Origin: a bacterium
GTDB taxonomy: Bacteria; UBP14; UBA6098; JAFGQG01
Assembly (NCBI GenBank): GCA_016935765.1
Contig: JAFGQG010000057.1
Location: forward strand, 7,704 to 71,703
DNA: 64,000 nucleotides
Direction of reading: 5' to 3'
In this document: positions 1-64,000 of the stretch, in pieces
Numbering within the stretch: the stretch's first letter is position 1
How the letters are laid out: each line of letters starts with the position of its first letter
Translations under genes and position numbers: made by a program
The notes under the pieces: model-generated
The model's input: the letters and a program-made list of their open reading frames with translations, nothing else
What the model was told of the DNA's origin: nothing
The model's database searches: none

Positions 1-1740
1 ATAGTAGGAGCTGGAGCGGCAGAAGGCGCTATGGATGCGGGAAACCTCCTGAAGCCGACACTGGCACGCGGGAAACTCCGCGCAATCGGCGCTACGACCC
101 TGAAGGAATACCGCAAGTATATCGAGAAGGACGCCGCGCTGGAAAGGCGCTTCCAGCCTGTTATGGTGAACGAACCGTCAGTCAAGGATACTATCTCCAT
201 TCTCCGCGGGATAAAGGAAAAGTACGAGGTGCACCACGGTGTGAGAATACGCGATAATGCGCTGGTCGCAGCGGTGAACCTCTCAGAGCGCTACATCACG
301 GACCGGTTTCTCCCGGATAAAGCGATAGACCTCATGGACGAAGCATGCTCCGCTCTTCGTATCGAAATGGACAGCAAACCAACTGAGATAGACCGGCTTC
401 ACAGACAGATACGTCAATTAGAGATCGAGCGGGAAGCCCTCAAGAAGGAAAAGGACGAGGCATCGAAGAATCGGCTGAAGGACCTCGAGAAAGAACTCGC
501 TGAACTCAGGGAGGAAAGCAAGGAGTATGAGATAAGGTGGGAGAATGAAAAAAAATACATCGACGCGATAAAAGAACACAATAAGAGAGTGGATCAGTTG
601 AAAGAGGAAGCCGCGCAGGCCGAAAGAGAGGGAAACCTGCAGAGAGTAGCGGAGATCAACTATGGAGAGATTCCCGAACTGAAGAAGCAAATAGGGGAAG
701 CACAGCAGAAACTGGCAGAGATACAATCGGAAAATGCCCTGATGAAGGAGGAAGTGACTGAGGAGGATATCGCGGAGGTTGTTTCCCGCTGGACGGGGAT
801 ACCTGTAACCAGGCTGCTGACAGAGGAGACCGAAAAATTGACTCACATGGAGGAGGAGCTTGCTAAGCGGGTTATCAGCCAGAAGGAGGCTATCAAGGCT
901 GTTTCCAATGCGGTGCGAAGGAGCAGAGCCGGTATTCAGGAGGAGGACAAACCTATCGGCTCTTTTATCTTTATAGGACCCACGGGTGTTGGGAAAACAG
1001 AACTCGCAAAAGCGCTTGCTGAGTTCCTTTTCAATGACGAGAGAATGCTGATACGCTTGGATATGAGTGAATACATGGAGAAGCACTCGGTCGCGAGGTT
1101 AATAGGCTCGCCGCCTGGTTACGTAGGATACGAGGAGGGTGGTCAGCTTACCGAAGCGATTCGTCGCCAACCTTACAGCGTGGTGCTCCTGGACGAGATC
1201 GAGAAAGCGCACAGAAGCATCTTCAACGTATTGCTGCAGATTCTCGACGACGGCAGGCTGACCGATGGCAAGGGGAGAACGGTGAATTTTAAAAATACCG
1301 TGCTTATAATGACCTCCAACCTGGGCAGCGCAGAGATCGCCGAATTCGCTGATTTTCCAGACAAGCAAAGGACCGCAATTGATAGAGTGATGCGGGAGGC
1401 TTTCCTGCCTGAATTCCTGAACAGGATAGATGAGATAATCATTTTCCAGCATCTTACGGAAGAGGATATCGCCGAGATCGTAAAATTGCAGATGAACCAG
1501 GTGGCTGATAGACTGGCGCAGAAGAGAATATCCATCGAGATCACAGACGCGGCTTCGAAGTACCTCGCCGAAACTGGCTATGATAAGGTGTTTGGAGCAA
1601 GACCCCTGAAGAGGGTTATCCAGAACCAGATCCTCGACGAACTCTCGTTCATGATCATCGAAGGCGATGTGAAGGACGGAGATGCAGTCACCATAGATTA
1701 TGATGGCAGGAAAATTATCATCAAAGTTGGACGGGATTAA
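1..1740 (+). CDS. clpB: ATP-dependent chaperone ClpB, C-terminal ~570 aa; the 5' end lies outside the window
   Basis: The frame is open from position 1. The translation shows the ClpB middle-domain coiled coil and a second AAA+ module ([15 protein letters not shown] Walker [12 protein letters not shown] Walker B, sensor and C-terminal D2-small domain). The stop codon TAA is at 1738. Confidence 0.9.
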
Positions 1741-1813
1741 CGGAATTGACTGGATAAGGTTAAAGATGAAAAGGATAAAAAGGCGGAAAAGCTTATTATT
1801 TGAGAAGGTTTGA

Positions 1814-2221
1814 ATGCAACATAAAGATATTACAGAAAAGATCATCGGATGCGCATATAAAGTATATAATAAATAAGGGTTTGGGTTCTTAGAAAGCGTT
1901 TATGAAAAAGCGATGCTTATAGAACTGAAGAAAGCTGGAGTGAAAGGCGACTCTCAGAAACCGATAACCGTTTATTATGATGGAGAAAATGTAGGGGATT
2001 TTAGGGCAGACATTATTGTTGAGGATATAGTGATAGTCGAATTAAAATCGGTTAGGACTATGGCCAATGAATTTGAAGTTCAGTTGGTAAACTATCTAAC
2101 AGCTACAGGCAAGAATGTGGGATTATTGATTAATTTTGGTGAAAAAGGAGTTGAGGTTAAACGAAAAGTCAGAAGCTTAAAGGACATTAATCCTGACAAT
2201 CCAGTTAATCCTGTCGATTAA
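1814..2221 (+). pseudogene. GxxExxY-family protein (PD-(D/E)XK-like) interrupted by one in-frame TAA at 1874-1876. The ORF caller reports only 1913..2221
   Basis: ATG at 1814 gives MQHKDITEKIIGCAYKVYNK, then a TAA stop. The same frame continues GFGFLESVYEKAMLIELKKAGV...VIVELKSV. The N-terminal KDITEKIIGCA segment and the GxxExxY signature (GFLESVY) both lie upstream of the first usable start (ATG 1913). A protein beginning at 1913 would lack the family motif. Confidence 0.5.
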
Positions 2222-2233
2222 ATAAGGAGCATT

Positions 2234-3862
2234 ATGAAAGCTGTAATATCAGTTTTGTTTTTAGTTTTGTTCGCGACAACTGCATTTGCCCAGGTTCCCG
2301 ATACTCTCTGGACCTATGAACTTTTATCCCACTGTTATGGCTCTCCCGCCTGCGCGGACATCGATTTTGACGGGTATCTTGAAATCGTCTTCGGAACTTA
2401 CTTCGATGATGAACACGCTTATTGTCTCAATGCTGAGGACGGCAGTTTGAAATGGCGGTACTATACCGGCGGCGGTCCCCTGGATGCGGCGCCCGTGATT
2501 GCTGACGTTGACCTCGATGGCTCCCTCGAGGTGATAATCCCGGCAAGCTGGGGTATAATGTTCTGCTTTAACGGTGATGGCTCTGTTCAGTGGATTTACC
2601 CCCGCTACGATTACGTGGAATGCATTGATTCCCCGCCGTCTGTTACGGATGTCGATGGGGACAACCGTCCCGAGGTCATATTCGGCGCATGGTACGGCAA
2701 GGTTTACGTGCTCAATGGCGAGGACGGCTCTCTCCTCTGGGAACGCTGCTACTGCGAGGATGGCTACGTTCAAAGCGCTCCCTGTATCCTCGACTGCAAC
2801 ATGGATGGCGACCTCGACATCGTTATAGGGATGTTCCGCGGGGATTGCAAACTCTATGCGCTGCACGGCGCTGATGGCGAAACCCTGTGGACCTACCAGG
2901 CGGACGACTGGATGTACGCGGGAGCTGCAACCGCCGACATAGACCTCGATGGTCTTCCGGAATTGGTTGTTGGAGATTACTCGGGTAAAGTCTTCGCCTT
3001 GGAAGCAGAAGATGGCTCCTTCAAATGGGAAAGAAGCATCGGATACTACGTCTTCCCACCCGTTACAATTGCTGAACTAAACGATGAATATTCGGGTCCG
3101 GAGATACTAGCTGCAGAAAATGAACTTTACTGCCTCTCGGCGGACGGCTCTATCATCTGGGATTATCCGACTGGTGGCTTGATAGACCGCGGAGCAGTAG
3201 TCGCAGAGGTTGATGGTGATGAGGATTTAGAAGTAATATTCGGGTCTTCAGATTGTTACCTTTATGTCTTGAATGGCGAGGATGGTTCGCTGGTATGGAG
3301 ATACTATACAGGTTCAGGTTACCCCATAGAGAACGCCCCCGTGGTAGCGGATTTCGACCTCGATGGTTGGGTGGATATCTTCTTCATAGGTGGACATGGA
3401 ACTTCCGACACAGTCCCTAATTACGGAAGGGCTTACGCAGTGAGGGCTGGACCCGGGAACGGAGAGACCTGGACAATGTACCGTCACGACGCATACAGGA
3501 GCGGTTACCTTGAAGGGGGTCCCGCGGAGAGCATTGAGCAGCAATCAATAATTCCTGACAGATTTGATATTTTGTGTTATCCTAATCCATTTAATTCGGT
3601 GGTTACAATTGCTATTGGAGGGGCGTTAAATTTAACACCCTTACATACAACAACTCCACATACAACGTCTTTACAGGTGGATATTTTTGATATTAATGGG
3701 AGGTTGGTTTGGAATCTTGATTCCCCCTGGCTCCTGTCGCCTGATTCCTATTCCCTATCCTTCTCCTGGCAACCCGATCCATCGATCCCCACCGGTATTT
3801 ATCTCATAAAAGTCGAGATAGGGAAGCAGAACACTACCCGGAAAGTGATATATTTGAAGTAG
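2234..3862 (+). CDS. Secreted FG-GAP/PQQ-like beta-propeller repeat protein with a T9SS type-A C-terminal sorting domain
   Basis: AGGAG sits 7 nt upstream. The N-terminus is a signal peptide (MKAVISVLFLVLFATTAFAQ). It has repeated DGSLKWRY / VDLDGxxEVI FG-GAP-like blades. The C-terminus reads CYPNPFNSVVTIAIG...IYLIKVEIGKQNTTRKVIYLK, which is Por_Secre_tail-like. Confidence 0.8.
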   Translation: MKAVISVLFLVLFATTAFAQVPDTLWTYELLSHCYGSPACADIDFDGYLEIVFGTYFDDEHAYCLNAEDGSLKWRYYTGGGPLDAAPVIADVDLDGSLEVIIPASWGIMFCFNGDGSVQWIYPRYDYVECIDSPPSVTDVDGDNRPEVIFGAWYGKVYVLNGEDGSLLWERCYCEDGYVQSAPCILDCNMDGDLDIVIGMFRGDCKLYALHGADGETLWTYQADDWMYAGAATADIDLDGLPELVVGDYSGKVFALEAEDGSFKWERSIGYYVFPPVTIAELNDEYSGPEILAAENELYCLSADGSIIWDYPTGGLIDRGAVVAEVDGDEDLEVIFGSSDCYLYVLNGEDGSLVWRYYTGSGYPIENAPVVADFDLDGWVDIFFIGGHGTSDTVPNYGRAYAVRAGPGNGETWTMYRHDAYRSGYLEGGPAESIEQQSIIPDRFDILCYPNPFNSVVTIAIGGALNLTPLHTTTPHTTSLQVDIFDINGRLVWNLDSPWLLSPDSYSLSFSWQPDPSIPTGIYLIKVEIGKQNTTRKVIYLK

Positions 3863-3963
3863 CAGCATTAACTTAAAAGATAACCACAAATAAATATTGC
3901 GCTCAAAGATGAAATAGTTATATTATCCGCTTGTTAAAATAAGGAAGTATAACAGGAGTAAAT

Positions 3964-5886
3964 GTGATAAAAACTCATACCAGGTTTGTTTTATTTATAA
4001 CAATAAGTTTAACTTTATTCTTACCTGTCTATGTTTTATCGTGGACTCAGAGTACCGAGATGGTTCTTATGCGGGATAGTGTTCACCTTGCGACCGAGGT
4101 GTATCTGCCGGATTCATACACTGAGCCACTACCTGTTATACTCCAAAGGACGCCCTACAACAGAGACATGGATGACGAGATAGTTGATCTGGCTACAGAC
4201 TTGTTAGGCTATGCTTTAGTATCGCAGAATTTAAGGGGGAGGTACGAATCCGAGGGTGTCCCGCTGACTTTCCTTTCCGACGGATGGGGACCCCTGCAGG
4301 ATGGTTACGATTGCCTTGAGTGGCTGGTCGCGCAGCCCTGGTGCAATGGAAAGATAGGGATGTGGGGAGCATCCGCGCCGGGAATGACACAATATTATTG
4401 CGCGGGTACACACCACCCCAACCTAACGTGCATTGCTCCCGTCGGAGCGGGACATAGTCTCTATCACTACGTGGCTTATAACGGCGGCGTTTACAGAAAA
4501 GCGCTTGTTGAAAGCTGGCTGGAGGGCATCGGTTCACTTGGTATGGTGGATACGATCGTAAACCACCCTAACTATGATGCGTTCTGGAGCGTAGCAAACC
4601 TTGGTGAAAGGTGGGATTCCGCCGCGGTGCCAGCTTTCCATGCTACAGGCTGGTATGACTTATACACCGATGGGCAATTAGAAGCGTTCTCCGAAATGAA
4701 GGCAAGATTCGGTAACCAGAAAATGTTTATCGGACCATGGAGACATGGGAACGCCTGGGGAAGTCGCTATCAGGGAGATCTTGTCTATCCCCCGAACGCT
4801 GAAATGTCCGAAGAGACGCTAGCCCTGATGGCAGTTGCATGGTACAACTACTGGCTGAAGGATGAATCCAGCGAAATAGTGGAATCGCCCCCAATTACTT
4901 TTTACCTTACCGGTGACTGCGATGAAGACTCCGCATTTTATTGGAACACATGGATGGCTGCCTATGATTGGCCACTCCCCAATATGGAATATAGGTCGTA
5001 TTACCTGGATGATGGAGGGATACTCGATACAATGTTTCCGGTAACCGCGACGGCTGATACATACGCGTATGATCCTGAAAATCCATGTCCGACAATAGGT
5101 GGCAGGGAATATATCGGGCTTACTATGGGGTATGGTCCTAAGGACCAGCATCCAATCGAGAACCGGACAGATTTATTGCTATTTTCCACGCGGGTTCTTG
5201 ATGAACCCACCATAGTAATCGGGAAATTGAAACTCATACTCTATGCCTCCTCGAACAGGCTGGATACCGATTGGGCGATCAGGGTGACGGACGTTTACCC
5301 GGATGGAAGGTCCATTTTGATGACGGATAATATTCTGATGGCGCGTCATCGGAACAGTCTAGCAAGTGAAGAACTACTTACGCCAGAAGTTCCGGACACC
5401 TTCGAGATAGACATCTGGAGTATCGCCCACGTATTCAACGCGGGTCACCGCATCAGGATAATCGTATCATCATCCAACTACCCCCGGTTCGAGAAAAACC
5501 CAAACACAGGCGCTCCATTTATAAGGGATGACCCAACTACACTTGTAGCAACCAACGTAGTCTATCATTCACCTGGACTTCCGTCTCACCTGCTGCTACC
5601 CGTAGTCCCTTCAGAAGCTTTATATGTGAAGGAAACAACTGCCAAACCGAATGATTTCGAGTTGCACTGTTATCCCAATCCCTTCAATTCCAGTGTGAAT
5701 ATCACTTGCCCGGTCGGAACGGAAATTGAAATTTACGATCTGAGAGGCAGGCTGGTAGGCAAGGATATTACCACGAGTACCCAAATCATCTGGCAGCCGG
5801 ATCCGTTGACAAGTTCCGGAATATACCTGATTCGAGCGCAGAGCGGAGGCAAAACCGCAAGGAAAAGGGTAGTTTACCTAAAATAG
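3964..5886 (+). CDS. CocE/NonD-family hydrolase (S15 X-Pro dipeptidyl-peptidase-like) with a T9SS C-terminal domain
   Basis: GTG start with AGGAG upstream and a signal peptide. It carries the TPYNRDM...GYALVSQNLRGRYESEG...GMWGASAPGMTQYY motifs of the CocE/NonD alpha/beta hydrolases, plus a C-terminal beta-sandwich. The tail reads HCYPNPFNSSVNITC...IYLIRAQSGGKTARKRVVYLK. Confidence 0.8.
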   Translation: MIKTHTRFVLFITISLTLFLPVYVLSWTQSTEMVLMRDSVHLATEVYLPDSYTEPLPVILQRTPYNRDMDDEIVDLATDLLGYALVSQNLRGRYESEGVPLTFLSDGWGPLQDGYDCLEWLVAQPWCNGKIGMWGASAPGMTQYYCAGTHHPNLTCIAPVGAGHSLYHYVAYNGGVYRKALVESWLEGIGSLGMVDTIVNHPNYDAFWSVANLGERWDSAAVPAFHATGWYDLYTDGQLEAFSEMKARFGNQKMFIGPWRHGNAWGSRYQGDLVYPPNAEMSEETLALMAVAWYNYWLKDESSEIVESPPITFYLTGDCDEDSAFYWNTWMAAYDWPLPNMEYRSYYLDDGGILDTMFPVTATADTYAYDPENPCPTIGGREYIGLTMGYGPKDQHPIENRTDLLLFSTRVLDEPTIVIGKLKLILYASSNRLDTDWAIRVTDVYPDGRSILMTDNILMARHRNSLASEELLTPEVPDTFEIDIWSIAHVFNAGHRIRIIVSSSNYPRFEKNPNTGAPFIRDDPTTLVATNVVYHSPGLPSHLLLPVVPSEALYVKETTAKPNDFELHCYPNPFNSSVNITCPVGTEIEIYDLRGRLVGKDITTSTQIIWQPDPLTSSGIYLIRAQSGGKTARKRVVYLK

Positions 5887-6145
5887 CAAGCCTTTGCCAC
5901 CGTATTTGGATCATGATTGAAATAGGTGTAAAACTCTTACGGGATTCTGAAGTTTTAAGTTAAAAGTAAATGCACGGTTGGTGGTTGTATTTATGGATTC
6001 CAAACCCGTTGCCAAATACCAGATATTTTGATTAAATAAAGGCATACTATTAAACAGTCATCCAAACATCCATTCATCCAATCACCCTGTGGTAGCTGAT
6101 ATAAATTTAAGCTTACTAATTGCAGTGAAATTGCATACGAATCCC

Positions 6146-8068
6146 CTATTTCAAATATATTATCTGGTTGAAATAAGAATCGCCGGCACTGGTTCTGATC
6201 CTTACCAGGTAGATACCGCTTGCGAGGGCAGGGTTTGGTTCCCACCTGAATGATGACTGCGATTTGAAGAGTCCTCCTTTGGAAACCGCCGGCTGCTGCA
6301 GATCACTCCATTCAGCGATTAGCTTACCCCGAATATCAAAGATACGTACCTGTAATGAGGGCTTGTTTTTCCCCACGAATATCGATAGCGAAGAATTAAA
6401 CGGGTTTGGATAAATGACCGGTTCCGCCTGAAGGGGAACAGGGGTACCTTCTTCGATTCCCACATCCAGCAGCCATATACCGCCGTACACTATCAGGCTG
6501 TCTGCTTCGGTGGATTCTAAAGTAAACCGCAGTACATAAAGACCCTCCCTCAAGCCGTCAGTAACCCAGGTACCCAGGGTGTCGTTCCGGACTTCCACAG
6601 AATCTTCGGTGATAAAATTCCACTCAAATGCGCTTGGATCAGCCCATCGAAAGGTGTATTTCTTAAATTCGGCAGCATTGTGGGGACCAGCGTGTATCCA
6701 TGCAGAACCAAGGAAGGCTATCCTGTCCCCCACCTCGGCGGTATCGGGGACCTGGAGGGTGGAAAACATCACCAACGCAGTGTCCATTGCGAAGGGTAGA
6801 GAATCGAACTCGCAGTTGACGCACAGAATTTTGGAACTCTGATGCGCTATATTCGTGGACTGCGCGATCCCCGGACGAGTGGGAGCAACCACAGCGTTCT
6901 CAAGGTAAGTGGTAGCGCCGTACCAGGAACTTACGAAGGCGGTCACCTTGCCATCCTTGAAATCGAACCTCCCCTTATCCACGGAGGTGACCGAGCTTGG
7001 AAAGCCGTTCGTGGAGCAGTTAACAGCGCTTATGTATGAACTATCCCGGGCATGAGCCTCCCCCCAGTAGCAGGATTCCATCGAAAGCCTGGAATCGTCG
7101 AACGTATAAACGCACCAGAGCGCCAGGTATGAATTGACGAATCTTAGAATCCTGTCAACGAACGGGAAGTCCAGAAATGTGTAATAAGTTTTATTATTTA
7201 CGCCGCTTAAATAGACTTCATGTGAACCAGATAACCTGAGCGCAAGGCAGAATACCGAGTTGTTCACCGTAACGGAGCCGCCAGATTTTAGTTCTACTCC
7301 CGGAAAGAGATTGCTGCACGAATCGAAAGTAGCGCTGTACTTCATCCCAATAGCTCCGGGATAAGTCGAATCGAACTCGAAATGCTCAACGAACTCATAG
7401 TCCGGGAACTCAACATCCATGATCATTTCCTCCCCGGCTTCGAACCAGGGGAGTATGGTGTCGCAACGGGTCATGCGCACGCAGCATGAATCGTTCACAA
7501 GCAGGTCTCCAACTATATCGGCGTCTTCAAGTATCAGCGTTGACATGTCGTAGCACTCTCGGAAATTCCAGAAGGGAAAACTGGTCCGGCGCGCTATGTA
7601 GATGCTGCTATCATGCAGAAATGTCCGGAAAGTTGTGTTGGCATATACAATTGCATCGGTAGCTTCGAAATAGGAATTGTCCTGCATGTACTGCGGGTAC
7701 TGCGAGACGAAGACCTGCATGACGTGCAGGTAGCCCCCATCACGGATAATGACTTTGCCGTTATCCTGCTGCCAGAGACTCCCGTAAAGCTTGAGTTCCG
7801 CTCCTTCTACTATGACCACACCATCTCCCATCACTATCAGGTGGTCCTCAATTTGAAGGAAAGCATCTACGAATAGGGTATCCGCGCCCGGTCCCACAAT
7901 ATAGTATGTGGATTCCATCAGGTCCTCCAGGCGAACCTCCCGTGCTGACGCAGGGATCAGGGATATCCCCGGGCGATCATCCAGAACGTCAGCGGTGAGT
8001 GTATGACTTATTAAAATAAGTGATACAGCTGCTATGATATTTATAACAAATCTCAAATCCATTATCAT
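6146..8068 (-). CDS. Secreted hypothetical protein, T9SS cargo (type-A CTD)
   Basis: 640-aa ORF with an N-terminal signal/anchor (MIMDLRFVINIIAAVSLILISHTL). The C-terminus reads IYPNPFNSSLSIFVGK...RIFDIRGKLIAEW...GIYLVRIRTSAGDSYFNQIIYLK. No recognisable catalytic motif. Confidence 0.7.
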   Translation of the reverse strand: MIMDLRFVINIIAAVSLILISHTLTADVLDDRPGISLIPASAREVRLEDLMESTYYIVGPGADTLFVDAFLQIEDHLIVMGDGVVIVEGAELKLYGSLWQQDNGKVIIRDGGYLHVMQVFVSQYPQYMQDNSYFEATDAIVYANTTFRTFLHDSSIYIARRTSFPFWNFRECYDMSTLILEDADIVGDLLVNDSCCVRMTRCDTILPWFEAGEEMIMDVEFPDYEFVEHFEFDSTYPGAIGMKYSATFDSCSNLFPGVELKSGGSVTVNNSVFCLALRLSGSHEVYLSGVNNKTYYTFLDFPFVDRILRFVNSYLALWCVYTFDDSRLSMESCYWGEAHARDSSYISAVNCSTNGFPSSVTSVDKGRFDFKDGKVTAFVSSWYGATTYLENAVVAPTRPGIAQSTNIAHQSSKILCVNCEFDSLPFAMDTALVMFSTLQVPDTAEVGDRIAFLGSAWIHAGPHNAAEFKKYTFRWADPSAFEWNFITEDSVEVRNDTLGTWVTDGLREGLYVLRFTLESTEADSLIVYGGIWLLDVGIEEGTPVPLQAEPVIYPNPFNSSLSIFVGKNKPSLQVRIFDIRGKLIAEWSDLQQPAVSKGGLFKSQSSFRWEPNPALASGIYLVRIRTSAGDSYFNQIIYLK

Positions 8069-8096
8069 AATTTCTATGTTCTGTCAACAATAAATG

Positions 8097-10040
8097 TTAT
8101 CTCGGCAGTCTAACCTCCACGGTATCTTCAACGAACACCCAGTAGCAGAAGCCCGGGGTCAGAAAATCGGCGATAAAATAACTTCTCGCTTCAGCGTCCC
8201 AACCGATGACCGATTCGAAGACTTCGGGGTAGTCGGTGAGCATGGCAACCGGTAGATTATCAGCGGTGCCGCCCAGCATGTTCCAGCCGGGGAAGAGGGT
8301 GATTGATAGTGTATCAAGTCGATTGAATCCGCTGAAGCTTATCGTAGTATCCCTCTCGAACAGCAGCCAGAAACCAGTGCCGGGTTCTGACATTACTATC
8401 CAGTCATAAGCGCTTATAACGGGTATGAAACTCCATGCAGGGAGAAACGCGGTGGGGTAGCAATCCGGAAGTCTGAGAGTATCAACGAACGGGAAGGACA
8501 GCATCTGCCAACCCGCGAAGATCTCGTAGGTCAGGGCTTCTCTGTCATCAGGCGTTAAAAACACGCTCAAATAGCTGAAGACCGTCTCCGCGAAATCGGG
8601 ATTGATCCCGAGTACCGTTACAACGGTATCGATAACGTTGAGCGGGGTGCCTTCCGGAACTGTGTACCGAACCCAGACGTTTTGCCCAGACTGGAATGGT
8701 TTCGGCGCGGTGGAACCTGCAATGGGTGTTACCCACCCTCTCTTTGAAGTTATACCGTAAAACAGGGCTCGAGGAGATGGGGTCAGGTTTTGCATTTCCA
8801 CAAGGAAAGAGTCCCTTTCACCTGCCAACCCGGTATAGTAACCCCATGTGACAGAGCCAATTACAACGCCGGTATCGGCGGCAAAAGTCAATGGTCCGGG
8901 AATCATTATACTCCCCAAACCAGCGCCCGGTGGGATTATATTGTTGCTGAATATGTAGATATAATCATACTGGCAGATAATTGGGAATTCCGCGAAAATA
9001 CCTGAAAAATCGACAAACCCGCCGGGGAGATTGTAGAAATATATCCCGTTTTCACCAAATATATGGGGTCTCTCAATAAGGTCGTTGATAATGATCGACC
9101 TGCTTACAAACCGCAGCGTATCTGCCGCCAGCACTGAATCCGGATGCTCGATTTTCATACTGTCAGCGATGATAGTAACGTTGCCTAATGATGCGGTATC
9201 GACAAGGGCTTTGGACCTTTCGGGAAAGTAGCCGCCCCTTAGGATACCCTCGTCCTCGAACACGCGGCTATTGATTAATACATGACCGTCCCTGGAGCCA
9301 TCGCCGGATTTTATTGAAGCGGCGCTCCAGTTAGTCAATTGGTTCCCGACGAATATCTCAACCGACCCGCCTTTAGCATACCTGCTCCAACCCCCGGCAA
9401 TTGTGCCGTAGTTGTTGAAGTTATCGCCGACCATGATAAAGATGCTTCCACCGTTATAGTCATCATAATTATTGCCCAATATTCTCCCCCATACGTGATT
9501 AAAAAACTCTCCGTTAAGCTGAATATTGATAATGTCCCCGGTTATATCACCGGTTGACATCCCATTCACCAGTGCCTGAGCATTTATGAAAACTTCCTTG
9601 CCGGATATCGTGCCGTCGTTCTCGACAATGCCGGTGAATTGGTTATTAACGCCGATCGCAAGGATACCGTTCGGCGCTTCTATGGTCCCGTTATTATCAA
9701 ACGACAGGGTTTCCCCTTTTGGAGCAACGATAATTAGTTTGCTATCCGAATAAATGCTGCCGGTGTTGACGAAGGCTTCGGTAGTTATCTGGGTGCCGGC
9801 GCATCGCACATTACCGGAGTTCGTCAAGCTTGCGGCGGTGATGTTTTTGCCTGGAATATTACATAACGGAGCGCTAAAAGGTATCACAACATGGTCGCCG
9901 GGTCCGGGGATTCCTGGCGGATACCAGTTGTTCGGGTTGTCCCAGTTGGTGCTCCTACTCCCCGTGAAAAGTTTATCTCCGCAAAATGCTGCCTGTATCA
10001 TTAATAATATTAAAATGGAACAAATGAACGCTTTTATCAT
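8097..10040 (-). CDS. Large secreted beta-helix-like surface protein with a non-canonical C-terminal GWNM module
   Basis: Signal peptide MIKAFICSILILLMIQAAFC. The N-terminal half has G-T-I / N-x-G repeats typical of parallel beta-helix adhesins. The C-terminal ~150 aa (GWQMLSFPFV...GFWLLFERD...PGWNMLGGTADNLPV...GFCYWVFVEDTVEVRLPR) is shared with the 10709..15118 protein and is not a Por_Secre_tail. Confidence 0.7.
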   Translation of the reverse strand: MIKAFICSILILLMIQAAFCGDKLFTGSRSTNWDNPNNWYPPGIPGPGDHVVIPFSAPLCNIPGKNITAASLTNSGNVRCAGTQITTEAFVNTGSIYSDSKLIIVAPKGETLSFDNNGTIEAPNGILAIGVNNQFTGIVENDGTISGKEVFINAQALVNGMSTGDITGDIINIQLNGEFFNHVWGRILGNNYDDYNGGSIFIMVGDNFNNYGTIAGGWSRYAKGGSVEIFVGNQLTNWSAASIKSGDGSRDGHVLINSRVFEDEGILRGGYFPERSKALVDTASLGNVTIIADSMKIEHPDSVLAADTLRFVSRSIIINDLIERPHIFGENGIYFYNLPGGFVDFSGIFAEFPIICQYDYIYIFSNNIIPPGAGLGSIMIPGPLTFAADTGVVIGSVTWGYYTGLAGERDSFLVEMQNLTPSPRALFYGITSKRGWVTPIAGSTAPKPFQSGQNVWVRYTVPEGTPLNVIDTVVTVLGINPDFAETVFSYLSVFLTPDDREALTYEIFAGWQMLSFPFVDTLRLPDCYPTAFLPAWSFIPVISAYDWIVMSEPGTGFWLLFERDTTISFSGFNRLDTLSITLFPGWNMLGGTADNLPVAMLTDYPEVFESVIGWDAEARSYFIADFLTPGFCYWVFVEDTVEVRLPR

Positions 10041-10279
10041 ATATTCTCCTTTATTGGATGGTTTTATTGTTTAATAAATTATATTCAGTTGAGGCTGTTG
10101 TCAACTATAAGATAAGGATGGTGGAAGATACGGAGGAAATCTGGGGTGATGCACCGGGGTAAATCCATGTAATCAACTCAGATGCTCCTCATTTGTCATT
10201 TCGAGACCGAACATTTATTTTCAAAGCGGTTTTCATGATGCTCCATTCTAAATAAATATAAATAGCTTGTTATATCTTG

Positions 10280-10344
10280 TCGAGAAATCTATGAGAGTAT
10301 TTGACCATACTTAAAATGACTCAATTACGTCGAGAAATCTATGT
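10280..10344. repeat. Two exact copies of gtcgagaaatctatg (15 bp) spaced exactly 50 bp, in the 668-bp divergent intergenic region
   Basis: Copies at 10280-10294 and 10330-10344, seen directly in the sequence. Short GC hairpins (gcccactttggggc, gccccgttcggggc) lie nearby. Confidence 0.5.
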
Positions 10345-10708
10345 GATTAGCATAATATAATTCAGGGATTTTAAACTGTGAACCTCAACTCCGCCCACTT
10401 TGGGGCTTGGGGTTTTGTGGTTAATACGGTACCGAGGCTGTTAACCCGGGCTATAGTACCTCGCCCCGTTCGGGGCTATGTATGATAAATGCAGAAAACA
10501 CATAACCTGCCAACTATCAAACCAGTAACCCTATAAAGTGTTCCATATTTTAATATTGACAATCCTTGTTCTTAACATTAATTTTCCTCTGTAAGAGATT
10601 CTTGATAAAATGGAAAAAACAATGGAAGTTGGGAAACGGTGAACCTTCCATTGAATAATATCTTTAGATGAAATATCCTGTACCAAAATCAATAATTTTT
10701 CAAGGAGT

Positions 10709-13700
10709 ATGTTTATGTTTAAAAAGGCAATTTTCTTTGTAATTATATTGTACTTCTATACTTTCTCCCAAGCCGCCTCCATCGACTCAGTCTGGTTCCG
10801 GGAGGAGACAGATTGTAACGACAGCAACATCGTAACCATTTGTTATATACTCTCCGGGGATGCTTCCGATATAGATATACGAGTGAGTGATGACGGAGGC
10901 GCAACATGGACAGTAGCCCTTACAACCCTTAGTGGTGAGGACGGCGACCTGGGATGCGGAGTTGCACCGGGGGAACACTGCTTTAATTGGATTATGAGTG
11001 AGGATCTGCCCGGCAGAGAGGGCTCCGATTGGGTGGTTGAAGTAAGCGCTTTTGATTTGCTCGACACCTTTGCCATCGTTGATTCAACCGACATCTCGTT
11101 CTCCGACCGCTATGGGCATGGACTCGGATATGGGGATGGCTTCTACTGGGTGTATGATTATACCCGTGGATATGTTTACCAAACGAGTACCCTGGATGAG
11201 TTTACACGGGATTCCATTGTGGATTCATTTTACATAGGCAGTGTGAATAATTGCGACATATCTTACTGCGATAGTAATATATACTTTGGGCGTCATGGCG
11301 GGGAGCCCGACACACTCTTCCGTTACGACCTTCGCGCGGATAGTATCGAAATACTGTTCATTGCACCAGACGTTTCCTGGAACCTTCAAGCTGTTGAATG
11401 TAATGGTTCAGAGGTTTATGCAAGCGCAGACATCCCTGGCGGGGAAATCCAGTGGGTTTTTGAAATTGATATGTCATCACTTCCCTCAACTCGCGTGGAT
11501 ACGATATTGGGTCTCCCCCGCACTGATGATTGCTTAGCAATGGATGGGGATGCCTTTATCAACGGCTACCTTTGGTCGAACAACAATAACGGGAAGATAG
11601 TTAAGGTTGATATAGATTTAGGAGAATTCGTCGGCTGCTATGAAGGCAACCGCCCGGGGACCGGAACCGAAGGATTGTGCTGGGATGGTGAATATCTATG
11701 GTCCCATGACTACGCGAGAGATTATATCTATAAGATAATGATCTATGATAGTATCATTAACGTAACAAGCGATATGGGTCCCCTTGACTCCCGTTCGCCC
11801 GAAATAACTATATCATGCCCTGCGGGACCAGTCGTAACGGGTGATGTCGCGACCTTCTCCTGGCACGTGGACGACATCTTCTGGGTGAATGACCCCTGCT
11901 CAATATCCATCTCCTACTGCGGCGAGATAGAAACCTACACGATCGATGACACGTTCTTCGAATGGACCGTCCCCGCGACTGAATGCGAGGATGGATATTT
12001 CATCGTGGCTGCCAGAGATTCCTTCTGCAACAAGACCCAGGGAATCTGCATGTTCGAGATAGAAAATGCATATATACCATCTTCCATCGACTCACTCTGG
12101 TTCTGGGAGGAAACAGACTGCGATGGCATAAATATGGTGAACATCTGCTACCTGCTGACTGGAGACAACGCAGACATCTTCATCGACATGAGTTCTGATA
12201 ACGGAGCGACCTGGGAGGTGCCGCTGCTGAATCTATTTGGAGCAGAAGGTGATACGGGCGAGAGTGTCGCGCCGGGAGAGCACTGCTTCCAGTGGCTGAT
12301 GAGTACCGACCTCCCCGATGTTGAGAATTGCGGGTTCCAGGTGAGACTCTCCACCGACACAGGGCAATTCGAATACTGGCTCCCGTATGTTATCAACTAC
12401 ACAAGCTGCTCCAGCGGTACAGGCAGCCGCATCTACGTCAGGGGGATATATGATTCCACACAGGTTGAATTCGACTTCGATCATGACGAGGTGATAGATA
12501 CCACCCTTTACCTCGATGTGTATGAAGCGGTCGCGTTCAGTATTCCACAAATTGAAATGGGAACGCACATCATAACCGACAAACCCGTTGAGGCATATTA
12601 TACATATCATTGCTCGAACCACGGCTTATACGAAGACGGCACCCTATCTTATTCGCTGTATCCTGCGTCGATGGCTGGGACCGATTACGCAGTTCCACCG
12701 GCAGATTATACTACTATCCTATCCATCGAGGACGAAGCGATAGTGGCGATTGACACCAACTACTCCGGAACCCTCGACCTCTTCTTCGTGCTCGATAAGG
12801 GAGAAGATACAACGTTCTCCTCATTTACGTCCCCCGTTCATATTTATACCGAGAACAACAAGAGAATAGTGGTAGCGAACGCTTTTCATTCGGGACACCA
12901 CTACAGCAATACCGCGGCTTACAACCTGCTTCCCACGAACCTTCTGGGTGAAACTTACTATGCTCCCATGCAGCATCATTATACTCTCACGGTGGTTTCG
13001 CTGCACTCAAGGGTGGAAGTGATCGCCGTCGAACCGGGAACGAACATAAACATTAACGGCACTCCATACACACCCGCGGTCGGTGAGCTTATCTCGTTTC
13101 TCACCGAGGACGAGGTTTCTGTCACAGCCGATAAGCCGGTCGTTGCAGTACACATTTCGGATGTATATGCCACAGACCCATGGAGCACTCACGAAGACAG
13201 GCACTACATGTACGCGTTCTGCCTGTTCCCCAAGGATGAACTCGCTCGAAGGTATGTTATACCTCCCGTTGGAGAGCTCTATTCGCACGGTTTCCCGGTA
13301 AGGCAGTACGCAATCGTGTCGTTCACGGATGGGTCGTCGATTGATATGGATATTCTGGATGACGGCACTATTGACACCACGTTTTACCTGGACGCCGGCG
13401 AGTTTGTTTATCTCCATGAAGGCGATTACCCTCCCTTTGCGAGCAGTTTTGCTTCGATGGAATCCTCTTCGCCGTTCCAGGTGACTTACTCCCATAGAGG
13501 GTGGTGGTCCAGCCGGTCGGAAACCTGCGAGGGCATGATTTACAACAGCAAGGCTCTCCCCAGCGCTATCATCGCTTCGGGCTGCCTCGACTCGCATCCC
13601 CCGGAAGTGGAAACGCACTGCTTCGCCGAAACGGTCTTCGCTTATGACACCGTACTCTTCGATTGGGAAATTTCGGATATGTTTGAGATTGATGACCCAT

Positions 13701-15118
13701 GCTCGGTTTTTATTTCATATTGCGGGGCAGCAGAGACGTTCATTATGGATGAATCCCCGTTTGAATGGGTCGTTCCGAACATCTCCTGCGACTCCGCCAG
13801 TTTCAGTGTGGTTGCAAGAGATTCGTTCTGCAATTGGGGAGAGGACCTATGCTATTTCAATATCGCCATGGGCGGCACACTTCATCTCGCACTCCCCGAT
13901 ACTGTCGGCTTGCCCGGGGATACGCTTAGGCTGCCTCTTATGTACAGCATCAACCAGGAGCGCTCTACCTCCCACTTCGAATGCGCCATATCATTCGACC
14001 CGGTCATTATGAGCGTGAATGATCTCCACACAGCCGGCAGCATCATGGATACGTGGACTTCGGTCGATCTGGACACCGGTACTGAAGGCTTAGCTGTTGT
14101 CTCTGGCAGTGGTTCGTTCACGGTAGAAGATACACTCCTGTGTTTCCTGGAGATAGTCATTCCCGCCACGGCTCCTGAAGGCGGTTTTACACCACTAGCG
14201 TTCGATTCAGCAGGCTTCTCCGATATGTTACTGCCCATAATCACCGATGACGGATTTTTGATTGTGCTGTTCCCCCCCCTTGAATGGCTGTTCGACCTCG
14301 TTTTGGATGGGGACGATTACCCCTTGAACACGACTCTTACCATCGGGCTAAGTTATTTCGGATCAGAAGGTTACGACCCGGGGCTGGACATCATCCACCT
14401 GCCCGATCCACTCAGTACCCCTGCCTGGTTAATACTCGATGACTCGCTGTATCCTTACATCACTGCCCTCCAGAGGGACGTTCGGGACGTTGTGGGAATA
14501 CCATTATGCTGGAGTATCCTTACTTCCAAGGGATCAGGGTGGCTTACCTGGAATCCCGAGCTACTCCCGCCCGGCGATTTCATGCTCAACGGAAGGGTAG
14601 ATATGAGAAGCGTGGACAGGTACCACTATCGAACTAACGAGACAATCGTGATCTGCTTCACCAGACCCAGACCCGTTACTTATACCTACCACTTCGAAGT
14701 CGGGTGGAACATGATCTCCTTTCCAGTGCTCCCGGTCTATGGCGATATAAACCATATATTCCCCAGCACTGAAGGGGACGCGTACTGGTACGATCCCGAA
14801 TCCAGGAGCTACGAGAGTACAACACTGCCCGAGAGAGCCAAGGGTTTCTGGGTGTATTCATCCGGGGAAACGGAGACGCGGATAGCTGGAATAATGATAG
14901 AGCAATACAGCTTGAGCGTATTCGAGGGCTGGAACATGATAGGTTCCGTTATGGATATTGTTCCTTTTGACGGAATATCATTCGATCCCCCAGCTTCATT
15001 CATTCCGCCTCAATACACTTTTAGTTCGGGTGGTTACGTTCCCAGCTCTGAGATAGTGCCGGCTTTGGGATACTGGTGTCTTTCCACCGGCAATTCGGTT
15101 ATTCAGGTTTCACCCTGA
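10709..15118 (+). CDS. Giant (1469 aa) modular secreted surface protein: duplicated N-terminal modules, cohesin-like domain, shared GWNM C-terminal module
   Basis: AGGAG upstream and a signal peptide. Module A (IDSVWFREETDC...SDDGGATW...APGEHCF) recurs at about aa 455 (IDSLWFWEETDC...SSDNGATW...APGEHCF). Cys-rich module B (ISCPAG...DPCSISISYCGEIETYTIDD...ARDSFCN) recurs at about aa 970. A cohesin-like segment lies at about aa 1060-1190. The C-terminal GWNMISFP...GFWVYSS...EGWNMIGS...GYWCLS matches the tail of the 8097..10040 protein. Confidence 0.8.
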   Translation: MFMFKKAIFFVIILYFYTFSQAASIDSVWFREETDCNDSNIVTICYILSGDASDIDIRVSDDGGATWTVALTTLSGEDGDLGCGVAPGEHCFNWIMSEDLPGREGSDWVVEVSAFDLLDTFAIVDSTDISFSDRYGHGLGYGDGFYWVYDYTRGYVYQTSTLDEFTRDSIVDSFYIGSVNNCDISYCDSNIYFGRHGGEPDTLFRYDLRADSIEILFIAPDVSWNLQAVECNGSEVYASADIPGGEIQWVFEIDMSSLPSTRVDTILGLPRTDDCLAMDGDAFINGYLWSNNNNGKIVKVDIDLGEFVGCYEGNRPGTGTEGLCWDGEYLWSHDYARDYIYKIMIYDSIINVTSDMGPLDSRSPEITISCPAGPVVTGDVATFSWHVDDIFWVNDPCSISISYCGEIETYTIDDTFFEWTVPATECEDGYFIVAARDSFCNKTQGICMFEIENAYIPSSIDSLWFWEETDCDGINMVNICYLLTGDNADIFIDMSSDNGATWEVPLLNLFGAEGDTGESVAPGEHCFQWLMSTDLPDVENCGFQVRLSTDTGQFEYWLPYVINYTSCSSGTGSRIYVRGIYDSTQVEFDFDHDEVIDTTLYLDVYEAVAFSIPQIEMGTHIITDKPVEAYYTYHCSNHGLYEDGTLSYSLYPASMAGTDYAVPPADYTTILSIEDEAIVAIDTNYSGTLDLFFVLDKGEDTTFSSFTSPVHIYTENNKRIVVANAFHSGHHYSNTAAYNLLPTNLLGETYYAPMQHHYTLTVVSLHSRVEVIAVEPGTNININGTPYTPAVGELISFLTEDEVSVTADKPVVAVHISDVYATDPWSTHEDRHYMYAFCLFPKDELARRYVIPPVGELYSHGFPVRQYAIVSFTDGSSIDMDILDDGTIDTTFYLDAGEFVYLHEGDYPPFASSFASMESSSPFQVTYSHRGWWSSRSETCEGMIYNSKALPSAIIASGCLDSHPPEVETHCFAETVFAYDTVLFDWEISDMFEIDDPCSVFISYCGAAETFIMDESPFEWVVPNISCDSASFSVVARDSFCNWGEDLCYFNIAMGGTLHLALPDTVGLPGDTLRLPLMYSINQERSTSHFECAISFDPVIMSVNDLHTAGSIMDTWTSVDLDTGTEGLAVVSGSGSFTVEDTLLCFLEIVIPATAPEGGFTPLAFDSAGFSDMLLPIITDDGFLIVLFPPLEWLFDLVLDGDDYPLNTTLTIGLSYFGSEGYDPGLDIIHLPDPLSTPAWLILDDSLYPYITALQRDVRDVVGIPLCWSILTSKGSGWLTWNPELLPPGDFMLNGRVDMRSVDRYHYRTNETIVICFTRPRPVTYTYHFEVGWNMISFPVLPVYGDINHIFPSTEGDAYWYDPESRSYESTTLPERAKGFWVYSSGETETRIAGIMIEQYSLSVFEGWNMIGSVMDIVPFDGISFDPPASFIPPQYTFSSGGYVPSSEIVPALGYWCLSTGNSVIQVSP

Positions 15119-15208
15119 AGATGAGACGTTACTTATCCTTCTTGCGCAGTACCGACCATATTGATTTAAAATTTATGTGGATTAGATTTCCAACTGCATT
15201 TTCTTGGT

Positions 15209-17503
15209 TTATTTATCCCAGAATACACCGTCGCCTTTCTGGGGATCGTTGCGGTCACCGGTTCGTATGGATCGGTTATTGTACCTGGCGCTGCCGGCGT
15301 TGTAGTAATTATCCTTGTTCCCACCGAGATCGATGAATACACCGAGGTTTTTTCCCCCGTCGCCGGGGTGGTAATCTGTAGCTCCGCCCTCTCCGTTTGA
15401 TGTGCCGTCTGATTTATAAGTATCCTTGCCATCCATATCAATAAAAACTCCCATCGCGACCTGCGACGCTCCACCCTGGGAGATGTTCGCGCCGGTGTAG
15501 TTGTCGTCGCCGGCGTCATCTATGAACCAGCCTGAGACGATATCCCAGACCCCGCCCTGGTTTGTGGCTTCGTGACCGGTATAGATGTCATTACCGGCGT
15601 GATCCCTGAAGTACCCAACCGCCTGGTGCGCGCCGCTGCCCATCGTATAGCGGTTCCCGGTTACGATATCATCGCCTGAGAGGTCATCGAAGATACCCAT
15701 GCCGAAGAAGTAGCCGCAGGCGAGCGAGAAGTTACCCGCATCGTATCGATCGTTTCCACCTCTGTCGCAGAGGAGTCCGATCCCGCCTGCCGCGAGTGTT
15801 CGAAAACCGATACCCGCGCCCTGGCTCCAGCCGTCCCACGTGTCCTCATTGCCATACCCGTTTGGTGATTTGAATGCGGCAACGTACTCGTCATCGCCCG
15901 TCGCGTCCACCAGCATCCCCAATCCCTTTGGAACTCCCACTCCCTGGGCGTACCTCGCGCCGTGATAGAGATCGTTGCCATTCCCATCGTAAAGGAGGGA
16001 AGCTCCAAACGCCGCGAAACCCTGGACAGCCTCATCTCCCGTGTAACGGTCGTCTCCATCGTGGTCGATGAGAATCCCCACCCCGCAAAACGCGGCAGCT
16101 TGAGAAAGGCGGTTCCCACGGTAAATATCGTTGCCCTCCATGTCTATGAGACAACCAGCTCCGCAATAGCCGCTGCCTATACTCCCGGGAGTGTTCCTGA
16201 TGTAGGTGTCATTCCCCGCAAGGTCAATATGAAGCCCTGCCCTGCCTTCTTTATACTTGTGATTTACATTATCCACGATAGTATAGGGTGTCCCCCCACA
16301 GTAACCGAGGTAGGTGTCATCCCCGCCCAGGTCGATCCATATCGCCGCCTGCTCGGTATATGTCATGCTCCCTGTTCCGGAGACTATCAAGCGCCCCATC
16401 AGGTCAACATTGTAACCGGAAGCGTTAACAGCTTTCCCGATTCGAACCATTTTATCTATCAGAATATCCTTCTCTTCATCCGCGCCTTCTCCCTGCTGGA
16501 TTTCCAGCAAATTTTTTATTGTAACAGGATTATATAATTTTGTCAAGACAAATCCACTTCTCAATAAACTCGTATAATCTATCTTCCTGGTGTTGTTTAT
16601 AAATTCGTTGTAGCTTTCAACCAGGTCCTCATCAGGGTCTGAATGTATGTAGATGGTTTGCGCGAAAATATCCAGCAGGAAGGGGATGATGTCCGACATC
16701 TCATCAAGCTGCTCATCAGTTAGCCCTATGAACGCCTTGTCGATAAGCTGGTTAGCGGCATATACTCCGTCAATTACCTTGTCCAGGTCGATGATGGTCG
16801 AATCCCGGGCAGGAGCAGGGGAGAGCATGCTGTCAGCATCGAGCGCGAAGGGAACGCCTCGCCAGATATCTTCGGGATTCCCAGTCGATACACTCAGGGT
16901 GGTTTTTACCCATTCACCGGAAGCAAAACAGCTTAATGGCTCCAGCAAAGGTAGAGCAATAGCGTTCAGTGTATAGAATCCCCTGTAATTTTCCACTTCC
17001 TTTCGAAACACCTTTCTCATATTTATGTATTCATTATTTAATTTTGCCTCTGTTATTGCGTTAAGGACCAGTTTGGTGGTCGAGTCCCTATCCCAATCCA
17101 GCATGATATCTTCGGGTACTTGCGGAAAACCGGTGCGGTCTCCGAGTTTCATGATACCCTGGTAATCATCGCGCGTGCCCAATATCATGTATTTGGACAG
17201 TTCCTTGCCGCATCTTTGAAGGGAGAGTTTCAAGCGGTTCCCCGGGGATTTGGTCTTAAGGTAAGCCAGCAGGGAGTCCCTCGATGGTATGGGTATTTCA
17301 TTAACAGCGGTAATGATATCCCCTTCCAGCAGTCCAGCGATCTCGGCGGGAGAGTTTCTGACGACGTTATCCACCTTGAACCCGGGCGGCTCTTCATTCG
17401 TGCTGAGTGTGATACCCATGAAAGCGGTGTTTTCGTACTCCTGGGCGATGCCTATGGTAAGCAGTGTTATTATTAATAACCAAATAAAACCCAGCGATCT
17501 CAT
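15209..17503 (-). CDS. Secreted PDZ-domain protein with a C-terminal ~24-aa tandem repeat tail (GNDxY motifs)
   Basis: Signal peptide, then a PDZ fold (FKVDNVVRNSPAEIAGLLEGDIITAVNEIPI). The C-terminal ~320 aa are 10 or more tandem units of the form (L/F)IDxxGNDxYxGxxxAQGxGxxxGxG. Confidence 0.75.
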   Translation of the reverse strand: MRSLGFIWLLIITLLTIGIAQEYENTAFMGITLSTNEEPPGFKVDNVVRNSPAEIAGLLEGDIITAVNEIPIPSRDSLLAYLKTKSPGNRLKLSLQRCGKELSKYMILGTRDDYQGIMKLGDRTGFPQVPEDIMLDWDRDSTTKLVLNAITEAKLNNEYINMRKVFRKEVENYRGFYTLNAIALPLLEPLSCFASGEWVKTTLSVSTGNPEDIWRGVPFALDADSMLSPAPARDSTIIDLDKVIDGVYAANQLIDKAFIGLTDEQLDEMSDIIPFLLDIFAQTIYIHSDPDEDLVESYNEFINNTRKIDYTSLLRSGFVLTKLYNPVTIKNLLEIQQGEGADEEKDILIDKMVRIGKAVNASGYNVDLMGRLIVSGTGSMTYTEQAAIWIDLGGDDTYLGYCGGTPYTIVDNVNHKYKEGRAGLHIDLAGNDTYIRNTPGSIGSGYCGAGCLIDMEGNDIYRGNRLSQAAAFCGVGILIDHDGDDRYTGDEAVQGFAAFGASLLYDGNGNDLYHGARYAQGVGVPKGLGMLVDATGDDEYVAAFKSPNGYGNEDTWDGWSQGAGIGFRTLAAGGIGLLCDRGGNDRYDAGNFSLACGYFFGMGIFDDLSGDDIVTGNRYTMGSGAHQAVGYFRDHAGNDIYTGHEATNQGGVWDIVSGWFIDDAGDDNYTGANISQGGASQVAMGVFIDMDGKDTYKSDGTSNGEGGATDYHPGDGGKNLGVFIDLGGNKDNYYNAGSARYNNRSIRTGDRNDPQKGDGVFWDK

Positions 17504-17703
17504 AAATTCTCCCTTTTTTTAAATTCATTCTATAATTGGATTTTTTCCGGTTGGAAAGAGTAATCCCTTTATTACAAAAATAATTATTAACTCAAAAGCC
17601 TGTTCAAAGAGTAAAACCGGCTTTCAGATTCATGATTTAAAAAATAATATCATCGAGTCTAAAGCTTAGATATTCGCATACTGAACGATTAAGGGTACTC
17701 GCC

Positions 17704-18891
17704 CTAATCGCATTCTTCCTTGATTACTTCAGCAAGCCTTTTTATTGCAATATCGAGTTCCTCTTCGGTTGCATTAGTATAGTTAAGCCTCATGGATACA
17801 TTTCCTTGCTCCGGGTAAGGGTAGAAGCATTTACCTGGCACAAAAGCGATGTTACAGTCAACCGCCTTATGATACATCTTGTAAGTATCTACATTTTCAG
17901 GTCCTTCCGCCCAGATAAACATGCCTCCTTCGGGGCGTGTCCATTTGAAGCAGTCCGGGAAATATTTATCCATAGCATTAAGCATGGCTTGCTGCTTGGA
18001 CTTATACATCGCTATAGTTTTGACCAACTGTCTGTCGAAATAGCCCCCGGTCATGTATTCGGCGGCAAGCGCCTGGTTGAAGGTACTGGTATGCAGGTCT
18101 ATCCCCTGTTTGGCAACCACCAGCCACTTCTTAACGGGTTCTGGAGCCACAGTAAATCCCAGCCTGAAACCCGGAGCGAATGTCTTTGAAAAAGTACTCG
18201 TATAAACCACATGCTCCGGAGCCAAACTCTTTAAAGAAGGTACAGGTTCTCCCCTGTAACGCAGGTCGCTGTAGGGATCATCCTCCACGAGAAGAGTATC
18301 ATATCTTTTTACCAGTTCAGCTATTTTCAAACGCCTTTCCCGAGTAATCGTGCGCCCGGTTGGATTCTGGAAGGTGGGAACCAGGTAAACGAACTTTACC
18401 TGCTGCTTCGACAAAACCTCCTCCAATGATTCAGGGATCAGTCCTTTATCGTCTGTATCCAGTAGAATATACTTGGGTCCGTAGGCGTTGAAAGCCTGGA
18501 TTGCCCCCAGGTAAGTGGGAGACTCCACACAAACCGGATCACCATCAGATATGAAAACCTTGCCAAATGAATCCAGTAAGCCTTGCGACCCTGTGCTTAT
18601 TATTATGTCATCAGTCTCGCATTTGATACCCTTGGAATTAAGGTAAGGTACAAGCGCCGCCCTTAAAGCTGGAAACCCTTCCGTGGGTCCATACTGGAAC
18701 GCGCCGGCTCCATATTTTTTGACCACTAATTCAGTTAACTCTCCAATAATGGAAATTGGGAAACTCTCCGGAGCAGGCATACCGCCCCCAAGAGAGATCA
18801 TGCCCGGCTTTGTGGTCAACTTCAATATCTCCCTTATCTCGCTTGCCTGCATGTTCTTGGTCCTGGATGCTAATATATCCTCCACTTTCAT
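17704..18891 (-). CDS. PLP-dependent aminotransferase, class I/II (2-aminoadipate/aromatic aminotransferase-like)
   Basis: YGPTEGFPALRAAL, TGSQGLLD, NPTG and a STFSKTFAPGFRLGF Schiff-base lysine region. Confidence 0.85.
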   Translation of the reverse strand: MKVEDILASRTKNMQASEIREILKLTTKPGMISLGGGMPAPESFPISIIGELTELVVKKYGAGAFQYGPTEGFPALRAALVPYLNSKGIKCETDDIIISTGSQGLLDSFGKVFISDGDPVCVESPTYLGAIQAFNAYGPKYILLDTDDKGLIPESLEEVLSKQQVKFVYLVPTFQNPTGRTITRERRLKIAELVKRYDTLLVEDDPYSDLRYRGEPVPSLKSLAPEHVVYTSTFSKTFAPGFRLGFTVAPEPVKKWLVVAKQGIDLHTSTFNQALAAEYMTGGYFDRQLVKTIAMYKSKQQAMLNAMDKYFPDCFKWTRPEGGMFIWAEGPENVDTYKMYHKAVDCNIAFVPGKCFYPYPEQGNVSMRLNYTNATEEELDIAIKRLAEVIKEECD

Positions 18892-18979
18892 GACTTACTC
18901 CCTTATCTTTTAATTGTTCGTTCCATAGGTAATTTTTTCAGATTAGATAATTAATACATTATTACCTATATGTCAAAGG

Positions 18980-19729
18980 TTAATAGACTTCGGAACTTGT
19001 TTTTCCCTCTTCTAATACTTTTTTTACCTCTAAAAGCTGGTTTCTTCCCGCTTGTTTTATGCCCTCGGATGGATAATCCCTGTCCAATGAATAAATCTGA
19101 ACCATCGCTGGTTTTATTCGAAATACCTTCTCTAACCATTCCTCAACATTTTTTGGGGTGAGGTTTCCCTTAATACCGTCCGTAAAAAGCGCTTGAATAG
19201 TCACATTCTCCATTTGAACCAGAGCCTCCACGATTTGTTCGAGATTTACACCCTTACATGGTTTGTTGTATATAGATAGCATATCTTCGTTTCCGGCATC
19301 CAGCTTCATGATCCTGAGGTCTAATTGAGCGAGCGACTCCTGTATATGCGGTTCATGAATACGGGACGAATTTGATAGAATCGCGGTACTTGAATCAGGG
19401 GAGTGCTTATCCCGCAATTTTACCAGCCCTTCAACGATTTCAGCGAATCGCGGGTGCAGTGTTGGCTCCCCATTTCCCGAAAAAGTGAGGTACGATGGAG
19501 TGGATTTCAAATTAGTTAAAGCGGTTTCTATCGATCGAAGCACTTCATCAACGTCGGGAAACGCGGCATTTTTCATTTTGGTAAAATCAGTCCAGCCATA
19601 TTGACAGTAAAGGCAATTGAACGTGCATACCTTCTCCGTTGTGGACAGCAGGTTTATGCCTAAAGAGCTTCCCAGTCTGCGAGACCGAACAGGACCGTAA
19701 ATTATTCCTTTCTGTAATTCGAGTAACAT
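18980..19729 (-). CDS. Radical SAM enzyme (COG0731-like)
   Basis: IYGPVRSRRLGSSLGINLL followed by the CTFNCLYCQYG CxxxCxxC cluster motif. It lies 8 nt downstream of the MocR-like gene and 88 nt upstream of the aminotransferase. Confidence 0.8.
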   Translation of the reverse strand: MLLELQKGIIYGPVRSRRLGSSLGINLLSTTEKVCTFNCLYCQYGWTDFTKMKNAAFPDVDEVLRSIETALTNLKSTPSYLTFSGNGEPTLHPRFAEIVEGLVKLRDKHSPDSSTAILSNSSRIHEPHIQESLAQLDLRIMKLDAGNEDMLSIYNKPCKGVNLEQIVEALVQMENVTIQALFTDGIKGNLTPKNVEEWLEKVFRIKPAMVQIYSLDRDYPSEGIKQAGRNQLLEVKKVLEEGKTSSEVY

Positions 19730-19736
19730 ACCTCAC

Positions 19737-21212
19737 CTATTTGTAGATCTTTTCCATAGTTTTAGCTATTCTCTGTACTCCTGTCTTGATTTCATCTTCG
19801 TCGAGGGACGCGATAGAGAGTCTGTAGTACGGGTCTTTAGGGCGAGTAGGGAAGTAGAACCTGCCCGGTACGACCAGCACGCCGTTTTTTAAAAGCAGGT
19901 CATGTACCCGCTCTTCCTTGAGAGGACAATTTTTTAAGTGAAGCCATATCAGGTATCCCCCGGTAGGTTCGGTCCAGGAGACATTTTCAACTGTAATATA
20001 ATCCTTCATAGCTTTTAGCGCGGTCTGCATTCTTTTCCGGAAGATACGGTGCATCCTTTTTACGTGAAGTTCATAGTGACCCTTTTCGCAGAATTCTGCG
20101 AGGGCTGCCTGCAGGGGCATGTTCGAGGATAAGTCTGAAACCTTCCTGATAGCGACAAGTCTTTTGATACACTCCTTTTCCGCAGCTATCCACCCAACTC
20201 GGATACCCGGAAACAGCACCTTGGAGAAGGTCCCCAAATAGATGACTATCTGCTTTTTGTCCATCGATTTTAACGGAAGCGGTACCTTCCCGAAATATTT
20301 CATTTCCTCCTCAAAGGCGTCCTCCACGATCGGGAGTTTGTGTTCTTCGCAGAGAGCCAGTAGTTCCTCCCTGTGAGCCTGGTTGGTGGATATTCCTGTT
20401 GGATTATGGAAGTTCGGCATAGTGTAGAGAAACGAAGCTTTTTCTTTTTCCAGGGTTTTCCGTAAATAAGCGAGGTCCAGTCCTTCCTCCCTCATAGGAA
20501 TTGGGAGAAGTTGAGAGCGGTAAAACTGCATTAATGGTATTACGATAGCATAAGTGGGGGATTCAATAAGAACCTTGTTCCCAGGCTCGATAAGCAGCTT
20601 GAGAATGGTTTCCAACCCGTGTTGAGCGCCATTGGTTATCATGATCTCGTCAGCGGCAACCTCGATACTGTGTATCTGCAATCTCTTGGCGATGGCTTCC
20701 CTCAGCGGTCTGTAGCCCTGCGCGTCACCGTAAGTCAGGAGTCTTGCGCCGTCATCTACGAGCACACCATTCAGGCACTTACGGAAATCATCCACCGGGA
20801 AGATGCGGGGATCAAGATCCAGCATTGCAAGGTTAATTGTGTCCGGCGACGTGGTTTTTTCTTTAGTTGCCTCGTCTATGAATTTCAGCATGTCATCTAC
20901 CAGGGGGGTGCAGATTTCATTCCAGGGAATTATACCCTCTTGCGCCCTTTTCTCTAGGGTGGCGAGCTCTTCCCTCTCGCGTACGATAGAATATGACCCC
21001 GGTCGGCTGTCTATGTAACCAAAAGCCCAAAGTTCTTCGTAAGCCTTATATACTGTTGAGCGGTGAACACCCAGGTGCACCGCCATATCCCGGGAGGAGG
21101 GCAGCTTGTCTCCAGGCTTGAGTACTCCTTGCTCGATCAACTCCTTAATCCGCTCGAAGACTTGCTTGAATAGAGGAATTTCACTTCTTTTATTTACTTT
21201 CAATATCAACAT
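19737..21212 (-). CDS. MocR/GabR-family transcriptional regulator (GntR HTH fused to an aminotransferase-like domain)
   Basis: N-terminal winged HTH (KLPSSRDMAVHLGVHRSTVYKAYEEL) and a C-terminal fold-type I PLP domain with GTFSKVLFPGIRVGW. Confidence 0.85.
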   Translation of the reverse strand: MLILKVNKRSEIPLFKQVFERIKELIEQGVLKPGDKLPSSRDMAVHLGVHRSTVYKAYEELWAFGYIDSRPGSYSIVREREELATLEKRAQEGIIPWNEICTPLVDDMLKFIDEATKEKTTSPDTINLAMLDLDPRIFPVDDFRKCLNGVLVDDGARLLTYGDAQGYRPLREAIAKRLQIHSIEVAADEIMITNGAQHGLETILKLLIEPGNKVLIESPTYAIVIPLMQFYRSQLLPIPMREEGLDLAYLRKTLEKEKASFLYTMPNFHNPTGISTNQAHREELLALCEEHKLPIVEDAFEEEMKYFGKVPLPLKSMDKKQIVIYLGTFSKVLFPGIRVGWIAAEKECIKRLVAIRKVSDLSSNMPLQAALAEFCEKGHYELHVKRMHRIFRKRMQTALKAMKDYITVENVSWTEPTGGYLIWLHLKNCPLKEERVHDLLLKNGVLVVPGRFYFPTRPKDPYYRLSIASLDEDEIKTGVQRIAKTMEKIYK

Positions 21213-21426
21213 TTTTACTATCCTCGATGGATCTTTTCAAAAATCTACACCCCAAATTATGACACAATTGGTTGTTCGTCAACTACCAATCACAATCTAT
21301 TTTAAGCATACCAATCTTAAAATAAGCCCTAATTCAATCCTATAAATAAATGGCTGAATACAGCAGAATTCCGAAGCTGCTAAGGTAACAACAGAAAGCG
21401 AGACAAGTTTTCATTATCTTACTAAC

Positions 21427-21783
21427 CTACTTGTCTTTTTCCGATTCGGTCATGAGTTCTTCGATGCTTTTTGATTCTTCCCCTTTTTCTTCCAGGAGTT
21501 TCAAAGTGCGGTTGTATTCATCCTTGACATCCTGACAGAAACTCTCAATTTCTTTTGCTATTTTCCGACTATCACCAGTATGAACTTTCAACATCCTCAG
21601 TAACGACTCATAACACTTGTTTGAGGTGTATCTACTAAGTGTATATCGAGCAACAAAAGCCTTACAGACTGCACAACGGCAGTACACTTTTGTAGGTTCA
21701 CCGTTATTAAGATAGAATATATTTTTAAGGTCTGTGGAACCACATTCAGGGCAATGTTCATAACGGACTTTTTCCATAATCAT
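21427..21783 (-). CDS. Small zinc-ribbon protein, hypothetical
   Basis: CPECGS...CRCAVC four-Cys ribbon and an acidic Lys/Glu-rich tail. It lies 33 nt downstream of the transporter gene. Confidence 0.5.
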   Translation of the reverse strand: MIMEKVRYEHCPECGSTDLKNIFYLNNGEPTKVYCRCAVCKAFVARYTLSRYTSNKCYESLLRMLKVHTGDSRKIAKEIESFCQDVKDEYNRTLKLLEEKGEESKSIEELMTESEKDK

Positions 21784-21816
21784 CCTCCTTAATTGTATGT
21801 AAATAGATTTATTCTC

Positions 21817-23142
21817 TTAATGAAAGAATATTTTTATTACTGCATAATTTAAAATGATTGCTACAACAGCAATAATCAAACCTGCTCTACGCAGGTACTT
21901 AGAATTTATCATACCTGAACTATAAGCAATGGCATTCGGTGGAGTGGAAACAGGAAGGCTCATAGCACAGGAAGCCATTAATGCGATCATGAGCGTAAGC
22001 GAGAAAACATTAACTCCAACTGCAATTGCCAGTGGAATCAATATATTAGTTGCTGCTGTATTACTCATAAAAGTGGACATAACAATAGATATTAATCCGA
22101 TTATAAGTATTAGGACAGAAATAGACATTGATTTAAATCTGAGCATATCCATTAACCAAGTGGATAAGCCACTTGATTGCATTGCTATACCCAAAGCAAT
22201 ACCACCTGACATGAGAACCAGAACATCCCATCCAATATTTTTAAAGTCATCAACATTCAGGATTCCTGAAGCCATAAATACCATGGGTGGAATAAGTGCT
22301 ATCATAGCTGAAGGAATTTTGTGCAAAGTTGTTGTTAACCATAGCAATACTGTAAGTATTACAGTTCCTAAAATTAGATAATGTTTATTTTTTAATACAG
22401 TTTTTTCCAGTTTAACTTCTATTTGTTTTATTTGTGGGGGGAATAAAACCAGCAGCAACCACCATATAAATATAGTGAGAACTAAAGCTATTGGCATCCC
22501 CCACGTAACCCATTTTAAAAATGAGATATCAATACCTGCGTTAGCCAAGGACTGAATAGCAATAGCATTCGGTGGGGTTCCAATAGGAGTTCCTATACCC
22601 CCAACGTTCGCAGCGAATGGAATACCCAAAATTAGAGCAATACTGAAAGGATCCTCTTTAAAATCTCTAACCACGGGCAAAATAGCAGCTACCATCAATG
22701 TAGTTGTAGCTGTATTTGACATCCACATTGATAAGAATGCAGTAGTAAGCATAATACCACCCAAGACCGAGCGTGGAGAATTACCTATTTTATTCAGTAT
22801 TGATCTTGCAATTACAGTATCAAGTTTATATTTCTGAAGAGCTGTCGCAAGGAAAAATCCCCCAGCGAACAATACTATTGTTGGGTTCGCAAAGGCAGCC
22901 AGGAAATGAGAATATTTAACTCCTTCAGTAACCGGGGGAATTAAGAAAGCTAGCATTGCTACTACTATTCCACCAGTGGCAGAAATTGGAATTACTTCAG
23001 TAGTCCAGCATAAAATTGCAAAAACAAACACCGCAAGCGTTCTCTGTCCAGAAGAGCTTAAATCCTTTATGGGTATGAATATAAATAAAGCTGATACGAA
23101 AATTAATATGATAAAAATTATCGTGTTTTTACGGTTTATCAT
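21817..23142 (-). CDS. DASS/SLC13-family (divalent anion:Na+ symporter-like) transporter
   Basis: Polytopic membrane protein with the duplicated SNTATT / SNTAAT hairpin signature motifs (MSNTATTTLM, MSNTAATNIL) and GTPPNAIA. Confidence 0.8.
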   Translation of the reverse strand: MINRKNTIIFIILIFVSALFIFIPIKDLSSSGQRTLAVFVFAILCWTTEVIPISATGGIVVAMLAFLIPPVTEGVKYSHFLAAFANPTIVLFAGGFFLATALQKYKLDTVIARSILNKIGNSPRSVLGGIMLTTAFLSMWMSNTATTTLMVAAILPVVRDFKEDPFSIALILGIPFAANVGGIGTPIGTPPNAIAIQSLANAGIDISFLKWVTWGMPIALVLTIFIWWLLLVLFPPQIKQIEVKLEKTVLKNKHYLILGTVILTVLLWLTTTLHKIPSAMIALIPPMVFMASGILNVDDFKNIGWDVLVLMSGGIALGIAMQSSGLSTWLMDMLRFKSMSISVLILIIGLISIVMSTFMSNTAATNILIPLAIAVGVNVFSLTLMIALMASCAMSLPVSTPPNAIAYSSGMINSKYLRRAGLIIAVVAIILNYAVIKIFFH

Positions 23143-23266
23143 AATACCTTCTCAATATATAGAAAAATCAAATATGTATGGAGGTTTCCATGAGTCAACT
23201 TTTTTATTTTAGTATTTTCAAAGAAAACAATAAAACTATCTACACACTAAAACCCTATTTTATTTT

Positions 23267-23803
23267 CAGGCAGCAGTTGATGCAATTCCCGCTACTCTGG
23301 CAGACATTTATGTCATCGAGGTTCAAGATGACAGTACTTATAATGAAGGGATAAATATTTTTAAAGAGAATACCCATCCCCCTCTCTTTTATTCGACTAC
23401 GCCTGACAGCGAGGATTTACACCTGTTGTCTGAATATGGAAGATGGAACCCTGTAACCGAAATATGGGAGAATGACTCCGTATCTTCACCCTGTATCGAC
23501 ATGGGATTCGGAGGACCGGTAAATGAACCTTTCCCCAATGGCGGGATCATAAACCAGGGCGCTTATGGAAATACAGCGGAAGCTTCCAGGTCAGGATATG
23601 GCGATACAAATATAGTTGCTATAAATATAGAGAACACTGACTGTAACTTCGAGGTTTCCTATCGTGGAGAAACGGTAGTATCAGCCGATTCGCAGGAGAT
23701 AATAATCGAGAACATCGGGACTTTACCTAATAATTATAATATTATTCTACCTTTTATTATCCAGAATGCTTTTTGCTTAATAATATTGACTAAATTGTAT
23801 TGA
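23267..23803 (+). pseudogene. Collapsed remnant of the downstream giant repeat gene (N-terminal and C-terminal ends fused, no start or signal peptide)
   Basis: The frame is open from 23234 with no ATG/GTG/TTG before 23426. QAAVDAIPATLADIYVIEVQDDSTY matches aa ~48-72 of the giant protein. It then jumps to PPLFYSTTPDSEDLHLLSEYGRWNP...SPCIDMGFGGPVNEPFPNGGIINQGAYGNTAEASRSGYGDTNIVAINIENTDCNFEVSYRGETVVSADSQEIIIENIGTLP, which matches the last repeat plus the C-terminal tail of the giant protein. Confidence 0.55.
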
Positions 23804-23871
23804 ACAATTATTTTCAATTTAAGCTAAAAAAATAAATTAAGATATGTAAAAATACATAGAAAAGAGGGAAA

Positions 23872-26800
23872 ATGATCTTTAAAAGCGAAATTCGTGTATT
23901 TCTATCGTTATCATTTTTAGTCTCCATCCTGTCATTCGCTATTCTTAATGCATCCCCTACCACGATACCAACTTATATAATCAAAAAGGATGGTACGGGA
24001 AGCTTCACCACTATTCAAGCAGCAGTAGATGCACTCCCTACAGTTCTGGCAGGTAATTATGTTATCGAGGTTCAGGACGATAGCACATATTATGAACAGG
24101 TGGATATTCGTAAGGATAACAACAATGATATTTATTCACTAACCATTCGGGCAGGGGATGGTTTTCAACCTACAATTAATGGCGATGATTATGGGTTCTA
24201 CATAAAACCCGACTCAACCAGCAATCTAAAAAATGTAACCATTAGCGGTTTTAATATTACTTCCTGCAACATTAATGGTTTTTTTGCCACCCGTAACGGT
24301 GCTGATGGTGAGGTTTTGAATCTTACGATCACAAACTGTATCATTCATGGAACTGCCTCCGAAGGTATTAAACTGGAATACGCTGATGATTTTCTAATGC
24401 GAAATAGTATTTTATACGATGCGGGTGGAGATTATGGGGTACACTTTAACCACTGTGATGGTAATCCCCGGTTCATAAATAACACCGTATATACATTAAG
24501 CACTACATATTCCCTTTACCAGGTTTATGGCAGCCTTACTTTAATGAACAACATCATCTGCAATACCAGTGATGATCAATACGATTATGGTTTTCGTATG
24601 TTGAGTGGTACTACTTATTCATACAACAATTATTTCTGTAGTAAATATTCTTTCGTTAATGGATCATATAATGCATTAGGTCGTGGTGACCGCGAAGCCG
24701 ACCTTGATGATGACCCTCCACTTTTTTACTCAACCGCCCCGGACAGCGAGGATTTTCATTTAAAGTCCGAGTATGGGCGATGGGAGCCAGAGGCGAAGGG
24801 CTGGCAAATTGATGCGACCACTTCTCCATGTATCGACATGGGTCTGGGTGACCCTATTGATGAGGTTGCTCCCAACGGAAACATCATCAACCAGGGCGCT
24901 TATGGTGGAACTGACCAGGCGTCAAAATCAGGTCCCGCGAGAGTATATGTCACAAAGGGCTCCGGCGCATTTGGGAACTTCGGCGCTTATGCAATGATAA
25001 ATGGCGCAGTTGCTGCTATACCTGACACTCTCGATACCAGCTACACAGTAACTGTATGCTCCGATGAACCCTATAGGGAAGAAGTAAAAGTGTTTAAACA
25101 CAATCCCTCCGATAGCGGTTATTCCCTTACAATCGAGGCATCTGATACCAATAACCCGGTGATCGAAGCAGAAGAAAATGGGTTTTACCTTAAACCTATC
25201 AATAGTACTGATGACATGTCAAACGTCACTATCGATGGTTTCGAGATCGCGCCTTGCCACAGAAGCGAGTCTATCACCAGTAGAAGTATATTGGCTGAGA
25301 ATAACGGAGCTGGGATCGAGGTTATAAACCTCACTGTCCAAAATTGTATTATCCATGGTTCCAATAATGAAGGTATCAAACTAGAATACGCAGATGATTT
25401 CCTGGTGCGAAATAACGCTGTTTATGACGCAGGAGGCGATTATGGAATACATTTTCATCAATGTGATGGTAATTCCCGATTTATCAATAACACCGTATAT
25501 ACTTATAGCACTATTAACTCTGTTTACCAGGCTTACGGCTACCTCACATTAATGAACAATATCATCTGCAACACCAGCGATGATCAATATGATTATGGTT
25601 TTCGTATGTCGAGTGGTTTTACTTACTCATGCAACAATTATTTCTGTAGTAAATATTCCTTGTCGAACGGATCAGATAACAACCTGGGTTTCGGCGACCG
25701 TGAAGCTGACCTTGATGATGACCCTCCGCTTTTCTATTCCACGACTCCAGGGAGTGAAGACTTCCATTTAATGTCCGAATATGGGCGCTGGGATTCCGAG
25801 GCGAAGGGGTGGCAAAATGACGGGGTTACTTCACCTTGTATAGACATGGGTTTGGGTGAACCTGTCGATGAGTTTGCTCCTAGCGGAAACATAATCAACC
25901 AGGGCGCTTATGGCGGAACGAACCAAGCGTCAAAATCCGGACCAACGAGAGTGTATGTAACTAAAGGCTCCGGAGCGTTCGGGAACCTCGGCGCTTACAC
26001 CCAGATAAGCGCTGCGGTCAATGCCATACCTGATACTCTAGATACCTCATACACAGTCACTGTCTGCTCAAATGGTCCGTTTAAACAAGAAGTTTATATA
26101 ATAAAACACAATCCACCTGATAGCGGTTATACTCTGACGATAGAGGCATCAGATACGAATAAGCCGGTTATTGAAGCTGAAAAACGCGGGTTTTACCTCA
26201 AACCCTACAATGATACAGCTGATCTGGCAAATATCACAATCGATGGCTTCGAGATAAGCCCCTGTCATAGGAGCACTTCTATTACCAGGAGGGGCATATT
26301 TGCTGAGAAAAACACTGATTGGATAGGAGTTATTAACCTCACAATTAAAAATTGTATTATTCATGGTACCAATAATGATGGTATTATATTAGAATACGCT
26401 GATGATTTCATGATGCAAAACAATATCATTTACGATACAGGTAGCAATTATGGGATTCACTTGTTTGTTTGTCATGGTAGCCCCGAATTTATTAATAACA
26501 CCGTTTACACCAACAGCATAAGTGCCGCTGTTTACTCGAACGGTGGCTCCCTTACCTTGAGGAACAACATTATTTGCAACTTGAACACCGGTCAATACTC
26601 TTATGGTTTCAACTATTCCTCTACTACCCTCCAAACATCCTACACCTACTTTTGCAGTAAGTATGCGCGTTCAAACGGCTCTAATGCTGTATTAGGTCGG
26701 TGTGACCGCGAAGCTGACCTTGATGATGATCCACCACTTTTCTATTCAACTACTCCGGGTAACGAAGATTTCCATTTAAAATCGGAGTATGGACGTTGGA

Positions 26801-29800
26801 ATCCGGCAACTACAAGCTGGGAGTTGGATGCTGTTACTTCACCCTGTATAGACATGGGTTTTAGAGCTCCGGTGAACGAACCATTACCCAACGGGGGGGT
26901 TATCAACCAGGGTGGATTCGGGGGTACGGAACAGGCATCAAAATCGGATTCCGGAAGGGTGTATGTTACAATAGGATCGGGAGTGTTTGGAAATTACGGT
27001 ATCTACACAACAATAAATGGCGCAATTGCAGCTATACCAGATTCCTTGGACAGCAGCTACACCGTTACCGTTTGCTCCGATGGACCCTACCGTGAAGAGA
27101 TTGATGTGTTAAAACTAAATCCTTCCGAAAACGGTTATTCTCTCACAATCGAGGCTTCTGACACTAATAATCCTGTAATAGAAGCTGAAATATATGGCTT
27201 TTACCTTAAACCATACAGCAGTAGCAGTGACCTGGCAAATGTAACTATCGACGGTTTCGAGATTAAACCTTGCCAAAGAAGCGCTTCCGTTACAAGCAGG
27301 GGCATACTAGCTCAAAAAGATAGCGACGGTATCGAGGTAATAAACCTTACTATTCAAAATTGTGTTATTCATGGTATCAGTAACGAAGGAATAAGACTCG
27401 AGTATTCCGATGATTATCTTATTAGAAACTGCCTTGTATATAATTCGGGAACCGATTATGCGGTATATTTGACTTATTGTGAAGGCGATCCAATATTTAT
27501 CAATAATACTGTATATTCAGGTAATTCATTTTGTGCCGTTTATAAGCATTATGGCTCTCTAAATCTAATGAACAATATTATTTGCAATACCAGCGATGAT
27601 TTATATGATTATGGTTTTAGAATAGCAGGCAACATTCCACAATCTTCAAACAACTATTTCTGCGCTAAGTATGCGTTAGATCATGGTTCGGACATTGCAT
27701 TGGGTTGTGGCGATCGTGAGGCTGACCTCGACGATGACCCGCCGCTTTTCTATTCTATTACTCCGGACAGCGAGGATTTTCATTTAATGTCCCAGTATGG
27801 GCGCTGGAATCCGGCAACCATAAGCTGGGAATATGATGCTGTCACTTCACCATGCCTCGATATGGGATTTGGCGCGCCAGTGAACGAACCGTTACCCAAT
27901 GGGGGTATAATCAACCAGGGCTTCTATGGCGGTACAGACCAGGCATCAAAATCTGGATCAGCTCGAGTATATGTAACTAAGGGCTCCGGCGCCTTCGGGA
28001 ATTTCGGCGCATACACCCAGATCAGCGGAGCTGTCAATGCAATTCCGGACTCTCTCGACAGCAACTATACCATAACCGTATGTTCCGATGGACCATATCG
28101 CGAGGAAGTGAATATATTTAAACTCAATCCTGCTTCGAACGGATATGACCTGGTCATAGAAGCCTCGGACACAAACAAACCGGTAATTGAAGCTGAAAAA
28201 TACGGTTTTTACCTTAAGCCTTATAATAATACCAATGACCTTGCCAATGTAATAATTTCAGGTTTGGAAATTAAACCCTGTCATCGAAATCCCGCTATTA
28301 CTAACAAAGGTATCTTCACCGAAAGGAACGATGCTGAAAATCATGTTTTAAACCTGACCGTTGAAAATTGCGTTATTCATGGCATTACAAATGAAGGGAT
28401 AAGGTTGGAATATGCAGACGGATTCCTTGTGCAAAATTGCCTCGTCTATAACTGTGGAACTGCATACGGTGTATATTTTTACTATTGCGATGATGATCCG
28501 CATTTTATGAATAGCACCGTTTATACTAACAGCAACCAGTATTCAGTGATCAGCTATTACTCTGATCTCATTTTGCGTAATAATATCATTTGTAACACGA
28601 GTGAAATTGCCGGTGATTATGGTTTTTACGTTTCTGGTGTTACCGTAGAATCATCATACAATTATTACTGCAGTAAATATTCATTGAGCAATGGTTCATA
28701 CGTGGGTATTGGTCGTGGCGACAGGGAAGCTCACCTTGATGATGACCCTCCGCTTTTCTACTCCACCACTCCGGACAGCGAGGACTTTCATTTGATATCG
28801 GAGTATGGAAGGTGGAATCCAATCACCGAAACCTGGGAACTTGATGCTGTTACTTCCCCCTGTATTGACATGGGTTTTGGCGCGCCGCTAAACGAGCCCT
28901 TACCCAATGGCGGTATTATTAACCAGGGATTCTATGGAGGGACTGACCAGGCGTCGAAATCCGGACCTGCAAGAGTATATGTAACCAGGGGGGCCGGGGC
29001 ATTTGGGAATTACGGCGCATACACCCAGATCAACGGCGCAGTCAACGCCATACCCGATTCCCTCGATACCAGCTATGCCGTAAGCGTGTGCTCCGATGGA
29101 CCATTCCGGCAGGAAGTAAACGTGTTCAAATTAAATCCAGCATCTAACGGATATAACCTTATTATAGAAGCATCGGATACTAATAAACCGGTGATTGAAG
29201 CCGAAGCTCATGGTTTTTACCTTCAACCTTATAATAATACCAATGATCTGGCTAATGTCACCATAGACGGATTTGAGATAGCTCCCTGCCAAAGGGATGC
29301 TTCTATAACCAGCAGAGGTATATTTACACAGCGAAATGATAGTGATAATGAAGTCATAAACCTTACTATTGAAAATTGTATTATCCACGGAAGCAGATAT
29401 GAAGGGATAAAGCTCGAGTACTCAGATAACTTCCAGATTAAAAATTCCCTCATATATAGCTGCGGGACTGATTACGGCGTATTCTTCTACTATTGTGATG
29501 GAGACTGTCGATTTGTTAATAACACCGTATATACTTATAGTACAATTAACACTCTTTGCCAAAACTATGGTAACTTAACATTATTGAATAATATTATTTG
29601 CAACACAAGCGATAATGCTGGGGATTATGGTTTTAACAATCCTAGCGGTATTACGAGCTCATCGTATAATTATTTCTGCAGCAAGTATTCATTGAGCAGC
29701 GCTTCACTTGTTGCTCTTGGGCGCGGCGACAAGGAAGCTTACCTTGAAGAAGACCCGCCACTTTTCTATTCCACTACACCGGACAGTGAGGATTTTCATT

Positions 29801-32448
29801 TGATGTCGGAGTATGGAAGGTGGAATCCGATCAGCGAAAGCTGGGAATTCGACGCAGCATCTTCCCCTTGTATCGACATGGGATTTGGAGGACCTGTTTT
29901 GGAACCATTTCCCAATGGAGGCATCATTAACCAGGGCTGTTATGGCGGCACTGACCAGGCATCGAAATCCGGACCGGCAAGGATATATGTAACAAAGGGC
30001 TCCGGGGCGTTCGGGAACTACGGCACATTTACCCAGATCAGTGGAGCGGTCAACGCTATCCCGGACTCTCTCGACAGCAGCTATACTGTAACTGTGTGCT
30101 CTGGTGGACCATTTCAGCAAGAAGTCAAGGTGTTCAAATTAAATCCAGCCTCTAACGGATATAGCCTTATTATAGAAGCATCGGATACTAATAAACCGGT
30201 GATTGAAGCCGAAGCTTATGGTTTTTACTTGAAATCTTATAAAAACACTAACGACCTCGCGAATGTCACTATCGATGGTTTCGAGATAGTACCCTGTCAA
30301 AGAGACCCTAACATAACCAGCAGAGGTATATTTACACAGCGAAATGATAGTGATAATGAAGTCATAAACCTTACCATTAGAAACTGTATTATTCATGGTA
30401 CTATTAATGAAGGGATAAAACTCGAGTACTCAGATGCCTTCGTCGCTCAGAGTAATTTAGTATATAACTGCGGCACGGATTACGGTATATATTTCTACTA
30501 CTGTGACGGAGACTGCAAATTCGCCAATAACACCGTATATACTAATAGCGCTATCAACTCTCTTTGTCAATTCTATGGTACTTTAACCATATGGAATAAT
30601 ATAATTTGCAATTGCAGTGATTTTGATAACGATTATGCCTTTAACAACCCGGGCGGCGCTACTACTACCTCGTATAATTACTACTGCTGCAAATATAGCC
30701 TCGAAGATGCGCTCGGTTATCCTTCTACCGGGCGGGGTGACCGGGAAGCCGACCTTGATGATGACCCGCCACTGTTTTATTCAACCACACCTGGTAGTGA
30801 GGATTTCCATTTGATGTCCGAGTACGGACGTTGGGATCCGGAAGCAAAGGGCTGGGAAATTGATGTTGTTACTTCACCATGCATTGACATGGGTTTTGGA
30901 GCACCAATGAATGAACCATTGCCTAATGGGAACATCATTAACCAGGGATTCTATGGCGGTACCGACCAGGCATCGAAATCCGGTCCATCTAGGGTATATG
31001 TAACCAGGGACTCTGGCGCTTTCGGGAACTTCGGCGCATACACTCAAATAAGCGGTGCAGTCAACGCCATCCAGGATTCCCTAGACAGCAGCTACACCGT
31101 AACCGTTTGCTCTGATGGACCTTACAGGGAAGAAGTAAAAGTGTTCAAATTAAATCCCGCTTCCAATGGATATAATCTCGTTATAGAGGCTTCGGATACA
31201 AATAAACCGGTGATCGAAGCGGAGGTTTACGGTTTTTACTTGAAATCTTATAAGAACACCAACGACCTCGCGAATGTCACTATCGATGGGTTCGAGATAG
31301 TACCATGTCAGAGAAGCGCTGATATTTCAAGTATGGGTATCTTTACACAGGAAAACGGGGATGAAAATGAAGTGATAAACCTGACTCTTGAAAATTGTGT
31401 TACTCATGGAATAAAAAACGAGGGCATTAAACTCGAATATGCAGATGACTTCCTTGTCCAAAATTGTCTGGTCTATGACTGTGGAGACAACTACGCTGTT
31501 ACCTTTTATGGCTGTGATGGAGATTGCCGGTTTATCAATAATACTGTATATTCAGACAATTCCATTTACACAGTAAATCAAGGTTACGGCAATTTAAATT
31601 TACGTAACAATATTATCTGTAATACTAGTGATATCATCGGAGATTATGGTTTCAGAGTATCAAGTGGTGTAGCAACTCCATCATTTAATTATTTTTGCAG
31701 CGCTTATAGTGCTGATCAGGGTTCTTACGGTGCTTTAGGCACCGGGGATACTGAAGTTGATCTCCACCTTGCCCCGCCTCTGTTTGTGAATACAGCAACT
31801 GATTCGGAAAATTTCCATTTGCAGTCGATGTTCGGGCATTGGGATACCGAAACCGGGGTCTGGCTTTTTGACACGCTCACTTCTCCATGCATCGATGCCG
31901 GAGATCCGGCAGACCCGTACGCAAACGAAACCGAAGATAATGGAAACAGGATTAACCAGGGCGCTTACGGCAATACGGTTGAAGCCTCGAAATCCGGATT
32001 CGGTGACACGAATATCGTAGCCATATTGATAGAAACCACGGACTGCAACTTTGAGATAACTTATAGAGGCCAAACAGTTGTATCCGCTGATTCACAGAAG
32101 ATCGAGATAATAAACATCGGCACTCTACCCATAGACATCGGGATGTTCTGCGACAGTGTACCCGGTTATGCGCTCGCGGACACTTATGAAATCGGCTATT
32201 ATGGTCTGTGGGGCTTACTCAATGATTCAGATTTTGCACCTGCCAAACACGATTTTACAAATAACCACCTTTTCTCCTACATCTTGCAATGGGCGGATTC
32301 AACCATCTTCGGACCGGGTGGCAGGAACATCCCGATCGCCGGGGATAACCAGGAGAACCTGTGGTTCCGATTCGATGCGCCGTATTATTACGCACCGCAC
32401 AACATTGAGATAAAGGTTACCGTCCAGGCGAGGGAGCACCTGCCGTAG
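23872..32448 (+). CDS. Giant (2858 aa) secreted protein of eight tandem ~335-aa parallel beta-helix cassettes, each ending in a choice-of-anchor-Q-like SPCID segment
   Basis: GGGAAA upstream and a signal peptide (MIFKSEIRVFLSLSFLVSILSFAILNA). Each unit is VYVTKGSGAFGN...AIPDSLD.SYTVTVCSDGPYREEV, then N-ladder PbH1 coils (NLTIxNCIIHG, INNTVYT, ICNTSD), then GDREADLDDDPPLFYSTTPDSEDFHL.SEYGRWNP...SPCIDMGFG...NQGAYGGTDQASKSG. The last unit carries the canonical SPCIDAGDPADP. Confidence 0.85.
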   Translation: MIFKSEIRVFLSLSFLVSILSFAILNASPTTIPTYIIKKDGTGSFTTIQAAVDALPTVLAGNYVIEVQDDSTYYEQVDIRKDNNNDIYSLTIRAGDGFQPTINGDDYGFYIKPDSTSNLKNVTISGFNITSCNINGFFATRNGADGEVLNLTITNCIIHGTASEGIKLEYADDFLMRNSILYDAGGDYGVHFNHCDGNPRFINNTVYTLSTTYSLYQVYGSLTLMNNIICNTSDDQYDYGFRMLSGTTYSYNNYFCSKYSFVNGSYNALGRGDREADLDDDPPLFYSTAPDSEDFHLKSEYGRWEPEAKGWQIDATTSPCIDMGLGDPIDEVAPNGNIINQGAYGGTDQASKSGPARVYVTKGSGAFGNFGAYAMINGAVAAIPDTLDTSYTVTVCSDEPYREEVKVFKHNPSDSGYSLTIEASDTNNPVIEAEENGFYLKPINSTDDMSNVTIDGFEIAPCHRSESITSRSILAENNGAGIEVINLTVQNCIIHGSNNEGIKLEYADDFLVRNNAVYDAGGDYGIHFHQCDGNSRFINNTVYTYSTINSVYQAYGYLTLMNNIICNTSDDQYDYGFRMSSGFTYSCNNYFCSKYSLSNGSDNNLGFGDREADLDDDPPLFYSTTPGSEDFHLMSEYGRWDSEAKGWQNDGVTSPCIDMGLGEPVDEFAPSGNIINQGAYGGTNQASKSGPTRVYVTKGSGAFGNLGAYTQISAAVNAIPDTLDTSYTVTVCSNGPFKQEVYIIKHNPPDSGYTLTIEASDTNKPVIEAEKRGFYLKPYNDTADLANITIDGFEISPCHRSTSITRRGIFAEKNTDWIGVINLTIKNCIIHGTNNDGIILEYADDFMMQNNIIYDTGSNYGIHLFVCHGSPEFINNTVYTNSISAAVYSNGGSLTLRNNIICNLNTGQYSYGFNYSSTTLQTSYTYFCSKYARSNGSNAVLGRCDREADLDDDPPLFYSTTPGNEDFHLKSEYGRWNPATTSWELDAVTSPCIDMGFRAPVNEPLPNGGVINQGGFGGTEQASKSDSGRVYVTIGSGVFGNYGIYTTINGAIAAIPDSLDSSYTVTVCSDGPYREEIDVLKLNPSENGYSLTIEASDTNNPVIEAEIYGFYLKPYSSSSDLANVTIDGFEIKPCQRSASVTSRGILAQKDSDGIEVINLTIQNCVIHGISNEGIRLEYSDDYLIRNCLVYNSGTDYAVYLTYCEGDPIFINNTVYSGNSFCAVYKHYGSLNLMNNIICNTSDDLYDYGFRIAGNIPQSSNNYFCAKYALDHGSDIALGCGDREADLDDDPPLFYSITPDSEDFHLMSQYGRWNPATISWEYDAVTSPCLDMGFGAPVNEPLPNGGIINQGFYGGTDQASKSGSARVYVTKGSGAFGNFGAYTQISGAVNAIPDSLDSNYTITVCSDGPYREEVNIFKLNPASNGYDLVIEASDTNKPVIEAEKYGFYLKPYNNTNDLANVIISGLEIKPCHRNPAITNKGIFTERNDAENHVLNLTVENCVIHGITNEGIRLEYADGFLVQNCLVYNCGTAYGVYFYYCDDDPHFMNSTVYTNSNQYSVISYYSDLILRNNIICNTSEIAGDYGFYVSGVTVESSYNYYCSKYSLSNGSYVGIGRGDREAHLDDDPPLFYSTTPDSEDFHLISEYGRWNPITETWELDAVTSPCIDMGFGAPLNEPLPNGGIINQGFYGGTDQASKSGPARVYVTRGAGAFGNYGAYTQINGAVNAIPDSLDTSYAVSVCSDGPFRQEVNVFKLNPASNGYNLIIEASDTNKPVIEAEAHGFYLQPYNNTNDLANVTIDGFEIAPCQRDASITSRGIFTQRNDSDNEVINLTIENCIIHGSRYEGIKLEYSDNFQIKNSLIYSCGTDYGVFFYYCDGDCRFVNNTVYTYSTINTLCQNYGNLTLLNNIICNTSDNAGDYGFNNPSGITSSSYNYFCSKYSLSSASLVALGRGDKEAYLEEDPPLFYSTTPDSEDFHLMSEYGRWNPISESWEFDAASSPCIDMGFGGPVLEPFPNGGIINQGCYGGTDQASKSGPARIYVTKGSGAFGNYGTFTQISGAVNAIPDSLDSSYTVTVCSGGPFQQEVKVFKLNPASNGYSLIIEASDTNKPVIEAEAYGFYLKSYKNTNDLANVTIDGFEIVPCQRDPNITSRGIFTQRNDSDNEVINLTIRNCIIHGTINEGIKLEYSDAFVAQSNLVYNCGTDYGIYFYYCDGDCKFANNTVYTNSAINSLCQFYGTLTIWNNIICNCSDFDNDYAFNNPGGATTTSYNYYCCKYSLEDALGYPSTGRGDREADLDDDPPLFYSTTPGSEDFHLMSEYGRWDPEAKGWEIDVVTSPCIDMGFGAPMNEPLPNGNIINQGFYGGTDQASKSGPSRVYVTRDSGAFGNFGAYTQISGAVNAIQDSLDSSYTVTVCSDGPYREEVKVFKLNPASNGYNLVIEASDTNKPVIEAEVYGFYLKSYKNTNDLANVTIDGFEIVPCQRSADISSMGIFTQENGDENEVINLTLENCVTHGIKNEGIKLEYADDFLVQNCLVYDCGDNYAVTFYGCDGDCRFINNTVYSDNSIYTVNQGYGNLNLRNNIICNTSDIIGDYGFRVSSGVATPSFNYFCSAYSADQGSYGALGTGDTEVDLHLAPPLFVNTATDSENFHLQSMFGHWDTETGVWLFDTLTSPCIDAGDPADPYANETEDNGNRINQGAYGNTVEASKSGFGDTNIVAILIETTDCNFEITYRGQTVVSADSQKIEIINIGTLPIDIGMFCDSVPGYALADTYEIGYYGLWGLLNDSDFAPAKHDFTNNHLFSYILQWADSTIFGPGGRNIPIAGDNQENLWFRFDAPYYYAPHNIEIKVTVQAREHLP
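23940..31995 (+). repeat. Eight in-frame tandem repeats, period ~1008 bp (units begin near 23940, 24940, 25948, 26947, 27961, 28969, 29974 and 30985)
   Basis: The VYVT(K/R/I)G codon block recurs at ~1-kb spacing. Units 6 and 7 share identical 40-nt stretches, for example acacagcgaaatgatagtgataatgaagtcataaacctta at 29326 and 30334. The first and last units are the most diverged. Confidence 0.85.
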
Positions 32449-32686
32449 AGGGAAAAATTGATTTATGAATAACGCCTGTCCCGATTTATCGGGGAGTAAC
32501 GAATGAAGATTTAAGAAGTATAACAACTTAAGGTAGAATGAAGTCTAAACCATTGTAGATGGTTGATTATTGTAGAAAAAGCAAAACCAACTTCATTATT
32601 ATCATCCTTGTATAGGATGAATAAAATTGGGGATATCCAATTAGGTAGGATATTTAACACTATTCGAGTTTATCAATAGTTGAAGC

Positions 32687-32715
32687 TTGACAGGGGTGGT
32701 AATGGGACTTATATT
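32687..32715 (+). promoter_or_regulatory. Putative sigma70-like promoter for the MNT/HEPN pair (TTGACA, 17 nt, TATATT)
   Basis: TTGACA at 32687-32692 and TATATT at 32710-32715, about 48 nt upstream of the ATG at 32764. Confidence 0.3.
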
Positions 32716-32763
32716 AATTATGGTATTGCCAAAAAACTAGGGAAGTGCTAAAAGGATTCCAGT

Positions 32764-33138
32764 ATGACCACATTTAATATTGAAAAAGCCAGGCAGAAAA
32801 TAAGGGATAAACAACGCCAGGAGAAAGAAAAGAGGCAAAAACTGCTTAAAAAAGCTTTGGCTGACTTTGATAACATTATTAAAATGCTGATAGAGAAATA
32901 CAATCCAAAAAGAATTTACCAATGGGGTTCTTTATTGAACACAAGTAACTTTTCTGAAATTTCGGATATCGACATTGCTGTTGAAGGGATTAAATCCGCA
33001 GAGGAATATTTCAATATGCTGGGTGATGCGATGGAACTTACCAATTTCCCGGTGCACTTAGAGGAGCTTGAAAAACTCAAATCAATTTATGCTGACACGA
33101 TAAAAGAGGAGGGGAAACTGATCTATGAGCGAAAATAG
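32764..33138 (+). CDS. Minimal nucleotidyltransferase (MNT, Pol-beta fold), antitoxin-like partner of the HEPN protein
   Basis: GS...DxD nucleotidyltransferase motif (WGSLLNTSNFSEISDIDIAVEG). It overlaps the next gene by 14 nt. Confidence 0.75.
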   Translation: MTTFNIEKARQKIRDKQRQEKEKRQKLLKKALADFDNIIKMLIEKYNPKRIYQWGSLLNTSNFSEISDIDIAVEGIKSAEEYFNMLGDAMELTNFPVHLEELEKLKSIYADTIKEEGKLIYERK

Positions 33139-33604
33139 AGAAATCGCAGATTTACGCAAAGAGATAAACAAAACTGTTAGTGTTCTAAGCAATATAGACG
33201 CTTTTTATAAAGATTTCCTGGAGAAAACGTTACCCTTACTCGGTAAGAACCAAACATCGGCTATTGTTCAAGCGGAAATATTTACAGATTTTTACACCTG
33301 TTTAGAGAGTCTTTTTTTAAAGATATCCGCTTTCTTTGAGAACGAGTTGAAGAAGAATGGCTGGCATAAGGATCTCTTACATAAAATGACTCTTGAGATT
33401 CGGGAGACCAGGATTCCGGTAATCTCCGATAAAACCTATTCCATACTGCTCGAGTTTCTCAAATTCAGGCATTTCAAGCGCTATTATCATGAGTTTGATT
33501 ACGACTGGGATAAATTAGAATATCTCCAGAAGAAATATATTCAGGTTAATGAGTTATTTAAAAATGACGTGGAGAGGTTCAGCAATTTTCTTGCAGAATT
33601 GTAA
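33125..33604 (+). CDS. HEPN-domain / HI0074-like nucleotidyltransferase substrate-binding protein (toxin-like partner)
   Basis: 159-aa helical protein with an R-x6-H motif (FRHFKRYYH) near the C-terminus. Translationally coupled to the MNT gene. Confidence 0.6.
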   Translation: MSENREIADLRKEINKTVSVLSNIDAFYKDFLEKTLPLLGKNQTSAIVQAEIFTDFYTCLESLFLKISAFFENELKKNGWHKDLLHKMTLEIRETRIPVISDKTYSILLEFLKFRHFKRYYHEFDYDWDKLEYLQKKYIQVNELFKNDVERFSNFLAEL

Positions 33605-33652
33605 TCTCAGGCAGTATAAAAGAAAAATATTGTTGCAAATTTAGAGTTTATT

Positions 33653-34930
33653 ATGGGAAAAGCGTTTTTAACAATTTTGTTTCTGATTCTATTATCCACT
33701 ATTGTCAGTGGTTTAGAACTTGTTTCCGAGACCCCAACGGGTAATATCGGGGCAACCATTATTAGAGTGGAGCATAATTCCGCTATGCTTTTCGAACCCG
33801 ATACTTCCCGGGATACTTTAACCGTCAGGTTCTTTAATTGCTCTGACCCTCACACTCCGATGAGGGGTGACGATTTCGAGGTTCCTTCCATTATCAGCGG
33901 AAATTTATATTCCTTCCACGCGCTGGACACAAATGATTCCCTATTAGCAATATATAGAGATTGGACTAATTTTGACCTTTATAGCCATATTAGTGATTCT
34001 ATTACTCACGTTAATAGCTTTAGTGCTTATGGTATATATCGGTATGGTCCTTACATTGTGCTGGTCGACTCCTTTGTAGCAGTTTTGCGATATTACCGTA
34101 ATGACGCAATTGATTTTTATAATTACAATGATTTATCTTCTATCTATTTTGTTGATAGCATACCAGGTCTTAACATGATGAGTATGCCCGATATTGAAGA
34201 TGGTTTAGTATGCCATTCAAGCGGAATGTCCACCTGGATTTATAGTATTTCCAGCGAAAGTTTCACAGAATTAATAGGATATTATACGTGTGGTACCGAT
34301 TATCATTCTTGTTTCCTTGATATCGATAGAAATTTTGTCTTTACCGAAGGAAGGGCAATTGGATACATTAGTGGCGATACAATCGTTTCTTCTGCTTGGA
34401 CCTATCCAGGCTTACATGAAGATTTTAGAGCGCCATTTGAGATATGGGACGATTTTATCATAAAAGCTGAAGGTTATGATGCTGATAATCGTATAGATAT
34501 TGCCTACATATCCATCTGGTATCCCTTTCCCCTCTGGACATGGTTAGATACGGCAAAAGGGGGGATATTCGAGATCAAGGATTCGCTGCTCTTTACCTTC
34601 GGGCTTGATACATTGCGTATCTATAACCTGAATTCATTAACGGCTATTGAACAGATCGAGCATACTCCCTCTGAAATTGAAGTTTCCATCCATCCCAATC
34701 CTTTCAATTCCTCAACAACTATCCAATTCACGCTTAAACAAAACGCTGGCGTTGAAGCTGCCATCTACAACCTCCTCGGTGAAAGGGTTTGCGAATTATT
34801 TAATGATAATCTACCTGCAGGCACCCACACCCTCTACTGGAATGCGGAAGGTTTCCCATCTGGGATTTACTTCTGCAAACTGAAAGCAGGCAATCATCTG
34901 GAAGTAAAAAGATTGCTCCTCATGAGATAG
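33653..34930 (+). CDS. Secreted hypothetical protein, T9SS cargo (CTD subtype ending KRLLLMR)
   Basis: Signal peptide MGKAFLTILFLILLSTIVSG. C-terminus IHPNPFNSSTTIQFTLKQNAGVEAAIYNLLGERVCELFNDNLPAGTHTLYWNAEGFPSGIYFCKLKAGNHLEVKRLLLMR. Confidence 0.7.
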   Translation: MGKAFLTILFLILLSTIVSGLELVSETPTGNIGATIIRVEHNSAMLFEPDTSRDTLTVRFFNCSDPHTPMRGDDFEVPSIISGNLYSFHALDTNDSLLAIYRDWTNFDLYSHISDSITHVNSFSAYGIYRYGPYIVLVDSFVAVLRYYRNDAIDFYNYNDLSSIYFVDSIPGLNMMSMPDIEDGLVCHSSGMSTWIYSISSESFTELIGYYTCGTDYHSCFLDIDRNFVFTEGRAIGYISGDTIVSSAWTYPGLHEDFRAPFEIWDDFIIKAEGYDADNRIDIAYISIWYPFPLWTWLDTAKGGIFEIKDSLLFTFGLDTLRIYNLNSLTAIEQIEHTPSEIEVSIHPNPFNSSTTIQFTLKQNAGVEAAIYNLLGERVCELFNDNLPAGTHTLYWNAEGFPSGIYFCKLKAGNHLEVKRLLLMR

Positions 34931-35090
34931 GAATGGATGACGAATAACGGGGGACAGCTTTCGGAATAATCGAATCCTCTTTAAAATACATTATTTAAAG
35001 CAAGAAGCTTTCCTCAAGATGACATTATTTTATTGACAAAGGTTTTAAAAAACAAGATATTTAATATATTGAAATGTAAATAGAAATAAA

Positions 35091-35327
35091 ATGCCTACTA
35101 TATTTAAAACAGGTCCTTATCGTTTCTTCTTCTACTCTGGAGATAAATATGAACCACCTCACATTCACGTTGAGCATGATGATAAAAAAGCCAAGTTTTG
35201 GCTCAATCCCGTAAGATTATGCAAGAGTATAGGATTTAACAGACAAGAACTTAACCACTTACAAAAGCTAATTGATGAGAGTGAAAACCAAATTTTGAGG
35301 AGTTGGGATGAGTACTTTAACGACTGA
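35091..35327 (+). CDS. DUF4160-domain protein
   Basis: MPTIFKTGPYRFFFYSGDKYEPPHIHVEHDDKKAKFWLNPV is the DUF4160 signature. It overlaps the next gene by 20 nt. Confidence 0.8.
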   Translation: MPTIFKTGPYRFFFYSGDKYEPPHIHVEHDDKKAKFWLNPVRLCKSIGFNRQELNHLQKLIDESENQILRSWDEYFND

Positions 35328-35610
35328 AAAAGAAATTACCAGAGCTTTGAAAATAAGTTTTACAGATGATTCATTGGTTGTCGAACTCGAAGATGGTAGA
35401 ACAGTTATGGTTCCAATAAGCTGGTTTCCAAGGCTTCAAGATGGTAATCAGAAAGAACGCTCTAATTGGCGGTTAATTGGCAGGGGCGAAGGTATCCATT
35501 GGCCAGACCTTGATGAAGACATAAGTGTCGATAATCTGCTTTCAGGCCAACCTTCCGGAGAAAGCCAGCGTTCACTCAAAAAATGGTTAGAATCCAGAAA
35601 AGGTAAATAA
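35308..35610 (+). CDS. DUF2442-domain protein
   Basis: ALKISFTDDSLVVELEDGRTVMVPISWFPRLQDGNQKERSNWRLIGRGEGIHWPDLDEDISVDNLL is the DUF2442 signature. It forms the conserved DUF4160/DUF2442 gene pair. Confidence 0.8.
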   Translation: MSTLTTEKEITRALKISFTDDSLVVELEDGRTVMVPISWFPRLQDGNQKERSNWRLIGRGEGIHWPDLDEDISVDNLLSGQPSGESQRSLKKWLESRKGK

Positions 35611-35664
35611 AAAAAATATCTGTGGGTTTTTTCTATTAGGTGATTATAATTATGGCTTCAATTT

Positions 35665-36594
35665 ATGGGAAAGAAGGAAGGGTGTTTAGATTTTTTTTGG
35701 GGGGCAAGTATTTTACTTTTCATTTTAAATAACTTTTTAGGTTTGAAACTCGAGCCTATACTGCATAGCGCTGAATGGCAGTTGTGGGATAAAGAATGCT
35801 TTAAGGTAGAGTTTATTAAAGCCCATCCATCAAACCCGGATTTAATATTTACTATTGGAGATTCTACCACATATCCTATTATAAACAGAAAGCTTTTTAT
35901 GAGTAATGATAAAGGATTGTCCTGGGTATGTATCGGTTCTGACGAGTTAGGAAACCAAGTATCCTGGATTGATATAGGTTATGACTCAGTGATCTACGCG
36001 GATGCAAATTGGTATGATTCTAGTAGAATAAAAAAGTCTTCTGATTTTGGTGAAACCTGGATTAATGCTGGTCTGTTTCCTGGGGGATCAGCAGATTTAT
36101 ATGGTCAAGTTAATCCTACAAATTCAGATACTCTTATCATTTCCACATGTGGTCTTTATTCATGTACAAGTATAATGACCCTTGATGGTGGCATTACTTG
36201 GGAACGTGTAAGTTGTGAATGTTGTGCAGTAACTTGTTATACACCGTGGCAAGATCTTTTTTTTATGGAGTGTGGTGGTCTAAGGTTTTTTCGAAACCAT
36301 GCATGTGGAACAGATTGGGATACCCTTTATACAGCATTTTATTTTTACGATTTTAAGTATGTAAAAAATTCTCCCTATCTTTTATATTCTATAGGTGGAT
36401 TGTTTGGATACTGGAGTGATTCAATTTTTATTTGGAAGAGCCACGATAATGGAAGTAATTGGAATAGAATAGCTTGTATATCATGCGATTTTATTGAAAT
36501 AAACCAAACTGACACATTGGACATTTTTGTGTCAGATGGGATAGATATTTTGAGATCCACAGATGGTGGAGATACATGGGTAATTCTCGATTAA
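35665..36594 (+). CDS. BNR/Asp-box repeat protein; the frame continues through a single TAA into a downstream T9SS CTD
   Basis: Five S-x-D-x-G-x-T/S-W boxes (SNDKGLSW, SSDFGETW, TLDGGITW, SHDNGSNW, STDGGDTW). The TAA at 36592-36594 is followed, in the same frame, by the 36595..36996 segment. Confidence 0.7.
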   Translation: MGKKEGCLDFFWGASILLFILNNFLGLKLEPILHSAEWQLWDKECFKVEFIKAHPSNPDLIFTIGDSTTYPIINRKLFMSNDKGLSWVCIGSDELGNQVSWIDIGYDSVIYADANWYDSSRIKKSSDFGETWINAGLFPGGSADLYGQVNPTNSDTLIISTCGLYSCTSIMTLDGGITWERVSCECCAVTCYTPWQDLFFMECGGLRFFRNHACGTDWDTLYTAFYFYDFKYVKNSPYLLYSIGGLFGYWSDSIFIWKSHDNGSNWNRIACISCDFIEINQTDTLDIFVSDGIDILRSTDGGDTWVILD

Positions 36595-36996
36595 GGTGCT
36601 GATTTATTCTCAACGCCATTAAATTGTTTAGAGATAAATTCGGATGGATCAGTCTTATTCGTTGGTGCCCCTAATGGATTGTTTAGATATGATCTAACTG
36701 ATACAAGCAGCATCATTGAGACAACAAATCCTATTTTAAGCCTAAATCTTTCCGTTTGGCCAAATCCCTTCAACTCCTGCACCAATATTAAATTCACACT
36801 TAAGGAAAGCTCTTCTGTAAAAACCTCCATTTACAACCTCATCGGTGAAAGGGTATGCGACCTGACCAACGATAAATTATCCGCAGGAATTCACACCCTT
36901 CAATGGAATGCGGAAGATCTCCCCTCCGGGGTCTATTTCTGCAAGCTTAAAGCCGGCAAACATCAGGAAGTGAAAAAATTGCTGTTGATGAGATAG
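36595..36996 (+). pseudogene. Detached T9SS type-A CTD segment, in frame with the upstream BNR gene after a TAA (the ORF caller reports 36679..36996 with a TTG start)
   Basis: Translation: GADLFSTPLNCLEINSDGSVLFVGAPNGLFRYDLTDTSSIIETTNPILSLNLSVWPNPFNSCTNIKFTLKESSSVKTSIYNLIGERVCDLTNDKLSAGIHTLQWNAEDLPSGVYFCKLKAGKHQEVKKLLLMR. It has no ATG of its own and is about 70% identical to the CTD of the 33653..34930 gene. Confidence 0.5.
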
Positions 36997-37079
36997 GAAT
37001 AGAAGATATATTACAGAATGATCAAACCCTTCAATATTTTTTTCTCCGTGACTCCGTGTCTCTGTGGTTTAACCAATAC

Positions 37080-37826
37080 TCAATTAATCGCTCCCCAGAT
37101 AATATGCCAGACCACATCCGCCCAGAAATGGATACTCACTGCTGCCAGGAAGCCGTACTTTCGGAAATAGTCCGCGCAGAAGAAAGAGAGTATCCCATTG
37201 AGCAGGATAATCTCAATCATAAGTGGAACCGGGATCTCACCCACTGTATCCAGACCGTATAAAAGCATGACTGAGGGGATATGCCCGATTGCGAATACAA
37301 GTGCGGAAAAGAAGGTCACTATCCAGAACATGGTATCTTGCCCTCGTTTTCTCAGAATCACGTAAGATATAAGCCACACCCAGAATGAGATAAAGAAGAG
37401 GCGGAATATGATTTCTTCGCCGATACCTGCGACTATTGACGCGAAGATCGAAGCAGGGAATTGCGGATGCGGCAACTGCCCTAGTGAATGGTACCGACTT
37501 ACAACCAGATCTACAGCAATGAATATTATTCCAATTATAATACCCACTATTGCTGGTATCAGGAAACGCCGTTTATTGGTCACCTTCTCATCCCAGATAT
37601 CTGCAAACCCCAGTTTACGCGCCAGGAATAGCCCGAGAAGTCCTAATCCGCCGTAAAGGACCAGCATGATGCCTGCATTTGCGAGTGCGAGTAGCCAGTC
37701 CGGTACGGCAAGGTCGGTCTCGGGTACCAGGTTGGAGAAGGAACCCTTCATTAGCAGGAAACCGATAGCAGCGCTGACTGCCAGAACTATTATCAGGATT
37801 GTGTAAATTTTGATCGCGCGAGTCAT
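37080..37826 (-). CDS. CPBP-family intramembrane metalloprotease (CAAX protease / Abi family)
   Basis: Multi-pass membrane protein with EEIIFR (EExxxR) and FFSALVFAIGH (FxxxH) motifs. Confidence 0.75.
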   Translation of the reverse strand: MTRAIKIYTILIIVLAVSAAIGFLLMKGSFSNLVPETDLAVPDWLLALANAGIMLVLYGGLGLLGLFLARKLGFADIWDEKVTNKRRFLIPAIVGIIIGIIFIAVDLVVSRYHSLGQLPHPQFPASIFASIVAGIGEEIIFRLFFISFWVWLISYVILRKRGQDTMFWIVTFFSALVFAIGHIPSVMLLYGLDTVGEIPVPLMIEIILLNGILSFFCADYFRKYGFLAAVSIHFWADVVWHIIWGAIN

Positions 37827-38701
37827 CTCAACTCCAAATTCTCCATCACTAAATCGCCGGGATACTTATCGAATAACTTGGTTCCCTCATATATCTTTAC
37901 AAGTTCCTTTCCAAGCAATTCCAAATCCTTCTGGGATTCCCTGGAGAGGTTGCTTATCATCACACCGCAGCCCAGAATACCGGGGTTGGCTACTATCGTA
38001 TCTTCCTCGATTATCTTCAGCATTATCTCGGAAGCTTTAATCCCGTATTTTGCCGGGTCAATAGATGCACTTCCCAATTTTTCCATAATATTCTGATGAA
38101 TTTCTCGCTGCATCTTCCGGGTGGTAAATCCATACCATAGAACCGTTTTAATCTTCCTGCGGGTGGCTTCTAGGAAGAGATCGAAGTAACATTTACCGTC
38201 TTCGTTATCCTCGAAAATAAAGTACGGGTCTATAAACATGAAGCTGTTTTCCCCCCATTGATCGAGAAGCGGATACAGGGTCTGAAGGGAATCTCCCATC
38301 AAAGTTGCTACTCTGTCCCTGATCCCGCGAAAACTGGCAAACGCCATAATATCGGTTAATGGTTCACCTTCGATGTCGCAGAACCAGTATTTATCGCAAA
38401 CAACTTTCAAACTGGTCATTGCCAGGGCAGGAGAACCGAGGTATTTCCGTATCTCCTTGTGGTTGTCCGGGAAATTTACGAGGTAATTTACGAAAGATGA
38501 CCCACAGATTATATCTGATTTATACTTTTGTGTGAGAAAAGTAAATATTCCATATTCCTGTTCGGGTGTTCCTTCCAGCCTGTACAGCGAAAAGGCGGCA
38601 TTCGATTCAATGTACTCCTGCGGCTCTTCGTTTACCAAAAAACTGCACAGCGGAAGATGCTTCCAAATATCGCCTAAGTTACCATAATGTCTGTACGGCA
38701 T
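37823..38701 (-). CDS. Divergent RlmJ/DUF519-like protein (23S rRNA m6A2030 methyltransferase fold) with degenerate catalytic motifs
   Basis: N-terminal MPYRHYGNLGDIWKH matches E. coli RlmJ MLSYRHSFHAGNHADVLKH. Other blocks: YLGSPALAM for YYPGSPLIA, FMFIDPYF for LILIDPPYE, LWYGF for LWYPV. Confidence 0.45.
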   Translation of the reverse strand: MPYRHYGNLGDIWKHLPLCSFLVNEEPQEYIESNAAFSLYRLEGTPEQEYGIFTFLTQKYKSDIICGSSFVNYLVNFPDNHKEIRKYLGSPALAMTSLKVVCDKYWFCDIEGEPLTDIMAFASFRGIRDRVATLMGDSLQTLYPLLDQWGENSFMFIDPYFIFEDNEDGKCYFDLFLEATRRKIKTVLWYGFTTRKMQREIHQNIMEKLGSASIDPAKYGIKASEIMLKIIEEDTIVANPGILGCGVMISNLSRESQKDLELLGKELVKIYEGTKLFDKYPGDLVMENLELR

Positions 38702-38743
38702 TATTTTCCTTTCTCTATATTCTAACCCTTAATTACAAATGCA

Positions 38744-39091
38744 CTATTTCCCCAGGGTTTTTCTTATATCATCCAGCCTGTCTTTTGCGTCTTTCGCCAT
38801 CGACCACGGAAATTCCAGTTTTTGGCATGGATAATCATCGCAGTAAGCGCAGTTTTCAACCCCCTTATCGAGAGCGCATATTCTCACCGTACATTCATTG
38901 CAGAATGGTAGTAGTTTTTTCGCGAAAGGAAGACATCCATCGCAATTAATGTCTTCAAGTTTGAGTGGGAATTCCTTCGAATTCCATTCATCTACTATTT
39001 TCCTTCTCTTCTCATCATCATCTTCCTGCGTTGCTATATAAGCAGGGCAGGAAGAACACATTATTCCGCAGAACGCCAGTATTTTTTCCAT
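38744..39091 (-). CDS. DUF3795-domain cysteine-rich protein
   Basis: CGIMCSSCPAY...NCDGC...CNECTVRICALDKGVENCAYCDDYPCQKL Cys pattern, about 115 aa. Confidence 0.65.
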   Translation of the reverse strand: MEKILAFCGIMCSSCPAYIATQEDDDEKRRKIVDEWNSKEFPLKLEDINCDGCLPFAKKLLPFCNECTVRICALDKGVENCAYCDDYPCQKLEFPWSMAKDAKDRLDDIRKTLGK

Positions 39092-39095
39092 ATTG

Positions 39096-39896
39096 TTATT
39101 TTCCTGTTCTTTTGTTATTTTTATGGATTTCGTTTATTGTATGTTCTTCGAATTTGCTAATTTTTCCAGCGTGTATCATTGGCACAGTATCATAGATATC
39201 TGTTTGGACGCAGTGGTCGAAATCGTTGCCCATACCATGCTGTATCAAGAATTTACCGCTGAAACTCTCCCTGAGAAGGGCTGCAATATCTTTCAGGGCA
39301 GCTTTGCAGGCAAGCTCGCAAAGTTGCGCTTCCGGGGTTTTCGGCAGTTCGATGTTGCTGATTATTGCCCCTGCGCCAAGATAATCCTCTATCGCGAATA
39401 CCCTGACCGATTCCTCTTTAAAGTAAGTTACTCGATGCCCATCATCGATCGCGCGTTGTTCGCCAGCAGCAATGACCGTTACATCGCTATCGTAGCGCTT
39501 CGCTAACTTCGTGATTAAACTCCCGGCTGCCCGAGCATTCAAAAGAGTCCCAACCAGACCGTAATAATTCCCCAAGATTCTTTCCGAACAGGCAGCGCCG
39601 TTCGGGGAAAAAAGTACCACTTTTCTGTTTTCCTCATCGCAGTTCAAGTAAGATAGAGGGGAGATGGAGTACTTAGCCTGACCGGGTTTCCCTGACAATT
39701 CCGCTCCAACCTTCCGCGCGAGTTCTCTGCCGTAATCCTGGTCAGAAACCGGGTAGATCTCGAAACCGTTCGCTACCGCTGTTACCGTAGCTGAGCTAAA
39801 CCTGAGAGTATCGACGATAATGGTTATGTTGTTTTGTTTCTGGGCGTAATCTACACCCTCAAGAAACCAATCAATTGTAACTTGCGACCTGGACAT
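39096..39896 (-). CDS. comB: 2-phosphosulfolactate phosphatase family protein (ComB-like)
   Basis: ITIIVDTLRFSSATVTAVANGFEIYPV matches the ComB (I/V)DVLRA(S/T)ST...ALANG core. Confidence 0.7.
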   Translation of the reverse strand: MSRSQVTIDWFLEGVDYAQKQNNITIIVDTLRFSSATVTAVANGFEIYPVSDQDYGRELARKVGAELSGKPGQAKYSISPLSYLNCDEENRKVVLFSPNGAACSERILGNYYGLVGTLLNARAAGSLITKLAKRYDSDVTVIAAGEQRAIDDGHRVTYFKEESVRVFAIEDYLGAGAIISNIELPKTPEAQLCELACKAALKDIAALLRESFSGKFLIQHGMGNDFDHCVQTDIYDTVPMIHAGKISKFEEHTINEIHKNNKRTGK

Positions 39897-39921
39897 TTGT
39901 AAAGATCTCTTTCTTTGTCAG

Positions 39922-40605
39922 TTATGTGTAATTCTTATCAATCAAACCAGGACAGTTGTACCGAAACCAATCCTCCATGGAGTTCACCTTCTGGTCTCCG
40001 GTTGCGTACCCCTTTACACTTTTCTGGATTTTCTCGATCGATCTGGTCAACATGGGGTGAGATATGTTTTTATCCTCATCCCACCCCAGATTTTTCATTA
40101 GCTTTATGAAATCCGCGTTTACGTATGATTTCATTAATGGTTCATCAAGAGATACATGAAAACACAAGGATGACTTAAAGGGGAGTTCATTAACAAAGGA
40201 CATTGTCAGGTTATCTTTTTCGTCAATAGGATAATGCTCTGTGATTAAAAAATAATATTCTTTCTTTTTTTCCGGTTTCACAACTTTGAAATCGTTAGAC
40301 ATTTTAATATCGGGAAGTAGTTGTGACATCAGGATAACAGCCCTGATATTCTCATTACTTAACTCTTGGATGATCGGCGCAAAAATCTCCCAGCTATTTG
40401 AAAGTACCCTATAGTAAACTCTGTTTTCATTGAAGGCTTTTTGCAACTCATGAAGAGTATCTTTGAAATGAACCACTACCAGCACCAGGCTGAATTTATT
40501 CAGCACTTGTTTGATTTCCTCTGATATGCCCTTATATTTCAAGGCTTTATTAAGCCAGATCTTGTCCTCAAACCTTGTGTATTTATTTGTTTTGAACAAT
40601 GCCAT
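39922..40605 (-). CDS. Hypothetical protein
   Basis: 227-aa ORF with plausible codon usage and no recognisable motif. Confidence 0.5.
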   Translation of the reverse strand: MALFKTNKYTRFEDKIWLNKALKYKGISEEIKQVLNKFSLVLVVVHFKDTLHELQKAFNENRVYYRVLSNSWEIFAPIIQELSNENIRAVILMSQLLPDIKMSNDFKVVKPEKKKEYYFLITEHYPIDEKDNLTMSFVNELPFKSSLCFHVSLDEPLMKSYVNADFIKLMKNLGWDEDKNISHPMLTRSIEKIQKSVKGYATGDQKVNSMEDWFRYNCPGLIDKNYT

Positions 40606-40707
40606 TCGCGATTCCTAAATATTAAGAATTCAACTTACTTAGTCGCTTAAAAGAAATGAATAATGCTAGTAAATATTTGTTTTTTAAGCTGGGGAAAATC
40701 GTTATTA

Positions 40708-41259
40708 TTATTTTTCAATTTCATCCGGTGCGGCTTCTGCGTCGGCTGCGGGTTGTCCCTGGATTGGGAACATTCCCAGTTGCATGAACATACTCAGCAT
40801 ATCAGATTCGGTATATTCTTCTGTTATCTTTGCGTTTTCAATCGTTAGTATGGATATTCCGGTTGTTGTTAATTCTTTCCCTGTAGGAGCAATGCCCATA
40901 AAAGGACCTTTGTGGGTCGAAGTGCATTTCCATCTTACTGCCACTTTATTCACATCAGCTATGGATTCGATAATCTCACAAGACAGACCTTCGAAAGCTT
41001 TTTTATAATTTGTTAAAGTCGTTTTATAACCTTCTCGATCAGATGAACAACCCGGAAGCGGGTAGTTGAAGGTAAAATTCTCGGCGCAGAGCTGATCTAC
41101 GGCATCGAGGCTTCCCTTGTTCCATATTTCCAAATTCCATATTCTGGCTATTGCCAGGTTTTCTTCCAGTTTCGCTTTTCCGCCCAATTGACACCCAGTA
41201 ATTGAAACGAGAAAAGCTATTAGCAGTAAAATTGTTAAAACTTCCCTGTTTTTTCTCAT
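40708..41259 (-). CDS. Lipoprotein with a SnoaL-like / predicted ester-cyclase (NTF2-like) domain
   Basis: Lipobox LVSITGC. The NTF2-like core is ARIWNLEIWNKGSLDAVDQLCAENFTFNYP. Confidence 0.6.
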   Translation of the reverse strand: MRKNREVLTILLLIAFLVSITGCQLGGKAKLEENLAIARIWNLEIWNKGSLDAVDQLCAENFTFNYPLPGCSSDREGYKTTLTNYKKAFEGLSCEIIESIADVNKVAVRWKCTSTHKGPFMGIAPTGKELTTTGISILTIENAKITEEYTESDMLSMFMQLGMFPIQGQPAADAEAAPDEIEK

Positions 41260-41381
41260 TTGTTTCCTCCAGTTAATTTGTTGAAATTGTAATGAAGTTA
41301 CATGTTTTGATTAAATATACTTATTTTTTGAAAAATGCCAACAAAGTTATTAATTAAATCGAACGGGTTTGAAAAAAGATG

Positions 41382-41918
41382 CTATTTCCTCCAGTAATAA
41401 ACGTCTTCGAAAGGAACTGAAGGATGCACCGTCAAAGAAATCCTGAGTGAATTAAACTCCTTTTCGGTCAAAGGTCCATATACTCTGGGTACTTCCGCGT
41501 CGAGTATCCAGTATCTTGGACCACCCGCAAAAAGTGAATCAACAGATCCATCCTTATCTGACCCTGATTCCTCTTCTACAGGAACCTGTTTCGCCAGTAC
41601 GAATTTTTGATCCCAACCAATCTCCACAATTCTCGGTGGTATCATCATATTCTCACCTGTCCAATTACCTTCTGGAGCCACGAATACCTGTTCGGCGGAA
41701 TTGCGGTATAGAACGTAATTTCCAGCAACACGGTAAGAAAAATCGAGGAATCCACGTCCAAACGGGGTCAAAATAGCAAAATAGACCATACCAAACGACA
41801 GAATCAGGGATATGCCCAATAATAAAACTATGATTCTGAAAGATTTCTTGTCTCTCTTAATAACAAATATACTGATGAAGATCAATACCGCGCCTAATAT
41901 GATGAATGCTATAAACAT
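41382..41918 (-). CDS. Hypothetical membrane-anchored protein
   Basis: Two N-terminal TM helices, then a soluble domain. No recognised family. Confidence 0.5.
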   Translation of the reverse strand: MFIAFIILGAVLIFISIFVIKRDKKSFRIIVLLLGISLILSFGMVYFAILTPFGRGFLDFSYRVAGNYVLYRNSAEQVFVAPEGNWTGENMMIPPRIVEIGWDQKFVLAKQVPVEEESGSDKDGSVDSLFAGGPRYWILDAEVPRVYGPLTEKEFNSLRISLTVHPSVPFEDVYYWRK

Positions 41919-41989
41919 TAAGCTTCACTTGAAATATTACAGTTATTATACAATTTTGATCATTATAGTATTGATCAATATCGCTCGTG

Positions 41990-43288
41990 TTAAAGCAGGT
42001 TTCTTTCTCTTGCCGCTGCTTCCAGTTCCTCCCTGAAATTAGGGTGAGCGATATCTATAAGCGCTTTTGCTCGCTCCCTGAGATTTTTACCGTGCAGGTA
42101 AGCTATTCCGTTTTCAGTCACAACGTAGTGAACGTCAGCTCTGGTTGTTACTACGCCAGCGCCAGTTTTCAGGACAGGTACAATGCGAGTTAGGGTATCT
42201 CCTTTTGCCGCTGACGGGAGCGCAATTATCGGTTTCCCTCCATTAGAACGCGCAGCGCCTCGAATGAAATCCACCTGCCCGCCGAAACCCGAATATATTT
42301 TAGTGCCAATTGAATCAGCACAAACTTGACCGGTCAGATCAACTTCGATCGCAGAGTTTATAGCCACCATATTATCGTTCTGTGAGATGATGAATGGATT
42401 ATTGGTGTATTTTGTCGGATGAACCTCGAATAGTGGATTGTTATGCGCGAATTCGTACAACTGGTTGGAACCGAAAAGGAAGGTGGCTACGACCTTATAT
42501 GGGTGAAGGTTCTTTTTTGAGCCGTTAACTATACCTAAATTAATCGCTTCCATAATACCATCTGAAACCATCTCGGTGTGAATTCCAAGGTTCTTTTTAC
42601 CAGCCATCGCTTTCAAGGCTGCGTTCGGGATGCCACCTATACCGAGTTGGAGTGTTGAACCATCTTCCACCAGGTCAGCAATGTATTCCCCGATCTTTTG
42701 TTCGCATTCGGTAAAGCCCTTAGGCAGGAGTTGAGGCAGGTCTCTGTTGACCTCGACTATGTGGTTTACCTGGGATATATGGATGAAAGAATCACCCAGC
42801 GTTCTGGGCATTTTTTCATTTACCTGCGCGACAACGATCTTTGCCGTTTCGACCGCCGCCTTTGAACAAAGGCACTCGACCCCCAGGCTCATGAAACCGT
42901 GTTCGTCGGGTGGTGAAACATGGACGAACGCGACGTCAATGTCGATGATGCGTGAGTAAAAAAGGTCAGGAATTTCGTACAGGAACACAGGAACGTAGTC
43001 CGCCCGACCATCGTTGACAGCTTCCCTGTCAGCCGGTCCAACGAAAAGGGAGTTGTGTCTGAAATGACCCTCCATATCGGGTTTGGAAAGAGGATCATCT
43101 CCCCATAATAAAACGTGAGTTACCGACACGTCTTCAAGTTCATCCTTACGCTTTGCAAGCCCCTCGGTGAGGTCGAAAGGAGTAGCCGCGTTTCCGCTGA
43201 TATATAGTGTATCACCACTTTTTACTACTGATACTGCCTCTTCAACTGAGCAGAATTTATTTTTATAATCTGATATTCTCCATGTCAT
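41990..43288 (-). CDS. Acetyl-CoA hydrolase/transferase family protein (4-hydroxybutyrate / succinyl-CoA:acetate CoA-transferase-like)
   Basis: GIGGIPNAALKAM and the conserved acetyl-CoA hydrolase/transferase C-terminal domain. The stop overlaps the start of the upstream Ald-like gene (ATGA). Confidence 0.85.
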   Translation of the reverse strand: MTWRISDYKNKFCSVEEAVSVVKSGDTLYISGNAATPFDLTEGLAKRKDELEDVSVTHVLLWGDDPLSKPDMEGHFRHNSLFVGPADREAVNDGRADYVPVFLYEIPDLFYSRIIDIDVAFVHVSPPDEHGFMSLGVECLCSKAAVETAKIVVAQVNEKMPRTLGDSFIHISQVNHIVEVNRDLPQLLPKGFTECEQKIGEYIADLVEDGSTLQLGIGGIPNAALKAMAGKKNLGIHTEMVSDGIMEAINLGIVNGSKKNLHPYKVVATFLFGSNQLYEFAHNNPLFEVHPTKYTNNPFIISQNDNMVAINSAIEVDLTGQVCADSIGTKIYSGFGGQVDFIRGAARSNGGKPIIALPSAAKGDTLTRIVPVLKTGAGVVTTRADVHYVVTENGIAYLHGKNLRERAKALIDIAHPNFREELEAAARERNLL

Positions 43289-44373
43289 TTTATGTACTCC
43301 TTTACTACATTACCATTATCCAGATAGATTCCCTTCTGCAGTTCCGGGCATTGTTCGATCGCTTCTTTTACTCCATACTTATCAAAGCATTGCAAATATG
43401 GAATCACACCGTTCGTTATAGCATGGGTTGCAGTACGTGCTACGAGAGTAGTAGCGGTGGGCATGCAAAAATGAACCACTCCGTCCACTATGTATGAAAA
43501 TTCACCACAGGGGGTGGTTTTGCTGGTTTCGACGCAACCGCCCTGGTCTATTGAGAAATCGAGAATGACCGCCCCCTTTTTCATTGACTTAACCATCTCC
43601 CGGGTCACGAGAGTGGGAGTTCTCTCTCCGGGGATTAAAACAGCGCCTATGAGAACATCCGCGAATTTAACCACTTTCTCAATGTTGAAATGGTTAGAAA
43701 AAAGAGTAGTTACCTTGCCGCCGTTCGAATGTTCGAAGATTCTCTCGAGAGCGTTTTTATTTATATCCAGTATATAAACGTTAGCGCCAATTCCCGAAAA
43801 GCTCCTGGCAGCAGTTCTTCCGAGAGTCCCTGCTCCTAAAATGACAACCTCTGCCGGGGAAATCCCGGGGATACCACTCAACAGAATACCTCGTCCACAA
43901 TGAACCGATTCAAGAAGACGCCCCGCAAGCTGAACGGATAGAATCCCCGCGATTTCACTCATCGGAACTACTATGGGTAATTCACCATTATCCCTCTGAA
44001 TGACCTCGTATCCTATGACCGTGTTTTCATTCTCACTAAAGACTTTTATCAGCTCTTTCGGCGCGGTGACTAGATGAAAGAAACCAAGCAGAGTCTGGTT
44101 TTTACAGATGAATTTGTATTCTTCAGGTTGGGGAGCTTTTACCTTGAGTACAACATCAGCTCTCTGATAAGCCTCTGCTTTTGAATATACGATTTTCCCG
44201 CCAGCGTTTTGGTAATCCATATTGGAAAAACCCGCGCCGGCGCCAGCGTTACTTTCAAAATAGACCTCCGCTCCTAAATCAACAAGTTCTCGAACGCCTC
44301 TTGGAGAAAGCCCAACTCTGCATTCGGGTATCATCCTGAACATAGGAACCTCTTTTGGAATTCCAAATATCAT
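43285..44373 (-). CDS. Alanine dehydrogenase / PNT-family NAD(P)-dependent dehydrogenase
   Basis: MIFGIPKEV...RVGLSPRGVRELVDLGAEVYFE N-domain and the VVILGAGTLGRTAARSFSGIGANVYILDIN Rossmann motif. Confidence 0.8.
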   Translation of the reverse strand: MIFGIPKEVPMFRMIPECRVGLSPRGVRELVDLGAEVYFESNAGAGAGFSNMDYQNAGGKIVYSKAEAYQRADVVLKVKAPQPEEYKFICKNQTLLGFFHLVTAPKELIKVFSENENTVIGYEVIQRDNGELPIVVPMSEIAGILSVQLAGRLLESVHCGRGILLSGIPGISPAEVVILGAGTLGRTAARSFSGIGANVYILDINKNALERIFEHSNGGKVTTLFSNHFNIEKVVKFADVLIGAVLIPGERTPTLVTREMVKSMKKGAVILDFSIDQGGCVETSKTTPCGEFSYIVDGVVHFCMPTATTLVARTATHAITNGVIPYLQCFDKYGVKEAIEQCPELQKGIYLDNGNVVKEYIK

Positions 44374-44554
44374 TTAAATCCTCCTTTAATCTCGTTGTAT
44401 TATAATATTTACTCTTAAACAGCAAAACTTGATAATCAAAATAATTTAGAAATTAATAATTTAATGTCAATAATTAAACAAAAAAGAAAAGAGAGTGTGA
44501 ACAAGGGATCATAGATATTGATGCAAATAACAAAGGATTTTTCAGGTAAAATTC

Positions 44555-45064
44555 TTAGTATTCAATCCCTTCTCTACTCTCAACACCTTGGTGGTAGGGG
44601 TGTTTTATATCCAGCACTTCACTTACAAGATCAGCTCTCTTCACAAGGTCGGGATGAGCGTATCTTCCGGTGATAACAAGCTCCATGTCATCGGGCAAAG
44701 AATCCAGAAGCTCATGAGCATCCTTTAGTTTTATTAATCCAAAATCTATAGCCACGTTCAACTCGTCAAGTATCACCATATCAAAAGTACCGCTGTGAAT
44801 CACCTCTTTTGCGAAATTAAAACCCTGTCTTGCTAATTCGAGGTCCCTCTCGGTGGGATCGCCTTTTTTAACGAATGTGGGTAAACCGAACTGCCTGATC
44901 TCAAAGTTTGGAATCTTCTGAGCGATTTTTACCTCTCCGTATTCGATATCCCCTTTCATGAACTGGATCATGATGACTTTTTTCCCATGACCGCAAGCCC
45001 TTAAAGCCTGCCCCAAAGCTGCTGTGGTTTTTCCCTTACCGTTTCCTGTGTATATTTGTAGCAT
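44555..45064 (-). CDS. cobO: Cob(I)yrinic acid a,c-diamide adenosyltransferase (CobO/CobA/BtuR)
   Basis: MLQIYTGNGKGKTTAALGQALRACGHGKKVIMIQFMKG P-loop signature, about 170 aa. Confidence 0.85.
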   Translation of the reverse strand: MLQIYTGNGKGKTTAALGQALRACGHGKKVIMIQFMKGDIEYGEVKIAQKIPNFEIRQFGLPTFVKKGDPTERDLELARQGFNFAKEVIHSGTFDMVILDELNVAIDFGLIKLKDAHELLDSLPDDMELVITGRYAHPDLVKRADLVSEVLDIKHPYHQGVESREGIEY

Positions 45065-45151
45065 GGTTAATTGAATAAATGCGAGTTACTATTTACCCAT
45101 ACTCTGGTTCTTAAAATAATCAATTTAATCAGCATTTCTCACGATTATTTT

Positions 45152-45188
45152 TCAAATCGCAAATCGTAAATAGTCAATCGTAAATCAC
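45152..45188 (-). repeat. Tandem ATTTACGATTGAC-like motif (x2-3) in the MGL-cobO intergenic region; inverted copy of 47061..47094
   Basis: The minus strand reads GATTTACGATTGACTATTTACGATTTGCGATTTGA. Confidence 0.5.
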
Positions 45189-46369
45189 TAGATTGCTTTA
45201 AAACCATTCTCTAGGTCAGCAAAGATATCGTCGATATTCTCGATACCTATGGACATTCTTATCAAGCCCGAGTCGATTCCCGCTTTGGCTAAATCCTCTT
45301 CGCTGTATGTTGAATGAGTCATGGATGCTGGATGTTCGATGAGTGTGTTTACAGCTCCCAGGCTGACAGCGACCTGGCATAAATTCAAAGCGTCAAGGAA
45401 CCTTTTACCGGCTTCCTTGCCATCCTTAAGGATAAATGCAAGCATGCCCGATCCACCCTTCATTTGCTTCTTTGCAAGTTCATACTGCGGGTGACTCTCA
45501 AGCCATGGATAATAAACCACACTTACCTCGTTTTTTGTTTCCAGGTACCTTGCAACTTCAAGAGCGTTCTCCTGTTGTCTGTCCATTCTTACAACAAGGG
45601 TCTGTATTCCTCTAAGAAAGAGATAGGCGGTTTGAGGTGCCATGATCCCACCAAGATCCACACAGGTCTTATCCTTGATCTGTTCCATCAGCTTCTTTGA
45701 CGATACTACCATTCCTCCAACGGCATCGCTGTGACCCCCTATATACTTGGTGGCGCTGTAGATAACGATATCCACTCCGAGTTCTATTGGTCTCTGAACA
45801 TAAAAGGTGGCAAATGTAGTGTCAACAGCAACTGGTATGCCATGTTCATGAGCGAATTTTGCGGTTGCCTCCAGGTCAACGATATCGATTGTGGGATTGG
45901 CTGGAGTTTCGGTCAAAAACAGTTTGGTGTGTTCATCTATAAGATTCTTGTTTTTTATGTCATTGGGGAAATCTTTTGCTTTTGCCCATCTTACCTCTAT
46001 TCCCCACCGGGGAAGCAAATTCCCGAGCAGCGCGAATGTACCGCCATATATTGGTTCGGAGACAATGATATTATCGCCTGAGTTACAGAGTGCGAGAATT
46101 GTTGTAGAGATAGCCGCCATTCCTGACCCGAATGTAGCTGCCGCCTCTCCGCCCTCCAGAAAAGCTATCTTTTCCTCGAGAAACTTCAGGGTTGGATTCT
46201 GAAGCCTTGTGTAGACATAGCCCTCCTTTTTCCCAAGGAACAGGTCAGCGCCATCCTGGGCAGTTTCAAATGTATAAACCGCGGCTAAATAAATTGGGGG
46301 AACTAATGCCCTCGTTCGATCATCAGCAGGTAAACCCTTGCCTACTACTACTTTAGTACCGATATGCAT
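45188..46369 (-). CDS. Cys/Met-metabolism PLP enzyme (methionine gamma-lyase / cystathionine gamma-synthase / O-acetylhomoserine sulfhydrylase family)
   Basis: YSATKYIGGHSDAVGG Schiff-base lysine block and the typical fold-type I N-terminal region. Confidence 0.85.
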   Translation of the reverse strand: MHIGTKVVVGKGLPADDRTRALVPPIYLAAVYTFETAQDGADLFLGKKEGYVYTRLQNPTLKFLEEKIAFLEGGEAAATFGSGMAAISTTILALCNSGDNIIVSEPIYGGTFALLGNLLPRWGIEVRWAKAKDFPNDIKNKNLIDEHTKLFLTETPANPTIDIVDLEATAKFAHEHGIPVAVDTTFATFYVQRPIELGVDIVIYSATKYIGGHSDAVGGMVVSSKKLMEQIKDKTCVDLGGIMAPQTAYLFLRGIQTLVVRMDRQQENALEVARYLETKNEVSVVYYPWLESHPQYELAKKQMKGGSGMLAFILKDGKEAGKRFLDALNLCQVAVSLGAVNTLIEHPASMTHSTYSEEDLAKAGIDSGLIRMSIGIENIDDIFADLENGFKAI

Positions 46370-46646
46370 GGAAAACCTCCACTCCTTTTAATAAATTAAG
46401 ATATAGAATTATGTACTTTCATTGAACGCAATAAAATAAATAAATGCATCAAGTCAATATAAAATTTTAGGTTTAATTGAATTGACCAGAGGTTCCCAAG
46501 TTGGCGTTAAATAAAATTTAACTTAAAACCTTTTGCCGCCTTTTTGACGGATTGGTACTGTGTATAAAATAAACCTATAAGTTTTTTCCTCGAAAACCAC
46601 GTACGAAAAACCGTAACAACCTCCATTATTCGAATCATAAATCAGC

Positions 46647-47048
46647 TCAGTCCTCGCAAAGCTCTATCAACGCACCGGTTACATTTCCCGGATGAACAAA
46701 AGCCATCTTCTTTCCATGCCCACCTTCTTGTGGTTCCTCATTGGTGAGTCTTACCCTATTACCCTTCAACCTGCTTAAAAAATCGTTTATGTTGTCAACA
46801 CTTAATGCGATATGGTGGATTCCAGGTCCCCTTTTATCAAGATACTTGTTCAAACCAGAAGCTTCATCGAGTGGCTCTATCAACTCGATATTAACACCGC
46901 CAACGTCCAGGAACGCTATCCTTACACCCTGGTCAGGTATCTCCTCCCTGTGACTAACCTTTAAGCCGAAGTTCGCCTCCAGGAAACTCTCAACTACGCC
47001 TAACTCCCTTACTGCTATTGAAATATGGTCTATACTCTTTACTGTCAT
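46647..47048 (-). CDS. mce: Methylmalonyl-CoA epimerase (VOC/glyoxalase family)
   Basis: IDHISIAVRELG...GVRIAFLDVGGVNIELIEPL...HIAL; about 133 aa; RBS AAAGAGG. Confidence 0.85.
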   Translation of the reverse strand: MTVKSIDHISIAVRELGVVESFLEANFGLKVSHREEIPDQGVRIAFLDVGGVNIELIEPLDEASGLNKYLDKRGPGIHHIALSVDNINDFLSRLKGNRVRLTNEEPQEGGHGKKMAFVHPGNVTGALIELCED

Positions 47049-47060
47049 AAGTACCTCTTT

Positions 47061-47094
47061 GATTTACGATTGAAAATTTACGATTGACTATTTT
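47061..47094 (+). repeat. Tandem ATTTACGATTGA motif (x2) immediately upstream of the epimerase RBS; inverted copy of 45152..45188
   Basis: The plus strand reads GATTTACGATTGAAAATTTACGATTGACTATTTT. Confidence 0.5.
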
Positions 47095-47166
47095 AAAAAC
47101 GAAAATTGTCAATCGCCATTTTTACCCACCGAAGCTTAATCACCAAAGCATTAGCGAAGGTGGGGG

Positions 47167-48711
47167 TTAATCATAGGTGCCATAAATTTCTTTCAACACA
47201 TCCGTTATCTCACCTAAAGTTGCTTTAACTCTCAGCGAATCTATCACAAAAGGCATTATATTGTCTTTTTTATCGGCGGCTTCTCTCAGCATATCTAATT
47301 TTTGATTCAACTTGTTGTTATCCCTGTTCGTTTTATACTGGGCAAGTTCTTTGACCCTGGTCTCATGGTCAACCGGACTGGGAGAAAACTCGGGGATTTC
47401 CTCCTCCTCTGCCTGCATCATGTTCACTCCGACTACCTTCCGCGCGCAGTTTTCAATGTCTTTTTGATATTTATATGCGCTGTCTTCGATCAACTTTGCA
47501 GAGAACCCGCTTTCAACACATTTCGCTCCGCCGCCTTTTTTATCGATTGTCTCCAGGATTGCCATCACCTCTTCTTCGAGATCATTCGTAAGTTTTTCCA
47601 GAGTGTAGGAGCCAGCAAGCGGGTCGGGCCAGCCAGTTACGCCGCTTTCAAAAGCTATAAGCTGCTGAGTCCTGAGCGCCATCTTCACCGCGTTCTCTGA
47701 TGGAAGGCTAAGCGCTTCGTCATAGGAGTTTGTATGGAGGCTTTGGGTTCCTCCAAGCACCGCGGCAAAAGCCTGCAATCCCACCCTGATGATATTGTTC
47801 TGAACGTCCTGCGCGGTGAGAGTGGAGCCGCAGGTCTGCGTGTGAAATTTCATGAGCAGCGATTTTGGATCCTTTGCCTTGAAACGCTCTTTCATTACTC
47901 TTGCCCAAATCCTGCGCGCCGCTCTGAACTTCGCCACCTCCTCCATGAAATTGCTGTGACAACCAAAGAAAAAGGAAATACGGGGCGCAAAATCATCTAC
48001 GTCAAGTCCACGCCCAATAGCGCTTTCAACATAGTCGATACCGTTAGCGAATGTCAGCGCTACCTCCTGGGCAGCGGTCGCTCCAGCCTCGCGAATGTGA
48101 TACCCGGAAACCGACATGTAATACCACTTAGGTATATGCTTGATACAATATTCGATGACATCAGTGGTGATCTTTACCGATGGCGCAACAGGGAAAATAT
48201 AATTCCCTCTTGCCAGGAACTCCTTCAGTAAATCGTTTTGAACGGTCCCCCGCAGTTTGTCCATGTGTATGCCCTGTTCTTCAGCAAGGAGCACATACAT
48301 ACCCAGCAGGACCGGAGCAGTCGCATTGATGGTCATGGAGGTGGAAACCTTGCCCAGGTTGATCTCCTTGAAGATCGTCCTCATGTCATCCATAGTGGAC
48401 ACGGCTACTCCGCATCTGCCCACTTCTCCATAGGACATGTGGTGATCAGAGTCCAAACCAAGTTGAGTGGGAAGGTCAAACGCGACCGAGAGCCCGGTCT
48501 GCCCCTTCTCGAGAAGGTAGCGGAACCGTTCGTTCGTCTGTGCCGCGTCGCCAAATCCCGCATACTGACGCATAGTCCACAGCCGCTCTGTGTACATGGT
48601 TGGATATACTCCTCGAGTGAATGGATATTCACCAGGATTGCCTAAATCACGTTCATAATTGAAATTTTTTAAATCGTCCGGCGTGTTATGTTTTCTAATA
48701 TTAATACTCAT
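47167..48711 (-). CDS. Methylmalonyl-CoA mutase, large catalytic (TIM-barrel) subunit without a fused B12-binding domain
   Basis: RGVYPTMYTERLWTMRQYAGFGDAAQTNERFRYLLEKGQTGLSVAFDLPTQLG and the rest of the acyl-CoA mutase substrate-binding barrel. At 514 aa it is too short to include the C-terminal cobalamin domain. Confidence 0.9.
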   Translation of the reverse strand: MSINIRKHNTPDDLKNFNYERDLGNPGEYPFTRGVYPTMYTERLWTMRQYAGFGDAAQTNERFRYLLEKGQTGLSVAFDLPTQLGLDSDHHMSYGEVGRCGVAVSTMDDMRTIFKEINLGKVSTSMTINATAPVLLGMYVLLAEEQGIHMDKLRGTVQNDLLKEFLARGNYIFPVAPSVKITTDVIEYCIKHIPKWYYMSVSGYHIREAGATAAQEVALTFANGIDYVESAIGRGLDVDDFAPRISFFFGCHSNFMEEVAKFRAARRIWARVMKERFKAKDPKSLLMKFHTQTCGSTLTAQDVQNNIIRVGLQAFAAVLGGTQSLHTNSYDEALSLPSENAVKMALRTQQLIAFESGVTGWPDPLAGSYTLEKLTNDLEEEVMAILETIDKKGGGAKCVESGFSAKLIEDSAYKYQKDIENCARKVVGVNMMQAEEEEIPEFSPSPVDHETRVKELAQYKTNRDNNKLNQKLDMLREAADKKDNIMPFVIDSLRVKATLGEITDVLKEIYGTYD

Positions 48712-48720
48712 ACTGATAAA

Positions 48721-49017
48721 TTAAGATTTAATTACCAATATTTTATCCTTTTCAACCAATTTACCACTAAGGTATTTGTGGATAATACTGTATATTAATG
48801 TTTGATATGGTATCCCTTCCTCAATGGCTTTTTTCTGTATGGCATCTAAATCCTTACGGGATATTCTTATATTTATTCTCTTATCCTTACGCAAAGTTTC
48901 CTCAGCATATTCGATGTGTTTGCTAATCTCACCTTTATCATTATGAACGGATTTCCATTCGCCCTTTTCGTAAGAATCTAAAATTTCTTGCTCTTCTTTA
49001 TTTAATCTCTTCCCCAT
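48721..49017 (-). CDS. brnA: BrnA-type antitoxin (CopG/RHH-like)
   Basis: RINIRISRKDLDAIQKKAIEEGIPYQTLIYSIIHKYLSG. It overlaps the upstream toxin gene by 20 nt. Confidence 0.7.
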   Translation of the reverse strand: MGKRLNKEEQEILDSYEKGEWKSVHNDKGEISKHIEYAEETLRKDKRINIRISRKDLDAIQKKAIEEGIPYQTLIYSIIHKYLSGKLVEKDKILVIKS

Positions 49018-49288
49018 TTTCCTCCATATATTGCTTTGTTGCTTTCCTGCTCGGAATGATAGTTTTTAAAAAAATTTCTTCGTCCGTTTCAATAAAAGGT
49101 ACAAGATAAACGTATTTTTCAATATCAATTACATAGATTTTCTGGTCTTTATATTTTTTGGTGTTTGGGTTTTCTAAAATATCCAAAAGATTACCTTTTT
49201 TAATATAATAAATAATATCCTCAAAAGAAATACCTCTTGTGCTTTTCAATAGCTCATTTTTTTCTCTATTCCAGTTGTGGTATTTCAT
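48998..49288 (-). CDS. brnT: BrnT-type ribonuclease toxin (DUF497)
   Basis: MKYHNWNREKNELLKSTRGISFEDI matches the DUF497 FEWDxxKNxxNxxKHGISFEEA opening. About 96 aa, with the toxin gene first. Confidence 0.75.
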   Translation of the reverse strand: MKYHNWNREKNELLKSTRGISFEDIIYYIKKGNLLDILENPNTKKYKDQKIYVIDIEKYVYLVPFIETDEEIFLKTIIPSRKATKQYMEENGEEIK

Positions 49289-49292
49289 GATT

Positions 49293-49322
49293 TAATTATA
49301 TGACAACGTGTGCTAATTGTCA
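49293..49322 (-). promoter_or_regulatory. Palindrome TGACAA-N10-TTGTCA abutting a TATAAT box 6 nt before the brnT ATG (putative operator and leaderless promoter)
   Basis: The minus strand reads GTGACAATTAGCACACGTTGTCATATAATTAAATC, then ATG. Confidence 0.4.
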
Positions 49323-49337
49323 ACAAAATTATTGCTA

Positions 49338-49775
49338 TCAATCATAAGATTCCCGAATTCTTTCGTCGGATAAAGATGGTTTAATCATATCCTTCCACTC
49401 TTCCGAATCCCAGGTTCCAAGCTTTTCATGCGTAACGTAATACTTTCGGGGAATTGGATGAGTTCCTATGACTACCGGTATTTCATATTTTTTCTCTATA
49501 AAGTCTCTGAAGTATTCTATGTATGGACACGGGGGATATCCAACCACAAAACCAGTGGCAAGGTGGATTCTTTCAACACCGTTCCTAAGCATCTCTCCCA
49601 TTGCATTCTCAATGTTCCCGCCCGGACAGCCTCCACACGAAGTATATCCTACTATTTCGAGTTCCTCATCCTTTCCATAGACATCAAAAGCCCCTTCACG
49701 ATTTCGCATAGACCTGAAACACTTACCCCCAGCGCAAGAGTTGTAGCGATCACATATAAATATCCCGATTTTCAT
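49338..49775 (-). CDS. CGGC-domain protein
   Basis: KIGIFICDRYNSCAGGKCF...YTSCGGCPGG matches the CGGC domain. Its start overlaps the ferredoxin stop. Confidence 0.75.
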   Translation of the reverse strand: MKIGIFICDRYNSCAGGKCFRSMRNREGAFDVYGKDEELEIVGYTSCGGCPGGNIENAMGEMLRNGVERIHLATGFVVGYPPCPYIEYFRDFIEKKYEIPVVIGTHPIPRKYYVTHEKLGTWDSEEWKDMIKPSLSDERIRESYD

Positions 49776-50137
49776 TCTATTTCCTCCTTTATCTTGAGAA
49801 GCCTTTCGACAGTTGCCTCGGCTATCCTTTTCTCCCTTTTGAAGTGTCCGATCATCCTGTTAAGACAGTTTAATCTTTCCTCCTCCCTTCCATAATATTT
49901 TGCAGAGGCATCAATTGAATACTTAGCCCAATTTACATTTTCTTCTATCCAGTATTCTTCCTTTTCACTATCATGTTTCACCGCGTCAACTGGGCATATA
50001 TCGTGACACAGGGCACACCTGATACAGCCTTTCATATCTATTTCGGCAACATTCTCTTCCATTGCAATACAATCTACAGGGCATTCTTCAATACATATCC
50101 CACAACCCGTACAATCATTTTTATCTATCCATGGCAT
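49772..50137 (-). CDS. 2x[4Fe-4S] ferredoxin-domain protein
   Basis: CTGCGICIEECP and CIRCALCHDICP cluster motifs. Confidence 0.75.
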   Translation of the reverse strand: MPWIDKNDCTGCGICIEECPVDCIAMEENVAEIDMKGCIRCALCHDICPVDAVKHDSEKEEYWIEENVNWAKYSIDASAKYYGREEERLNCLNRMIGHFKREKRIAEATVERLLKIKEEIE

Positions 50138-50191
50138 ATTATCACTCCTTTTATTTTTTTGTTTATATTATCACATTTATGAACTACACTA

Positions 50192-51502
50192 TCAAACTAA
50201 TCCTATCATTGTTCTGCAGGTTTTTGTATAAAGATCCCTGAAAAAATTGTTGGGATCGGTTTGCTGCTTAACTTTGTAGTAATTTTCCTTATCCCAGATC
50301 TTCCAGAAATCCGATTCATTATAATAATTTTCGGAGATAAGAGTTTTTACCCCTCCAATTTTAAGGAGTTCTTCCTCAAGCATCTTATAGAAATTCTTGT
50401 CACTTCTCTTTTTTAAACCATAGATCGCCAGGTCTATGTAAAGTTCATCGTTTGTTTTGCTGAAAAAACGAGGGGCGATCCACTCATAGTTCCTAGCCTT
50501 GTATGGTACGCACCATAGCGGGAAGAAATCTATTTCATGTCTGTACCAATCAAGAAATTCCTCAATTTTCGAAAAAGGTATAAACACGTCAATTGTCACC
50601 GGGATTTTATCCGGTGGAATGAGGCGGTGAAATCTATCAACCATTCGGAGCACCTGAGTAGAACCTGTTGTTTTCCCAAACAGTAATCGGCCAATGAATG
50701 ATTTCGGGTTAACGTGGGTTACGCCTTTATCGTATCTAAAAAAGTAATCGGGTGTTTTAAGATAATCTTCTTCTCTCTCCCGTGTGCTTTTAAAGTAAAC
50801 TCTCATCCAGTCATACCTGTGGCTATATGGAGCTTTATCAGCAAAATTTCCCAAACTTAACACATATTCTGAAGCTGTATGAATTATTCCATCCATAAAT
50901 TCAACGTCCTTATTTTTAAAATGCTTCCAGATAGCTGACCTGTAATCATTAAGATTGTTGTACATCTCGTACTCAACCCTGACATAAGGTTTCGCTGGTA
51001 TCAGTTTGAACTTTAATTTCGAGATGATCCCGAGGGTTCCGAACGTTCCGTGAATCATCTGGAACAGCAGCTTATTTTCGTTTTCAGGTGTACAGATCAG
51101 AACATCCCCATTTGCAGTGATTATTTCATATTCGGTGCAGGTGTCGTGGAAACCGCCATATCTGAAAGACATCGATTCTATCGAACAACCTGCGACTGCG
51201 CCGCCGATAGTTATCGTTTTTAATTCTGGTACAATAATTGGAGTGAGCCCGTATTCAATTGTCGAGTTTAATAAATCTACAAATGTAACACCTGATTCTG
51301 CAATACAGATTCGTTTATCCGGATCGATCTCGATGATTTTATTGAGACCACTTATATCTATTTTACTGTCAAGATGCCTCCTGTCTTTCGTTTTAGGTAC
51401 TTCGTGCGAAACAGCCTTTTTCTTTAAAGATACAGGTGTATTGCCTTTGTGGCTTTTTAACTGCTCTATTATCCTTGTTACTTTTTGCTCGTGATCAGAC
51501 AT
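50192..51502 (-). CDS. FAD-binding (PCMH-type) oxidoreductase, FAD-linked oxidase family
   Basis: ESGVTFVDLLNSTIEYGLTPIIVPELKTITIGGAVAGCSIESMSFRYGGFHD FAD-binding domain. I took the start at MSDHEQK (51502) rather than 51565 to avoid overlapping the ADH gene. Confidence 0.7.
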   Translation of the reverse strand: MSDHEQKVTRIIEQLKSHKGNTPVSLKKKAVSHEVPKTKDRRHLDSKIDISGLNKIIEIDPDKRICIAESGVTFVDLLNSTIEYGLTPIIVPELKTITIGGAVAGCSIESMSFRYGGFHDTCTEYEIITANGDVLICTPENENKLLFQMIHGTFGTLGIISKLKFKLIPAKPYVRVEYEMYNNLNDYRSAIWKHFKNKDVEFMDGIIHTASEYVLSLGNFADKAPYSHRYDWMRVYFKSTREREEDYLKTPDYFFRYDKGVTHVNPKSFIGRLLFGKTTGSTQVLRMVDRFHRLIPPDKIPVTIDVFIPFSKIEEFLDWYRHEIDFFPLWCVPYKARNYEWIAPRFFSKTNDELYIDLAIYGLKKRSDKNFYKMLEEELLKIGGVKTLISENYYNESDFWKIWDKENYYKVKQQTDPNNFFRDLYTKTCRTMIGLV

Positions 51503-51524
51503 AACTAATACACTATGATATTTT

Positions 51525-52529
51525 TTAATCCATTTTAATAACAGCGGTACCTTTAATTTCACCATGCTTGGTTGATATCAAGACGTCTAGAAGCTGGTCG
51601 AATTCGAATGTTTCGTACTTGACCTTTATCCCTATTTCCTGTGCTAATTTTAGAAAGTTCAATCCATCCTTTCTGGTTATATGCGCCAAACTGATTACCG
51701 ATCTCTCCAGCCAGATATTATTGTAGTCCTTAATTTCAATAGGTGTCATGGTTACCGGGGCTAAAACTACCGTACCTCCACTATTTAGCTGCGAAAGCGA
51801 GAATTCTACAAGGTTACCTGCTGGGGGGAATACTATTCCAGCTTCCAATCTGGTGTCAGGTTTAACCTGATAATCTCCAACCCACGTAGCACCCAACTCC
51901 TTAGCCCAATCCTGGTTTTTCTTGTTTCTCGTAAACACGTAACTTTCGATTCCCAGGTGCTTGGCAGCTTGCAGCACATACGAGGCGGTAGGTCCGAAAC
52001 CATAGAGCCCTAGCTTATCTCCTTCCATTGTACCGGTTAGCCTGAAGGCTCTAAATCCAGCAATACCTGCGCACATAAGAGGAGAGATCTTTTCAAAAGG
52101 GATATTATCCCCAAGGGGATATGCAAAATCTTCCGAAATCAAAACATATTCGGCAAATCCACCATCGACATCCCACCCAGTGAATTTTGCATTTGGACAG
52201 AGGTTTTCCTCTCCTCTCAGGCAATATTTACACTTTCCACAAGCCCAATTCAACCAGGCTATCCCCGCCCTGTCTCCAATACTGAAATTAGTTACAGCAT
52301 CTCCAATCATATCGATCTCACCAGTAACCTGGTGTCCCAGGATCAAAGATGGTTTTCCCATCGGGAGATCACCCTCTGCAACATGTATGTCCGTTCTGCA
52401 GATCCCGGAGGCAATTACTTTTATACGAACTTCTTTCCCGTGCGGCTCAGGAGCAGGAACCTCCTTTAATACCAGAGGTTTATTTTCTATTTTGTCCTGC
52501 TTTTCCAAAACCCAGGCTCTCATATTCAT
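51525..52529 (-). CDS. Zinc-dependent alcohol dehydrogenase family oxidoreductase
   Basis: GHQVTGEI catalytic-zinc region, the structural-zinc CGKCKYC cluster and a Rossmann GLYGFGP motif. Confidence 0.85.
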   Translation of the reverse strand: MNMRAWVLEKQDKIENKPLVLKEVPAPEPHGKEVRIKVIASGICRTDIHVAEGDLPMGKPSLILGHQVTGEIDMIGDAVTNFSIGDRAGIAWLNWACGKCKYCLRGEENLCPNAKFTGWDVDGGFAEYVLISEDFAYPLGDNIPFEKISPLMCAGIAGFRAFRLTGTMEGDKLGLYGFGPTASYVLQAAKHLGIESYVFTRNKKNQDWAKELGATWVGDYQVKPDTRLEAGIVFPPAGNLVEFSLSQLNSGGTVVLAPVTMTPIEIKDYNNIWLERSVISLAHITRKDGLNFLKLAQEIGIKVKYETFEFDQLLDVLISTKHGEIKGTAVIKMD

Positions 52530-52534
52530 CCCTC

Positions 52535-54100
52535 CTAGACTATGCTGATTAGACTGGAAATCCTCTTATAAATATAATCATAATTGTCCCTATAATATTT
52601 CATACCTATCTCAATAAATTTAGGAATATCTTGAATGATCATTTTCTTGCCGCCACTCTCCTTAATAGCTAAATTCCTTACCTGCCTGTATATGTAAACA
52701 CCTGTTTTTACAGACTCTTCGAGATTTGCTCCCAGACCGAACACTGCAGCAATTACAGCAGGTAAACCAATATGTATATCAGCAATGCGCCTACCTCCAT
52801 CTACACCCGGATTTATGCATACTATCCCGTTCGGGTGTCCTATTAAAATTGGGTCTCCATTCAAGACGATAATGGAATCGAGATCCGCCGATAGCCTTTG
52901 TAAAATACTCACCTTGTCCTGATCGGGTTTAGCAATATTCGGATCATCAATTTCAGGCAGATTCTTTAAATTTAGAGCGAGAACAGTATCCCCTGACCTT
53001 TCCTTCAGGTTCTGAAGGTCTCCGGGACTTCTGAGAATCTCATCATCCTCAAAAAGCATGGGTTTCGTAACCTTATTAATCAGATGGGATACTATTTTTT
53101 GAGTTTCTTGATTTGAAGAAAAACCATTACTGATCACCGTTATGTTCACACTTTCCGCCAAATCTTCAAGTTCATTAATAGCTTTAAAACTCATATATCC
53201 CGAGTTATTTTGGCTAAATTGTTTTACAATTATTTTACTATCTTCTTCACTAATCGCAGGTTTCACCGATTTGGGAGACGCCAGATAAGCAATTCCACCA
53301 GTAGTTTTTATATAAGACAGGGTTGAGTAATAGGCAGTATCATAATTGTCCTCGGACCAGGCAATAAATAGAGCCTTTCTGCTTTCTTTGGTGTCGAAAT
53401 TTCTCTCTATGAGTTTAGCTGGCGGATTCATTTCTATCTTTAGGGAATCTGAATCGTAGATATACGGTGGGAATGATATATGTGAAACATAAAGAATACC
53501 ACATCTAACATATCCGGGATAAAGCAAATTCCCTATTTTAGGCAGACCGTAAGTTATTGTATAATCAGCCGATACGGATATCCCCATTTCCTGACCGGTG
53601 TTCCCGTTTACACCCGAAGGGATATCGATAGCAAACACTTTCTTGCCGCTATTATTGATGAGTTTTATCACATCTCTATAAATTTCCCTTACGTCTCTGG
53701 TGAGACCCGTGCCGAAAATCGCATCGATGATGGCATCCGAGTTGTTTATATCTTCATGTGCCTGATCATTACTACTTAGATATTTTATTTCAACTCCTAT
53801 ATTATACAAAATGTCTAAATTCTTTCTCGCATGCCCCTTAAACTTTTTCATCTCTGCCAGCAGAAACACTTTTACTGTCCCACCATTAGAATAGAGTTTT
53901 CTTGCTACCACACAGCCATCACCACCATTATTACCCTGTCCACAGAATATAGTAAATTTTTTACCTTTAATTCCAAATTCGGTATGGATAACAAAGTAGG
54001 CTGCATTACCAGCATTTTTCATTAATATCCCCGGGGCTATTCCCAAATCGACCGCTTGCCGATCAAGATTTCGCATTTCTTCAACTCTACTTACTCTCAT
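52535..54100 (-). CDS. nnr: Bifunctional NAD(P)H-hydrate repair enzyme Nnr (YjeF-N epimerase plus YjeF-C dehydratase)
   Basis: N-terminal FTIFCGQGNNGGDGCVVARKL (YjeF-N) and a C-terminal carbohydrate-kinase-like domain. Confidence 0.75.
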   Translation of the reverse strand: MRVSRVEEMRNLDRQAVDLGIAPGILMKNAGNAAYFVIHTEFGIKGKKFTIFCGQGNNGGDGCVVARKLYSNGGTVKVFLLAEMKKFKGHARKNLDILYNIGVEIKYLSSNDQAHEDINNSDAIIDAIFGTGLTRDVREIYRDVIKLINNSGKKVFAIDIPSGVNGNTGQEMGISVSADYTITYGLPKIGNLLYPGYVRCGILYVSHISFPPYIYDSDSLKIEMNPPAKLIERNFDTKESRKALFIAWSEDNYDTAYYSTLSYIKTTGGIAYLASPKSVKPAISEEDSKIIVKQFSQNNSGYMSFKAINELEDLAESVNITVISNGFSSNQETQKIVSHLINKVTKPMLFEDDEILRSPGDLQNLKERSGDTVLALNLKNLPEIDDPNIAKPDQDKVSILQRLSADLDSIIVLNGDPILIGHPNGIVCINPGVDGGRRIADIHIGLPAVIAAVFGLGANLEESVKTGVYIYRQVRNLAIKESGGKKMIIQDIPKFIEIGMKYYRDNYDYIYKRISSLISIV

Positions 54101-54200
54101 TCATCAAACTCCATTTTCTAATTCCTCTATCTCGATTGCATTCCTCAATACCGGGTTTATTCACAACATCACTTTTAAAATTCAACATCATCGAACTTAT

Positions 54201-54833
54201 TCAGGGTTTAACTGCTTTTATCACCACGAACGATCCTTCTCCGCAGCCATTCTTCAAGGGTTCAACCTGCTTGATCTCCCATAAACCATGAAAAATTGTC
54301 TGCGCAAATTCAAACTGCTTAAAACCTGCTGCTTTTAAATTGTCAATCAGTTCATCCACTCCATAGAAATCAGCAATTTCATAAAAGACATTTCCTTTCT
54401 TTTTCTTCTGATATAATTTCCCAAGATAGCTTTTCTTATCAATAAATCCAACTATAAAAGCGCCTCCAGGCTTTAAGGTTCTATAAACCTCGTTCAGGGC
54501 AGCTTCCAAATCATCCAGGAAACAGATCGTAGTAACCATCAATTCAATATCGAATTTTTCATTTTTAAAAGGCAATGCTTCTGCTACACCACCAATAACT
54601 TCCATTCCTTTCTCTTTAGCCAATTTCCGCATATTTGTGGATGGCTCTATCCCGATTTTTACACCAAGTGGGACTGCGAATTGCCCGGAACCGGAACCAA
54701 TCTCCATTGCTTTACCTCCCCCGGTTAACAATTTTCTAACTGCTTTTAATTCAGAAAGATATACAAATTCATTATGTTCGAACCATCGCTCATACTTCAA
54801 GAAATGACGTTCAAATGGTTGTATTTTAGGCAT
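54201..54833 (-). CDS. Class I SAM-dependent methyltransferase (type 11)
   Basis: MEIGSGSGQF motif I and LKPGGAFIV. Confidence 0.75.
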   Translation of the reverse strand: MPKIQPFERHFLKYERWFEHNEFVYLSELKAVRKLLTGGGKAMEIGSGSGQFAVPLGVKIGIEPSTNMRKLAKEKGMEVIGGVAEALPFKNEKFDIELMVTTICFLDDLEAALNEVYRTLKPGGAFIVGFIDKKSYLGKLYQKKKKGNVFYEIADFYGVDELIDNLKAAGFKQFEFAQTIFHGLWEIKQVEPLKNGCGEGSFVVIKAVKP

Positions 54834-55077
54834 AGTATGGCTCCAGTAAATCGATTGGTTTCCCTTCTATTAATGAATCGATTGATATATCCTGAATTAA
54901 ACTATCTGGAAAGATGTATCTAATAATCTTTTTTATAACGAACGATTCAAAGAGTTCCAAAAGCAAAACCACACCAGATGCTATGGGAAATGCCCTTCCG
55001 AAGCTCTCGAGTGCCCCGAAAATTGATTGCCAGATTCTCCTTTTACTGTATTTATATTTGTGTTCGTTCTTGTTCAT
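54826..55077 (-). CDS. Small hypothetical protein
   Basis: 83-aa ORF overlapping the methyltransferase gene by 8 nt. No recognised motif. Confidence 0.35.
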   Translation of the reverse strand: MNKNEHKYKYSKRRIWQSIFGALESFGRAFPIASGVVLLLELFESFVIKKIIRYIFPDSLIQDISIDSLIEGKPIDLLEPYYA

Positions 55078-55185
55078 ATTATATATGTTGGCATTCTTAT
55101 TAAATCCGTGAGTTTGTTAAACTGAAATAAATATAACTAATTGTTTATAATTATTCAAGTACATATAATATAAAAATTAATATTT

Positions 55186-55737
55186 TTAGATACTGTTAAT
55201 GCCAATAAATTTGCCACAACATTTACAATCTGTCGAAACAAAGCAATCCGGATGTTCTTCTATAAATTTACAGACTTCGATGCAGGAGGATGAGTCCAAA
55301 GGGTTATCGTGAACACGAAGTTCATTGAGGGAAACTAATTTCTCAACCAGGTTAAAATCTATTGATTTTAATTTATTATGCGATAGGGAGAGCCGTCCCA
55401 GATTCTTACACTCTATTAATGGTGAGAGATTTATGGATGAAAGTCTGTTACTCCCAAGATAAAGCCGTTCCAACTTCTTGCAAAATGCAAGCGGAGTAAG
55501 GTTCAAAAGAGTTAGTTCATTGTTGCAAAGCGCGAGTTGCTTCAAATTCACGCATTTTGCCAGGGGAGAAAGGTCTATTGAATTTAAGTGATTGTAATGG
55601 AGGTAGAGTATTTCCAAAGTAGCGTGGTAAATATCAGTTATTTTACGGCAATTCGGATCGGAGATCCCATTCCTGCTCAGGTTTAAACCAATCACGGACC
55701 CTGTTTCATTGCGTATGACTCTTTGTTCTGATACCAT
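55186..55737 (-). CDS. Leucine-rich-repeat protein with a Cys-rich C-terminus
   Basis: Five or more 22-24-aa LxxLxLxxNxL repeats (LKQLALCNNELTLLNLTPL, LERLYLGSNRLSSINLSPL, LGRLSLSHNKLKSIDF). The tail reads CIEVCKF...DCFVSTDCKCCGKF. No signal peptide. Confidence 0.7.
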   Translation of the reverse strand: MVSEQRVIRNETGSVIGLNLSRNGISDPNCRKITDIYHATLEILYLHYNHLNSIDLSPLAKCVNLKQLALCNNELTLLNLTPLAFCKKLERLYLGSNRLSSINLSPLIECKNLGRLSLSHNKLKSIDFNLVEKLVSLNELRVHDNPLDSSSCIEVCKFIEEHPDCFVSTDCKCCGKFIGINSI

Positions 55738-55738
55738 T

Positions 55739-56275
55739 TTACTCGGGTTTTTTATCAGAAAGTGCCTTAATTAATTCTCTACAATAAAATGGTATGTCCT
55801 TCACTACCCGTCCCCAGACAATATTGCCGTCTCTGAAAGCGGGTTCATCGAGCCAGATAGCGCCTGCATTTTCAAGGTCATCCTTAATTCCTCTCGAACC
55901 GGTGGCTTTCTTACCTTTGACTATTTTTGCCGAAATCCCAACCAATCCTGCGTGGCATATCATTCCTATTATTCCACCATTGTTGTAAACTGTCCTGACT
56001 AATTCTAAAATATTGCTATCTCTCCTTATCTTATCAGGAGCATGACCGCCCGGAATTAAAACAGCATCCACCTCTTTGGGTGTAATTTCCGATGCTTCAA
56101 ATTCGGTTTTAACTGTTAAACCTCCACTCTTACTCACATATTCTTTATTCTTTTCTGCTCCAACAATCTTCACCTCCGCCCCTTCCTCTATCATTCTCAT
56201 ATAAACTACCCAAAACTCCAGGTCTTCATACCCCGGCCCAACCAGCATAACAATTTTTCTATTCTCTTGAAGCAT
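55739..56275 (-). CDS. DJ-1/PfpI-family protein
   Basis: MICHAG nucleophile-elbow cysteine and LIPGGHAP. I took the start at MLQENRKIVMLVG (56275) to avoid overlapping the TauE gene. Confidence 0.8.
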   Translation of the reverse strand: MLQENRKIVMLVGPGYEDLEFWVVYMRMIEEGAEVKIVGAEKNKEYVSKSGGLTVKTEFEASEITPKEVDAVLIPGGHAPDKIRRDSNILELVRTVYNNGGIIGMICHAGLVGISAKIVKGKKATGSRGIKDDLENAGAIWLDEPAFRDGNIVWGRVVKDIPFYCRELIKALSDKKPE

Positions 56276-56306
56276 TTTTAGAACTCCTTTCAAAACAATT
56301 GGTTTT

Positions 56307-57047
56307 CTATTGCAATGATTTATAAATAACGGTAGAAGCAAGAGCCATAATAAGTATTGTTAGCCCAATTTCTAAAAGAATAGGTTTTGTTTTTAATGAA
56401 ACTTTACTCCCTATCCTTGCACCTATTATCGAACCTATTAAAACACAAAATGCGGGTAGCCAGACTATGTTGCCGCGATTCCAATATATAGGTATAGCTC
56501 CGAAAGCTGTAAAAATAGATACAGTTAATGAAGTAGCAATTGCTTTGTGCGTTTCAAGTCCAAAGCTATTAAAAAGGGCTGGGAATATTTGAGCTCCGCT
56601 ACCACCTCGTAAACCCGTTATAAAACTTACAAGAAACGAAGAGCTAAAGATGTTTCCCCTGGTTGGTTTAACTTTTTGAGAAAGCTTCGGGATAATCTTG
56701 TTTGAAAATATGCCAAAGGCTACCAGGAAACAAAGGAAAACAAAGATGATCGCGAGAATCTGGGTTGGTATGAAACCGACAGAATAAGCTCCTATTATTT
56801 CTCCTAAAACACCTCCAATGATTGCATAGACAACTATCTTCTTTGCAATATTTCTTCTTTGACTCAACGCACCTATAAACGATGAAAAAGGAATAACCAA
56901 AAAATTAATACCAAAAGCACTCAACAAAGGCAAACCGGCAAGATTGAGTAAAGGTATTCTCAATGTCCCTCCACCAATTCCAAACATACCACTCATGAAG
57001 CCCGAAATTAAGCCAATACCTATATAAACTCCAAATTTTAAAATCAT
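56307..57047 (-). CDS. TauE/SafE-family sulfite/anion exporter (DUF81)
   Basis: GFMSGMFGIGGGTLRIPLL motif and eight predicted TM helices. Confidence 0.8.
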   Translation of the reverse strand: MILKFGVYIGIGLISGFMSGMFGIGGGTLRIPLLNLAGLPLLSAFGINFLVIPFSSFIGALSQRRNIAKKIVVYAIIGGVLGEIIGAYSVGFIPTQILAIIFVFLCFLVAFGIFSNKIIPKLSQKVKPTRGNIFSSSFLVSFITGLRGGSGAQIFPALFNSFGLETHKAIATSLTVSIFTAFGAIPIYWNRGNIVWLPAFCVLIGSIIGARIGSKVSLKTKPILLEIGLTILIMALASTVIYKSLQ

Positions 57048-57310
57048 ACTACCCTAATTTTACCTTCATATTCAGGGAAATACCTGCTGATAACTTCCAA
57101 ATTAAACCTTGAAAGAATCGATTCTTTAGATTCTCTTTTTAATAAAAACTCGAAAGATTTCTTTATCAATTCTTTCTCCGTAATCGCACCCCCTGTTAAC
57201 CTTTGATAGTATTCGTCATCAAGCTCAACAGCGTGTTGTGACTCAGACTCGCCTGTTTTTAGAGTAACCAGAAACTCTCCCCGGTTTTTCTCTTTTACTT
57301 GAATCTTCAT
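57044..57310 (-). CDS. Small hypothetical protein
   Basis: 88-aa ORF that overlaps both neighbouring genes by 4 nt. Confidence 0.4.
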   Translation of the reverse strand: MKIQVKEKNRGEFLVTLKTGESESQHAVELDDEYYQRLTGGAITEKELIKKSFEFLLKRESKESILSRFNLEVISRYFPEYEGKIRVV

Positions 57311-57645
57311 AAAATCTCCTTGATTACTTCATTCAATACTTGTTGGATATCGCCCTTTTTAAAAAATAATTTCATCCCCCTTTTTTTCAGTCTTTCTACG
57401 CCCTTTTTACTTATAACTGCCGAAATAATAATTGTACAATCGTCAATGAGTTTATACACATCCAAAGTTTTTAAATGCTGCATCGTGTCTTCATAAGGAT
57501 TATTTCTTTTCTCAATTAACTTGAATTCCCCGCTATTTCCAACTTCATAGATATAAAACTCCCTTGCTCTTCCCAGCATCTTCGGGAAGATACTTTCACC
57601 GTCATTGGTCGGTACAGCGATTTTTATTTTATTGTCATTATGCAT
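57307..57645 (-). CDS. Dinitrogenase FeMo-cofactor-binding family protein (NifX/NafY/NifB-C-terminal-like, Nitro_FeMo-Co)
   Basis: KIAVPTNDGESIFPKMLGRAREFYIYEV matches the family core KIAv...dG..v..HFGra..f.iYe. Confidence 0.6.
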   Translation of the reverse strand: MHNDNKIKIAVPTNDGESIFPKMLGRAREFYIYEVGNSGEFKLIEKRNNPYEDTMQHLKTLDVYKLIDDCTIIISAVISKKGVERLKKRGMKLFFKKGDIQQVLNEVIKEIL

Positions 57646-58291
57646 TCTTAGTTGCTTTTAATAATCTTACATAATTTCTAAAGAAAAATGACTCCTCAAA
57701 ATTACTGAATTTACAATCTGCTAATATTCTTTTCCAGTCTCGTTTAATATAATCAAAAGCATAGGGGCATTCAATAAACTTGAATACAGCCTTTATGAAA
57801 AATGGGGTATTGTTATAATTAAACTCGTTGTAATCTAAAATAAAAATACTCCCGTTATCTTTAAGCGCTTCATAAATACCTTTCACAATGGAAATTCTAA
57901 TATTTTGTGGGAATCCATGGAGTACGAACGACATAAATACTTTATCAAACTTACCCTTAAAAGGAAGAGGCTGGTCTAATCTGCCAAAGATAACGTTAGC
58001 ATTTGAATAATCAGCACATTTTTTTTTGAATTGAGCAATCATCTCCTCAGAGATATCCACTCCTATTAGTTCCCCTTTATCTGACAGATATTTCATCATG
58101 AGACAAGCATTCCTGCCGGTTCCCGCTCCTAAATCAAGAATTCGGTCTTCCGGCTCAATTTGCATCATCACAATAGAGTTCCTGATAAACGGGGGATATT
58201 GACCGAATGTAGCTATATTAAGAGTTAAATCATAATGTCTTGCTGTAAATTCACTAACTTCTATCTTCGATTCAGGATAATAATTGCTCAT
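57638..58291 (-). CDS. Class I SAM-dependent methyltransferase
   Basis: RILDLGAGTGRNACLMMK motif I. Confidence 0.7.
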   Translation of the reverse strand: MSNYYPESKIEVSEFTARHYDLTLNIATFGQYPPFIRNSIVMMQIEPEDRILDLGAGTGRNACLMMKYLSDKGELIGVDISEEMIAQFKKKCADYSNANVIFGRLDQPLPFKGKFDKVFMSFVLHGFPQNIRISIVKGIYEALKDNGSIFILDYNEFNYNNTPFFIKAVFKFIECPYAFDYIKRDWKRILADCKFSNFEESFFFRNYVRLLKATKNA

Positions 58292-58597
58292 TTAAACTAT
58301 CCATTTCTCCTGAGCCAACCTTGCAAATTCATCTCGATCATTTTGGTCCATTTCTACAAATTTTACCTCAACCTTCACCGTAAATTTATTTAAAGCATCT
58401 TGAACGCTGGTCACAAGATAGTTTTTAATTATATCAGGAATCCCCATTATAGGCAACGACATGGTAATAATAACTTTTTCTTCTGCAACGGTTACATCCT
58501 TTATCATTCTAAGTTCAGCCAGAGTGGAATTAATTTCGGGGTGTTTTACCTGTAAAATCGCTTGCTGAATCTTTTCTTTGGAATAGCTATTAGCCAT
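58292..58597 (-). CDS. DUF59/MIP18-like (SufT-like) Fe-S assembly family protein, Cys-less variant
   Basis: VKHPEINSTLAELRMIKDVTVAEEKVIITMSLPIMGIP follows the V.DPE...L.ELGLI..V.....V.V.MTLT pattern. Confidence 0.5.
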   Translation of the reverse strand: MANSYSKEKIQQAILQVKHPEINSTLAELRMIKDVTVAEEKVIITMSLPIMGIPDIIKNYLVTSVQDALNKFTVKVEVKFVEMDQNDRDEFARLAQEKWIV

Positions 58598-58820
58598 TGT
58601 TTTCTCCTTTCGTAAAATTTAAAACATAACCCACATTATAGCTATCATCATGGATAAGCTCTTTATGGAATTGCTCTTTAAACCTGAATCCCACTCCCTC
58701 TATATCTCGTATAATGTCCAACATTGCACCCGAAGTCCATTACGATTTGCCCTTCTCTGATGCCAATTTCCTTAAGAAAAAGCATTCCATCCTTTCTAAC
58801 CCATCTTTGTAAATCTGACA

Positions 58821-59660
58821 TCATACTTTCTGGCGAGCCTCCTTACTCTTATGCAATACCAAAATTACAAAGATTAATCCCACTAGAATGAAAGGAATAC
58901 TGAGCATTTGACCCATATTTATTAACATATTTTCTTCGAATTCAACCTGGTTATCTTTAAAAAATTCAATTATGAATCTCGATAGAAAAATTAAAAATAT
59001 CGATAAACCGAAATAAAACCCGGAATGCACTTTATATCTGTATTTCTTATAGGTTATAATTAAAATAACAAAGACCGAGAAATAAGCCAGTGCCTCGTAC
59101 AATTGTGATGGGTGTCTTGGAATGTTATCTACTCTTTCAAATATGAAAGCCCATGGAACACTTGTTTGTTTACCGATTATCTCTGAATTCATAAGATTAC
59201 CCAACCTGACAAAACCAGCTTCTATTGGACCCACTATTGCTATAATATCAAGAGTTTTAAGAATGTTTTCTTGTGTTATTTTGCAATAGACCAGTAAAGC
59301 AATAAATAGACCTAATGCACCACCATGACTTGCTAACCCTCTATAACCAACAAATCTATATCCCCCACCTTGTTGTGTTTGAATAGGTAAGAACATTTCT
59401 AAAGGATGGCTGAGATAATATACTGGTTCATAGAAAAGACAATGCCCTAACCTTGAACCAATCAAAATACCGACTATTCCCAATACAACTAATTTCTCCA
59501 GTTTCTCCTGACGTATTTCTTCCTTTTTAAATAGAAAATTAAGAATGAAAAAACAAACGATAAACCCTGTCAGAAACAACAAACTGTAATATCTTATTGA
59601 TAAACCAAATAACCTAAAAGCCACAGGGTTTATATCCCAGCTGATATAATCATTAGTCAT
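58821..59660 (-). CDS. lgt: Prolipoprotein diacylglyceryl transferase
   Basis: HPSQLYEAL signature, GYRGLASHGGALG, polytopic membrane protein. Confidence 0.85.
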   Translation of the reverse strand: MTNDYISWDINPVAFRLFGLSIRYYSLLFLTGFIVCFFILNFLFKKEEIRQEKLEKLVVLGIVGILIGSRLGHCLFYEPVYYLSHPLEMFLPIQTQQGGGYRFVGYRGLASHGGALGLFIALLVYCKITQENILKTLDIIAIVGPIEAGFVRLGNLMNSEIIGKQTSVPWAFIFERVDNIPRHPSQLYEALAYFSVFVILIITYKKYRYKVHSGFYFGLSIFLIFLSRFIIEFFKDNQVEFEENMLINMGQMLSIPFILVGLIFVILVLHKSKEARQKV

Positions 59661-59743
59661 TATCGATTAACCTTATTTTCTCACTTGAGCAATTTGCATT
59701 GGAACTAAACTAAAGTTGGACCTCGCCAATTTGGTCATAAGCT

Positions 59744-60385
59744 TTATATTTCAATTACTCTACCAGCGCCGCCATCCGTAAATCTTTCAGTGTAGAGCTC
59801 CTTTATTTCTTCCTTGTGCTGAGTACAATGAGTAGCACATATTAAATCCAGGTTTTTAACCAACTCAAACTGATTAAAACCGTGTAAACCACCAATTAAT
59901 GCAATAGGATTACCAAAATCAGAGGCACCGACCAAAATATTACCCACGCCAGGGTGCGAACAACCAACAATCACAACCACACCCTTATCAGTTTTCACTG
60001 CCATGGATTGCTCGATACCCTGAAGCTCTCCGGTCGAAAAAACGTTCTCATAAACCTGGACAGAGTCCTTAACCCTTATTACTTCGAGCTTTTTATATCC
60101 AGTGGATATATAATATGGGACGTATAGTTTTACATTGCTGTTAAGTTTTAAAAAATCATCAAGTCCTCCTGTATGGTCCCAATGATTATGCGAAATAAAC
60201 ACGCAATCGATACTCCTGGGATCTATATTCAGCTTCTCCATATTATGCAATAATACACCGCCACTTGCTCCTGTATCAAAAAGTATCCTCGGAGTATTTT
60301 CGATTTCCACAAGGCAAGCAAAACCCCATTCGCTTCTTAATCCCTTTTTATAAACAGTATTGTCAGTTATTAATGTGATTCTCAT
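59744..60385 (-). CDS. MBL-fold metallo-hydrolase
   Basis: ISHNHWDHTGG (HxHxDH) motif. Confidence 0.75.
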   Translation of the reverse strand: MRITLITDNTVYKKGLRSEWGFACLVEIENTPRILFDTGASGGVLLHNMEKLNIDPRSIDCVFISHNHWDHTGGLDDFLKLNSNVKLYVPYYISTGYKKLEVIRVKDSVQVYENVFSTGELQGIEQSMAVKTDKGVVVIVGCSHPGVGNILVGASDFGNPIALIGGLHGFNQFELVKNLDLICATHCTQHKEEIKELYTERFTDGGAGRVIEI

Positions 60386-60389
60386 TTTG

Positions 60390-61352
60390 CTACCGCCTGT
60401 CTATAAAGTTATTAATCTGCACACCCCAATTTTTCCCAAGCATAGGGTGTACAAATCCGCCTCCACCTAAGGCAATGATTTTAAAATTGATTTCCTTTTG
60501 TAAATTGACAATTGTTTTGGATACATGATCATAAGATCCATCGGTCAATTGCATATTGGATATTTGACACTCTCTGGAACCATCTACACCCATCTGTAAA
60601 ATAAGAATTTCCGGTTTAAAATCCTGAATTAACTCCGTAACCTGGTTAAATTTTGCGATAAACTCAGTATCGGTGCAAAATTGAGGAAGCGGGAAATTCT
60701 TATTAAACCCGAGTCCTTCGCCTTCACCAATTTCGTTTTCGTATCCAGTTCTAAAAGGGTAAAGTGTAGTCGGGTCCTGATGAAATGAAATGGTGAAAAC
60801 CTCGGGATTATCATAAAAAGCTCGTTGAGTGCCGTCACCATGATGAGCATCGTAATCGATAATCATGATTCTGTTTAGCTTTTTTCTCTTCAGCAAGTAA
60901 TTAGCGACAATAGCCACATCGTTAAAAACGCAGAAGCCCCTGCCTCTATTTTCGAATGCATGATGCCAGCCACCGCAGATGTTTATACCGACATTATAAT
61001 CCTTATCAGTAACATAATTAGCTGCGGTAATAGAAGCACTTACACTCAACAATATTATATCGTAGATGCCCTTCACCGCAGGTACTTCATCTCCGTAAGT
61101 TCCTCGACCTGAATTACTAACTTCACGTACCTTATTTACATAATCAGGAGTATGAAAAAGGGTGATAAGATCATCCTTAACGCTTTCCGGTTTCTCAATT
61201 TTGAGTTTATCAAGAAGATTTATTTTTCTGAACTCGTCCATAGCTTTCTGGTACCGGTCCCCTCTCATGGGGTGCCCGGGACCAAAATCCAGTTTTTTAA
61301 AGTCATCGCTATAAACCAAAATAACATTGTTCATCATTCTTCCTATTTTCAA
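60390..61352 (-). CDS. Histone deacetylase / acetoin utilisation AcuC / acetylpolyamine amidohydrolase family protein
   Basis: IDYDAHHGDGTQ and GFCVFNDVA motifs. Confidence 0.85.
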   Translation of the reverse strand: MKIGRMMNNVILVYSDDFKKLDFGPGHPMRGDRYQKAMDEFRKINLLDKLKIEKPESVKDDLITLFHTPDYVNKVREVSNSGRGTYGDEVPAVKGIYDIILLSVSASITAANYVTDKDYNVGINICGGWHHAFENRGRGFCVFNDVAIVANYLLKRKKLNRIMIIDYDAHHGDGTQRAFYDNPEVFTISFHQDPTTLYPFRTGYENEIGEGEGLGFNKNFPLPQFCTDTEFIAKFNQVTELIQDFKPEILILQMGVDGSRECQISNMQLTDGSYDHVSKTIVNLQKEINFKIIALGGGGFVHPMLGKNWGVQINNFIDRR

Positions 61353-61369
61353 TAATAGTTATCATTCTT

Positions 61370-61777
61370 TTATATTTCAGGTATATCTTTTGTTCTATCT
61401 CCCGCTTTGCGTTGTTCAATAAGTTCGTAGATTTCATCAAATTTTTTCAATGCTCTTATTATTATATCGGAAATCTCATCCACATCAGTGACCAGTGGCT
61501 GAAATGCAGTTTGGGCTGATATATTTATGAAGTTGGGGCTGATTTTTCTGCCCATGATAACATCTGCATCATCAAATATCTCCAAACATGCCTCCATTTT
61601 CTTTTGCATTCCATGTTTCCCTTCCTCATCCGGGGAGGTGTTTTCTCTCCTTCCTACAAAATATGATTCTCCATTCTCATGAAGATCATATATATAGAAA
61701 TATTCTGCCATACCCATATGAGTTGGTACAATGTTTTCCCCATCATTTGAGCCAATTGCGATCCTTATTTTTTTCAT
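61370..61777 (-). CDS. Dinitrogenase FeMo-cofactor-binding family protein (NifX/NafY-like), second copy
   Basis: IRIAIGSNDGENIVPTHMGMAEYFYIYDL. Confidence 0.6.
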   Translation of the reverse strand: MKKIRIAIGSNDGENIVPTHMGMAEYFYIYDLHENGESYFVGRRENTSPDEEGKHGMQKKMEACLEIFDDADVIMGRKISPNFINISAQTAFQPLVTDVDEISDIIIRALKKFDEIYELIEQRKAGDRTKDIPEI

Positions 61778-61783
61778 TTTTAG

Positions 61784-62413
61784 TTATTTTATTTCCTGTA
61801 ATCTTGCGAGTACCCATGCCAGGTTCTCATTGGCTTTGTCTATTTCTTCCGCTGCCTGTATTGCCTTACTGTATATTGGGTCAGTACCAATGTTTGCGGT
61901 TTCCTCAACCCACTTTTTAAATTTCGTGCTATGCTGTTTGTTACGTTCAATCCAGGAGGCTAAAAGCACTTCAAGCCGTCCCTTTTCGTCTGTCGGGAAA
62001 CGCTTGAGAATGTTTTCAACCATTTCACGGATGACAGCCTCCGGAACAGCGCCGAGTATTTCGTCAACCTCCTCTCCATTAGCAAAATATTTTTGCATTG
62101 GTATGCTCATAATCTGGTATTTTGCTGCTGTCCGCTGGTTCTCATCCACGTTTATCATACAAAACTTAAAACTTCCATAATACTCCTCAGCTAATTTTTC
62201 ATATATGGGTATCACCATCCGGCACGGACCACACCATGGCGCCCAAAAATCCACCTCTGTGGGCAGTTCTGAGTTCAGAACCTCTTCCTCAAAATTCTGG
62301 TCTGTAATCTCTATTATTTTGCTCATTTTTACTCCTTCTAACTTATTGTGGTTTATTAGATTATGTATTACTTTCTTTAATTTCACTATCATTTTGACAA
62401 ATATTGTACTCAT
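61784..62413 (-). CDS. Thioredoxin-domain protein with N- and C-terminal extensions
   Basis: WAPWCGPCRMVIP active site within a 209-aa protein. Its stop overlaps the trxB start. Confidence 0.8.
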   Translation of the reverse strand: MSTIFVKMIVKLKKVIHNLINHNKLEGVKMSKIIEITDQNFEEEVLNSELPTEVDFWAPWCGPCRMVIPIYEKLAEEYYGSFKFCMINVDENQRTAAKYQIMSIPMQKYFANGEEVDEILGAVPEAVIREMVENILKRFPTDEKGRLEVLLASWIERNKQHSTKFKKWVEETANIGTDPIYSKAIQAAEEIDKANENLAWVLARLQEIK

Positions 62414-63420
62414 TAATCCAACGACCCAAATTTGTTTTTTAATCCTTTTATATATTTTTCAGCATTTATAACTGCTGTAACAGCATTCCCGCAGGCAGTG
62501 GAAACCTGGCGTATCTGGTCTGCTCGTATATCACCTGTAGCAAATATACCTGTTACAGATGTTTCCATTTTCTCGTTTGTAATAATATAGCCTTCCTCAT
62601 CCAACTTAAGCACACCCTTTAAAAAACCGGAATTAGGTAAAAAACCTGCATATATGAACACACCCGAAACTTGTAATTCCTTATCTTTCTCAGTATCACG
62701 GTCCATTATAATAATGGAATCAACCATATTGTTACCTTTTATTGACGTAACCGCATGGTTCAGGAAAAAACTTACATTCTCATTAGTTCTAATTCTATCC
62801 TGCAAGATTTTTTCAGCAGTCATATATGGTAAAAACTCTATAAAAGTAAGTCTGCGTACGAATTTTAAAAGAGCTTCTCCTTCCTGTATGCCAGAATTAC
62901 CACATCCCACAACAGCGACTTCTTTATCCCTGAATAAAGGACCATCACAGGTTGCGCAGTAAGAAACGCCTTTACCTCTAAATTCATTCTCACCAGTGAC
63001 GTTCAGCGTTTTAGGTACACTTCCTGTCGCAATTATAACGCTAAATGCCATGTACTCTTGTTTATTAGTTTTAATTTTTATTCCCTTTTCCGCCTGTATT
63101 ATATTTTTCACCTCCTCGAATTCATGGATTTCCGTTCCGAATCTTTGTGCTTGTTTTTTCATATCGTTCATCAATCCCATCCCGTTTATACCATCAGGGA
63201 AACCGGGATAATTTTCAATTAAATCAGTAGTTGCTGGCAAACCTCCTGTTAGTTGTTTCTCAATTAATAATGTCTTGAGCCTCCCCCTTGAAGCATAAAT
63301 CCCACTGGTAAGCCCTGCCGGACCACCTCCTATGATAATTATATCGTAATTCATTTCCTCTACCTTGTTTGTTTTCTTTAAATATTCAAAATGCTCCCGA
63401 TCGTTTATCTCTTCTATCAT
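62413..63420 (-). CDS. trxB: Thioredoxin-disulfide reductase
   Basis: IIIGGGPAGLTSGIYASRG FAD motif, CATCDG redox-active disulfide and an NADPH GxGxxG/A motif. Confidence 0.9.
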   Translation of the reverse strand: MIEEINDREHFEYLKKTNKVEEMNYDIIIIGGGPAGLTSGIYASRGRLKTLLIEKQLTGGLPATTDLIENYPGFPDGINGMGLMNDMKKQAQRFGTEIHEFEEVKNIIQAEKGIKIKTNKQEYMAFSVIIATGSVPKTLNVTGENEFRGKGVSYCATCDGPLFRDKEVAVVGCGNSGIQEGEALLKFVRRLTFIEFLPYMTAEKILQDRIRTNENVSFFLNHAVTSIKGNNMVDSIIIMDRDTEKDKELQVSGVFIYAGFLPNSGFLKGVLKLDEEGYIITNEKMETSVTGIFATGDIRADQIRQVSTACGNAVTAVINAEKYIKGLKNKFGSLD

Positions 63421-63476
63421 TTAAACCTTCCTAATTACTATAATAGGGAAAAAGTGGTTTACATTTTTAATCCTTA

Positions 63477-64000
63477 TTAGTGTGGGATCAGGTCGGTTTT
63501 TTTATCTATTCTCATAACAAAAGCGCTAAGCAGTTTGGACACATTTTCTAAATCTTTGAGGCTGACAATCTCCACTGGAGAATGCATGTATCTATTTGGA
63601 ATACTGACCAATCCAGTCGCTACTCCTGACTTTGTAAGCTGTATGACATTTGCATCCGTACCTGTTCCTCTCGATATCCCTTCGATTTGGTAAGGTATTT
63701 TCTCTTTTTTTGCTACTTCTACCAATAAATCAAATATTTTGGGATTTATATTTGGTCCTCTTGCTATCACAGGACCCTTACCTATCTTTATATCCCCAAC
63801 TTTATTTTTATTTATAGAAGGATAATCTGTAGAGAATGTAAGATCTACTGCAATACCAATATCTGGAGAGACTCCATAAGCTGATGTCTTAGCACCCCTG
63901 AGTCCGATTTCTTCCTGAACAGTTGCAACTCCATAGACGGAAGCTTTAGGATTACTTTTTGAAAGAATTCTGAGGGTTTCACTTATTACAAATGCACCAC
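63477..64000 (-). CDS. M42-family (FrvX/CelM-like) aminopeptidase, C-terminal part; the N-terminus lies beyond the window end
   Basis: GTGTDANVIQLTKSGVATGLVSIPNRYMHSPVEIVSLKDLEN is the M42 C-terminal metal-binding region. The minus-strand frame is open to position 64000. Confidence 0.7.
   Translation of the reverse strand, partial: GAFVISETLRILSKSNPKASVYGVATVQEEIGLRGAKTSAYGVSPDIGIAVDLTFSTDYPSINKNKVGDIKIGKGPVIARGPNINPKIFDLLVEVAKKEKIPYQIEGISRGTGTDANVIQLTKSGVATGLVSIPNRYMHSPVEIVSLKDLENVSKLLSAFVMRIDKKTDLIPH

Follow-up and report, generated by a model that had tools for sequence, protein, structure and literature searches.

The signals closest to the protein tails described here are those of the T9SS, a system found in the FCB superphylum only (PMC11205867). 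The type-A CTD (TIGR04183/PF18962) has the fold of a seven-strand Ig-like β-sandwich (PMC9127263), and type-A cargo is anchored via the CTD/A-LPS route (PMC11205867, PMC12860637). Genes for type-B CTD proteins commonly have a cognate PorP/SprF-like gene adjacent (PMC9127263). The CTD of Flavobacterium johnsoniae ChiA is non-canonical and shows that unrecognised T9SS signals exist (PMC9127263).

We analysed a 64,000-nucleotide stretch of bacterial DNA, referred to throughout as the window. Two large secreted proteins encoded in it end in a shared repeat module, named here GWNM after its motif, and have no CTD. The initial annotation had read this module as an alternative sorting, anchoring or attachment signal and possibly a new type of CTD. 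The case is solid for a new domain-of-unknown-function family, not a new secretion mechanism.

Two window proteins with a common tail

Both open reading frames are real and are divergent neighbours, as first described (Table 1). The NCBI start of MBN2542140.1 is the ATG at 10715, giving 1467 aa as against 1469 aa for the frame opening at 10709. The two tails are homologous (BLASTP E=1e-09; 95 aa aligned at 28% identity), and BLASTP aligns no other part of the pair, in agreement with the earlier view that the proteins are otherwise unrelated. The 647-aa protein has no Pfam or NCBIfam match, hence the "beta-helix" label it had been given is without Pfam support. Each tail consists of two tandem units of ~70 aa with the common pattern GWN[ML]..P...Y...G[YF]W. 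The tail placement of the module stands, with its limits redrawn from 8097-8550 and 14690-15118 to 8100..8537 (minus strand) and 14678..15115 (plus strand), ~145-146 aa in each case. An HMM built from the four units matched only these two proteins among the window's 307 six-frame open reading frames.

Neither protein has a match to Por_Secre_tail, TIGR04183 or TIGR04131, even when the tails alone are scanned at E≤10, which bears out the original observation. There is no hidden CTD 3′ of either gene: the frame at 6146..8068 (minus strand) begins with a start of its own, and what follows 15118 is a convergent gene. The five nearby type-A CTD proteins noted previously are indeed present (Table 1). 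Pfam scans place CTD cargo, a PDZ protein and genes of metabolism around the two, with no PorP/SprF-like gene detected.

Table 1 Coordinates of the GWNM genes, their parts and the type-A CTD cargo genes in the window
Feature	Position	Strand	Details
Gene, 647-aa secreted protein (P0001)	8097..10040	-	MBN2542139.1, "hypothetical protein [bacterium]", locus tag JXI42_04680; ends in GWNM module, without CTD
Probable Sec signal peptide, 647-aa protein	9981..10040	-	MIKAFICSILILLMIQAAFC followed by GD; boundaries approximate; read from translation
GWNM repeat unit 1, 647-aa protein	8322..8537	-	residues 502-573; local hmmsearch 91 bits; alignment A1
GWNM repeat unit 2, 647-aa protein	8100..8312	-	residues 577-647 (protein end); local hmmsearch 110 bits
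Gene, 1469-aa modular secreted protein (P0002)	10709..15118	+	MBN2542140.1, "IgGFc-binding protein [bacterium]"; ends in GWNM module, without CTD
Probable Sec signal peptide, 1469-aa protein	10709..10777	+	MFMFKKAIFFVIILYFYTFSQAA followed by SID; boundaries approximate; read from translation
IgGFc_binding (PF17517) passenger domain, top-scoring stretch	12428..12907	+	residues 574-733; Pfam E=1.3e-16
GWNM repeat unit 1, 1469-aa protein	14678..14890	+	residues 1324-1394 of the long ORF; local hmmsearch on P0002 95 bits
GWNM repeat unit 2, 1469-aa protein	14903..15115	+	residues 1399-1469 (protein end); local hmmsearch 104 bits
Type-A CTD cargo, FG-GAP/PQQ propeller	2234..3862	+	Pfam scan, local CTD HMM
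Type-A CTD cargo, S15 peptidase	3964..5886	+	Pfam scan, local CTD HMM
640-aa cargo protein adjoining the 647-aa gene	6146..8068	-	canonical type-A T9SS CTD, residues ~552-636; PF18962 E=1e-08, TIGR04183 E=1.8e-09, local CTD HMM
Type-A CTD protein	33653..34930		
Type-A CTD protein	36595..36993		

Extent, fold and placement of the GWNM module

With a limit of E≤1e-3, an exhaustive HMMER search retrieved 6,899 cluster representatives, of which 1,299 also pass E≤1e-10. This exhaustive search was necessary, a word-indexed homology search having returned no match with one tail and six proteins with a 60-sequence profile. The module has no match in Pfam-A, NCBIfam or PDB sequences, and literature searches with the motif strings found no mention of it; its description as apparently new thus holds. 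The proposed comparison with the type-A and type-B models was made on the full proteins, the tails and 60 family members: PF18962, TIGR04183 and TIGR04131 matched none of 62 sequences (two tails at E≤10, 60 members at E≤0.1), and identical scans do pick up the CTD in the neighbouring genes. Judged by sequence, the GWNM module is a large, widespread and apparently uncatalogued extracellular domain family. Genome loci were gathered with a hand-designed degenerate DNA pattern for the module. The same pattern had no match in 2.9 million viral contigs, and a phage origin or a link to receptor-binding proteins was dropped.

The two units are clearly related to each other, with an hhalign probability of 99.7% (E=3.9e-27) between unit 1 and unit 2 profiles made from 150 family members. 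The residues GWN, S/G, P, Y and GYW are invariant in each repeat. Almost always a module has exactly two units, and in 85 of 91 cases 28-29 aa separate the GYW of the first from the GWN of the second, as expected of one structural domain. The 150 closest relatives carry one module per protein and no arrays. AF2, supplied with a 60-sequence alignment (A2) whose first sequence, the module of the 1469-aa protein, was the one modelled, predicts a compact all-β domain of 14 short strands (pLDDT 97.2, pTM 0.90), in line with the β structure anticipated earlier. The strands are 3-9 residues long, about seven to each ~70-aa repeat. The confident model required the alignment; with a single sequence pLDDT was only 36. 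A Foldseek search of the PDB with the AF2 model returned no neighbour and retrieved no Ig-like CTD structure. Against a 28-sequence CTD alignment, hhalign gave probabilities of 0.3% for the repeat-unit profile and 0.6% for the whole-module profile.

The N-termini of module proteins resemble signal peptides, and the passengers are diverse. Among 60 members they include LVIVD, RCC1, FG-GAP, SBBP and NHL propellers, β-helices, S8, C25 and C1 peptidases, purple acid phosphatase and lectin-like domains. The only CAZyme passenger in these 60 is one GH39, which does not favour a carbohydrate-binding module of the classical kind, directed at polysaccharide substrates. Other arrangements also occur. 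One protein (L092) is a signal peptide plus the module and nothing else; at another locus (L110) two paralogs have the module straight after the signal peptide, followed by ~600 aa; the module is N-terminal in L100; L017, L019 and L108 read signal peptide, module, extra domain, CTD; and P0048 continues from the module through a Pro-rich linker to a TM helix at its C-terminus. No partner or other non-cargo gene, cohesin-like or otherwise, recurs beside the module genes in the 120 loci listed, each of ≤8 kb; a receptor gene may lie elsewhere in the genome.

The position of the module was surveyed in 124 complete open reading frames from at least 120 species-genome loci, mostly Ignavibacteria and Bacteroidota. 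Among the matches listed, a type-A CTD lies 100-250 aa downstream of the module in 92/124, the module is terminal in 21/124, and 11/124 have other extensions. By comparison, 116 of the 150 closest relatives of the window modules end within 10 aa past the module; the two samples are biased in opposite directions (77% terminal among the closest relatives, 17% among the genome matches listed). The terminal and CTD-bearing forms interleave, the nearest relative being a CTD-bearing module for 15 of the 21 terminal modules listed, and only one of these 21 genes has a CTD signal, a weak one, within 900 nt downstream. Extensions of 13-50 aa past the module show no recognisable sorting signal or TM helix. 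In many Ignavibacteria and Bacteroidota proteins a ~140-aa "ELPPxPP..FD.RF" domain comes after the module; neither window protein has this domain ahead of its module. A search for proteins ending in the module in the source MAG (JXI42), as had been suggested, found at least six, all CTD-less. In a placement of the source organism by ClpB, matches of 70-80% identity were spread across numerous phyla and pointed to no single one. We note that a terminal module on at least six large CTD-less JXI42 proteins resembles tag-like usage.

By MAG label, the module reaches lineages outside the range of the T9SS, always there without a CTD: Dehalococcoidia (P0035, P0072, L020), Chloroflexota (L092), Lentisphaerales (L008), Victivallales (L078) and the DPANN archaea Nanoarchaeota (L038) and Micrarchaeota (L066), the neighbour genes at the archaeal and Chloroflexota loci, viewed by eye, not confirming these labels. 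It is also present in a MAG labelled Coprothermobacterota. MAG labels may be wrong; one module locus labelled Saccharibacteria (L084) bears a CTD.

An outer-membrane β-barrel translocator of the autotransporter kind was considered for the module and rejected on its strands of 3-9 residues, its location upstream of CTDs and the lack of a Pfam match. Its presence in MAGs with a Chloroflexota or DPANN archaeal label also speaks against such a translocator. To our knowledge, neither Chloroflexota nor DPANN archaea have an outer membrane.

Possible roles of the module

As a whole, the best explanation appears to be an autonomous two-repeat extracellular accessory domain, independent of the export route and probably concerned with binding or attachment; we put its probability at about 0.5. 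Two tandem ~70-residue β-repeats fold jointly into one compact all-β domain of ~145 residues. This domain is joined to highly diverse Sec-exported passengers, typically as the final globular part of the mature chain. In T9SS hosts an ordinary type-A CTD is usually added behind it; where no T9SS is expected, and in some proteins of T9SS-bearing organisms including both window proteins, the module is itself the protein end. It may bind or attach to a ligand, be it glycan or protein, that belongs to a target or to the cell's own envelope, whatever the export route. Such a binding function, suggested by architecture alone, is offered tentatively, at rather less than even odds. The window proteins would then be large surface proteins resembling adhesins or enzymes, with the module as their binding end at the C-terminus, and would reach the periplasm via Sec; the module does not account for their crossing of the outer membrane.

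The sorting-signal proposal, put in its sharpest form, makes the terminal module a third type of CTD that the T9SS translocon of JXI42-like lineages recognises instead of a CTD of type A or B. T9SS cargo is present in the organism, with five type-A CTDs in the window alone, and at least six large proteins exported via Sec have the module at their end and no CTD at all. The repeat unit, at ~70 aa and about seven strands, falls in the size class of the type-A CTD (AF2; PMC9127263), and a T9SS-secreted chitinase whose CTD is unlike types A and B (PMC9127263, citing Kharade and McBride 2014) provides a precedent. The survey nevertheless argues the other way. A bona fide type-A CTD follows the module in most of the open reading frames listed, the two forms interleave, and the module also stands alone, at N-termini and in MAGs labelled as T9SS-less lineages, archaea included. 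Profile similarity to the CTD is absent (hhalign 0.3-0.6%), as are matches to the three CTD models in the 62 sequences, Foldseek returns no Ig-like CTD structure, and Pfam scans detected no PorP/SprF-like neighbour of the kind typical of type-B loci (PMC9127263). We regard a third CTD type as highly improbable. The module does occur mid-protein elsewhere, and there too it corresponds to no known domain; it is very probably an autonomous domain and not a CTD-type signal.

A non-covalent anchor or docking domain that holds the protein on the envelope of the producing cell, through LPS or another glycan, an S-layer or a scaffold protein, and in archaea no less than in bacteria, would make the module of the JXI42 MAG a retention device for CTD-less surface proteins. 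Its C-terminal bias in the closest relatives (116/150), its location directly ahead of the CTD cleavage and attachment region in T9SS cargo, its single copy without arrays, and passengers that are generic surface proteins and not CAZymes are all consistent with this, as are the at least six terminal-form paralogs of the source MAG and the module of P0048, set on a linker beside a TM anchor. Surface proteins of DPANN archaea and Chloroflexota are expected to need some envelope attachment, and the occurrence of the module in MAGs so labelled counts in the same direction. A second anchor would, however, be redundant for roughly three in four of the listed genome-resolved members, which the CTD/A-LPS route already anchors; N-terminal modules with ~600 aa behind them (L110, L100) and the standalone secreted protein (L092) fit poorly; no neighbouring partner gene recurs in the 120 loci listed; and the envelopes of diderm FCB bacteria, Chloroflexota and DPANN archaea would have to offer one common ligand. 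A surface anchor is thus possible, though we think it unlikely. The same may be said, with a little more doubt, of a wider proposal in which the module is a retention or docking domain independent of any secretion system, a functional analogue of SLH and dockerin domains in bacteria and archaea with a fold not yet in the PDB, and in JXI42-like lineages displays a set of giant surface proteins in place of the T9SS CTD/A-LPS route; in a narrower version the terminal form would also be a non-canonical T9SS signal. Without any ligand, the module might instead be a structural end-cap or spacer, stabilising the C-terminal end of repetitive passengers or spacing them from the CTD or membrane. It does come after large repeat-rich passengers and ahead of linkers and CTDs, and its conserved G, W, Y and P are kinds of residue often found in β-sandwich cores. 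There is, though, nothing to cap in L092 or in the small proteins L017, L019 and L108, the module is always single and never a spacer array, and its strong conservation on unrelated passengers in bacteria and archaea argues for an intrinsic activity. A purely structural role accordingly seems quite improbable.

Comparison with known systems

In uncultivated bacteria and archaea the module is part of thousands of large proteins that are secreted or located at the surface, and their annotation is currently blank there. A family model would improve it, would mark the end of the mature protein ahead of T9SS CTDs and would keep the tail from passing as a sorting signal. Because its AF2 model is very confident and Foldseek finds no neighbour for it in the PDB, the module would be well worth an experimental structure and a simple screen for binding. 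Were it a general means of surface attachment, it would have value as a display tag and would contribute to explaining surface decoration in organisms that lack classical anchors.

Like the type-A CTD, the module is all-β and is carried close to the C-terminal end, or right at it, by many unrelated FCB proteins exported via Sec, and one of its repeats has ~70 aa and about seven strands. Unlike the type-A CTD, it fuses two repeats into ~145 aa and has no sequence or profile similarity to the CTD, is usually upstream of a true CTD in the same polypeptide, is not tied to the extreme C-terminus, and extends to MAGs that bear the labels Chloroflexota, Lentisphaerae and DPANN archaea. It differs from the type-B CTD in having no TIGR04131 match and no PorP/SprF-type neighbour in Pfam scans, and from type-B and ChiA signals, the latter compared by description, in coexisting with type-A CTDs and in occurring beyond T9SS lineages. 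An analogy may be drawn with dockerin and SLH domains, which likewise show a C-terminal bias on many unrelated secreted proteins of bacteria and archaea, and the internal duplication is reminiscent of dockerin. Those domains are helical, with Ca binding in dockerin, whereas the module is all-β and has no sequence similarity to them; Pfam scans of the tails and 60 members gave no match to PF00404 (dockerin) or PF00395 (SLH). From the CBMs, lectin-like and Ig-like domains that precede CTDs, the module is set apart by the lack of any CBM, lectin or Ig family match (Pfam, NCBIfam, PDB sequences, Foldseek) and by its few CAZyme passengers. It nevertheless resembles these accessory binding modules in being a small autonomous β domain with promiscuous passengers, present in one copy per protein, terminal or just ahead of the CTD, and with conserved aromatic residues.

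Two divergent proteins with a common tail

The 647-aa and 1469-aa ORFs are divergent neighbours, as the initial annotation had described. When their full-length products were compared by BLASTP, only the C-terminal regions aligned (E=1e-09, 28% identity, 95 residues), confirming that a C-terminal module is common to both. Each tail comprises two mutually alignable units of ~70 residues. Across the four units G, W, M, P, Y and W are invariant, in the pattern GWN[ML]..P...Y...G[YF]W, and the four-unit HMM matches just these two ORFs among the 307 six-frame ORFs of the window. The isolated tails gave no Pfam or NCBIfam match, even at E<=10. Domain scans bore out the reported absence of Por_Secre_tail from both proteins; the five type-A CTDs said to lie in the window are also present, and no concealed CTD was found downstream of either gene. 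Both N-termini, read by eye from the translation, are signal-peptide-like.

Positions of the two ORFs and of their GWNM modules
Feature	Position	Strand	Limits
647-aa ORF	8097..10040	-	
GWNM module of 647-aa protein	8100..8537	-	HMM
1469-aa ORF	10709..15118	+	
GWNM module of 1469-aa protein	14678..15115	+	HMM

The 647-aa protein, labelled a beta-helix in the initial annotation, has no Pfam match. In translation the 1469-aa protein shows internal duplications (residues ~24-120 vs ~455-550 and ~355-440 vs ~960-1050), namely 'IDSVWFREETDCNDSNIVTICYILSGD...' vs 'IDSLWFWEETDCDGINMVNICYLLTGDN...' and two Cys-containing segments of the type 'F.W...D.F..DDPCS..ISYCG'. A cohesin-like stretch (~1055-1190) stands directly before the module, and Pfam recognises none of these.

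The window is part of a 77.8-kb contig of a bacterial MAG whose ClpB has hits at 70-80% identity spread over many phyla, pointing to no single one. Its remaining genes encode metabolic proteins (aminotransferases, a radical SAM enzyme, methylmalonyl-CoA mutase, alanine dehydrogenase) and further secreted proteins. Convergent with the 1469-aa gene is that of a 764-aa protein (15209..17503, minus strand) in which a PDZ domain at the N-terminus precedes many short 'G(N/D)D.Y'-type repeats that Pfam does not recognise. A 2858-aa beta-helix/NosD/pectinesterase-like protein (23872..32448, plus strand) carries neither Por_Secre_tail nor the GWNM module, and its last ~250 residues matched nothing in any test applied; it is the third giant secreted-type protein of the window with no recognised C-terminal signal. 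Around the start of its gene and a transporter gene (22001..24000) the G+C content is 0.36, against 0.43-0.53 in the flanks; it is also lower (0.35-0.40) over the window's final 10 kb. A BNR/sortilin-like ORF (35665..36594, plus strand) is closed by an in-frame TAA (36592-36594), past which the same frame continues for 133 codons to 36993, the last ~77 residues being a strong type-A CTD (local HMM E=2.5e-28). The whole (35665..36993) looks like one cargo gene whose CTD is cut off by a single stop codon, by the look of it a pseudogene, a sequencing error or read-through.

Module anatomy and family

When unit 1 and unit 2 were each profiled from 150 family members, hhalign matched the two profiles with a probability of 99.7% (E=3.9e-27); the module is therefore an internal duplication. 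Exactly two units are found in 146 of the best 150 module matches, nearly always as a single adjacent pair, and in 85 of 91 cases GYW of unit 1 and GWN of unit 2 lie 28-29 residues apart. From a 60-sequence alignment with the tail of the 1469-aa protein as first sequence, AlphaFold2 gave a single compact all-beta domain of 148 residues (mean pLDDT 97.2, pTM 0.90), made up of 14 short strands plus a short helix; from the single sequence, without alignment, pLDDT was 36. With its fixed spacing, adjacent pairing and compact model, the pair behaves as one structural domain, not two beads. The fold is confidently predicted, and Foldseek finds no place for the model in the PDB.

HMMER, run exhaustively against 1.84 billion cluster representatives, found 6,899 proteins at E<=1e-3, of which 1,299 pass E<=1e-10. 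In species-representative genomes, at least 120 loci match a degenerate DNA pattern derived from the module motifs, which captures 61% of modules; the loci listed hold 132 module ORFs, 124 with a stop codon. Of the best 150 relatives, which are the matches closest to the repeats of the window itself, 116 stop no more than 10 residues past the module and 30 continue for at least 60 residues, 25 of these finishing in a type-A CTD (...NYPNPFNP...SGIYFYRL...KMLLLK); among the 124 genome ORFs a type-A CTD follows in 92, 21 are terminal and 11 have other extensions. The two samples have opposite biases, so that neither share can stand for the family at large, but terminal and +CTD arrangements are both plainly common. 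The module-to-CTD spacing in the genome ORFs is ~120-130 or 220-250 residues. In one protein (P0048) the chain runs on from the module through a proline-rich linker to a transmembrane helix at the C-terminus.

At four Ignavibacteria/Bacteroidota loci (L044, L082, L110, L115) two to three module paralogs stand in tandem within 8 kb, thus the family expands through local gene duplication. A second recurrent domain of ~140 aa, with the motif 'ELPPxPPxGxFDxRF', lies between module and type-A CTD in 66 Ignavibacteria/Bacteroidota ORFs (including those of L017, L019, L099 and L108) and occurs in the proteins P0053, P0107, P0132 (as a fivefold repeat) and P0147. It was not found in the window proteins, and none of the families that Pfam reported for full-length members corresponds to it.

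Relation to T9SS signals

Five lines of evidence speak against the initial proposal of a new CTD type. The module mostly lies upstream of a canonical CTD in the same chain, where a second signal would be superfluous, which disfavours a signal role. Terminal and +CTD modules do not form separate clades, a +CTD module being the closest relative of 15 of the 21 terminal modules (35-55% identity); in the 900 nt that follow the terminal genes, just one of the 21 showed a CTD signal, and that a weak one. The module is not limited to C-termini. The protein of locus L092 is a signal peptide and a module with no other content; two paralogs at L110 carry it right behind the signal peptide with ~600 residues after, L100 has a similar architecture, and in the small proteins of L017, L019 and L108 (signal peptide, module, extra domain, CTD) the module is the cargo itself. 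It is also encoded by MAGs labelled Dehalococcoidia, Chloroflexota, Lentisphaerales, Victivallales, Coprothermobacterota, Nanoarchaeota and Micrarchaeota (labels as given); the CTD is absent from all six complete ORFs of loci so labelled, consistent with the confinement of T9SS to the FCB superphylum (PMC11205867). Finally, likeness to the CTD profile is nil (hhalign 0.3-0.6%), with zero matches to TIGR04183 (type A), TIGR04131 (type B) or PF18962. Type-B substrates typically adjoin a PorP/SprF-like gene (PMC9127263), and no such neighbour was detected in Pfam scans of the genes beside the two window genes.

A MAG labelled 'Candidatus Saccharibacteria' encodes the module with a type-A CTD (L084, contig CAYISA010000001.1), unexpected for that lineage and suggesting a mislabelled or chimeric bin.

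The source MAG (JXI42_) nevertheless has at least six CTD-less proteins ending in the module (the 647-aa protein P0001, the 1469-aa protein P0002, and P0003, P0004, P0007 and P0008). These six carry two diverged module subtypes, each tracking its passenger family, and related MAGs (JW877_) hold further module-ending proteins. Such usage is tag-like, and T9SS signals outside types A and B have a precedent (PMC9127263); two alternatives are therefore kept. Given the five lines of evidence, it is very improbable that the terminal module is an alternative, non-canonical T9SS signal. That it is a non-covalent surface-retention domain, as its reuse in the source MAG might indicate, is a better but still unlikely explanation: a dedicated self-anchor would be redundant with the CTD/A-LPS route that anchors T9SS cargo (PMC11205867, PMC12860637), and N-terminal forms also argue against it.

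Probable function

As an extracellular domain the module is self-contained and exported by Sec. Each protein has a single copy, which typically closes the globular part of the mature chain, and the passengers it is attached to are very diverse: propellers (LVIVD, RCC1, FG-GAP, SBBP, NHL), beta-helices, S8/C25/C1 peptidases, GH39, purple acid phosphatase and lectin-like domains. Its retention as one terminal unit on unrelated passengers, the standalone form and conservation from DPANN archaea to Bacteroidota suggest that the module would most plausibly bind something, either glycan or protein. A classical polysaccharide-targeting CBM is disfavoured because CAZyme passengers are scarce. No conserved partner gene was found near module genes, and the module leaves the outer-membrane crossing of the two window proteins unexplained.

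The module is best classed as an extracellular accessory domain whose family is both new and large. In behaviour it is most like the accessory binding or Ig-like domains placed between the passenger and the CTD of T9SS cargo; its resemblance to dockerin and SLH attachment modules is by analogy only.

What the first reader, a model, noticed from the sequence alone, without database searches (positions are those of the whole stretch)
23267..23803. Collapsed start-less remnant of the giant gene immediately upstream (N-terminus fused to C-terminus)
The frame upstream of the giant gene encodes QAAVDAIPATLADIYVIEVQDDSTY, which matches the start of cassette 1. It then goes directly into PPLFYSTTPDSEDLHL...SPCIDMGFG...NQGAYGNTAEASRSGYGDTNIVAINIENTDCNFEVSYRGETVVSADSQEIIIENIGTLP, which matches the end of the last cassette plus the unique C-terminal region. 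It therefore looks like a deletion product that lost all internal cassettes. It has no start codon or signal peptide for the homologous N-terminal part. Either it is a fossil of repeat-mediated collapse, or it is a silent donor cassette that could recombine with the expressed gene.
Basis: seen in the sequence. Interest (0 to 1): 0.6.

Follow-up and report, generated by a model that had tools for sequence, protein, structure and literature searches.

The report
Recently truncated remnant of a second giant-gene copy
The 460-base stretch just upstream of the 2858-residue repeat gene is a real, start-less leftover of a second, long-diverged copy of that gene that was cut down by deletions only recently; it is an ordinary gene remnant, not a working switch.

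Summary
The fragment is real. Window 23265-23728 is an island of coding-like composition (44% GC) inside an AT-rich (18-24% GC) intergenic region. It consists of three in-frame pieces homologous to the neighbouring giant beta-helix repeat gene (23872-32448).

- Piece A matches the cassette-1 N-terminus.
- Piece B1 is a 'PPLF...INQG' module.
- Piece B2 matches the last-cassette tail plus the first 44 residues of the unique C-terminal domain.

There is no usable start codon for the whole reading frame.

The fragment is about 25% diverged from the giant gene, but 82 of the 122 differences fall at third codon positions (pN/pS 0.16, synonymous sites saturated). Its branch shows no excess of amino-acid change, and it carries no stop, frameshift or indel. 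It therefore evolved as a translated gene for nearly all of its history and was disabled only recently.

My best reading is a young deletion remnant of an old, once-functional multi-cassette paralogue or displaced allele. The data argue against a neutral fossil of the extant gene, an assembly chimera, a DGR template and an active silent donor (longest shared exact tract is 17 bp). Interest is low.

The parts
23143..23264 (.). AT-rich flank (24% GC) between the divergent CitMHS/Na-symporter gene (21817-23142, minus strand) and the fragment. It has no significant similarity to the giant gene's 5' region.
   Evidence: Local alignment against 23781-24013 scores no better than shuffles (204/500 reach it). 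Protein-level tests are not significant. GC figure. Pfam assignment of the transporter.
23231..23233 (+). In-frame TAA that closes the fragment's reading frame on the 5' side. No ATG/GTG/TTG lies between it and TTG 23426.
   Evidence: Translations; ORF list.
23267..23371 (+). Piece A: 35 codons (QAAVDAIP...NIFKEN) homologous to the N-terminal cap of cassette 1 of the giant gene (aa 49-83, nt 24016-24120). It is of first-cassette type (IEVQDDSTY).
   Evidence: 73.6% nt identity. 60% aa identity to the giant and 66% to the first cassette of L001. pN/pS 0.28, the same as giant vs L001 at 0.23.
23372..23377 (+). Two-codon linker (Thr-His) at the non-homologous, in-frame junction between piece A and the PPLF module. 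About 205 residues of beta-helix rungs per cassette, and all intervening cassettes, are missing here.
   Evidence: Codon-by-codon comparison. Structure map of a cassette (rungs are residues ~45-247 of the model).
23378..23560 (+). Piece B1: 61 codons (PPLFYSTTPDSEDLHL...SPCIDMGFGGPVNEPFPNGGIINQG). This is the Disaggr_assoc-type module that ends a cassette. It is of internal-cassette type and closest to cassette 6 (nt 29755-29937).
   Evidence: 77.0% nt / 85% aa identity to cassette 6, 53% nt / 49% aa to cassette 8. Bootstrap support: with internal cassettes 87-92%, with cassette 6 43-82%, with cassette 8 0%. pN 0.087, pS 0.75. Weak Pfam PF08480 hit.
23561..23728 (+). Piece B2: 56 codons (AYGNTAEASRSGYGDTNIVAINIENTDCNFEVSYRGETVVSADSQEIIIENIGTLP) homologous to the tail of the last cassette plus the first ~44 residues of the unique ~158-residue C-terminal domain (giant aa 2698-2753, nt 31963-32130). 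The crossover from internal type to terminal type lies in or next to the 17-bp tract 23552-23568.
   Evidence: 69-72% nt and ~80% aa identity to cassette 8/C-terminus. pN/pS 0.15. Exact 17-mer AACCAGGGCGCTTATGG.
23729..23803 (+). Non-homologous 24-codon tail plus TGA. At 18% GC it is intergenic-like sequence that happens to stay open. The remaining ~105 residues of the C-terminal domain are missing.
   Evidence: No similarity to 32130-32760. GC figure.
23426..23803 (+). The ORF as annotated in the public record: 125 aa, TTG start, 'hypothetical protein JXI42_04725', MBN2542148.1. A second gene caller starts it at ATG 23501 (100 aa).
23872..32448 (+). The intact neighbouring gene: 2858 aa, with a signal-peptide-like N-terminus, 8 cassettes of 336-337 aa (right-handed beta-helix plus PPLF module) and a unique C-terminal domain. 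Public record: MBN2542149.1.

Best explanation
The fragment is a non-functional remnant (pseudogene) of a second homologue of the giant beta-helix repeat gene. That homologue once lay between the transporter gene and the present giant gene. It was either an old tandem paralogue or a resident allele displaced by an incoming one.

The homologue was itself multi-cassette. It had a first-cassette-type N-terminus, a cassette whose end is sister to present cassette 6, and the same C-terminal domain. It was translated and under purifying selection for almost the whole time in which it diverged by about 25% from the surviving gene.

Recently it was reduced by deletions:
1. Loss of the 5' end, including the start codon and signal peptide.
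2. An illegitimate but in-frame deletion from just after the N-terminal cap of cassette 1 to the PPLF module of a late cassette.
3. An in-register deletion between that internal PPLF module and the terminal one, within the conserved INQGAYG-coding tract.
4. Loss of the distal two thirds of the C-terminal domain.

Shown directly: the three-part homology, the codon-position pattern, the absence of a start codon, the sharp compositional boundaries, and reproducibility in a second assembly.

Inferred: that the parent was functional, that it had several cassettes, the order and recency of the deletions, and that the remnant now does nothing.
For: Evidence for purifying selection:
- 122 differences over 152 aligned codons fall 23/17/82 by codon position (binomial p = 2e-14 against equal thirds).
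- pN 0.12, pS 0.77, ratio 0.16.
- The same values are seen between functional cassettes of the giant gene (pN/pS 0.13-0.23).
- There is no excess of first/second-position or amino-acid change on the fragment's branch: 7 vs 11 changes with the L001 outgroup, p = 0.48.

Evidence for recent disabling:
- No stop, frameshift or indel in 154 codons, although 4.4% of possible substitutions would create a stop. P(open frame) is 0.13 after 10% neutral divergence and 0.007 after 25%.
- GC 44% and GC3 41% equal the giant gene's values (43% / 42%), while the flanks are 18-24% GC.

Evidence on origin:
- Piece B1 nests among this genome's internal cassettes (87-92% bootstrap) and next to cassette 6. It shares GFGGP, EPFP and SSPC with cassette 6 only.
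- The fragment's C-terminal piece is ~80% aa identical to the giant's. In the only related genome (L001, a Guaymas MAG; 49% aa over the whole 158-residue domain) the same stretch is far more diverged: fragment residues 37-151 are 47% identical to L001, against 63% to the giant for residues 38-154. The parent therefore arose within this lineage.
- L001 has a 4-cassette orthologue with nothing upstream.

Other support:
- No intact second copy is present in the window or among public proteins.
- The fragment lacks all beta-helix rungs and two thirds of the C-terminal domain, so it cannot adopt the parental fold.
- A Logan contig from SRR13394437 is 100% identical over window 23134-29186.
Against: - No relative carrying an intact upstream copy was found. 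The existence of the parent gene is inferred only from the substitution pattern.
- Four deletions with no point decay is a somewhat special history. Deletional bias in bacteria makes it plausible, but I did not test this here.
- A perfectly open 179-codon frame is also what a selected element (a silent cassette or a translated small protein) would show.
- PGAP and a second gene caller both call an ORF here.
- The sample is small (152 codons, one outgroup), and synonymous sites are saturated, so timing is only semi-quantitative.
- The genome is a single-sample MAG, so population data are lacking.
Confidence: 0.65

Rival explanations
1. Translated small protein. The open frame, or part of it, is expressed and functional. 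Candidate forms are the annotated 125-aa TTG ORF at 23426, the 100-aa ATG ORF at 23501, or a fusion reached by a -1 shift from the 58-aa ORF that starts behind a strong GGAGG Shine-Dalgarno at 23178/23190.
For: - The frame is open for 179 codons with a purifying-selection signature.
- Two gene callers predict an ORF.
- GGAGG-N5-ATG at 23180-23192 occurs in only 2.6% of shuffles of the intergenic region.
- Short natural homologues exist elsewhere in which an N-cap lies close to a PPLF-like module, e.g. P0067 (239 aa, with a signal peptide, seen on 14 contigs).
Against: - The selection signature is equally strong upstream of TTG 23426 and ATG 23501 (piece A pN/pS 0.28, the same as between functional orthologues). 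That part cannot be translated from those starts.
- An in-frame TAA at 23231 blocks any upstream start.
- I saw no canonical slippery heptamer by eye in 23234-23352. I ran no systematic scan.
- There is no signal peptide, although the parent is an exported repeat protein.
- The conserved positions are those of the full-length fold, yet the beta-helix core and most of the C-terminal domain are absent.
- The ORF's last 24 codons are 18% GC intergenic-like sequence.
Confidence: 0.12
2. Silent donor cassette. The promoter-less, start-less copy is kept open because segments of it are copied by gene conversion into the expressed giant gene to vary the surface protein, as with pilS/pilE, the vls cassettes, msp2 pseudogenes or MgPar.
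For: - It is start-less yet open and evolves under apparent protein-level constraint.
- It lies on the same strand immediately upstream of the expressed gene.
- The giant gene is a repetitive, presumably surface-exposed protein.
Against: - There is only one copy in 64 kb.
- The longest exact match to the giant gene is 17 bp, whereas cassettes within the gene share tracts of up to 62 bp.
- Identity is 69-77%. Borrelia vls silent cassettes are ~90% identical to the vlsE cassette region (abstract of PMC11499132).
- Two thirds of the differences are synonymous, so a donor would contribute almost no amino-acid variation.
- Synonymous saturation means no detectable recent exchange in either direction.
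- The fragment covers the conserved framework parts (cap, PPLF module), not variable surfaces.
- No analogous fragment lies next to the two other multi-cassette relatives examined (L001 and L004).
Confidence: 0.06
3. Old neutral fossil. The fragment is a direct repeat-mediated collapse of a duplicate of the present giant gene and has drifted neutrally ever since.
For: The three-part architecture and one in-register junction.
Against: - Neutral drift to 25% divergence would spread differences evenly over codon positions. Observed counts are 23/17/82 (p = 2e-14).
- Such drift would leave the frame open with probability ~0.007.
- There is no acceleration on the fragment's branch.
- Composition is still that of coding sequence.
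Confidence: 0.03
4. Assembly artefact. Either a chimeric join of reads from the giant gene, or a real second full-length gene collapsed by short-read assemblers.
For: The source is a short-read MAG of an organism seen in one run only. The Logan contig starts at 23134 and breaks inside the repeats at 29186.
Against: - The fragment differs from every part of the giant gene by 23-47%, so it cannot be built from that gene's reads.
- Two different assemblies give the identical sequence across all four breakpoints.
- The A|B1 junction and the two outer boundaries join non-homologous positions, which share no k-mer that could mislead a de Bruijn graph.
Confidence: 0.03

Closest known systems
Bacterial pseudogene / gene remnant left by deletional decay of a redundant paralogue or displaced allele (general knowledge: deletional bias and short lifetimes of bacterial pseudogenes)
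   Same: It is a truncated, start-less copy beside an intact homologue. It was reduced by several deletions and keeps the composition and codon-position signature of its formerly coding state.
   Different: It is unusually 'clean', with no stop or frameshift in 154 codons. Its pieces remain in one frame, which is why annotation pipelines call it a hypothetical protein.
Copy-number change by recombination in tandem-repeat surface proteins (e.g. streptococcal alpha C/Rib, staphylococcal Bap/SasG-type repeats; general knowledge)
   Same: One junction (internal PPLF module to terminal PPLF module, inside the conserved INQGAYG-coding tract) is an in-register deletion between repeat units. The orthologue in L001 has 4 cassettes against 8 here.
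   Different: Repeats here are old and only 57-78% identical at the nucleotide level. The other three breakpoints are not repeat-mediated. The product is not an expressed shorter variant but a dead stub.
Silent donor cassettes of gene-conversion antigenic variation systems (Neisseria pilS, Borrelia vls, Anaplasma msp2 pseudogenes, Mycoplasma genitalium MgPar)
   Same: It is a promoter-less, start-less, open partial copy lying close to the expressed gene on the same replicon.
   Different: It is a single copy at 69-77% identity with at most 17 bp of exact match. The differences are mainly synonymous, there is no evidence of exchange, and it covers conserved rather than variable parts. vls cassettes are ~90% identical to vlsE (PMC11499132).
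Right-handed parallel beta-helix proteins with a Disaggr_assoc (PF08480) C-terminal module. These are typically 450-550 aa single-cassette proteins of Planctomycetota and other phyla, and multi-cassette giants of 5000-6400 aa.
   Same: The fragment's B1 piece is this module: DxHL, GRW, SPCID, PNG..IN.G.YG motifs, with 45-60% aa identity to many database proteins.
   Different: The fragment has the module without any beta-helix rungs. Its C-terminal piece belongs to a domain found only in this gene and in L001.

Membership tests
Homologue of the neighbouring giant beta-helix repeat gene (sequence family) | Statistically significant, colinear sequence similarity to defined parts of the gene | tested here: met
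   E = 5e-46 and 4e-11 at protein level, and 1e-13 to 3e-38 at nucleotide level.
Pseudogene / non-functional remnant | Lacks elements required for expression of the homologous region (start codon, signal peptide) | tested here: met
   In-frame TAA at 23231. First in-frame starts are TTG 23426 and ATG 23501, inside the homology. There is no signal peptide.
Pseudogene / non-functional remnant | Lacks essential structural parts of the parental protein | tested here: met
   All beta-helix rungs (~205 residues per cassette) and ~105 of ~150 residues of the C-terminal domain are absent.
Pseudogene / non-functional remnant | Relaxed constraint (dN/dS approaching 1, stops, frameshifts) | tested here: not met
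   pN/pS 0.16, no stops or indels, and no branch acceleration. I read this as very recent inactivation, but it is the main reason the functional and silent-cassette rivals cannot be excluded.
Pseudogene / non-functional remnant | Not transcribed or translated | not testable with these tools
   No expression data are available. Consensus promoter and terminator scans were uninformative.
Silent donor cassette system (pilS / vls / msp2 / MgPar type) | Multiple partial copies (an archive) of the expressed gene | tested here: not met
   tblastn of the giant protein against the 64-kb window finds only this one fragment outside the gene. The rest of the genome was not available.
Silent donor cassette system (pilS / vls / msp2 / MgPar type) | High-identity segments shared with the expression site that can support recombination | tested here: not met
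   The longest exact match is 17 bp and overall identity is 69-77%.
Silent donor cassette system (pilS / vls / msp2 / MgPar type) | Donor differs from the expressed copy mainly by amino-acid-changing variation in variable regions | tested here: not met
   82 of 122 differences are at third codon positions. Amino-acid identity is 80-85% in conserved motifs.
Silent donor cassette system (pilS / vls / msp2 / MgPar type) | Observed segmental conversion into the expression site | not testable with these tools
   This needs population or long-read data from SRR13394437 or cultures.
Diversity-generating retroelement template repeat | Mismatches between template and target concentrated at adenines of the template | tested here: not met
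   The fragment base at mismatches is A 37, T 37, C 25, G 23. The giant-gene base at mismatches is A 31, T 34, C 32, G 25.
Disaggr_assoc (PF08480) module-containing proteins | Match to the Pfam model at or above the gathering threshold | tested here: not met
   The fragment scores 18.5 bits (E = 0.002) against a cut-off of 22.6. The corresponding region of the giant gene scores 29.2 bits. Homology of the fragment to the module is nevertheless clear from direct alignment.

The most novel reading that the evidence does not exclude
The fragment may be kept open by selection without being translated as such. It could be a silent donor whose pieces are occasionally copied into the giant surface-protein gene. 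Alternatively, it could be translated through an unconventional route starting at the strong GGAGG-ATG at 23180-23192 in another frame. The first option would be a first gene-conversion variation system for a giant beta-helix repeat protein in an uncultured environmental bacterium.
Probability: 0.07. Interest if true: 0.6.

Novelty: new member of a known kind. Interest (0 to 1): 0.2.

Why it matters
The finding matters mostly as a correction and a small case study.

- The public record annotates this stretch as a 125-aa hypothetical protein. It is better described as a remnant of a second copy of the adjacent giant gene.
- It records that the locus once held two long-diverged multi-cassette genes, and that such genes lose material both by in-register repeat recombination and by illegitimate deletion.
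- It illustrates that 'open frame plus low dN/dS' can mark a very young pseudogene rather than a gene.

If the unlikely silent-donor reading were true, it would extend cassette-based surface variation to a new protein class and to environmental bacteria.

Tried and rejected
- **Related loci.** A genome-contig scan with the C-terminal domain found a single relative (L001, a Guaymas MAG, 4 cassettes, no upstream fragment). A metagenome-contig scan returned only the same contig. No sister genome with an intact upstream copy could be found.
- **Protein searches.** The C-terminal query returned only distant single-cassette proteins. A cassette query with too strict an E-value cut-off returned nothing, so that search was wasted. 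The whole-gene query returned only the gene itself and distant relatives. The one retrievable multi-cassette relative (P0222, L004) has an unrelated 107-aa ORF upstream and no fragment.
- **Exact-protein look-ups.** Look-ups of the transporter and the giant gene found nothing. Look-ups of the small ORFs and HepT found only Logan contigs of the same run, SRR13394437, so no population or strain comparison was possible. A literature search for the run accession found nothing.
- **Extension of homology upstream (23143-23266) and downstream (23729-23871).** Not significant at the nucleotide level or protein level. The best result was an ungapped frame-0 alignment to the giant's first 37 residues, at p = 0.034 uncorrected over six tests. 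The short direct repeats D1 and D3 between the two upstream regions are not colinear and are probably chance matches in AT-rich DNA.
- **DGR template idea.** Rejected on the mismatch spectrum.
- **Other scans.** The Rfam scan of 22900-24100 found no match. Promoter and terminator consensus scans found no more sites than in shuffles.
- **AlphaFold.** The C-terminal domain was modelled with low confidence (pLDDT < 50), so it could not be assigned to a fold.

Full report
**Setting**

The window is part of a 77.8-kb contig of an unclassified bacterial MAG (locus tags JXI42_). The surrounding genes are housekeeping genes: ClpB, thioredoxin reductase and methylmalonyl-CoA mutase.

A CitMHS/Na-symporter-type transporter gene runs leftward from 23142. 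A 2858-residue gene runs rightward from 23872 to 32448. That gene has:
- a signal-peptide-like N-terminus;
- eight cassettes of 336-337 residues;
- a unique C-terminal region of about 158 residues.

Each cassette is a right-handed parallel beta-helix. AlphaFold gives pLDDT around 90 for residues 1-320 of the cassette 8 model. The nearest solved folds are the AlgE4 A-module, pectate lyase and PL6 lyases. Each cassette ends in a 'PPLF...DFHL...GRW...SPCID...PNG.IINQG.YGGT..ASKSG' module that matches Pfam Disaggr_assoc. The finding concerns the 729-bp space between the two genes.

**Check of the observation**

Similarity to the giant gene is far beyond chance: blastp E = 5e-46 and 4e-11, and blastn E down to 3e-38.

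Homology runs from about 23265 to 23728 and stops sharply on both sides. The flanks 23143-23264 and 23729-23871 align to the giant gene's 5' and 3' regions no better than shuffled sequence. The flanks have 18-24% GC, against 44% for the homologous island and 43% for the giant gene.

The frame is closed upstream by TAA at 23231-23233. The first in-frame start codons are TTG 23426 and ATG 23501, both inside the homologous part. PGAP annotates the TTG ORF as a 125-aa hypothetical protein (MBN2542148.1), and another gene caller uses the ATG.

The PPLF...INQG module of the fragment (23378-23560) does not match the last cassette.
- It is 77% nt / 85% aa identical to cassette 6 and 70-74% nt identical to cassettes 3-5.
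- It is 53% nt / 49% aa identical to cassette 8.
- It shares GFGGP, EPFP and SSPC with cassette 6 alone.
- In bootstrapped NJ trees it falls among this gene's internal cassettes in 87-92% of replicates, next to cassette 6 in 43-82%, and with cassette 8 in none.

The switch to last-cassette type occurs within or just after the conserved INQGAYG-coding tract. That tract contains one of the two longest exact matches to the gene (17 bp, 23552-23568).

The fragment therefore has three sources:
- the cassette-1 N-cap (23267-23371);
- an internal-type cassette end (23378-23560);
- the terminal tail plus the first 44 residues of the C-terminal domain (23561-23728).

**What the substitution pattern says**

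The fragment is 23-31% diverged at the nucleotide level from its best partners. Over 152 aligned codons the 122 differences fall 23, 17 and 82 at codon positions 1, 2 and 3 (p = 2e-14 against equal thirds).

Synonymous sites are saturated (pS 0.77), while pN is 0.12, giving a ratio of 0.16. This matches comparisons between functional cassettes of the giant gene (0.13-0.23). The pattern holds in all three pieces. It includes piece A and the part of B1 that lie upstream of any possible start codon: piece A gives 0.28, and the giant-vs-L001 comparison for the same segment gives 0.23.

Relative-rate counts show no excess of first/second-position or amino-acid change on the fragment's branch: 7 vs 11 with the L001 outgroup, p = 0.48.

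There is no stop, frameshift or indel, although 4.4% of possible single substitutions would create a stop. An open frame would survive 10% neutral divergence with probability 0.13, and 25% with probability 0.007.

The sequence therefore evolved as part of a translated, constrained protein for nearly all of its divergence. Whatever disabled it is recent. The conserved positions are those that matter in the full-length fold (N-cap strands, PPLF module motifs, first strands of the C-terminal domain). This argues, by inference, that selection acted on a full-length protein and not on the stub.

**Origin**

The only relative with the same N- and C-terminal regions in the searched collections is a 1474-residue, four-cassette protein in a Guaymas Basin MAG (L001 = L002). 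Its upstream intergenic space is 105 bp and holds no fragment.

The fragment's C-terminal piece is about 80% identical at the amino-acid level to the giant's. L001 is much more distant over the same stretch: fragment residues 37-151 are 47% identical to L001, against 63% to the giant for residues 38-154. Piece B1 also nests within this genome's internal cassettes. The parent gene therefore arose within this lineage, after the cassettes had diversified, as a duplicate or a diverged allele of a multi-cassette gene.

No intact second copy exists elsewhere in the window or among public proteins.

Of the four breakpoints, only the B1|B2 junction is in register between repeat units, as expected of repeat-mediated deletion. 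The A|B1 junction (FKEN-TH-PPLF) joins non-homologous positions and merely happens to be in frame. The two outer ends are simple truncations.

**Rivals**

- *Old neutral fossil of the present gene.* Contradicted by the codon-position pattern.
- *Assembly chimera built from the giant gene's reads.* Impossible at 23-47% divergence. In addition, a Logan contig of SRR13394437 is identical to window 23134-29186. A collapsed real second gene would need shared k-mers at non-homologous joins.
- *DGR template.* Excluded by the mismatch spectrum.
- *Silent donor cassette.* This would explain an open, constrained, start-less copy, but every specific expectation fails:
  - there is only a single copy;
  - the longest exact match is 17 bp, against up to 62 bp among cassettes inside the gene;
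  - identity is 69-77%, against about 90% for vls cassettes (PMC11499132);
  - the differences are mostly synonymous;
  - there is no sign of recent exchange;
  - no counterpart lies beside the other two multi-cassette relatives examined.
- *Translated small protein.* Not excluded, for three reasons:
  - gene callers predict it;
  - a strong GGAGG-N5-ATG sits at 23180-23192, heading a 58-codon ORF in another frame;
  - short natural relatives such as P0067 exist.

  Against it, the constrained region extends upstream of all usable starts, there is no signal peptide, and the ORF ends in intergenic-like sequence.

**Verdict**

The PPLF module should be re-assigned from the last cassette to an internal cassette.

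The most likely explanation (about 0.65) is a young deletion remnant of an old, formerly functional multi-cassette homologue of the neighbouring gene. It is not a fossil of that gene itself and not an active recombination donor.

This is a new instance of a familiar kind of object, and interest is low (0.2). The most novel reading still allowed is a selected silent donor or an unconventionally translated stub. I give it about 0.07.

Noticed in passing
window 23178-23354 (+): A 58-codon ORF in a different frame overlaps piece A of the fragment. Its internal ATG at 23190 is preceded by a strong Shine-Dalgarno (GGAGG, 5-nt spacer) in otherwise 24% GC sequence. Such a site appears in only 2.6% of shuffles of the intergenic region. 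It was called as a gene on the Logan contig. It could be a relic of the lost gene's translation start followed by a frameshift, or chance.
   Followed up: partly
window 23872-32448 (+); L001 5018-9442: The giant gene has 8 cassettes and its only orthologue (a Guaymas MAG) has 4. The cassettes are old: 57-78% nt identity, with synonymous sites near saturation between cassettes. Cassettes 6 and 7 nevertheless share a 62-bp exact tract, which suggests local gene conversion. The Logan assembly breaks at 29186, in cassette 6.
   Followed up: partly
window 31972-32445 (+): The ~158-residue C-terminal domain (IDIGMFCDS, FGPGGRNIP, LWFRFD, AREHLP motifs) has no detectable homologue in any searched collection except L001. 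It is not a Por_Secre_tail, and AlphaFold models it with pLDDT < 50. Its role (sorting signal or anchoring?) is unknown.
   Followed up: partly
protein ids P0071-P0105: Public data hold dozens of 5000-6400-residue proteins with 12-13 copies of the same beta-helix + PPLF cassette (~44% identity). Giant multi-cassette arrays of this module are therefore widespread, whereas typical family members are single-cassette proteins of 450-550 aa.
   Followed up: no
window 32764-33604 (+): A nucleotidyltransferase (Polbeta/MNT-like, 124 aa) and a HepT-like protein (159 aa) overlap by 14 bp immediately downstream of the giant gene. This is a type VII-like toxin-antitoxin pair. It is followed by a T9SS-sorted protein (Por_Secre_tail, 33653-34930) and a BNR/sortilin-repeat protein (35665-36594).
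   Followed up: no
window 10709-15118 (+) and 15209-17503 (-): Two large ORFs (1469 aa and 764 aa) have no NCBIfam match at E <= 1e-10. I did not examine them further.
   Followed up: no
window 23154-23166 vs 23851-23863; 23213-23238 vs 23809-23834: Short direct repeats (12/13 and 19/26 matches) link the AT-rich sequence upstream of the fragment with that upstream of the giant gene's start. They are not colinear with each other and are not significant against shuffles, so they are probably chance.
   Followed up: yes

Follow-up and report, generated by a model that had tools for sequence, protein, structure and literature searches.

The window analysed here, a 64,000-nt stretch of bacterial DNA, contains one gene of 8.6 kb that repeats a single beta-helix cassette eight times in frame. 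Such a locus raises the question of how the array arose and whether its length is still changing, and of what a protein of this kind does.

Architecture and age of the cassette array

The gene (23872-32448, + strand) is a single uninterrupted open reading frame of 2858 aa, as judged from the ORF list and its translation, and the protein is identical to NCBI MBN2542149.1, annotated as ‘right-handed parallel beta-helix repeat-containing protein [bacterium]’. Direct-repeat analysis gave eight in-frame units with seven successive start-to-start spacings of 1008 nt (one is 1011 nt), and a profile built from the units matches the protein eight times, each time end to end. Tandem Repeats Finder returned no output; the longest period it considers is 500 nt, so that a 1008-nt period lies beyond its range, and the repeat is shown by the direct-repeat analysis and the profile matches. 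The layout is as follows.

23267-23728 (+), in open frame 23234-23803: decayed paralogue directly 5' of the giant gene, with no start codon and no signal peptide
23872-32448 (+): complete ORF, 2858 aa, identical to MBN2542149.1
23872-23955 (+): signal-peptide-like N-terminus, aa 1-28 (MIFKSEIR / VFLSLSFLVSILSFAIL / NAS), read from the translation
23971-24939 (+): cassette U1, aa 34-356; profile match; lacks the GAFGN insert and a 6-residue loop
24940-25947 (+): cassette U2, aa 357-692; direct repeats and profile match
25948-26955 (+): cassette U3, aa 693-1028; direct repeats and profile match (the latter aa 693-1027)
26956-27963 (+): cassette U4, aa 1029-1364; direct repeats and profile match
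27964-28971 (+): cassette U5, aa 1365-1700; direct repeats and profile match
28972-29979 (+): cassette U6, aa 1701-2036; reference unit, with the beta-helix core at residues 1 to ~260 and the tail module at residues ~250-336 (nt 29722-29979)
29980-30990 (+): cassette U7, aa 2037-2373, 337 aa; forms the closest pair with U6
30991-31998 (+): cassette U8, aa 2374-2709; the sole unit with the family-consensus SPCIDAGDPADP form of the tail
31999-32445 (+): non-repeat C-terminal domain, aa 2710-2858, ending QAREHLP

A preliminary description of the locus had the gene consisting almost entirely of eight units. The eight in-frame units are indeed there, but the 149-aa non-repeat domain at the C-terminus had not been set apart. 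The sequence motifs quoted in that description (NLTxxNCxIHG, NNTVYT, NNIICNTS and DFHL...SPCID...INQGxYGGT) recur in all eight units, and pairwise comparison confirms that U1 and U8 are the most diverged and that SPCIDAGDPADP occurs in U8 only. The mature protein has a computed mass of ~310 kDa and a pI of ~4.3, with 6-12 Cys per unit; its acidic character is exemplified by the segment GDREADLDDDPP. A promoter scan 5' of the gene gave nothing above chance, and a terminator scan found none. Horizontal acquisition was considered as an origin of the gene and dropped, since the gene and the window have equal GC content (43.2% and 42.7%).

Pairwise identity among the eight units is 51-76% at the protein level and 54-77% at the DNA level, lower than the 70-90% first estimated. 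The closest pair, U6/U7 (76% aa, 77% nt), has in common an identical run of 62 nt (29305-29366 and 30313-30374) within a segment that is otherwise variable among units, whereas the longest identical run in every other pair is at most 29 nt. This tract may be the trace of the youngest duplication or of a short gene-conversion event. Nei-Gojobori comparisons between units gave saturated synonymous differences (pS 0.56-0.89; dS above 1 or not computable) together with dN of 0.16-0.45 and, where computable, dN/dS of 0.05-0.16. The cassette duplications are thus old, and purifying selection has maintained each of the copies. Since unbroken identity between the units is so limited, frequent homologous unequal recombination among them is unlikely today. 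The suggestion that the length of the protein could change by unequal recombination finds support in the historical sense, as copy number differs among relatives and has changed in the course of evolution, but not as a switch operating today. Within the source lineage the array grew by tandem duplication, and it is now stable; eight old, individually conserved copies make it a clean natural example of the growth of a domain array followed by its stabilisation, as opposed to a hypervariable repeat locus.

The same numbers bear on whether the array is real. Because the window comes from a metagenome-assembled contig of 77.8 kb, and a decayed paralogue adjoins the gene, the eightfold repeat might have been made or inflated by mis-assembly, or the ORF might itself be a decaying pseudogene. 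Either is highly improbable: the units differ at 23-46% of their nucleotides and, apart from the one 62-nt tract, no pair has more than 29 identical nt in a row, which makes each unit unique to an assembler. The 8.6-kb frame is moreover uninterrupted, with dN/dS of 0.05-0.16 between copies, and the composition of the gene matches that of its surroundings.

The decayed paralogue had not been noticed in the preliminary description. It joins a first-unit head (65% aa identity to U1) to an in-frame unit tail of the internal-unit type (81% aa identity to U6) and to the first ~45 residues of the C-terminal domain (81% aa identity). Relative to the intact gene its divergence is mostly synonymous (pS 0.6-0.9, pN/pS 0.13-0.31), and high pS combined with low pN/pS indicates a long period of functional divergence as a paralogue, followed by relatively recent gutting by deletions. 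The relic is a former functional paralogue that collapsed relatively recently, and its structure is direct evidence that deletion between parts of cassettes has taken place in this family.

Relatives and the wider class of tandem beta-helix proteins

An exhaustive HMMER search with the eight-unit profile against 1.84 billion representative proteins returned 5,780 clusters at E ≤ 1e-3, of which 166 were at E ≤ 1e-30. A word-indexed search with a single unit had given matches to the tail segment only, in single-cassette secreted beta-helix proteins, many of them with dockerin-like sequences after the tail. That search also missed both the query protein and a four-cassette relative, although both are in the collection, so its negatives are unreliable for a protein this repetitive. 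The idea that the protein has no close relatives was accordingly rejected once HMMER had recovered whole-cassette homologues.

These homologues are few. They comprise RKZ30583.1, a fragment (P0057) with at least two cassettes at 336-aa spacing, two mixed-domain proteins (P0071 and P0072) with one compact cassette each among other domains, and metagenome loci with one to at least three compact cassettes. A scan of one genome per species (185,579 species) with two unit-specific peptide patterns retrieved the Guaymas Basin metagenome-assembled genome (MAG) that encodes RKZ30583.1 and no other; the window's own genome was not among the returned loci. The largest compact array seen is that of the window protein, with eight cassettes.

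RKZ30583.1 (DRQ36_05050; MAG ‘bacterium isolate B46_G16’, Guaymas Basin, QNEE01000056.1, loci L001/L002/L004) has compact cassettes of 314-331 aa that are 42-54% identical to the window units. Like the window protein, it carries the same tail, the same orphan C-terminal domain and a signal-like N-terminus, and its genome, like the window, has type IX secretion (T9SS) cargo next door. Unlike the window protein, it has four cassettes, two of which lack one coil, and its units form a clade of their own. The Guaymas locus and the window are not syntenic. In a neighbour-joining tree the eight window units form one clade and the four Guaymas units another, with the window units arranged like a ladder (U1, U2, U3, U4, then U8 with U5-U7). 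The separate clades indicate that the arrays grew, or were homogenised, separately in the two lineages.

Beyond this compact subfamily, the tail is found in a much larger set of giant proteins. We surveyed 154 sequences, namely the best 150 of the 5,780 matches and four further cluster members, and in this sample 132 have at least three tails and at most 14, the tails being spaced 452 aa apart at the median. Within it lies a coherent group of proteins of 5,400-6,400 aa with 11-14 cassettes, whose position-specific spacings are kept between clusters, even between clusters less than 50% identical to each other (P0022-P0056); the penultimate spacing is ~475-499 aa in nearly all. Conservation of this sort marks the 13-cassette array as orthologous, old and stable in its architecture, unlike a variable repeat. 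The named members belong to Kiritimatiellia, Verrucomicrobiota and Lentisphaerae (for example HMP74713.1, MCP5488193.1 and OGV42677.1), and Phycisphaerae contribute a 2,999-aa example that has a dockerin. A published example, a secreted protein of ~6000 aa from a MAG of the PVC superphylum (Ca. Menyafoubacter), was described as having ‘several tandem CASH domains’ and a ‘disaggregase region’ and was read as an extracellular catabolic protein (PMC12057145); it is by this description that we liken it to the window protein and to the PVC-type set.

The PVC-type proteins resemble the window protein in being secreted giants of tandem beta-helix domains, with the same tail on each cassette, that are annotated or interpreted as carbohydrate-directed. 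They differ in cassette length (~450 aa, as against 336 aa), in their C-terminal regions and in superphylum. Most of their similarity to the window unit lies in the tail and the last coils, and a profile of the helix core alone (first 250 residues of the unit) had no match to most of the large proteins at E < 0.01. One of them (locus L003, JGI Ga0675942_0000388, gene 6001-24024; 6007 aa, 13 cassettes) lies among glycosyltransferase, aminotransferase and acetyltransferase genes in a polysaccharide-biosynthesis cluster, which hints that the large PVC-type proteins may act on the cell's own exopolysaccharide.

Two further groups were compared. For the Methanosarcina disaggregatase-related proteins (PF08480, Disaggr_assoc), the end of the model overlaps the start of the tail in relatives that share this tail, whereas the window protein has no match at E ≤ 1; disaggregatase activity cannot be inferred for it. 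Characterised beta-helix lyases, epimerases and tailspikes (PL31 6kfn, PL6 7dmk, AlgE4 2pyg, Pel9A 1ru4 and CBA120 TSP2) are 8-19% identical in sequence to the window cassette, have neither the tail module nor an eightfold array, and no catalytic motif of theirs was recovered in the window protein.

Similar and larger tandem arrays are thus widespread in uncultured bacteria, and the window protein belongs to a known, if uncharacterised, kind; it had been singled out as the most unusual gene in the window, a status that this distribution does not bear out. It represents a compact-cassette branch of that widespread class, and adds such a branch (336 aa per cassette, one to eight cassettes), from a T9SS-bearing lineage, to a class noted mainly in the PVC superphylum.

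Fold, tail, C-terminal domain and function

The helix core was placed in its fold class by matches to PF13229 Beta_helix (147 bits against a cut-off of 25.9, over eight stretches of the protein) and TIGR03804 (51.4 against 19.45). A beta-helix assignment had been anticipated, but the NF041518-like match anticipated alongside it did not appear. In the predicted structure the beta-helix is right-handed, its coils recur with a regular period and an Asn ladder is present. An AF2 model of a single unit was mediocre (pLDDT 66); in a two-unit model the cores were better than in the single-unit model but the tail was not, and the tail and the geometry between cassettes were modelled at pLDDT < 50. Cap helices and the pTM suggest that the cassettes are arranged as beads on a string.

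Enzymes make up most of the fold neighbours of the cassette, and the best of them are PL31 and PL6 alginate lyases, an alginate epimerase/lyase, AlgE4, pectate lyases and capsule depolymerases. At the level of family models the picture is different. No polysaccharide lyase (PL), glycoside hydrolase (GH) or carbohydrate esterase (CE) model matched the giant protein beyond generic Beta_helix/NosD. PF01095 Pectinesterase (CE8) matched the N-terminal ~90 residues of U1 only, at profile positions 3-86 of 298 (the N-terminal cap and first coils) and at 27.2 bits against a cut-off of 27, and no match across its central catalytic region was found. We aligned 15 compact cassettes from five proteins (the eight from the window, the four from Guaymas and three others). 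Helix-core positions that are invariant or at least 90% conserved are all occupied by Ile, Ala, Leu, Tyr, Asn, Cys, Thr, Val, Gly or Pro. Across the 15, the helix proper (positions 33-250) has not one conserved Asp, Glu, Lys, Arg or His; D32, in the N-terminal cap segment, is at least 90% conserved. H139, E149, Y150 and D152 are invariant in the window's eight cassettes, and the coil that carries E149 and D152 is missing from two of the Guaymas cassettes. Known enzymes of the beta-helix type (lyases, hydrolases and epimerases) rely on charged core residues that are conserved. Their absence here favours a binding or scaffold role for the cassettes over an enzymatic one, as far as residue conservation can indicate.

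In contrast to the core, the tail carries every invariant polar residue of the cassette (H276, D294, D302, E311, N320 and Q321 in the 15 compact cassettes). Comprising the last ~85 residues of each unit, it is the most conserved part, reaching 80% mean pairwise identity in two 20-residue windows, with the consensus GD.E..L...PPLF.....SEDFHL.S..GRW.....W..D..TSPCID.G....EP.PNG..INQG.YGGT.QASKS. Eight tails occur at 336-aa spacing in the giant protein, the same tail occurs 11-14 times in the large PVC-type proteins, and it is kept in at least the 5,780 protein clusters of the profile search. Pfam covers no more than the first third of it: in single-cassette and Phycisphaerae relatives that share the tail, the end of PF08480 ‘Disaggregatase related’ (positions ~144-194) spans the last coil to approximately D[FY]HL..GRW, whereas the giant protein, whole or as single units, has no match to this model at E ≤ 1. 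The second half of the tail (SPCID...INQGAYGGT..ASKS) lies outside PF08480 and any other model, and a 26-sequence tail profile had no match to PDB sequences at E ≤ 10. The tail had been likened to choice-of-anchor Q. NF041518 has no match to the whole giant protein at E ≤ 1 and matches two of 26 homologous tails weakly (best E 0.004), neither of them from the window, so the resemblance is at most one of distant motifs and does not amount to membership.

Export is suggested by the N-terminus, MIFKSEIR-VFLSLSFLVSILSFAIL-NAS, which on reading of the translation has the n/h/c layout of a Sec signal peptide and no lipobox Cys, in keeping with the signal peptide noted previously. Also as noted previously, and unlike its neighbours, the protein has no T9SS C-terminal domain (CTD): Pfam and NCBIfam searches for PF18962 / TIGR04183 (type A) and TIGR04131 (type B) found none in the whole protein or in its last 149 aa, while Por_Secre_tail is present in four neighbours (2234-3862, 3964-5886, 6146-8068 and 33653-34930). 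The local type-A CTDs end ...KLKAG.H.EVK.LLLMR, and the giant protein ends ...VTVQAREHLP. Its 149-aa C-terminal domain is 49% identical to the C-terminus of RKZ30583.1, which ends ...RAREHLP; the two have in common the blocks IDIGMFCDSV, GLWG.LND, FGPGGRNIP and LWFRFD and an identical AREHLP terminus. The domain had no Pfam, NCBIfam or PDB sequence match. Neither a homologue search with the two-sequence profile nor a profile search of 72 fetched loci gave homologues beyond the Guaymas protein, and tblastn against the window gave none beyond the giant gene and the partial copy in the upstream relic. Our impression from the sequence is of a resemblance to ASH / choice-of-anchor-D Ig-like domains. 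The tail module and this domain are the two truly uncharacterised elements of the protein.

The function that we consider most likely, with middling confidence, is that of a multivalent glycan-binding fibre. The protein would be exported by Sec as an acidic polypeptide (pI ~4.3) of ~310 kDa that is extracellular or on the cell surface. It would consist of eight independently folded and individually capped right-handed parallel beta-helix domains (pectate-lyase-fold / CASH-type) arranged as beads on a string, each closed and linked to the next by the ~85-aa tail (DFHL..GRW..W..D..SPCID.G..EP.PNG..INQG.YGGT.QASKS). Such a fibre would tether the cell to polymeric glycans or to the glycan coat of another cell, or hold them, and its eight long-diverged cassettes would confer avidity and perhaps more than one specificity. 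Some cassettes might be catalytic, though this is less likely. The lineage-specific C-terminal domain may take the place of a T9SS CTD in anchoring or targeting the protein. The preliminary reading as a giant surface adhesin or polysaccharide-acting fibre is supported in part, in that the fold, and a surface-exposed, polysaccharide-directed role, are reasonable.

Two other accounts compete with the binding fibre. Each or several of the cassettes could be a polysaccharide lyase, hydrolase or epimerase, like a disaggregatase or phage depolymerase, in an array that would break down extracellular matrix or the cell-wall glycan of algae or bacteria, either processively or by combining several specificities. 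This account draws on the enzymes among the structural neighbours, on the PF08480 matches of relatives that share the tail, on the catabolic interpretation of the ~6000-aa tandem-CASH protein (PMC12057145) and on the strong purifying selection on every copy, and H139, E149 and D152, invariant in all eight window cassettes, could form a subfamily-specific active site. Yet once the four-cassette relative and the three other compact cassettes are added, no charged helix-core residue stays conserved, and two of the added cassettes lack the very coil that bears E149 and D152. The failure of all PL, GH and CE models beyond generic Beta_helix/NosD, a Pectinesterase match limited to positions 3-86 of 298, and the lack of a PF08480 match to the window protein at E ≤ 1 point the same way, and we regard a multi-catalytic depolymerase as a possible but appreciably less probable function.

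The other account is a non-glycan structural protein or protein-binding adhesin, for example a surface fibre, a sheath, an S-layer-like spacer or a binder of proteins on other cells. PfbA, Vag8 and the passenger domains of chlamydial Pmp proteins offer models of beta-helices with surface or protein-binding roles. This is rather unlikely for the window protein, as its tail and fold tie it to CASH / disaggregatase-related proteins that are carbohydrate-active or carbohydrate-binding, one ~6000-aa relative lies in a glycosyltransferase cluster, and nothing points specifically to protein ligands. Two parts of the protein that have no described counterpart could also be read differently. Because the tail holds all the invariant polar residues, it could be the real functional module (ligand- or Ca-binding, or cassette-joining) with the helices as spacers, and the C-terminal domain could at the same time be a new sorting or anchoring signal that replaces the T9SS CTD for very large cargo in this uncultured lineage. 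We consider this combination improbable. The conserved tail and the orphan C-terminal domain lend themselves to structure determination and to the building of new family models, and with one cassette of 336 aa it would be practicable to ask whether arrays of this widespread type bind polysaccharides or cleave them.

The surrounding region

The window has no rRNA, tRNA or Rfam matches, and PADLOC defence models gave no match. For ClpB, the best non-self match is 80% identical and is likewise labelled ‘[bacterium]’; the matches that follow, at ~75%, are spread across many phyla. A cluster of secreted proteins at 2234-15118 contains three with Por_Secre_tail (an FG-GAP/beta-propeller protein, an S15 X-Pro dipeptidyl peptidase and a 640-aa protein), together with a 647-aa protein without a Pfam match and a 1469-aa protein with an IgGFc-binding-like domain, and puts the giant gene in a secretome-rich region.

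Directly 3' of the giant gene, two overlapping ORFs (32764-33138 and 33125-33604, + strand) encode a nucleotidyltransferase (Polbeta / NTP_transf_2) and a HepT-like protein, and the pair is an MNT/HepT-type toxin-antitoxin module. Further downstream, between T9SS cargo genes, two small overlapping ORFs of 78 and 100 aa (35091-35327 and 35308-35610, + strand) look like another small two-gene module. They are followed by a BNR/sortilin-like protein of 309 aa (35665-36594, + strand) and then by a separate short ORF (36679-36996, + strand) that encodes a T9SS-type C-terminal domain. This domain ends …SGVYFCKLKAGKHQEVKKLLLMR, close to the …SGIYFCKLKAGNHLEVKRLLLMR of the protein at 33653-34930, and the stretch 35665-36996 has the appearance of a single T9SS cargo gene that a frameshift or stop has interrupted.
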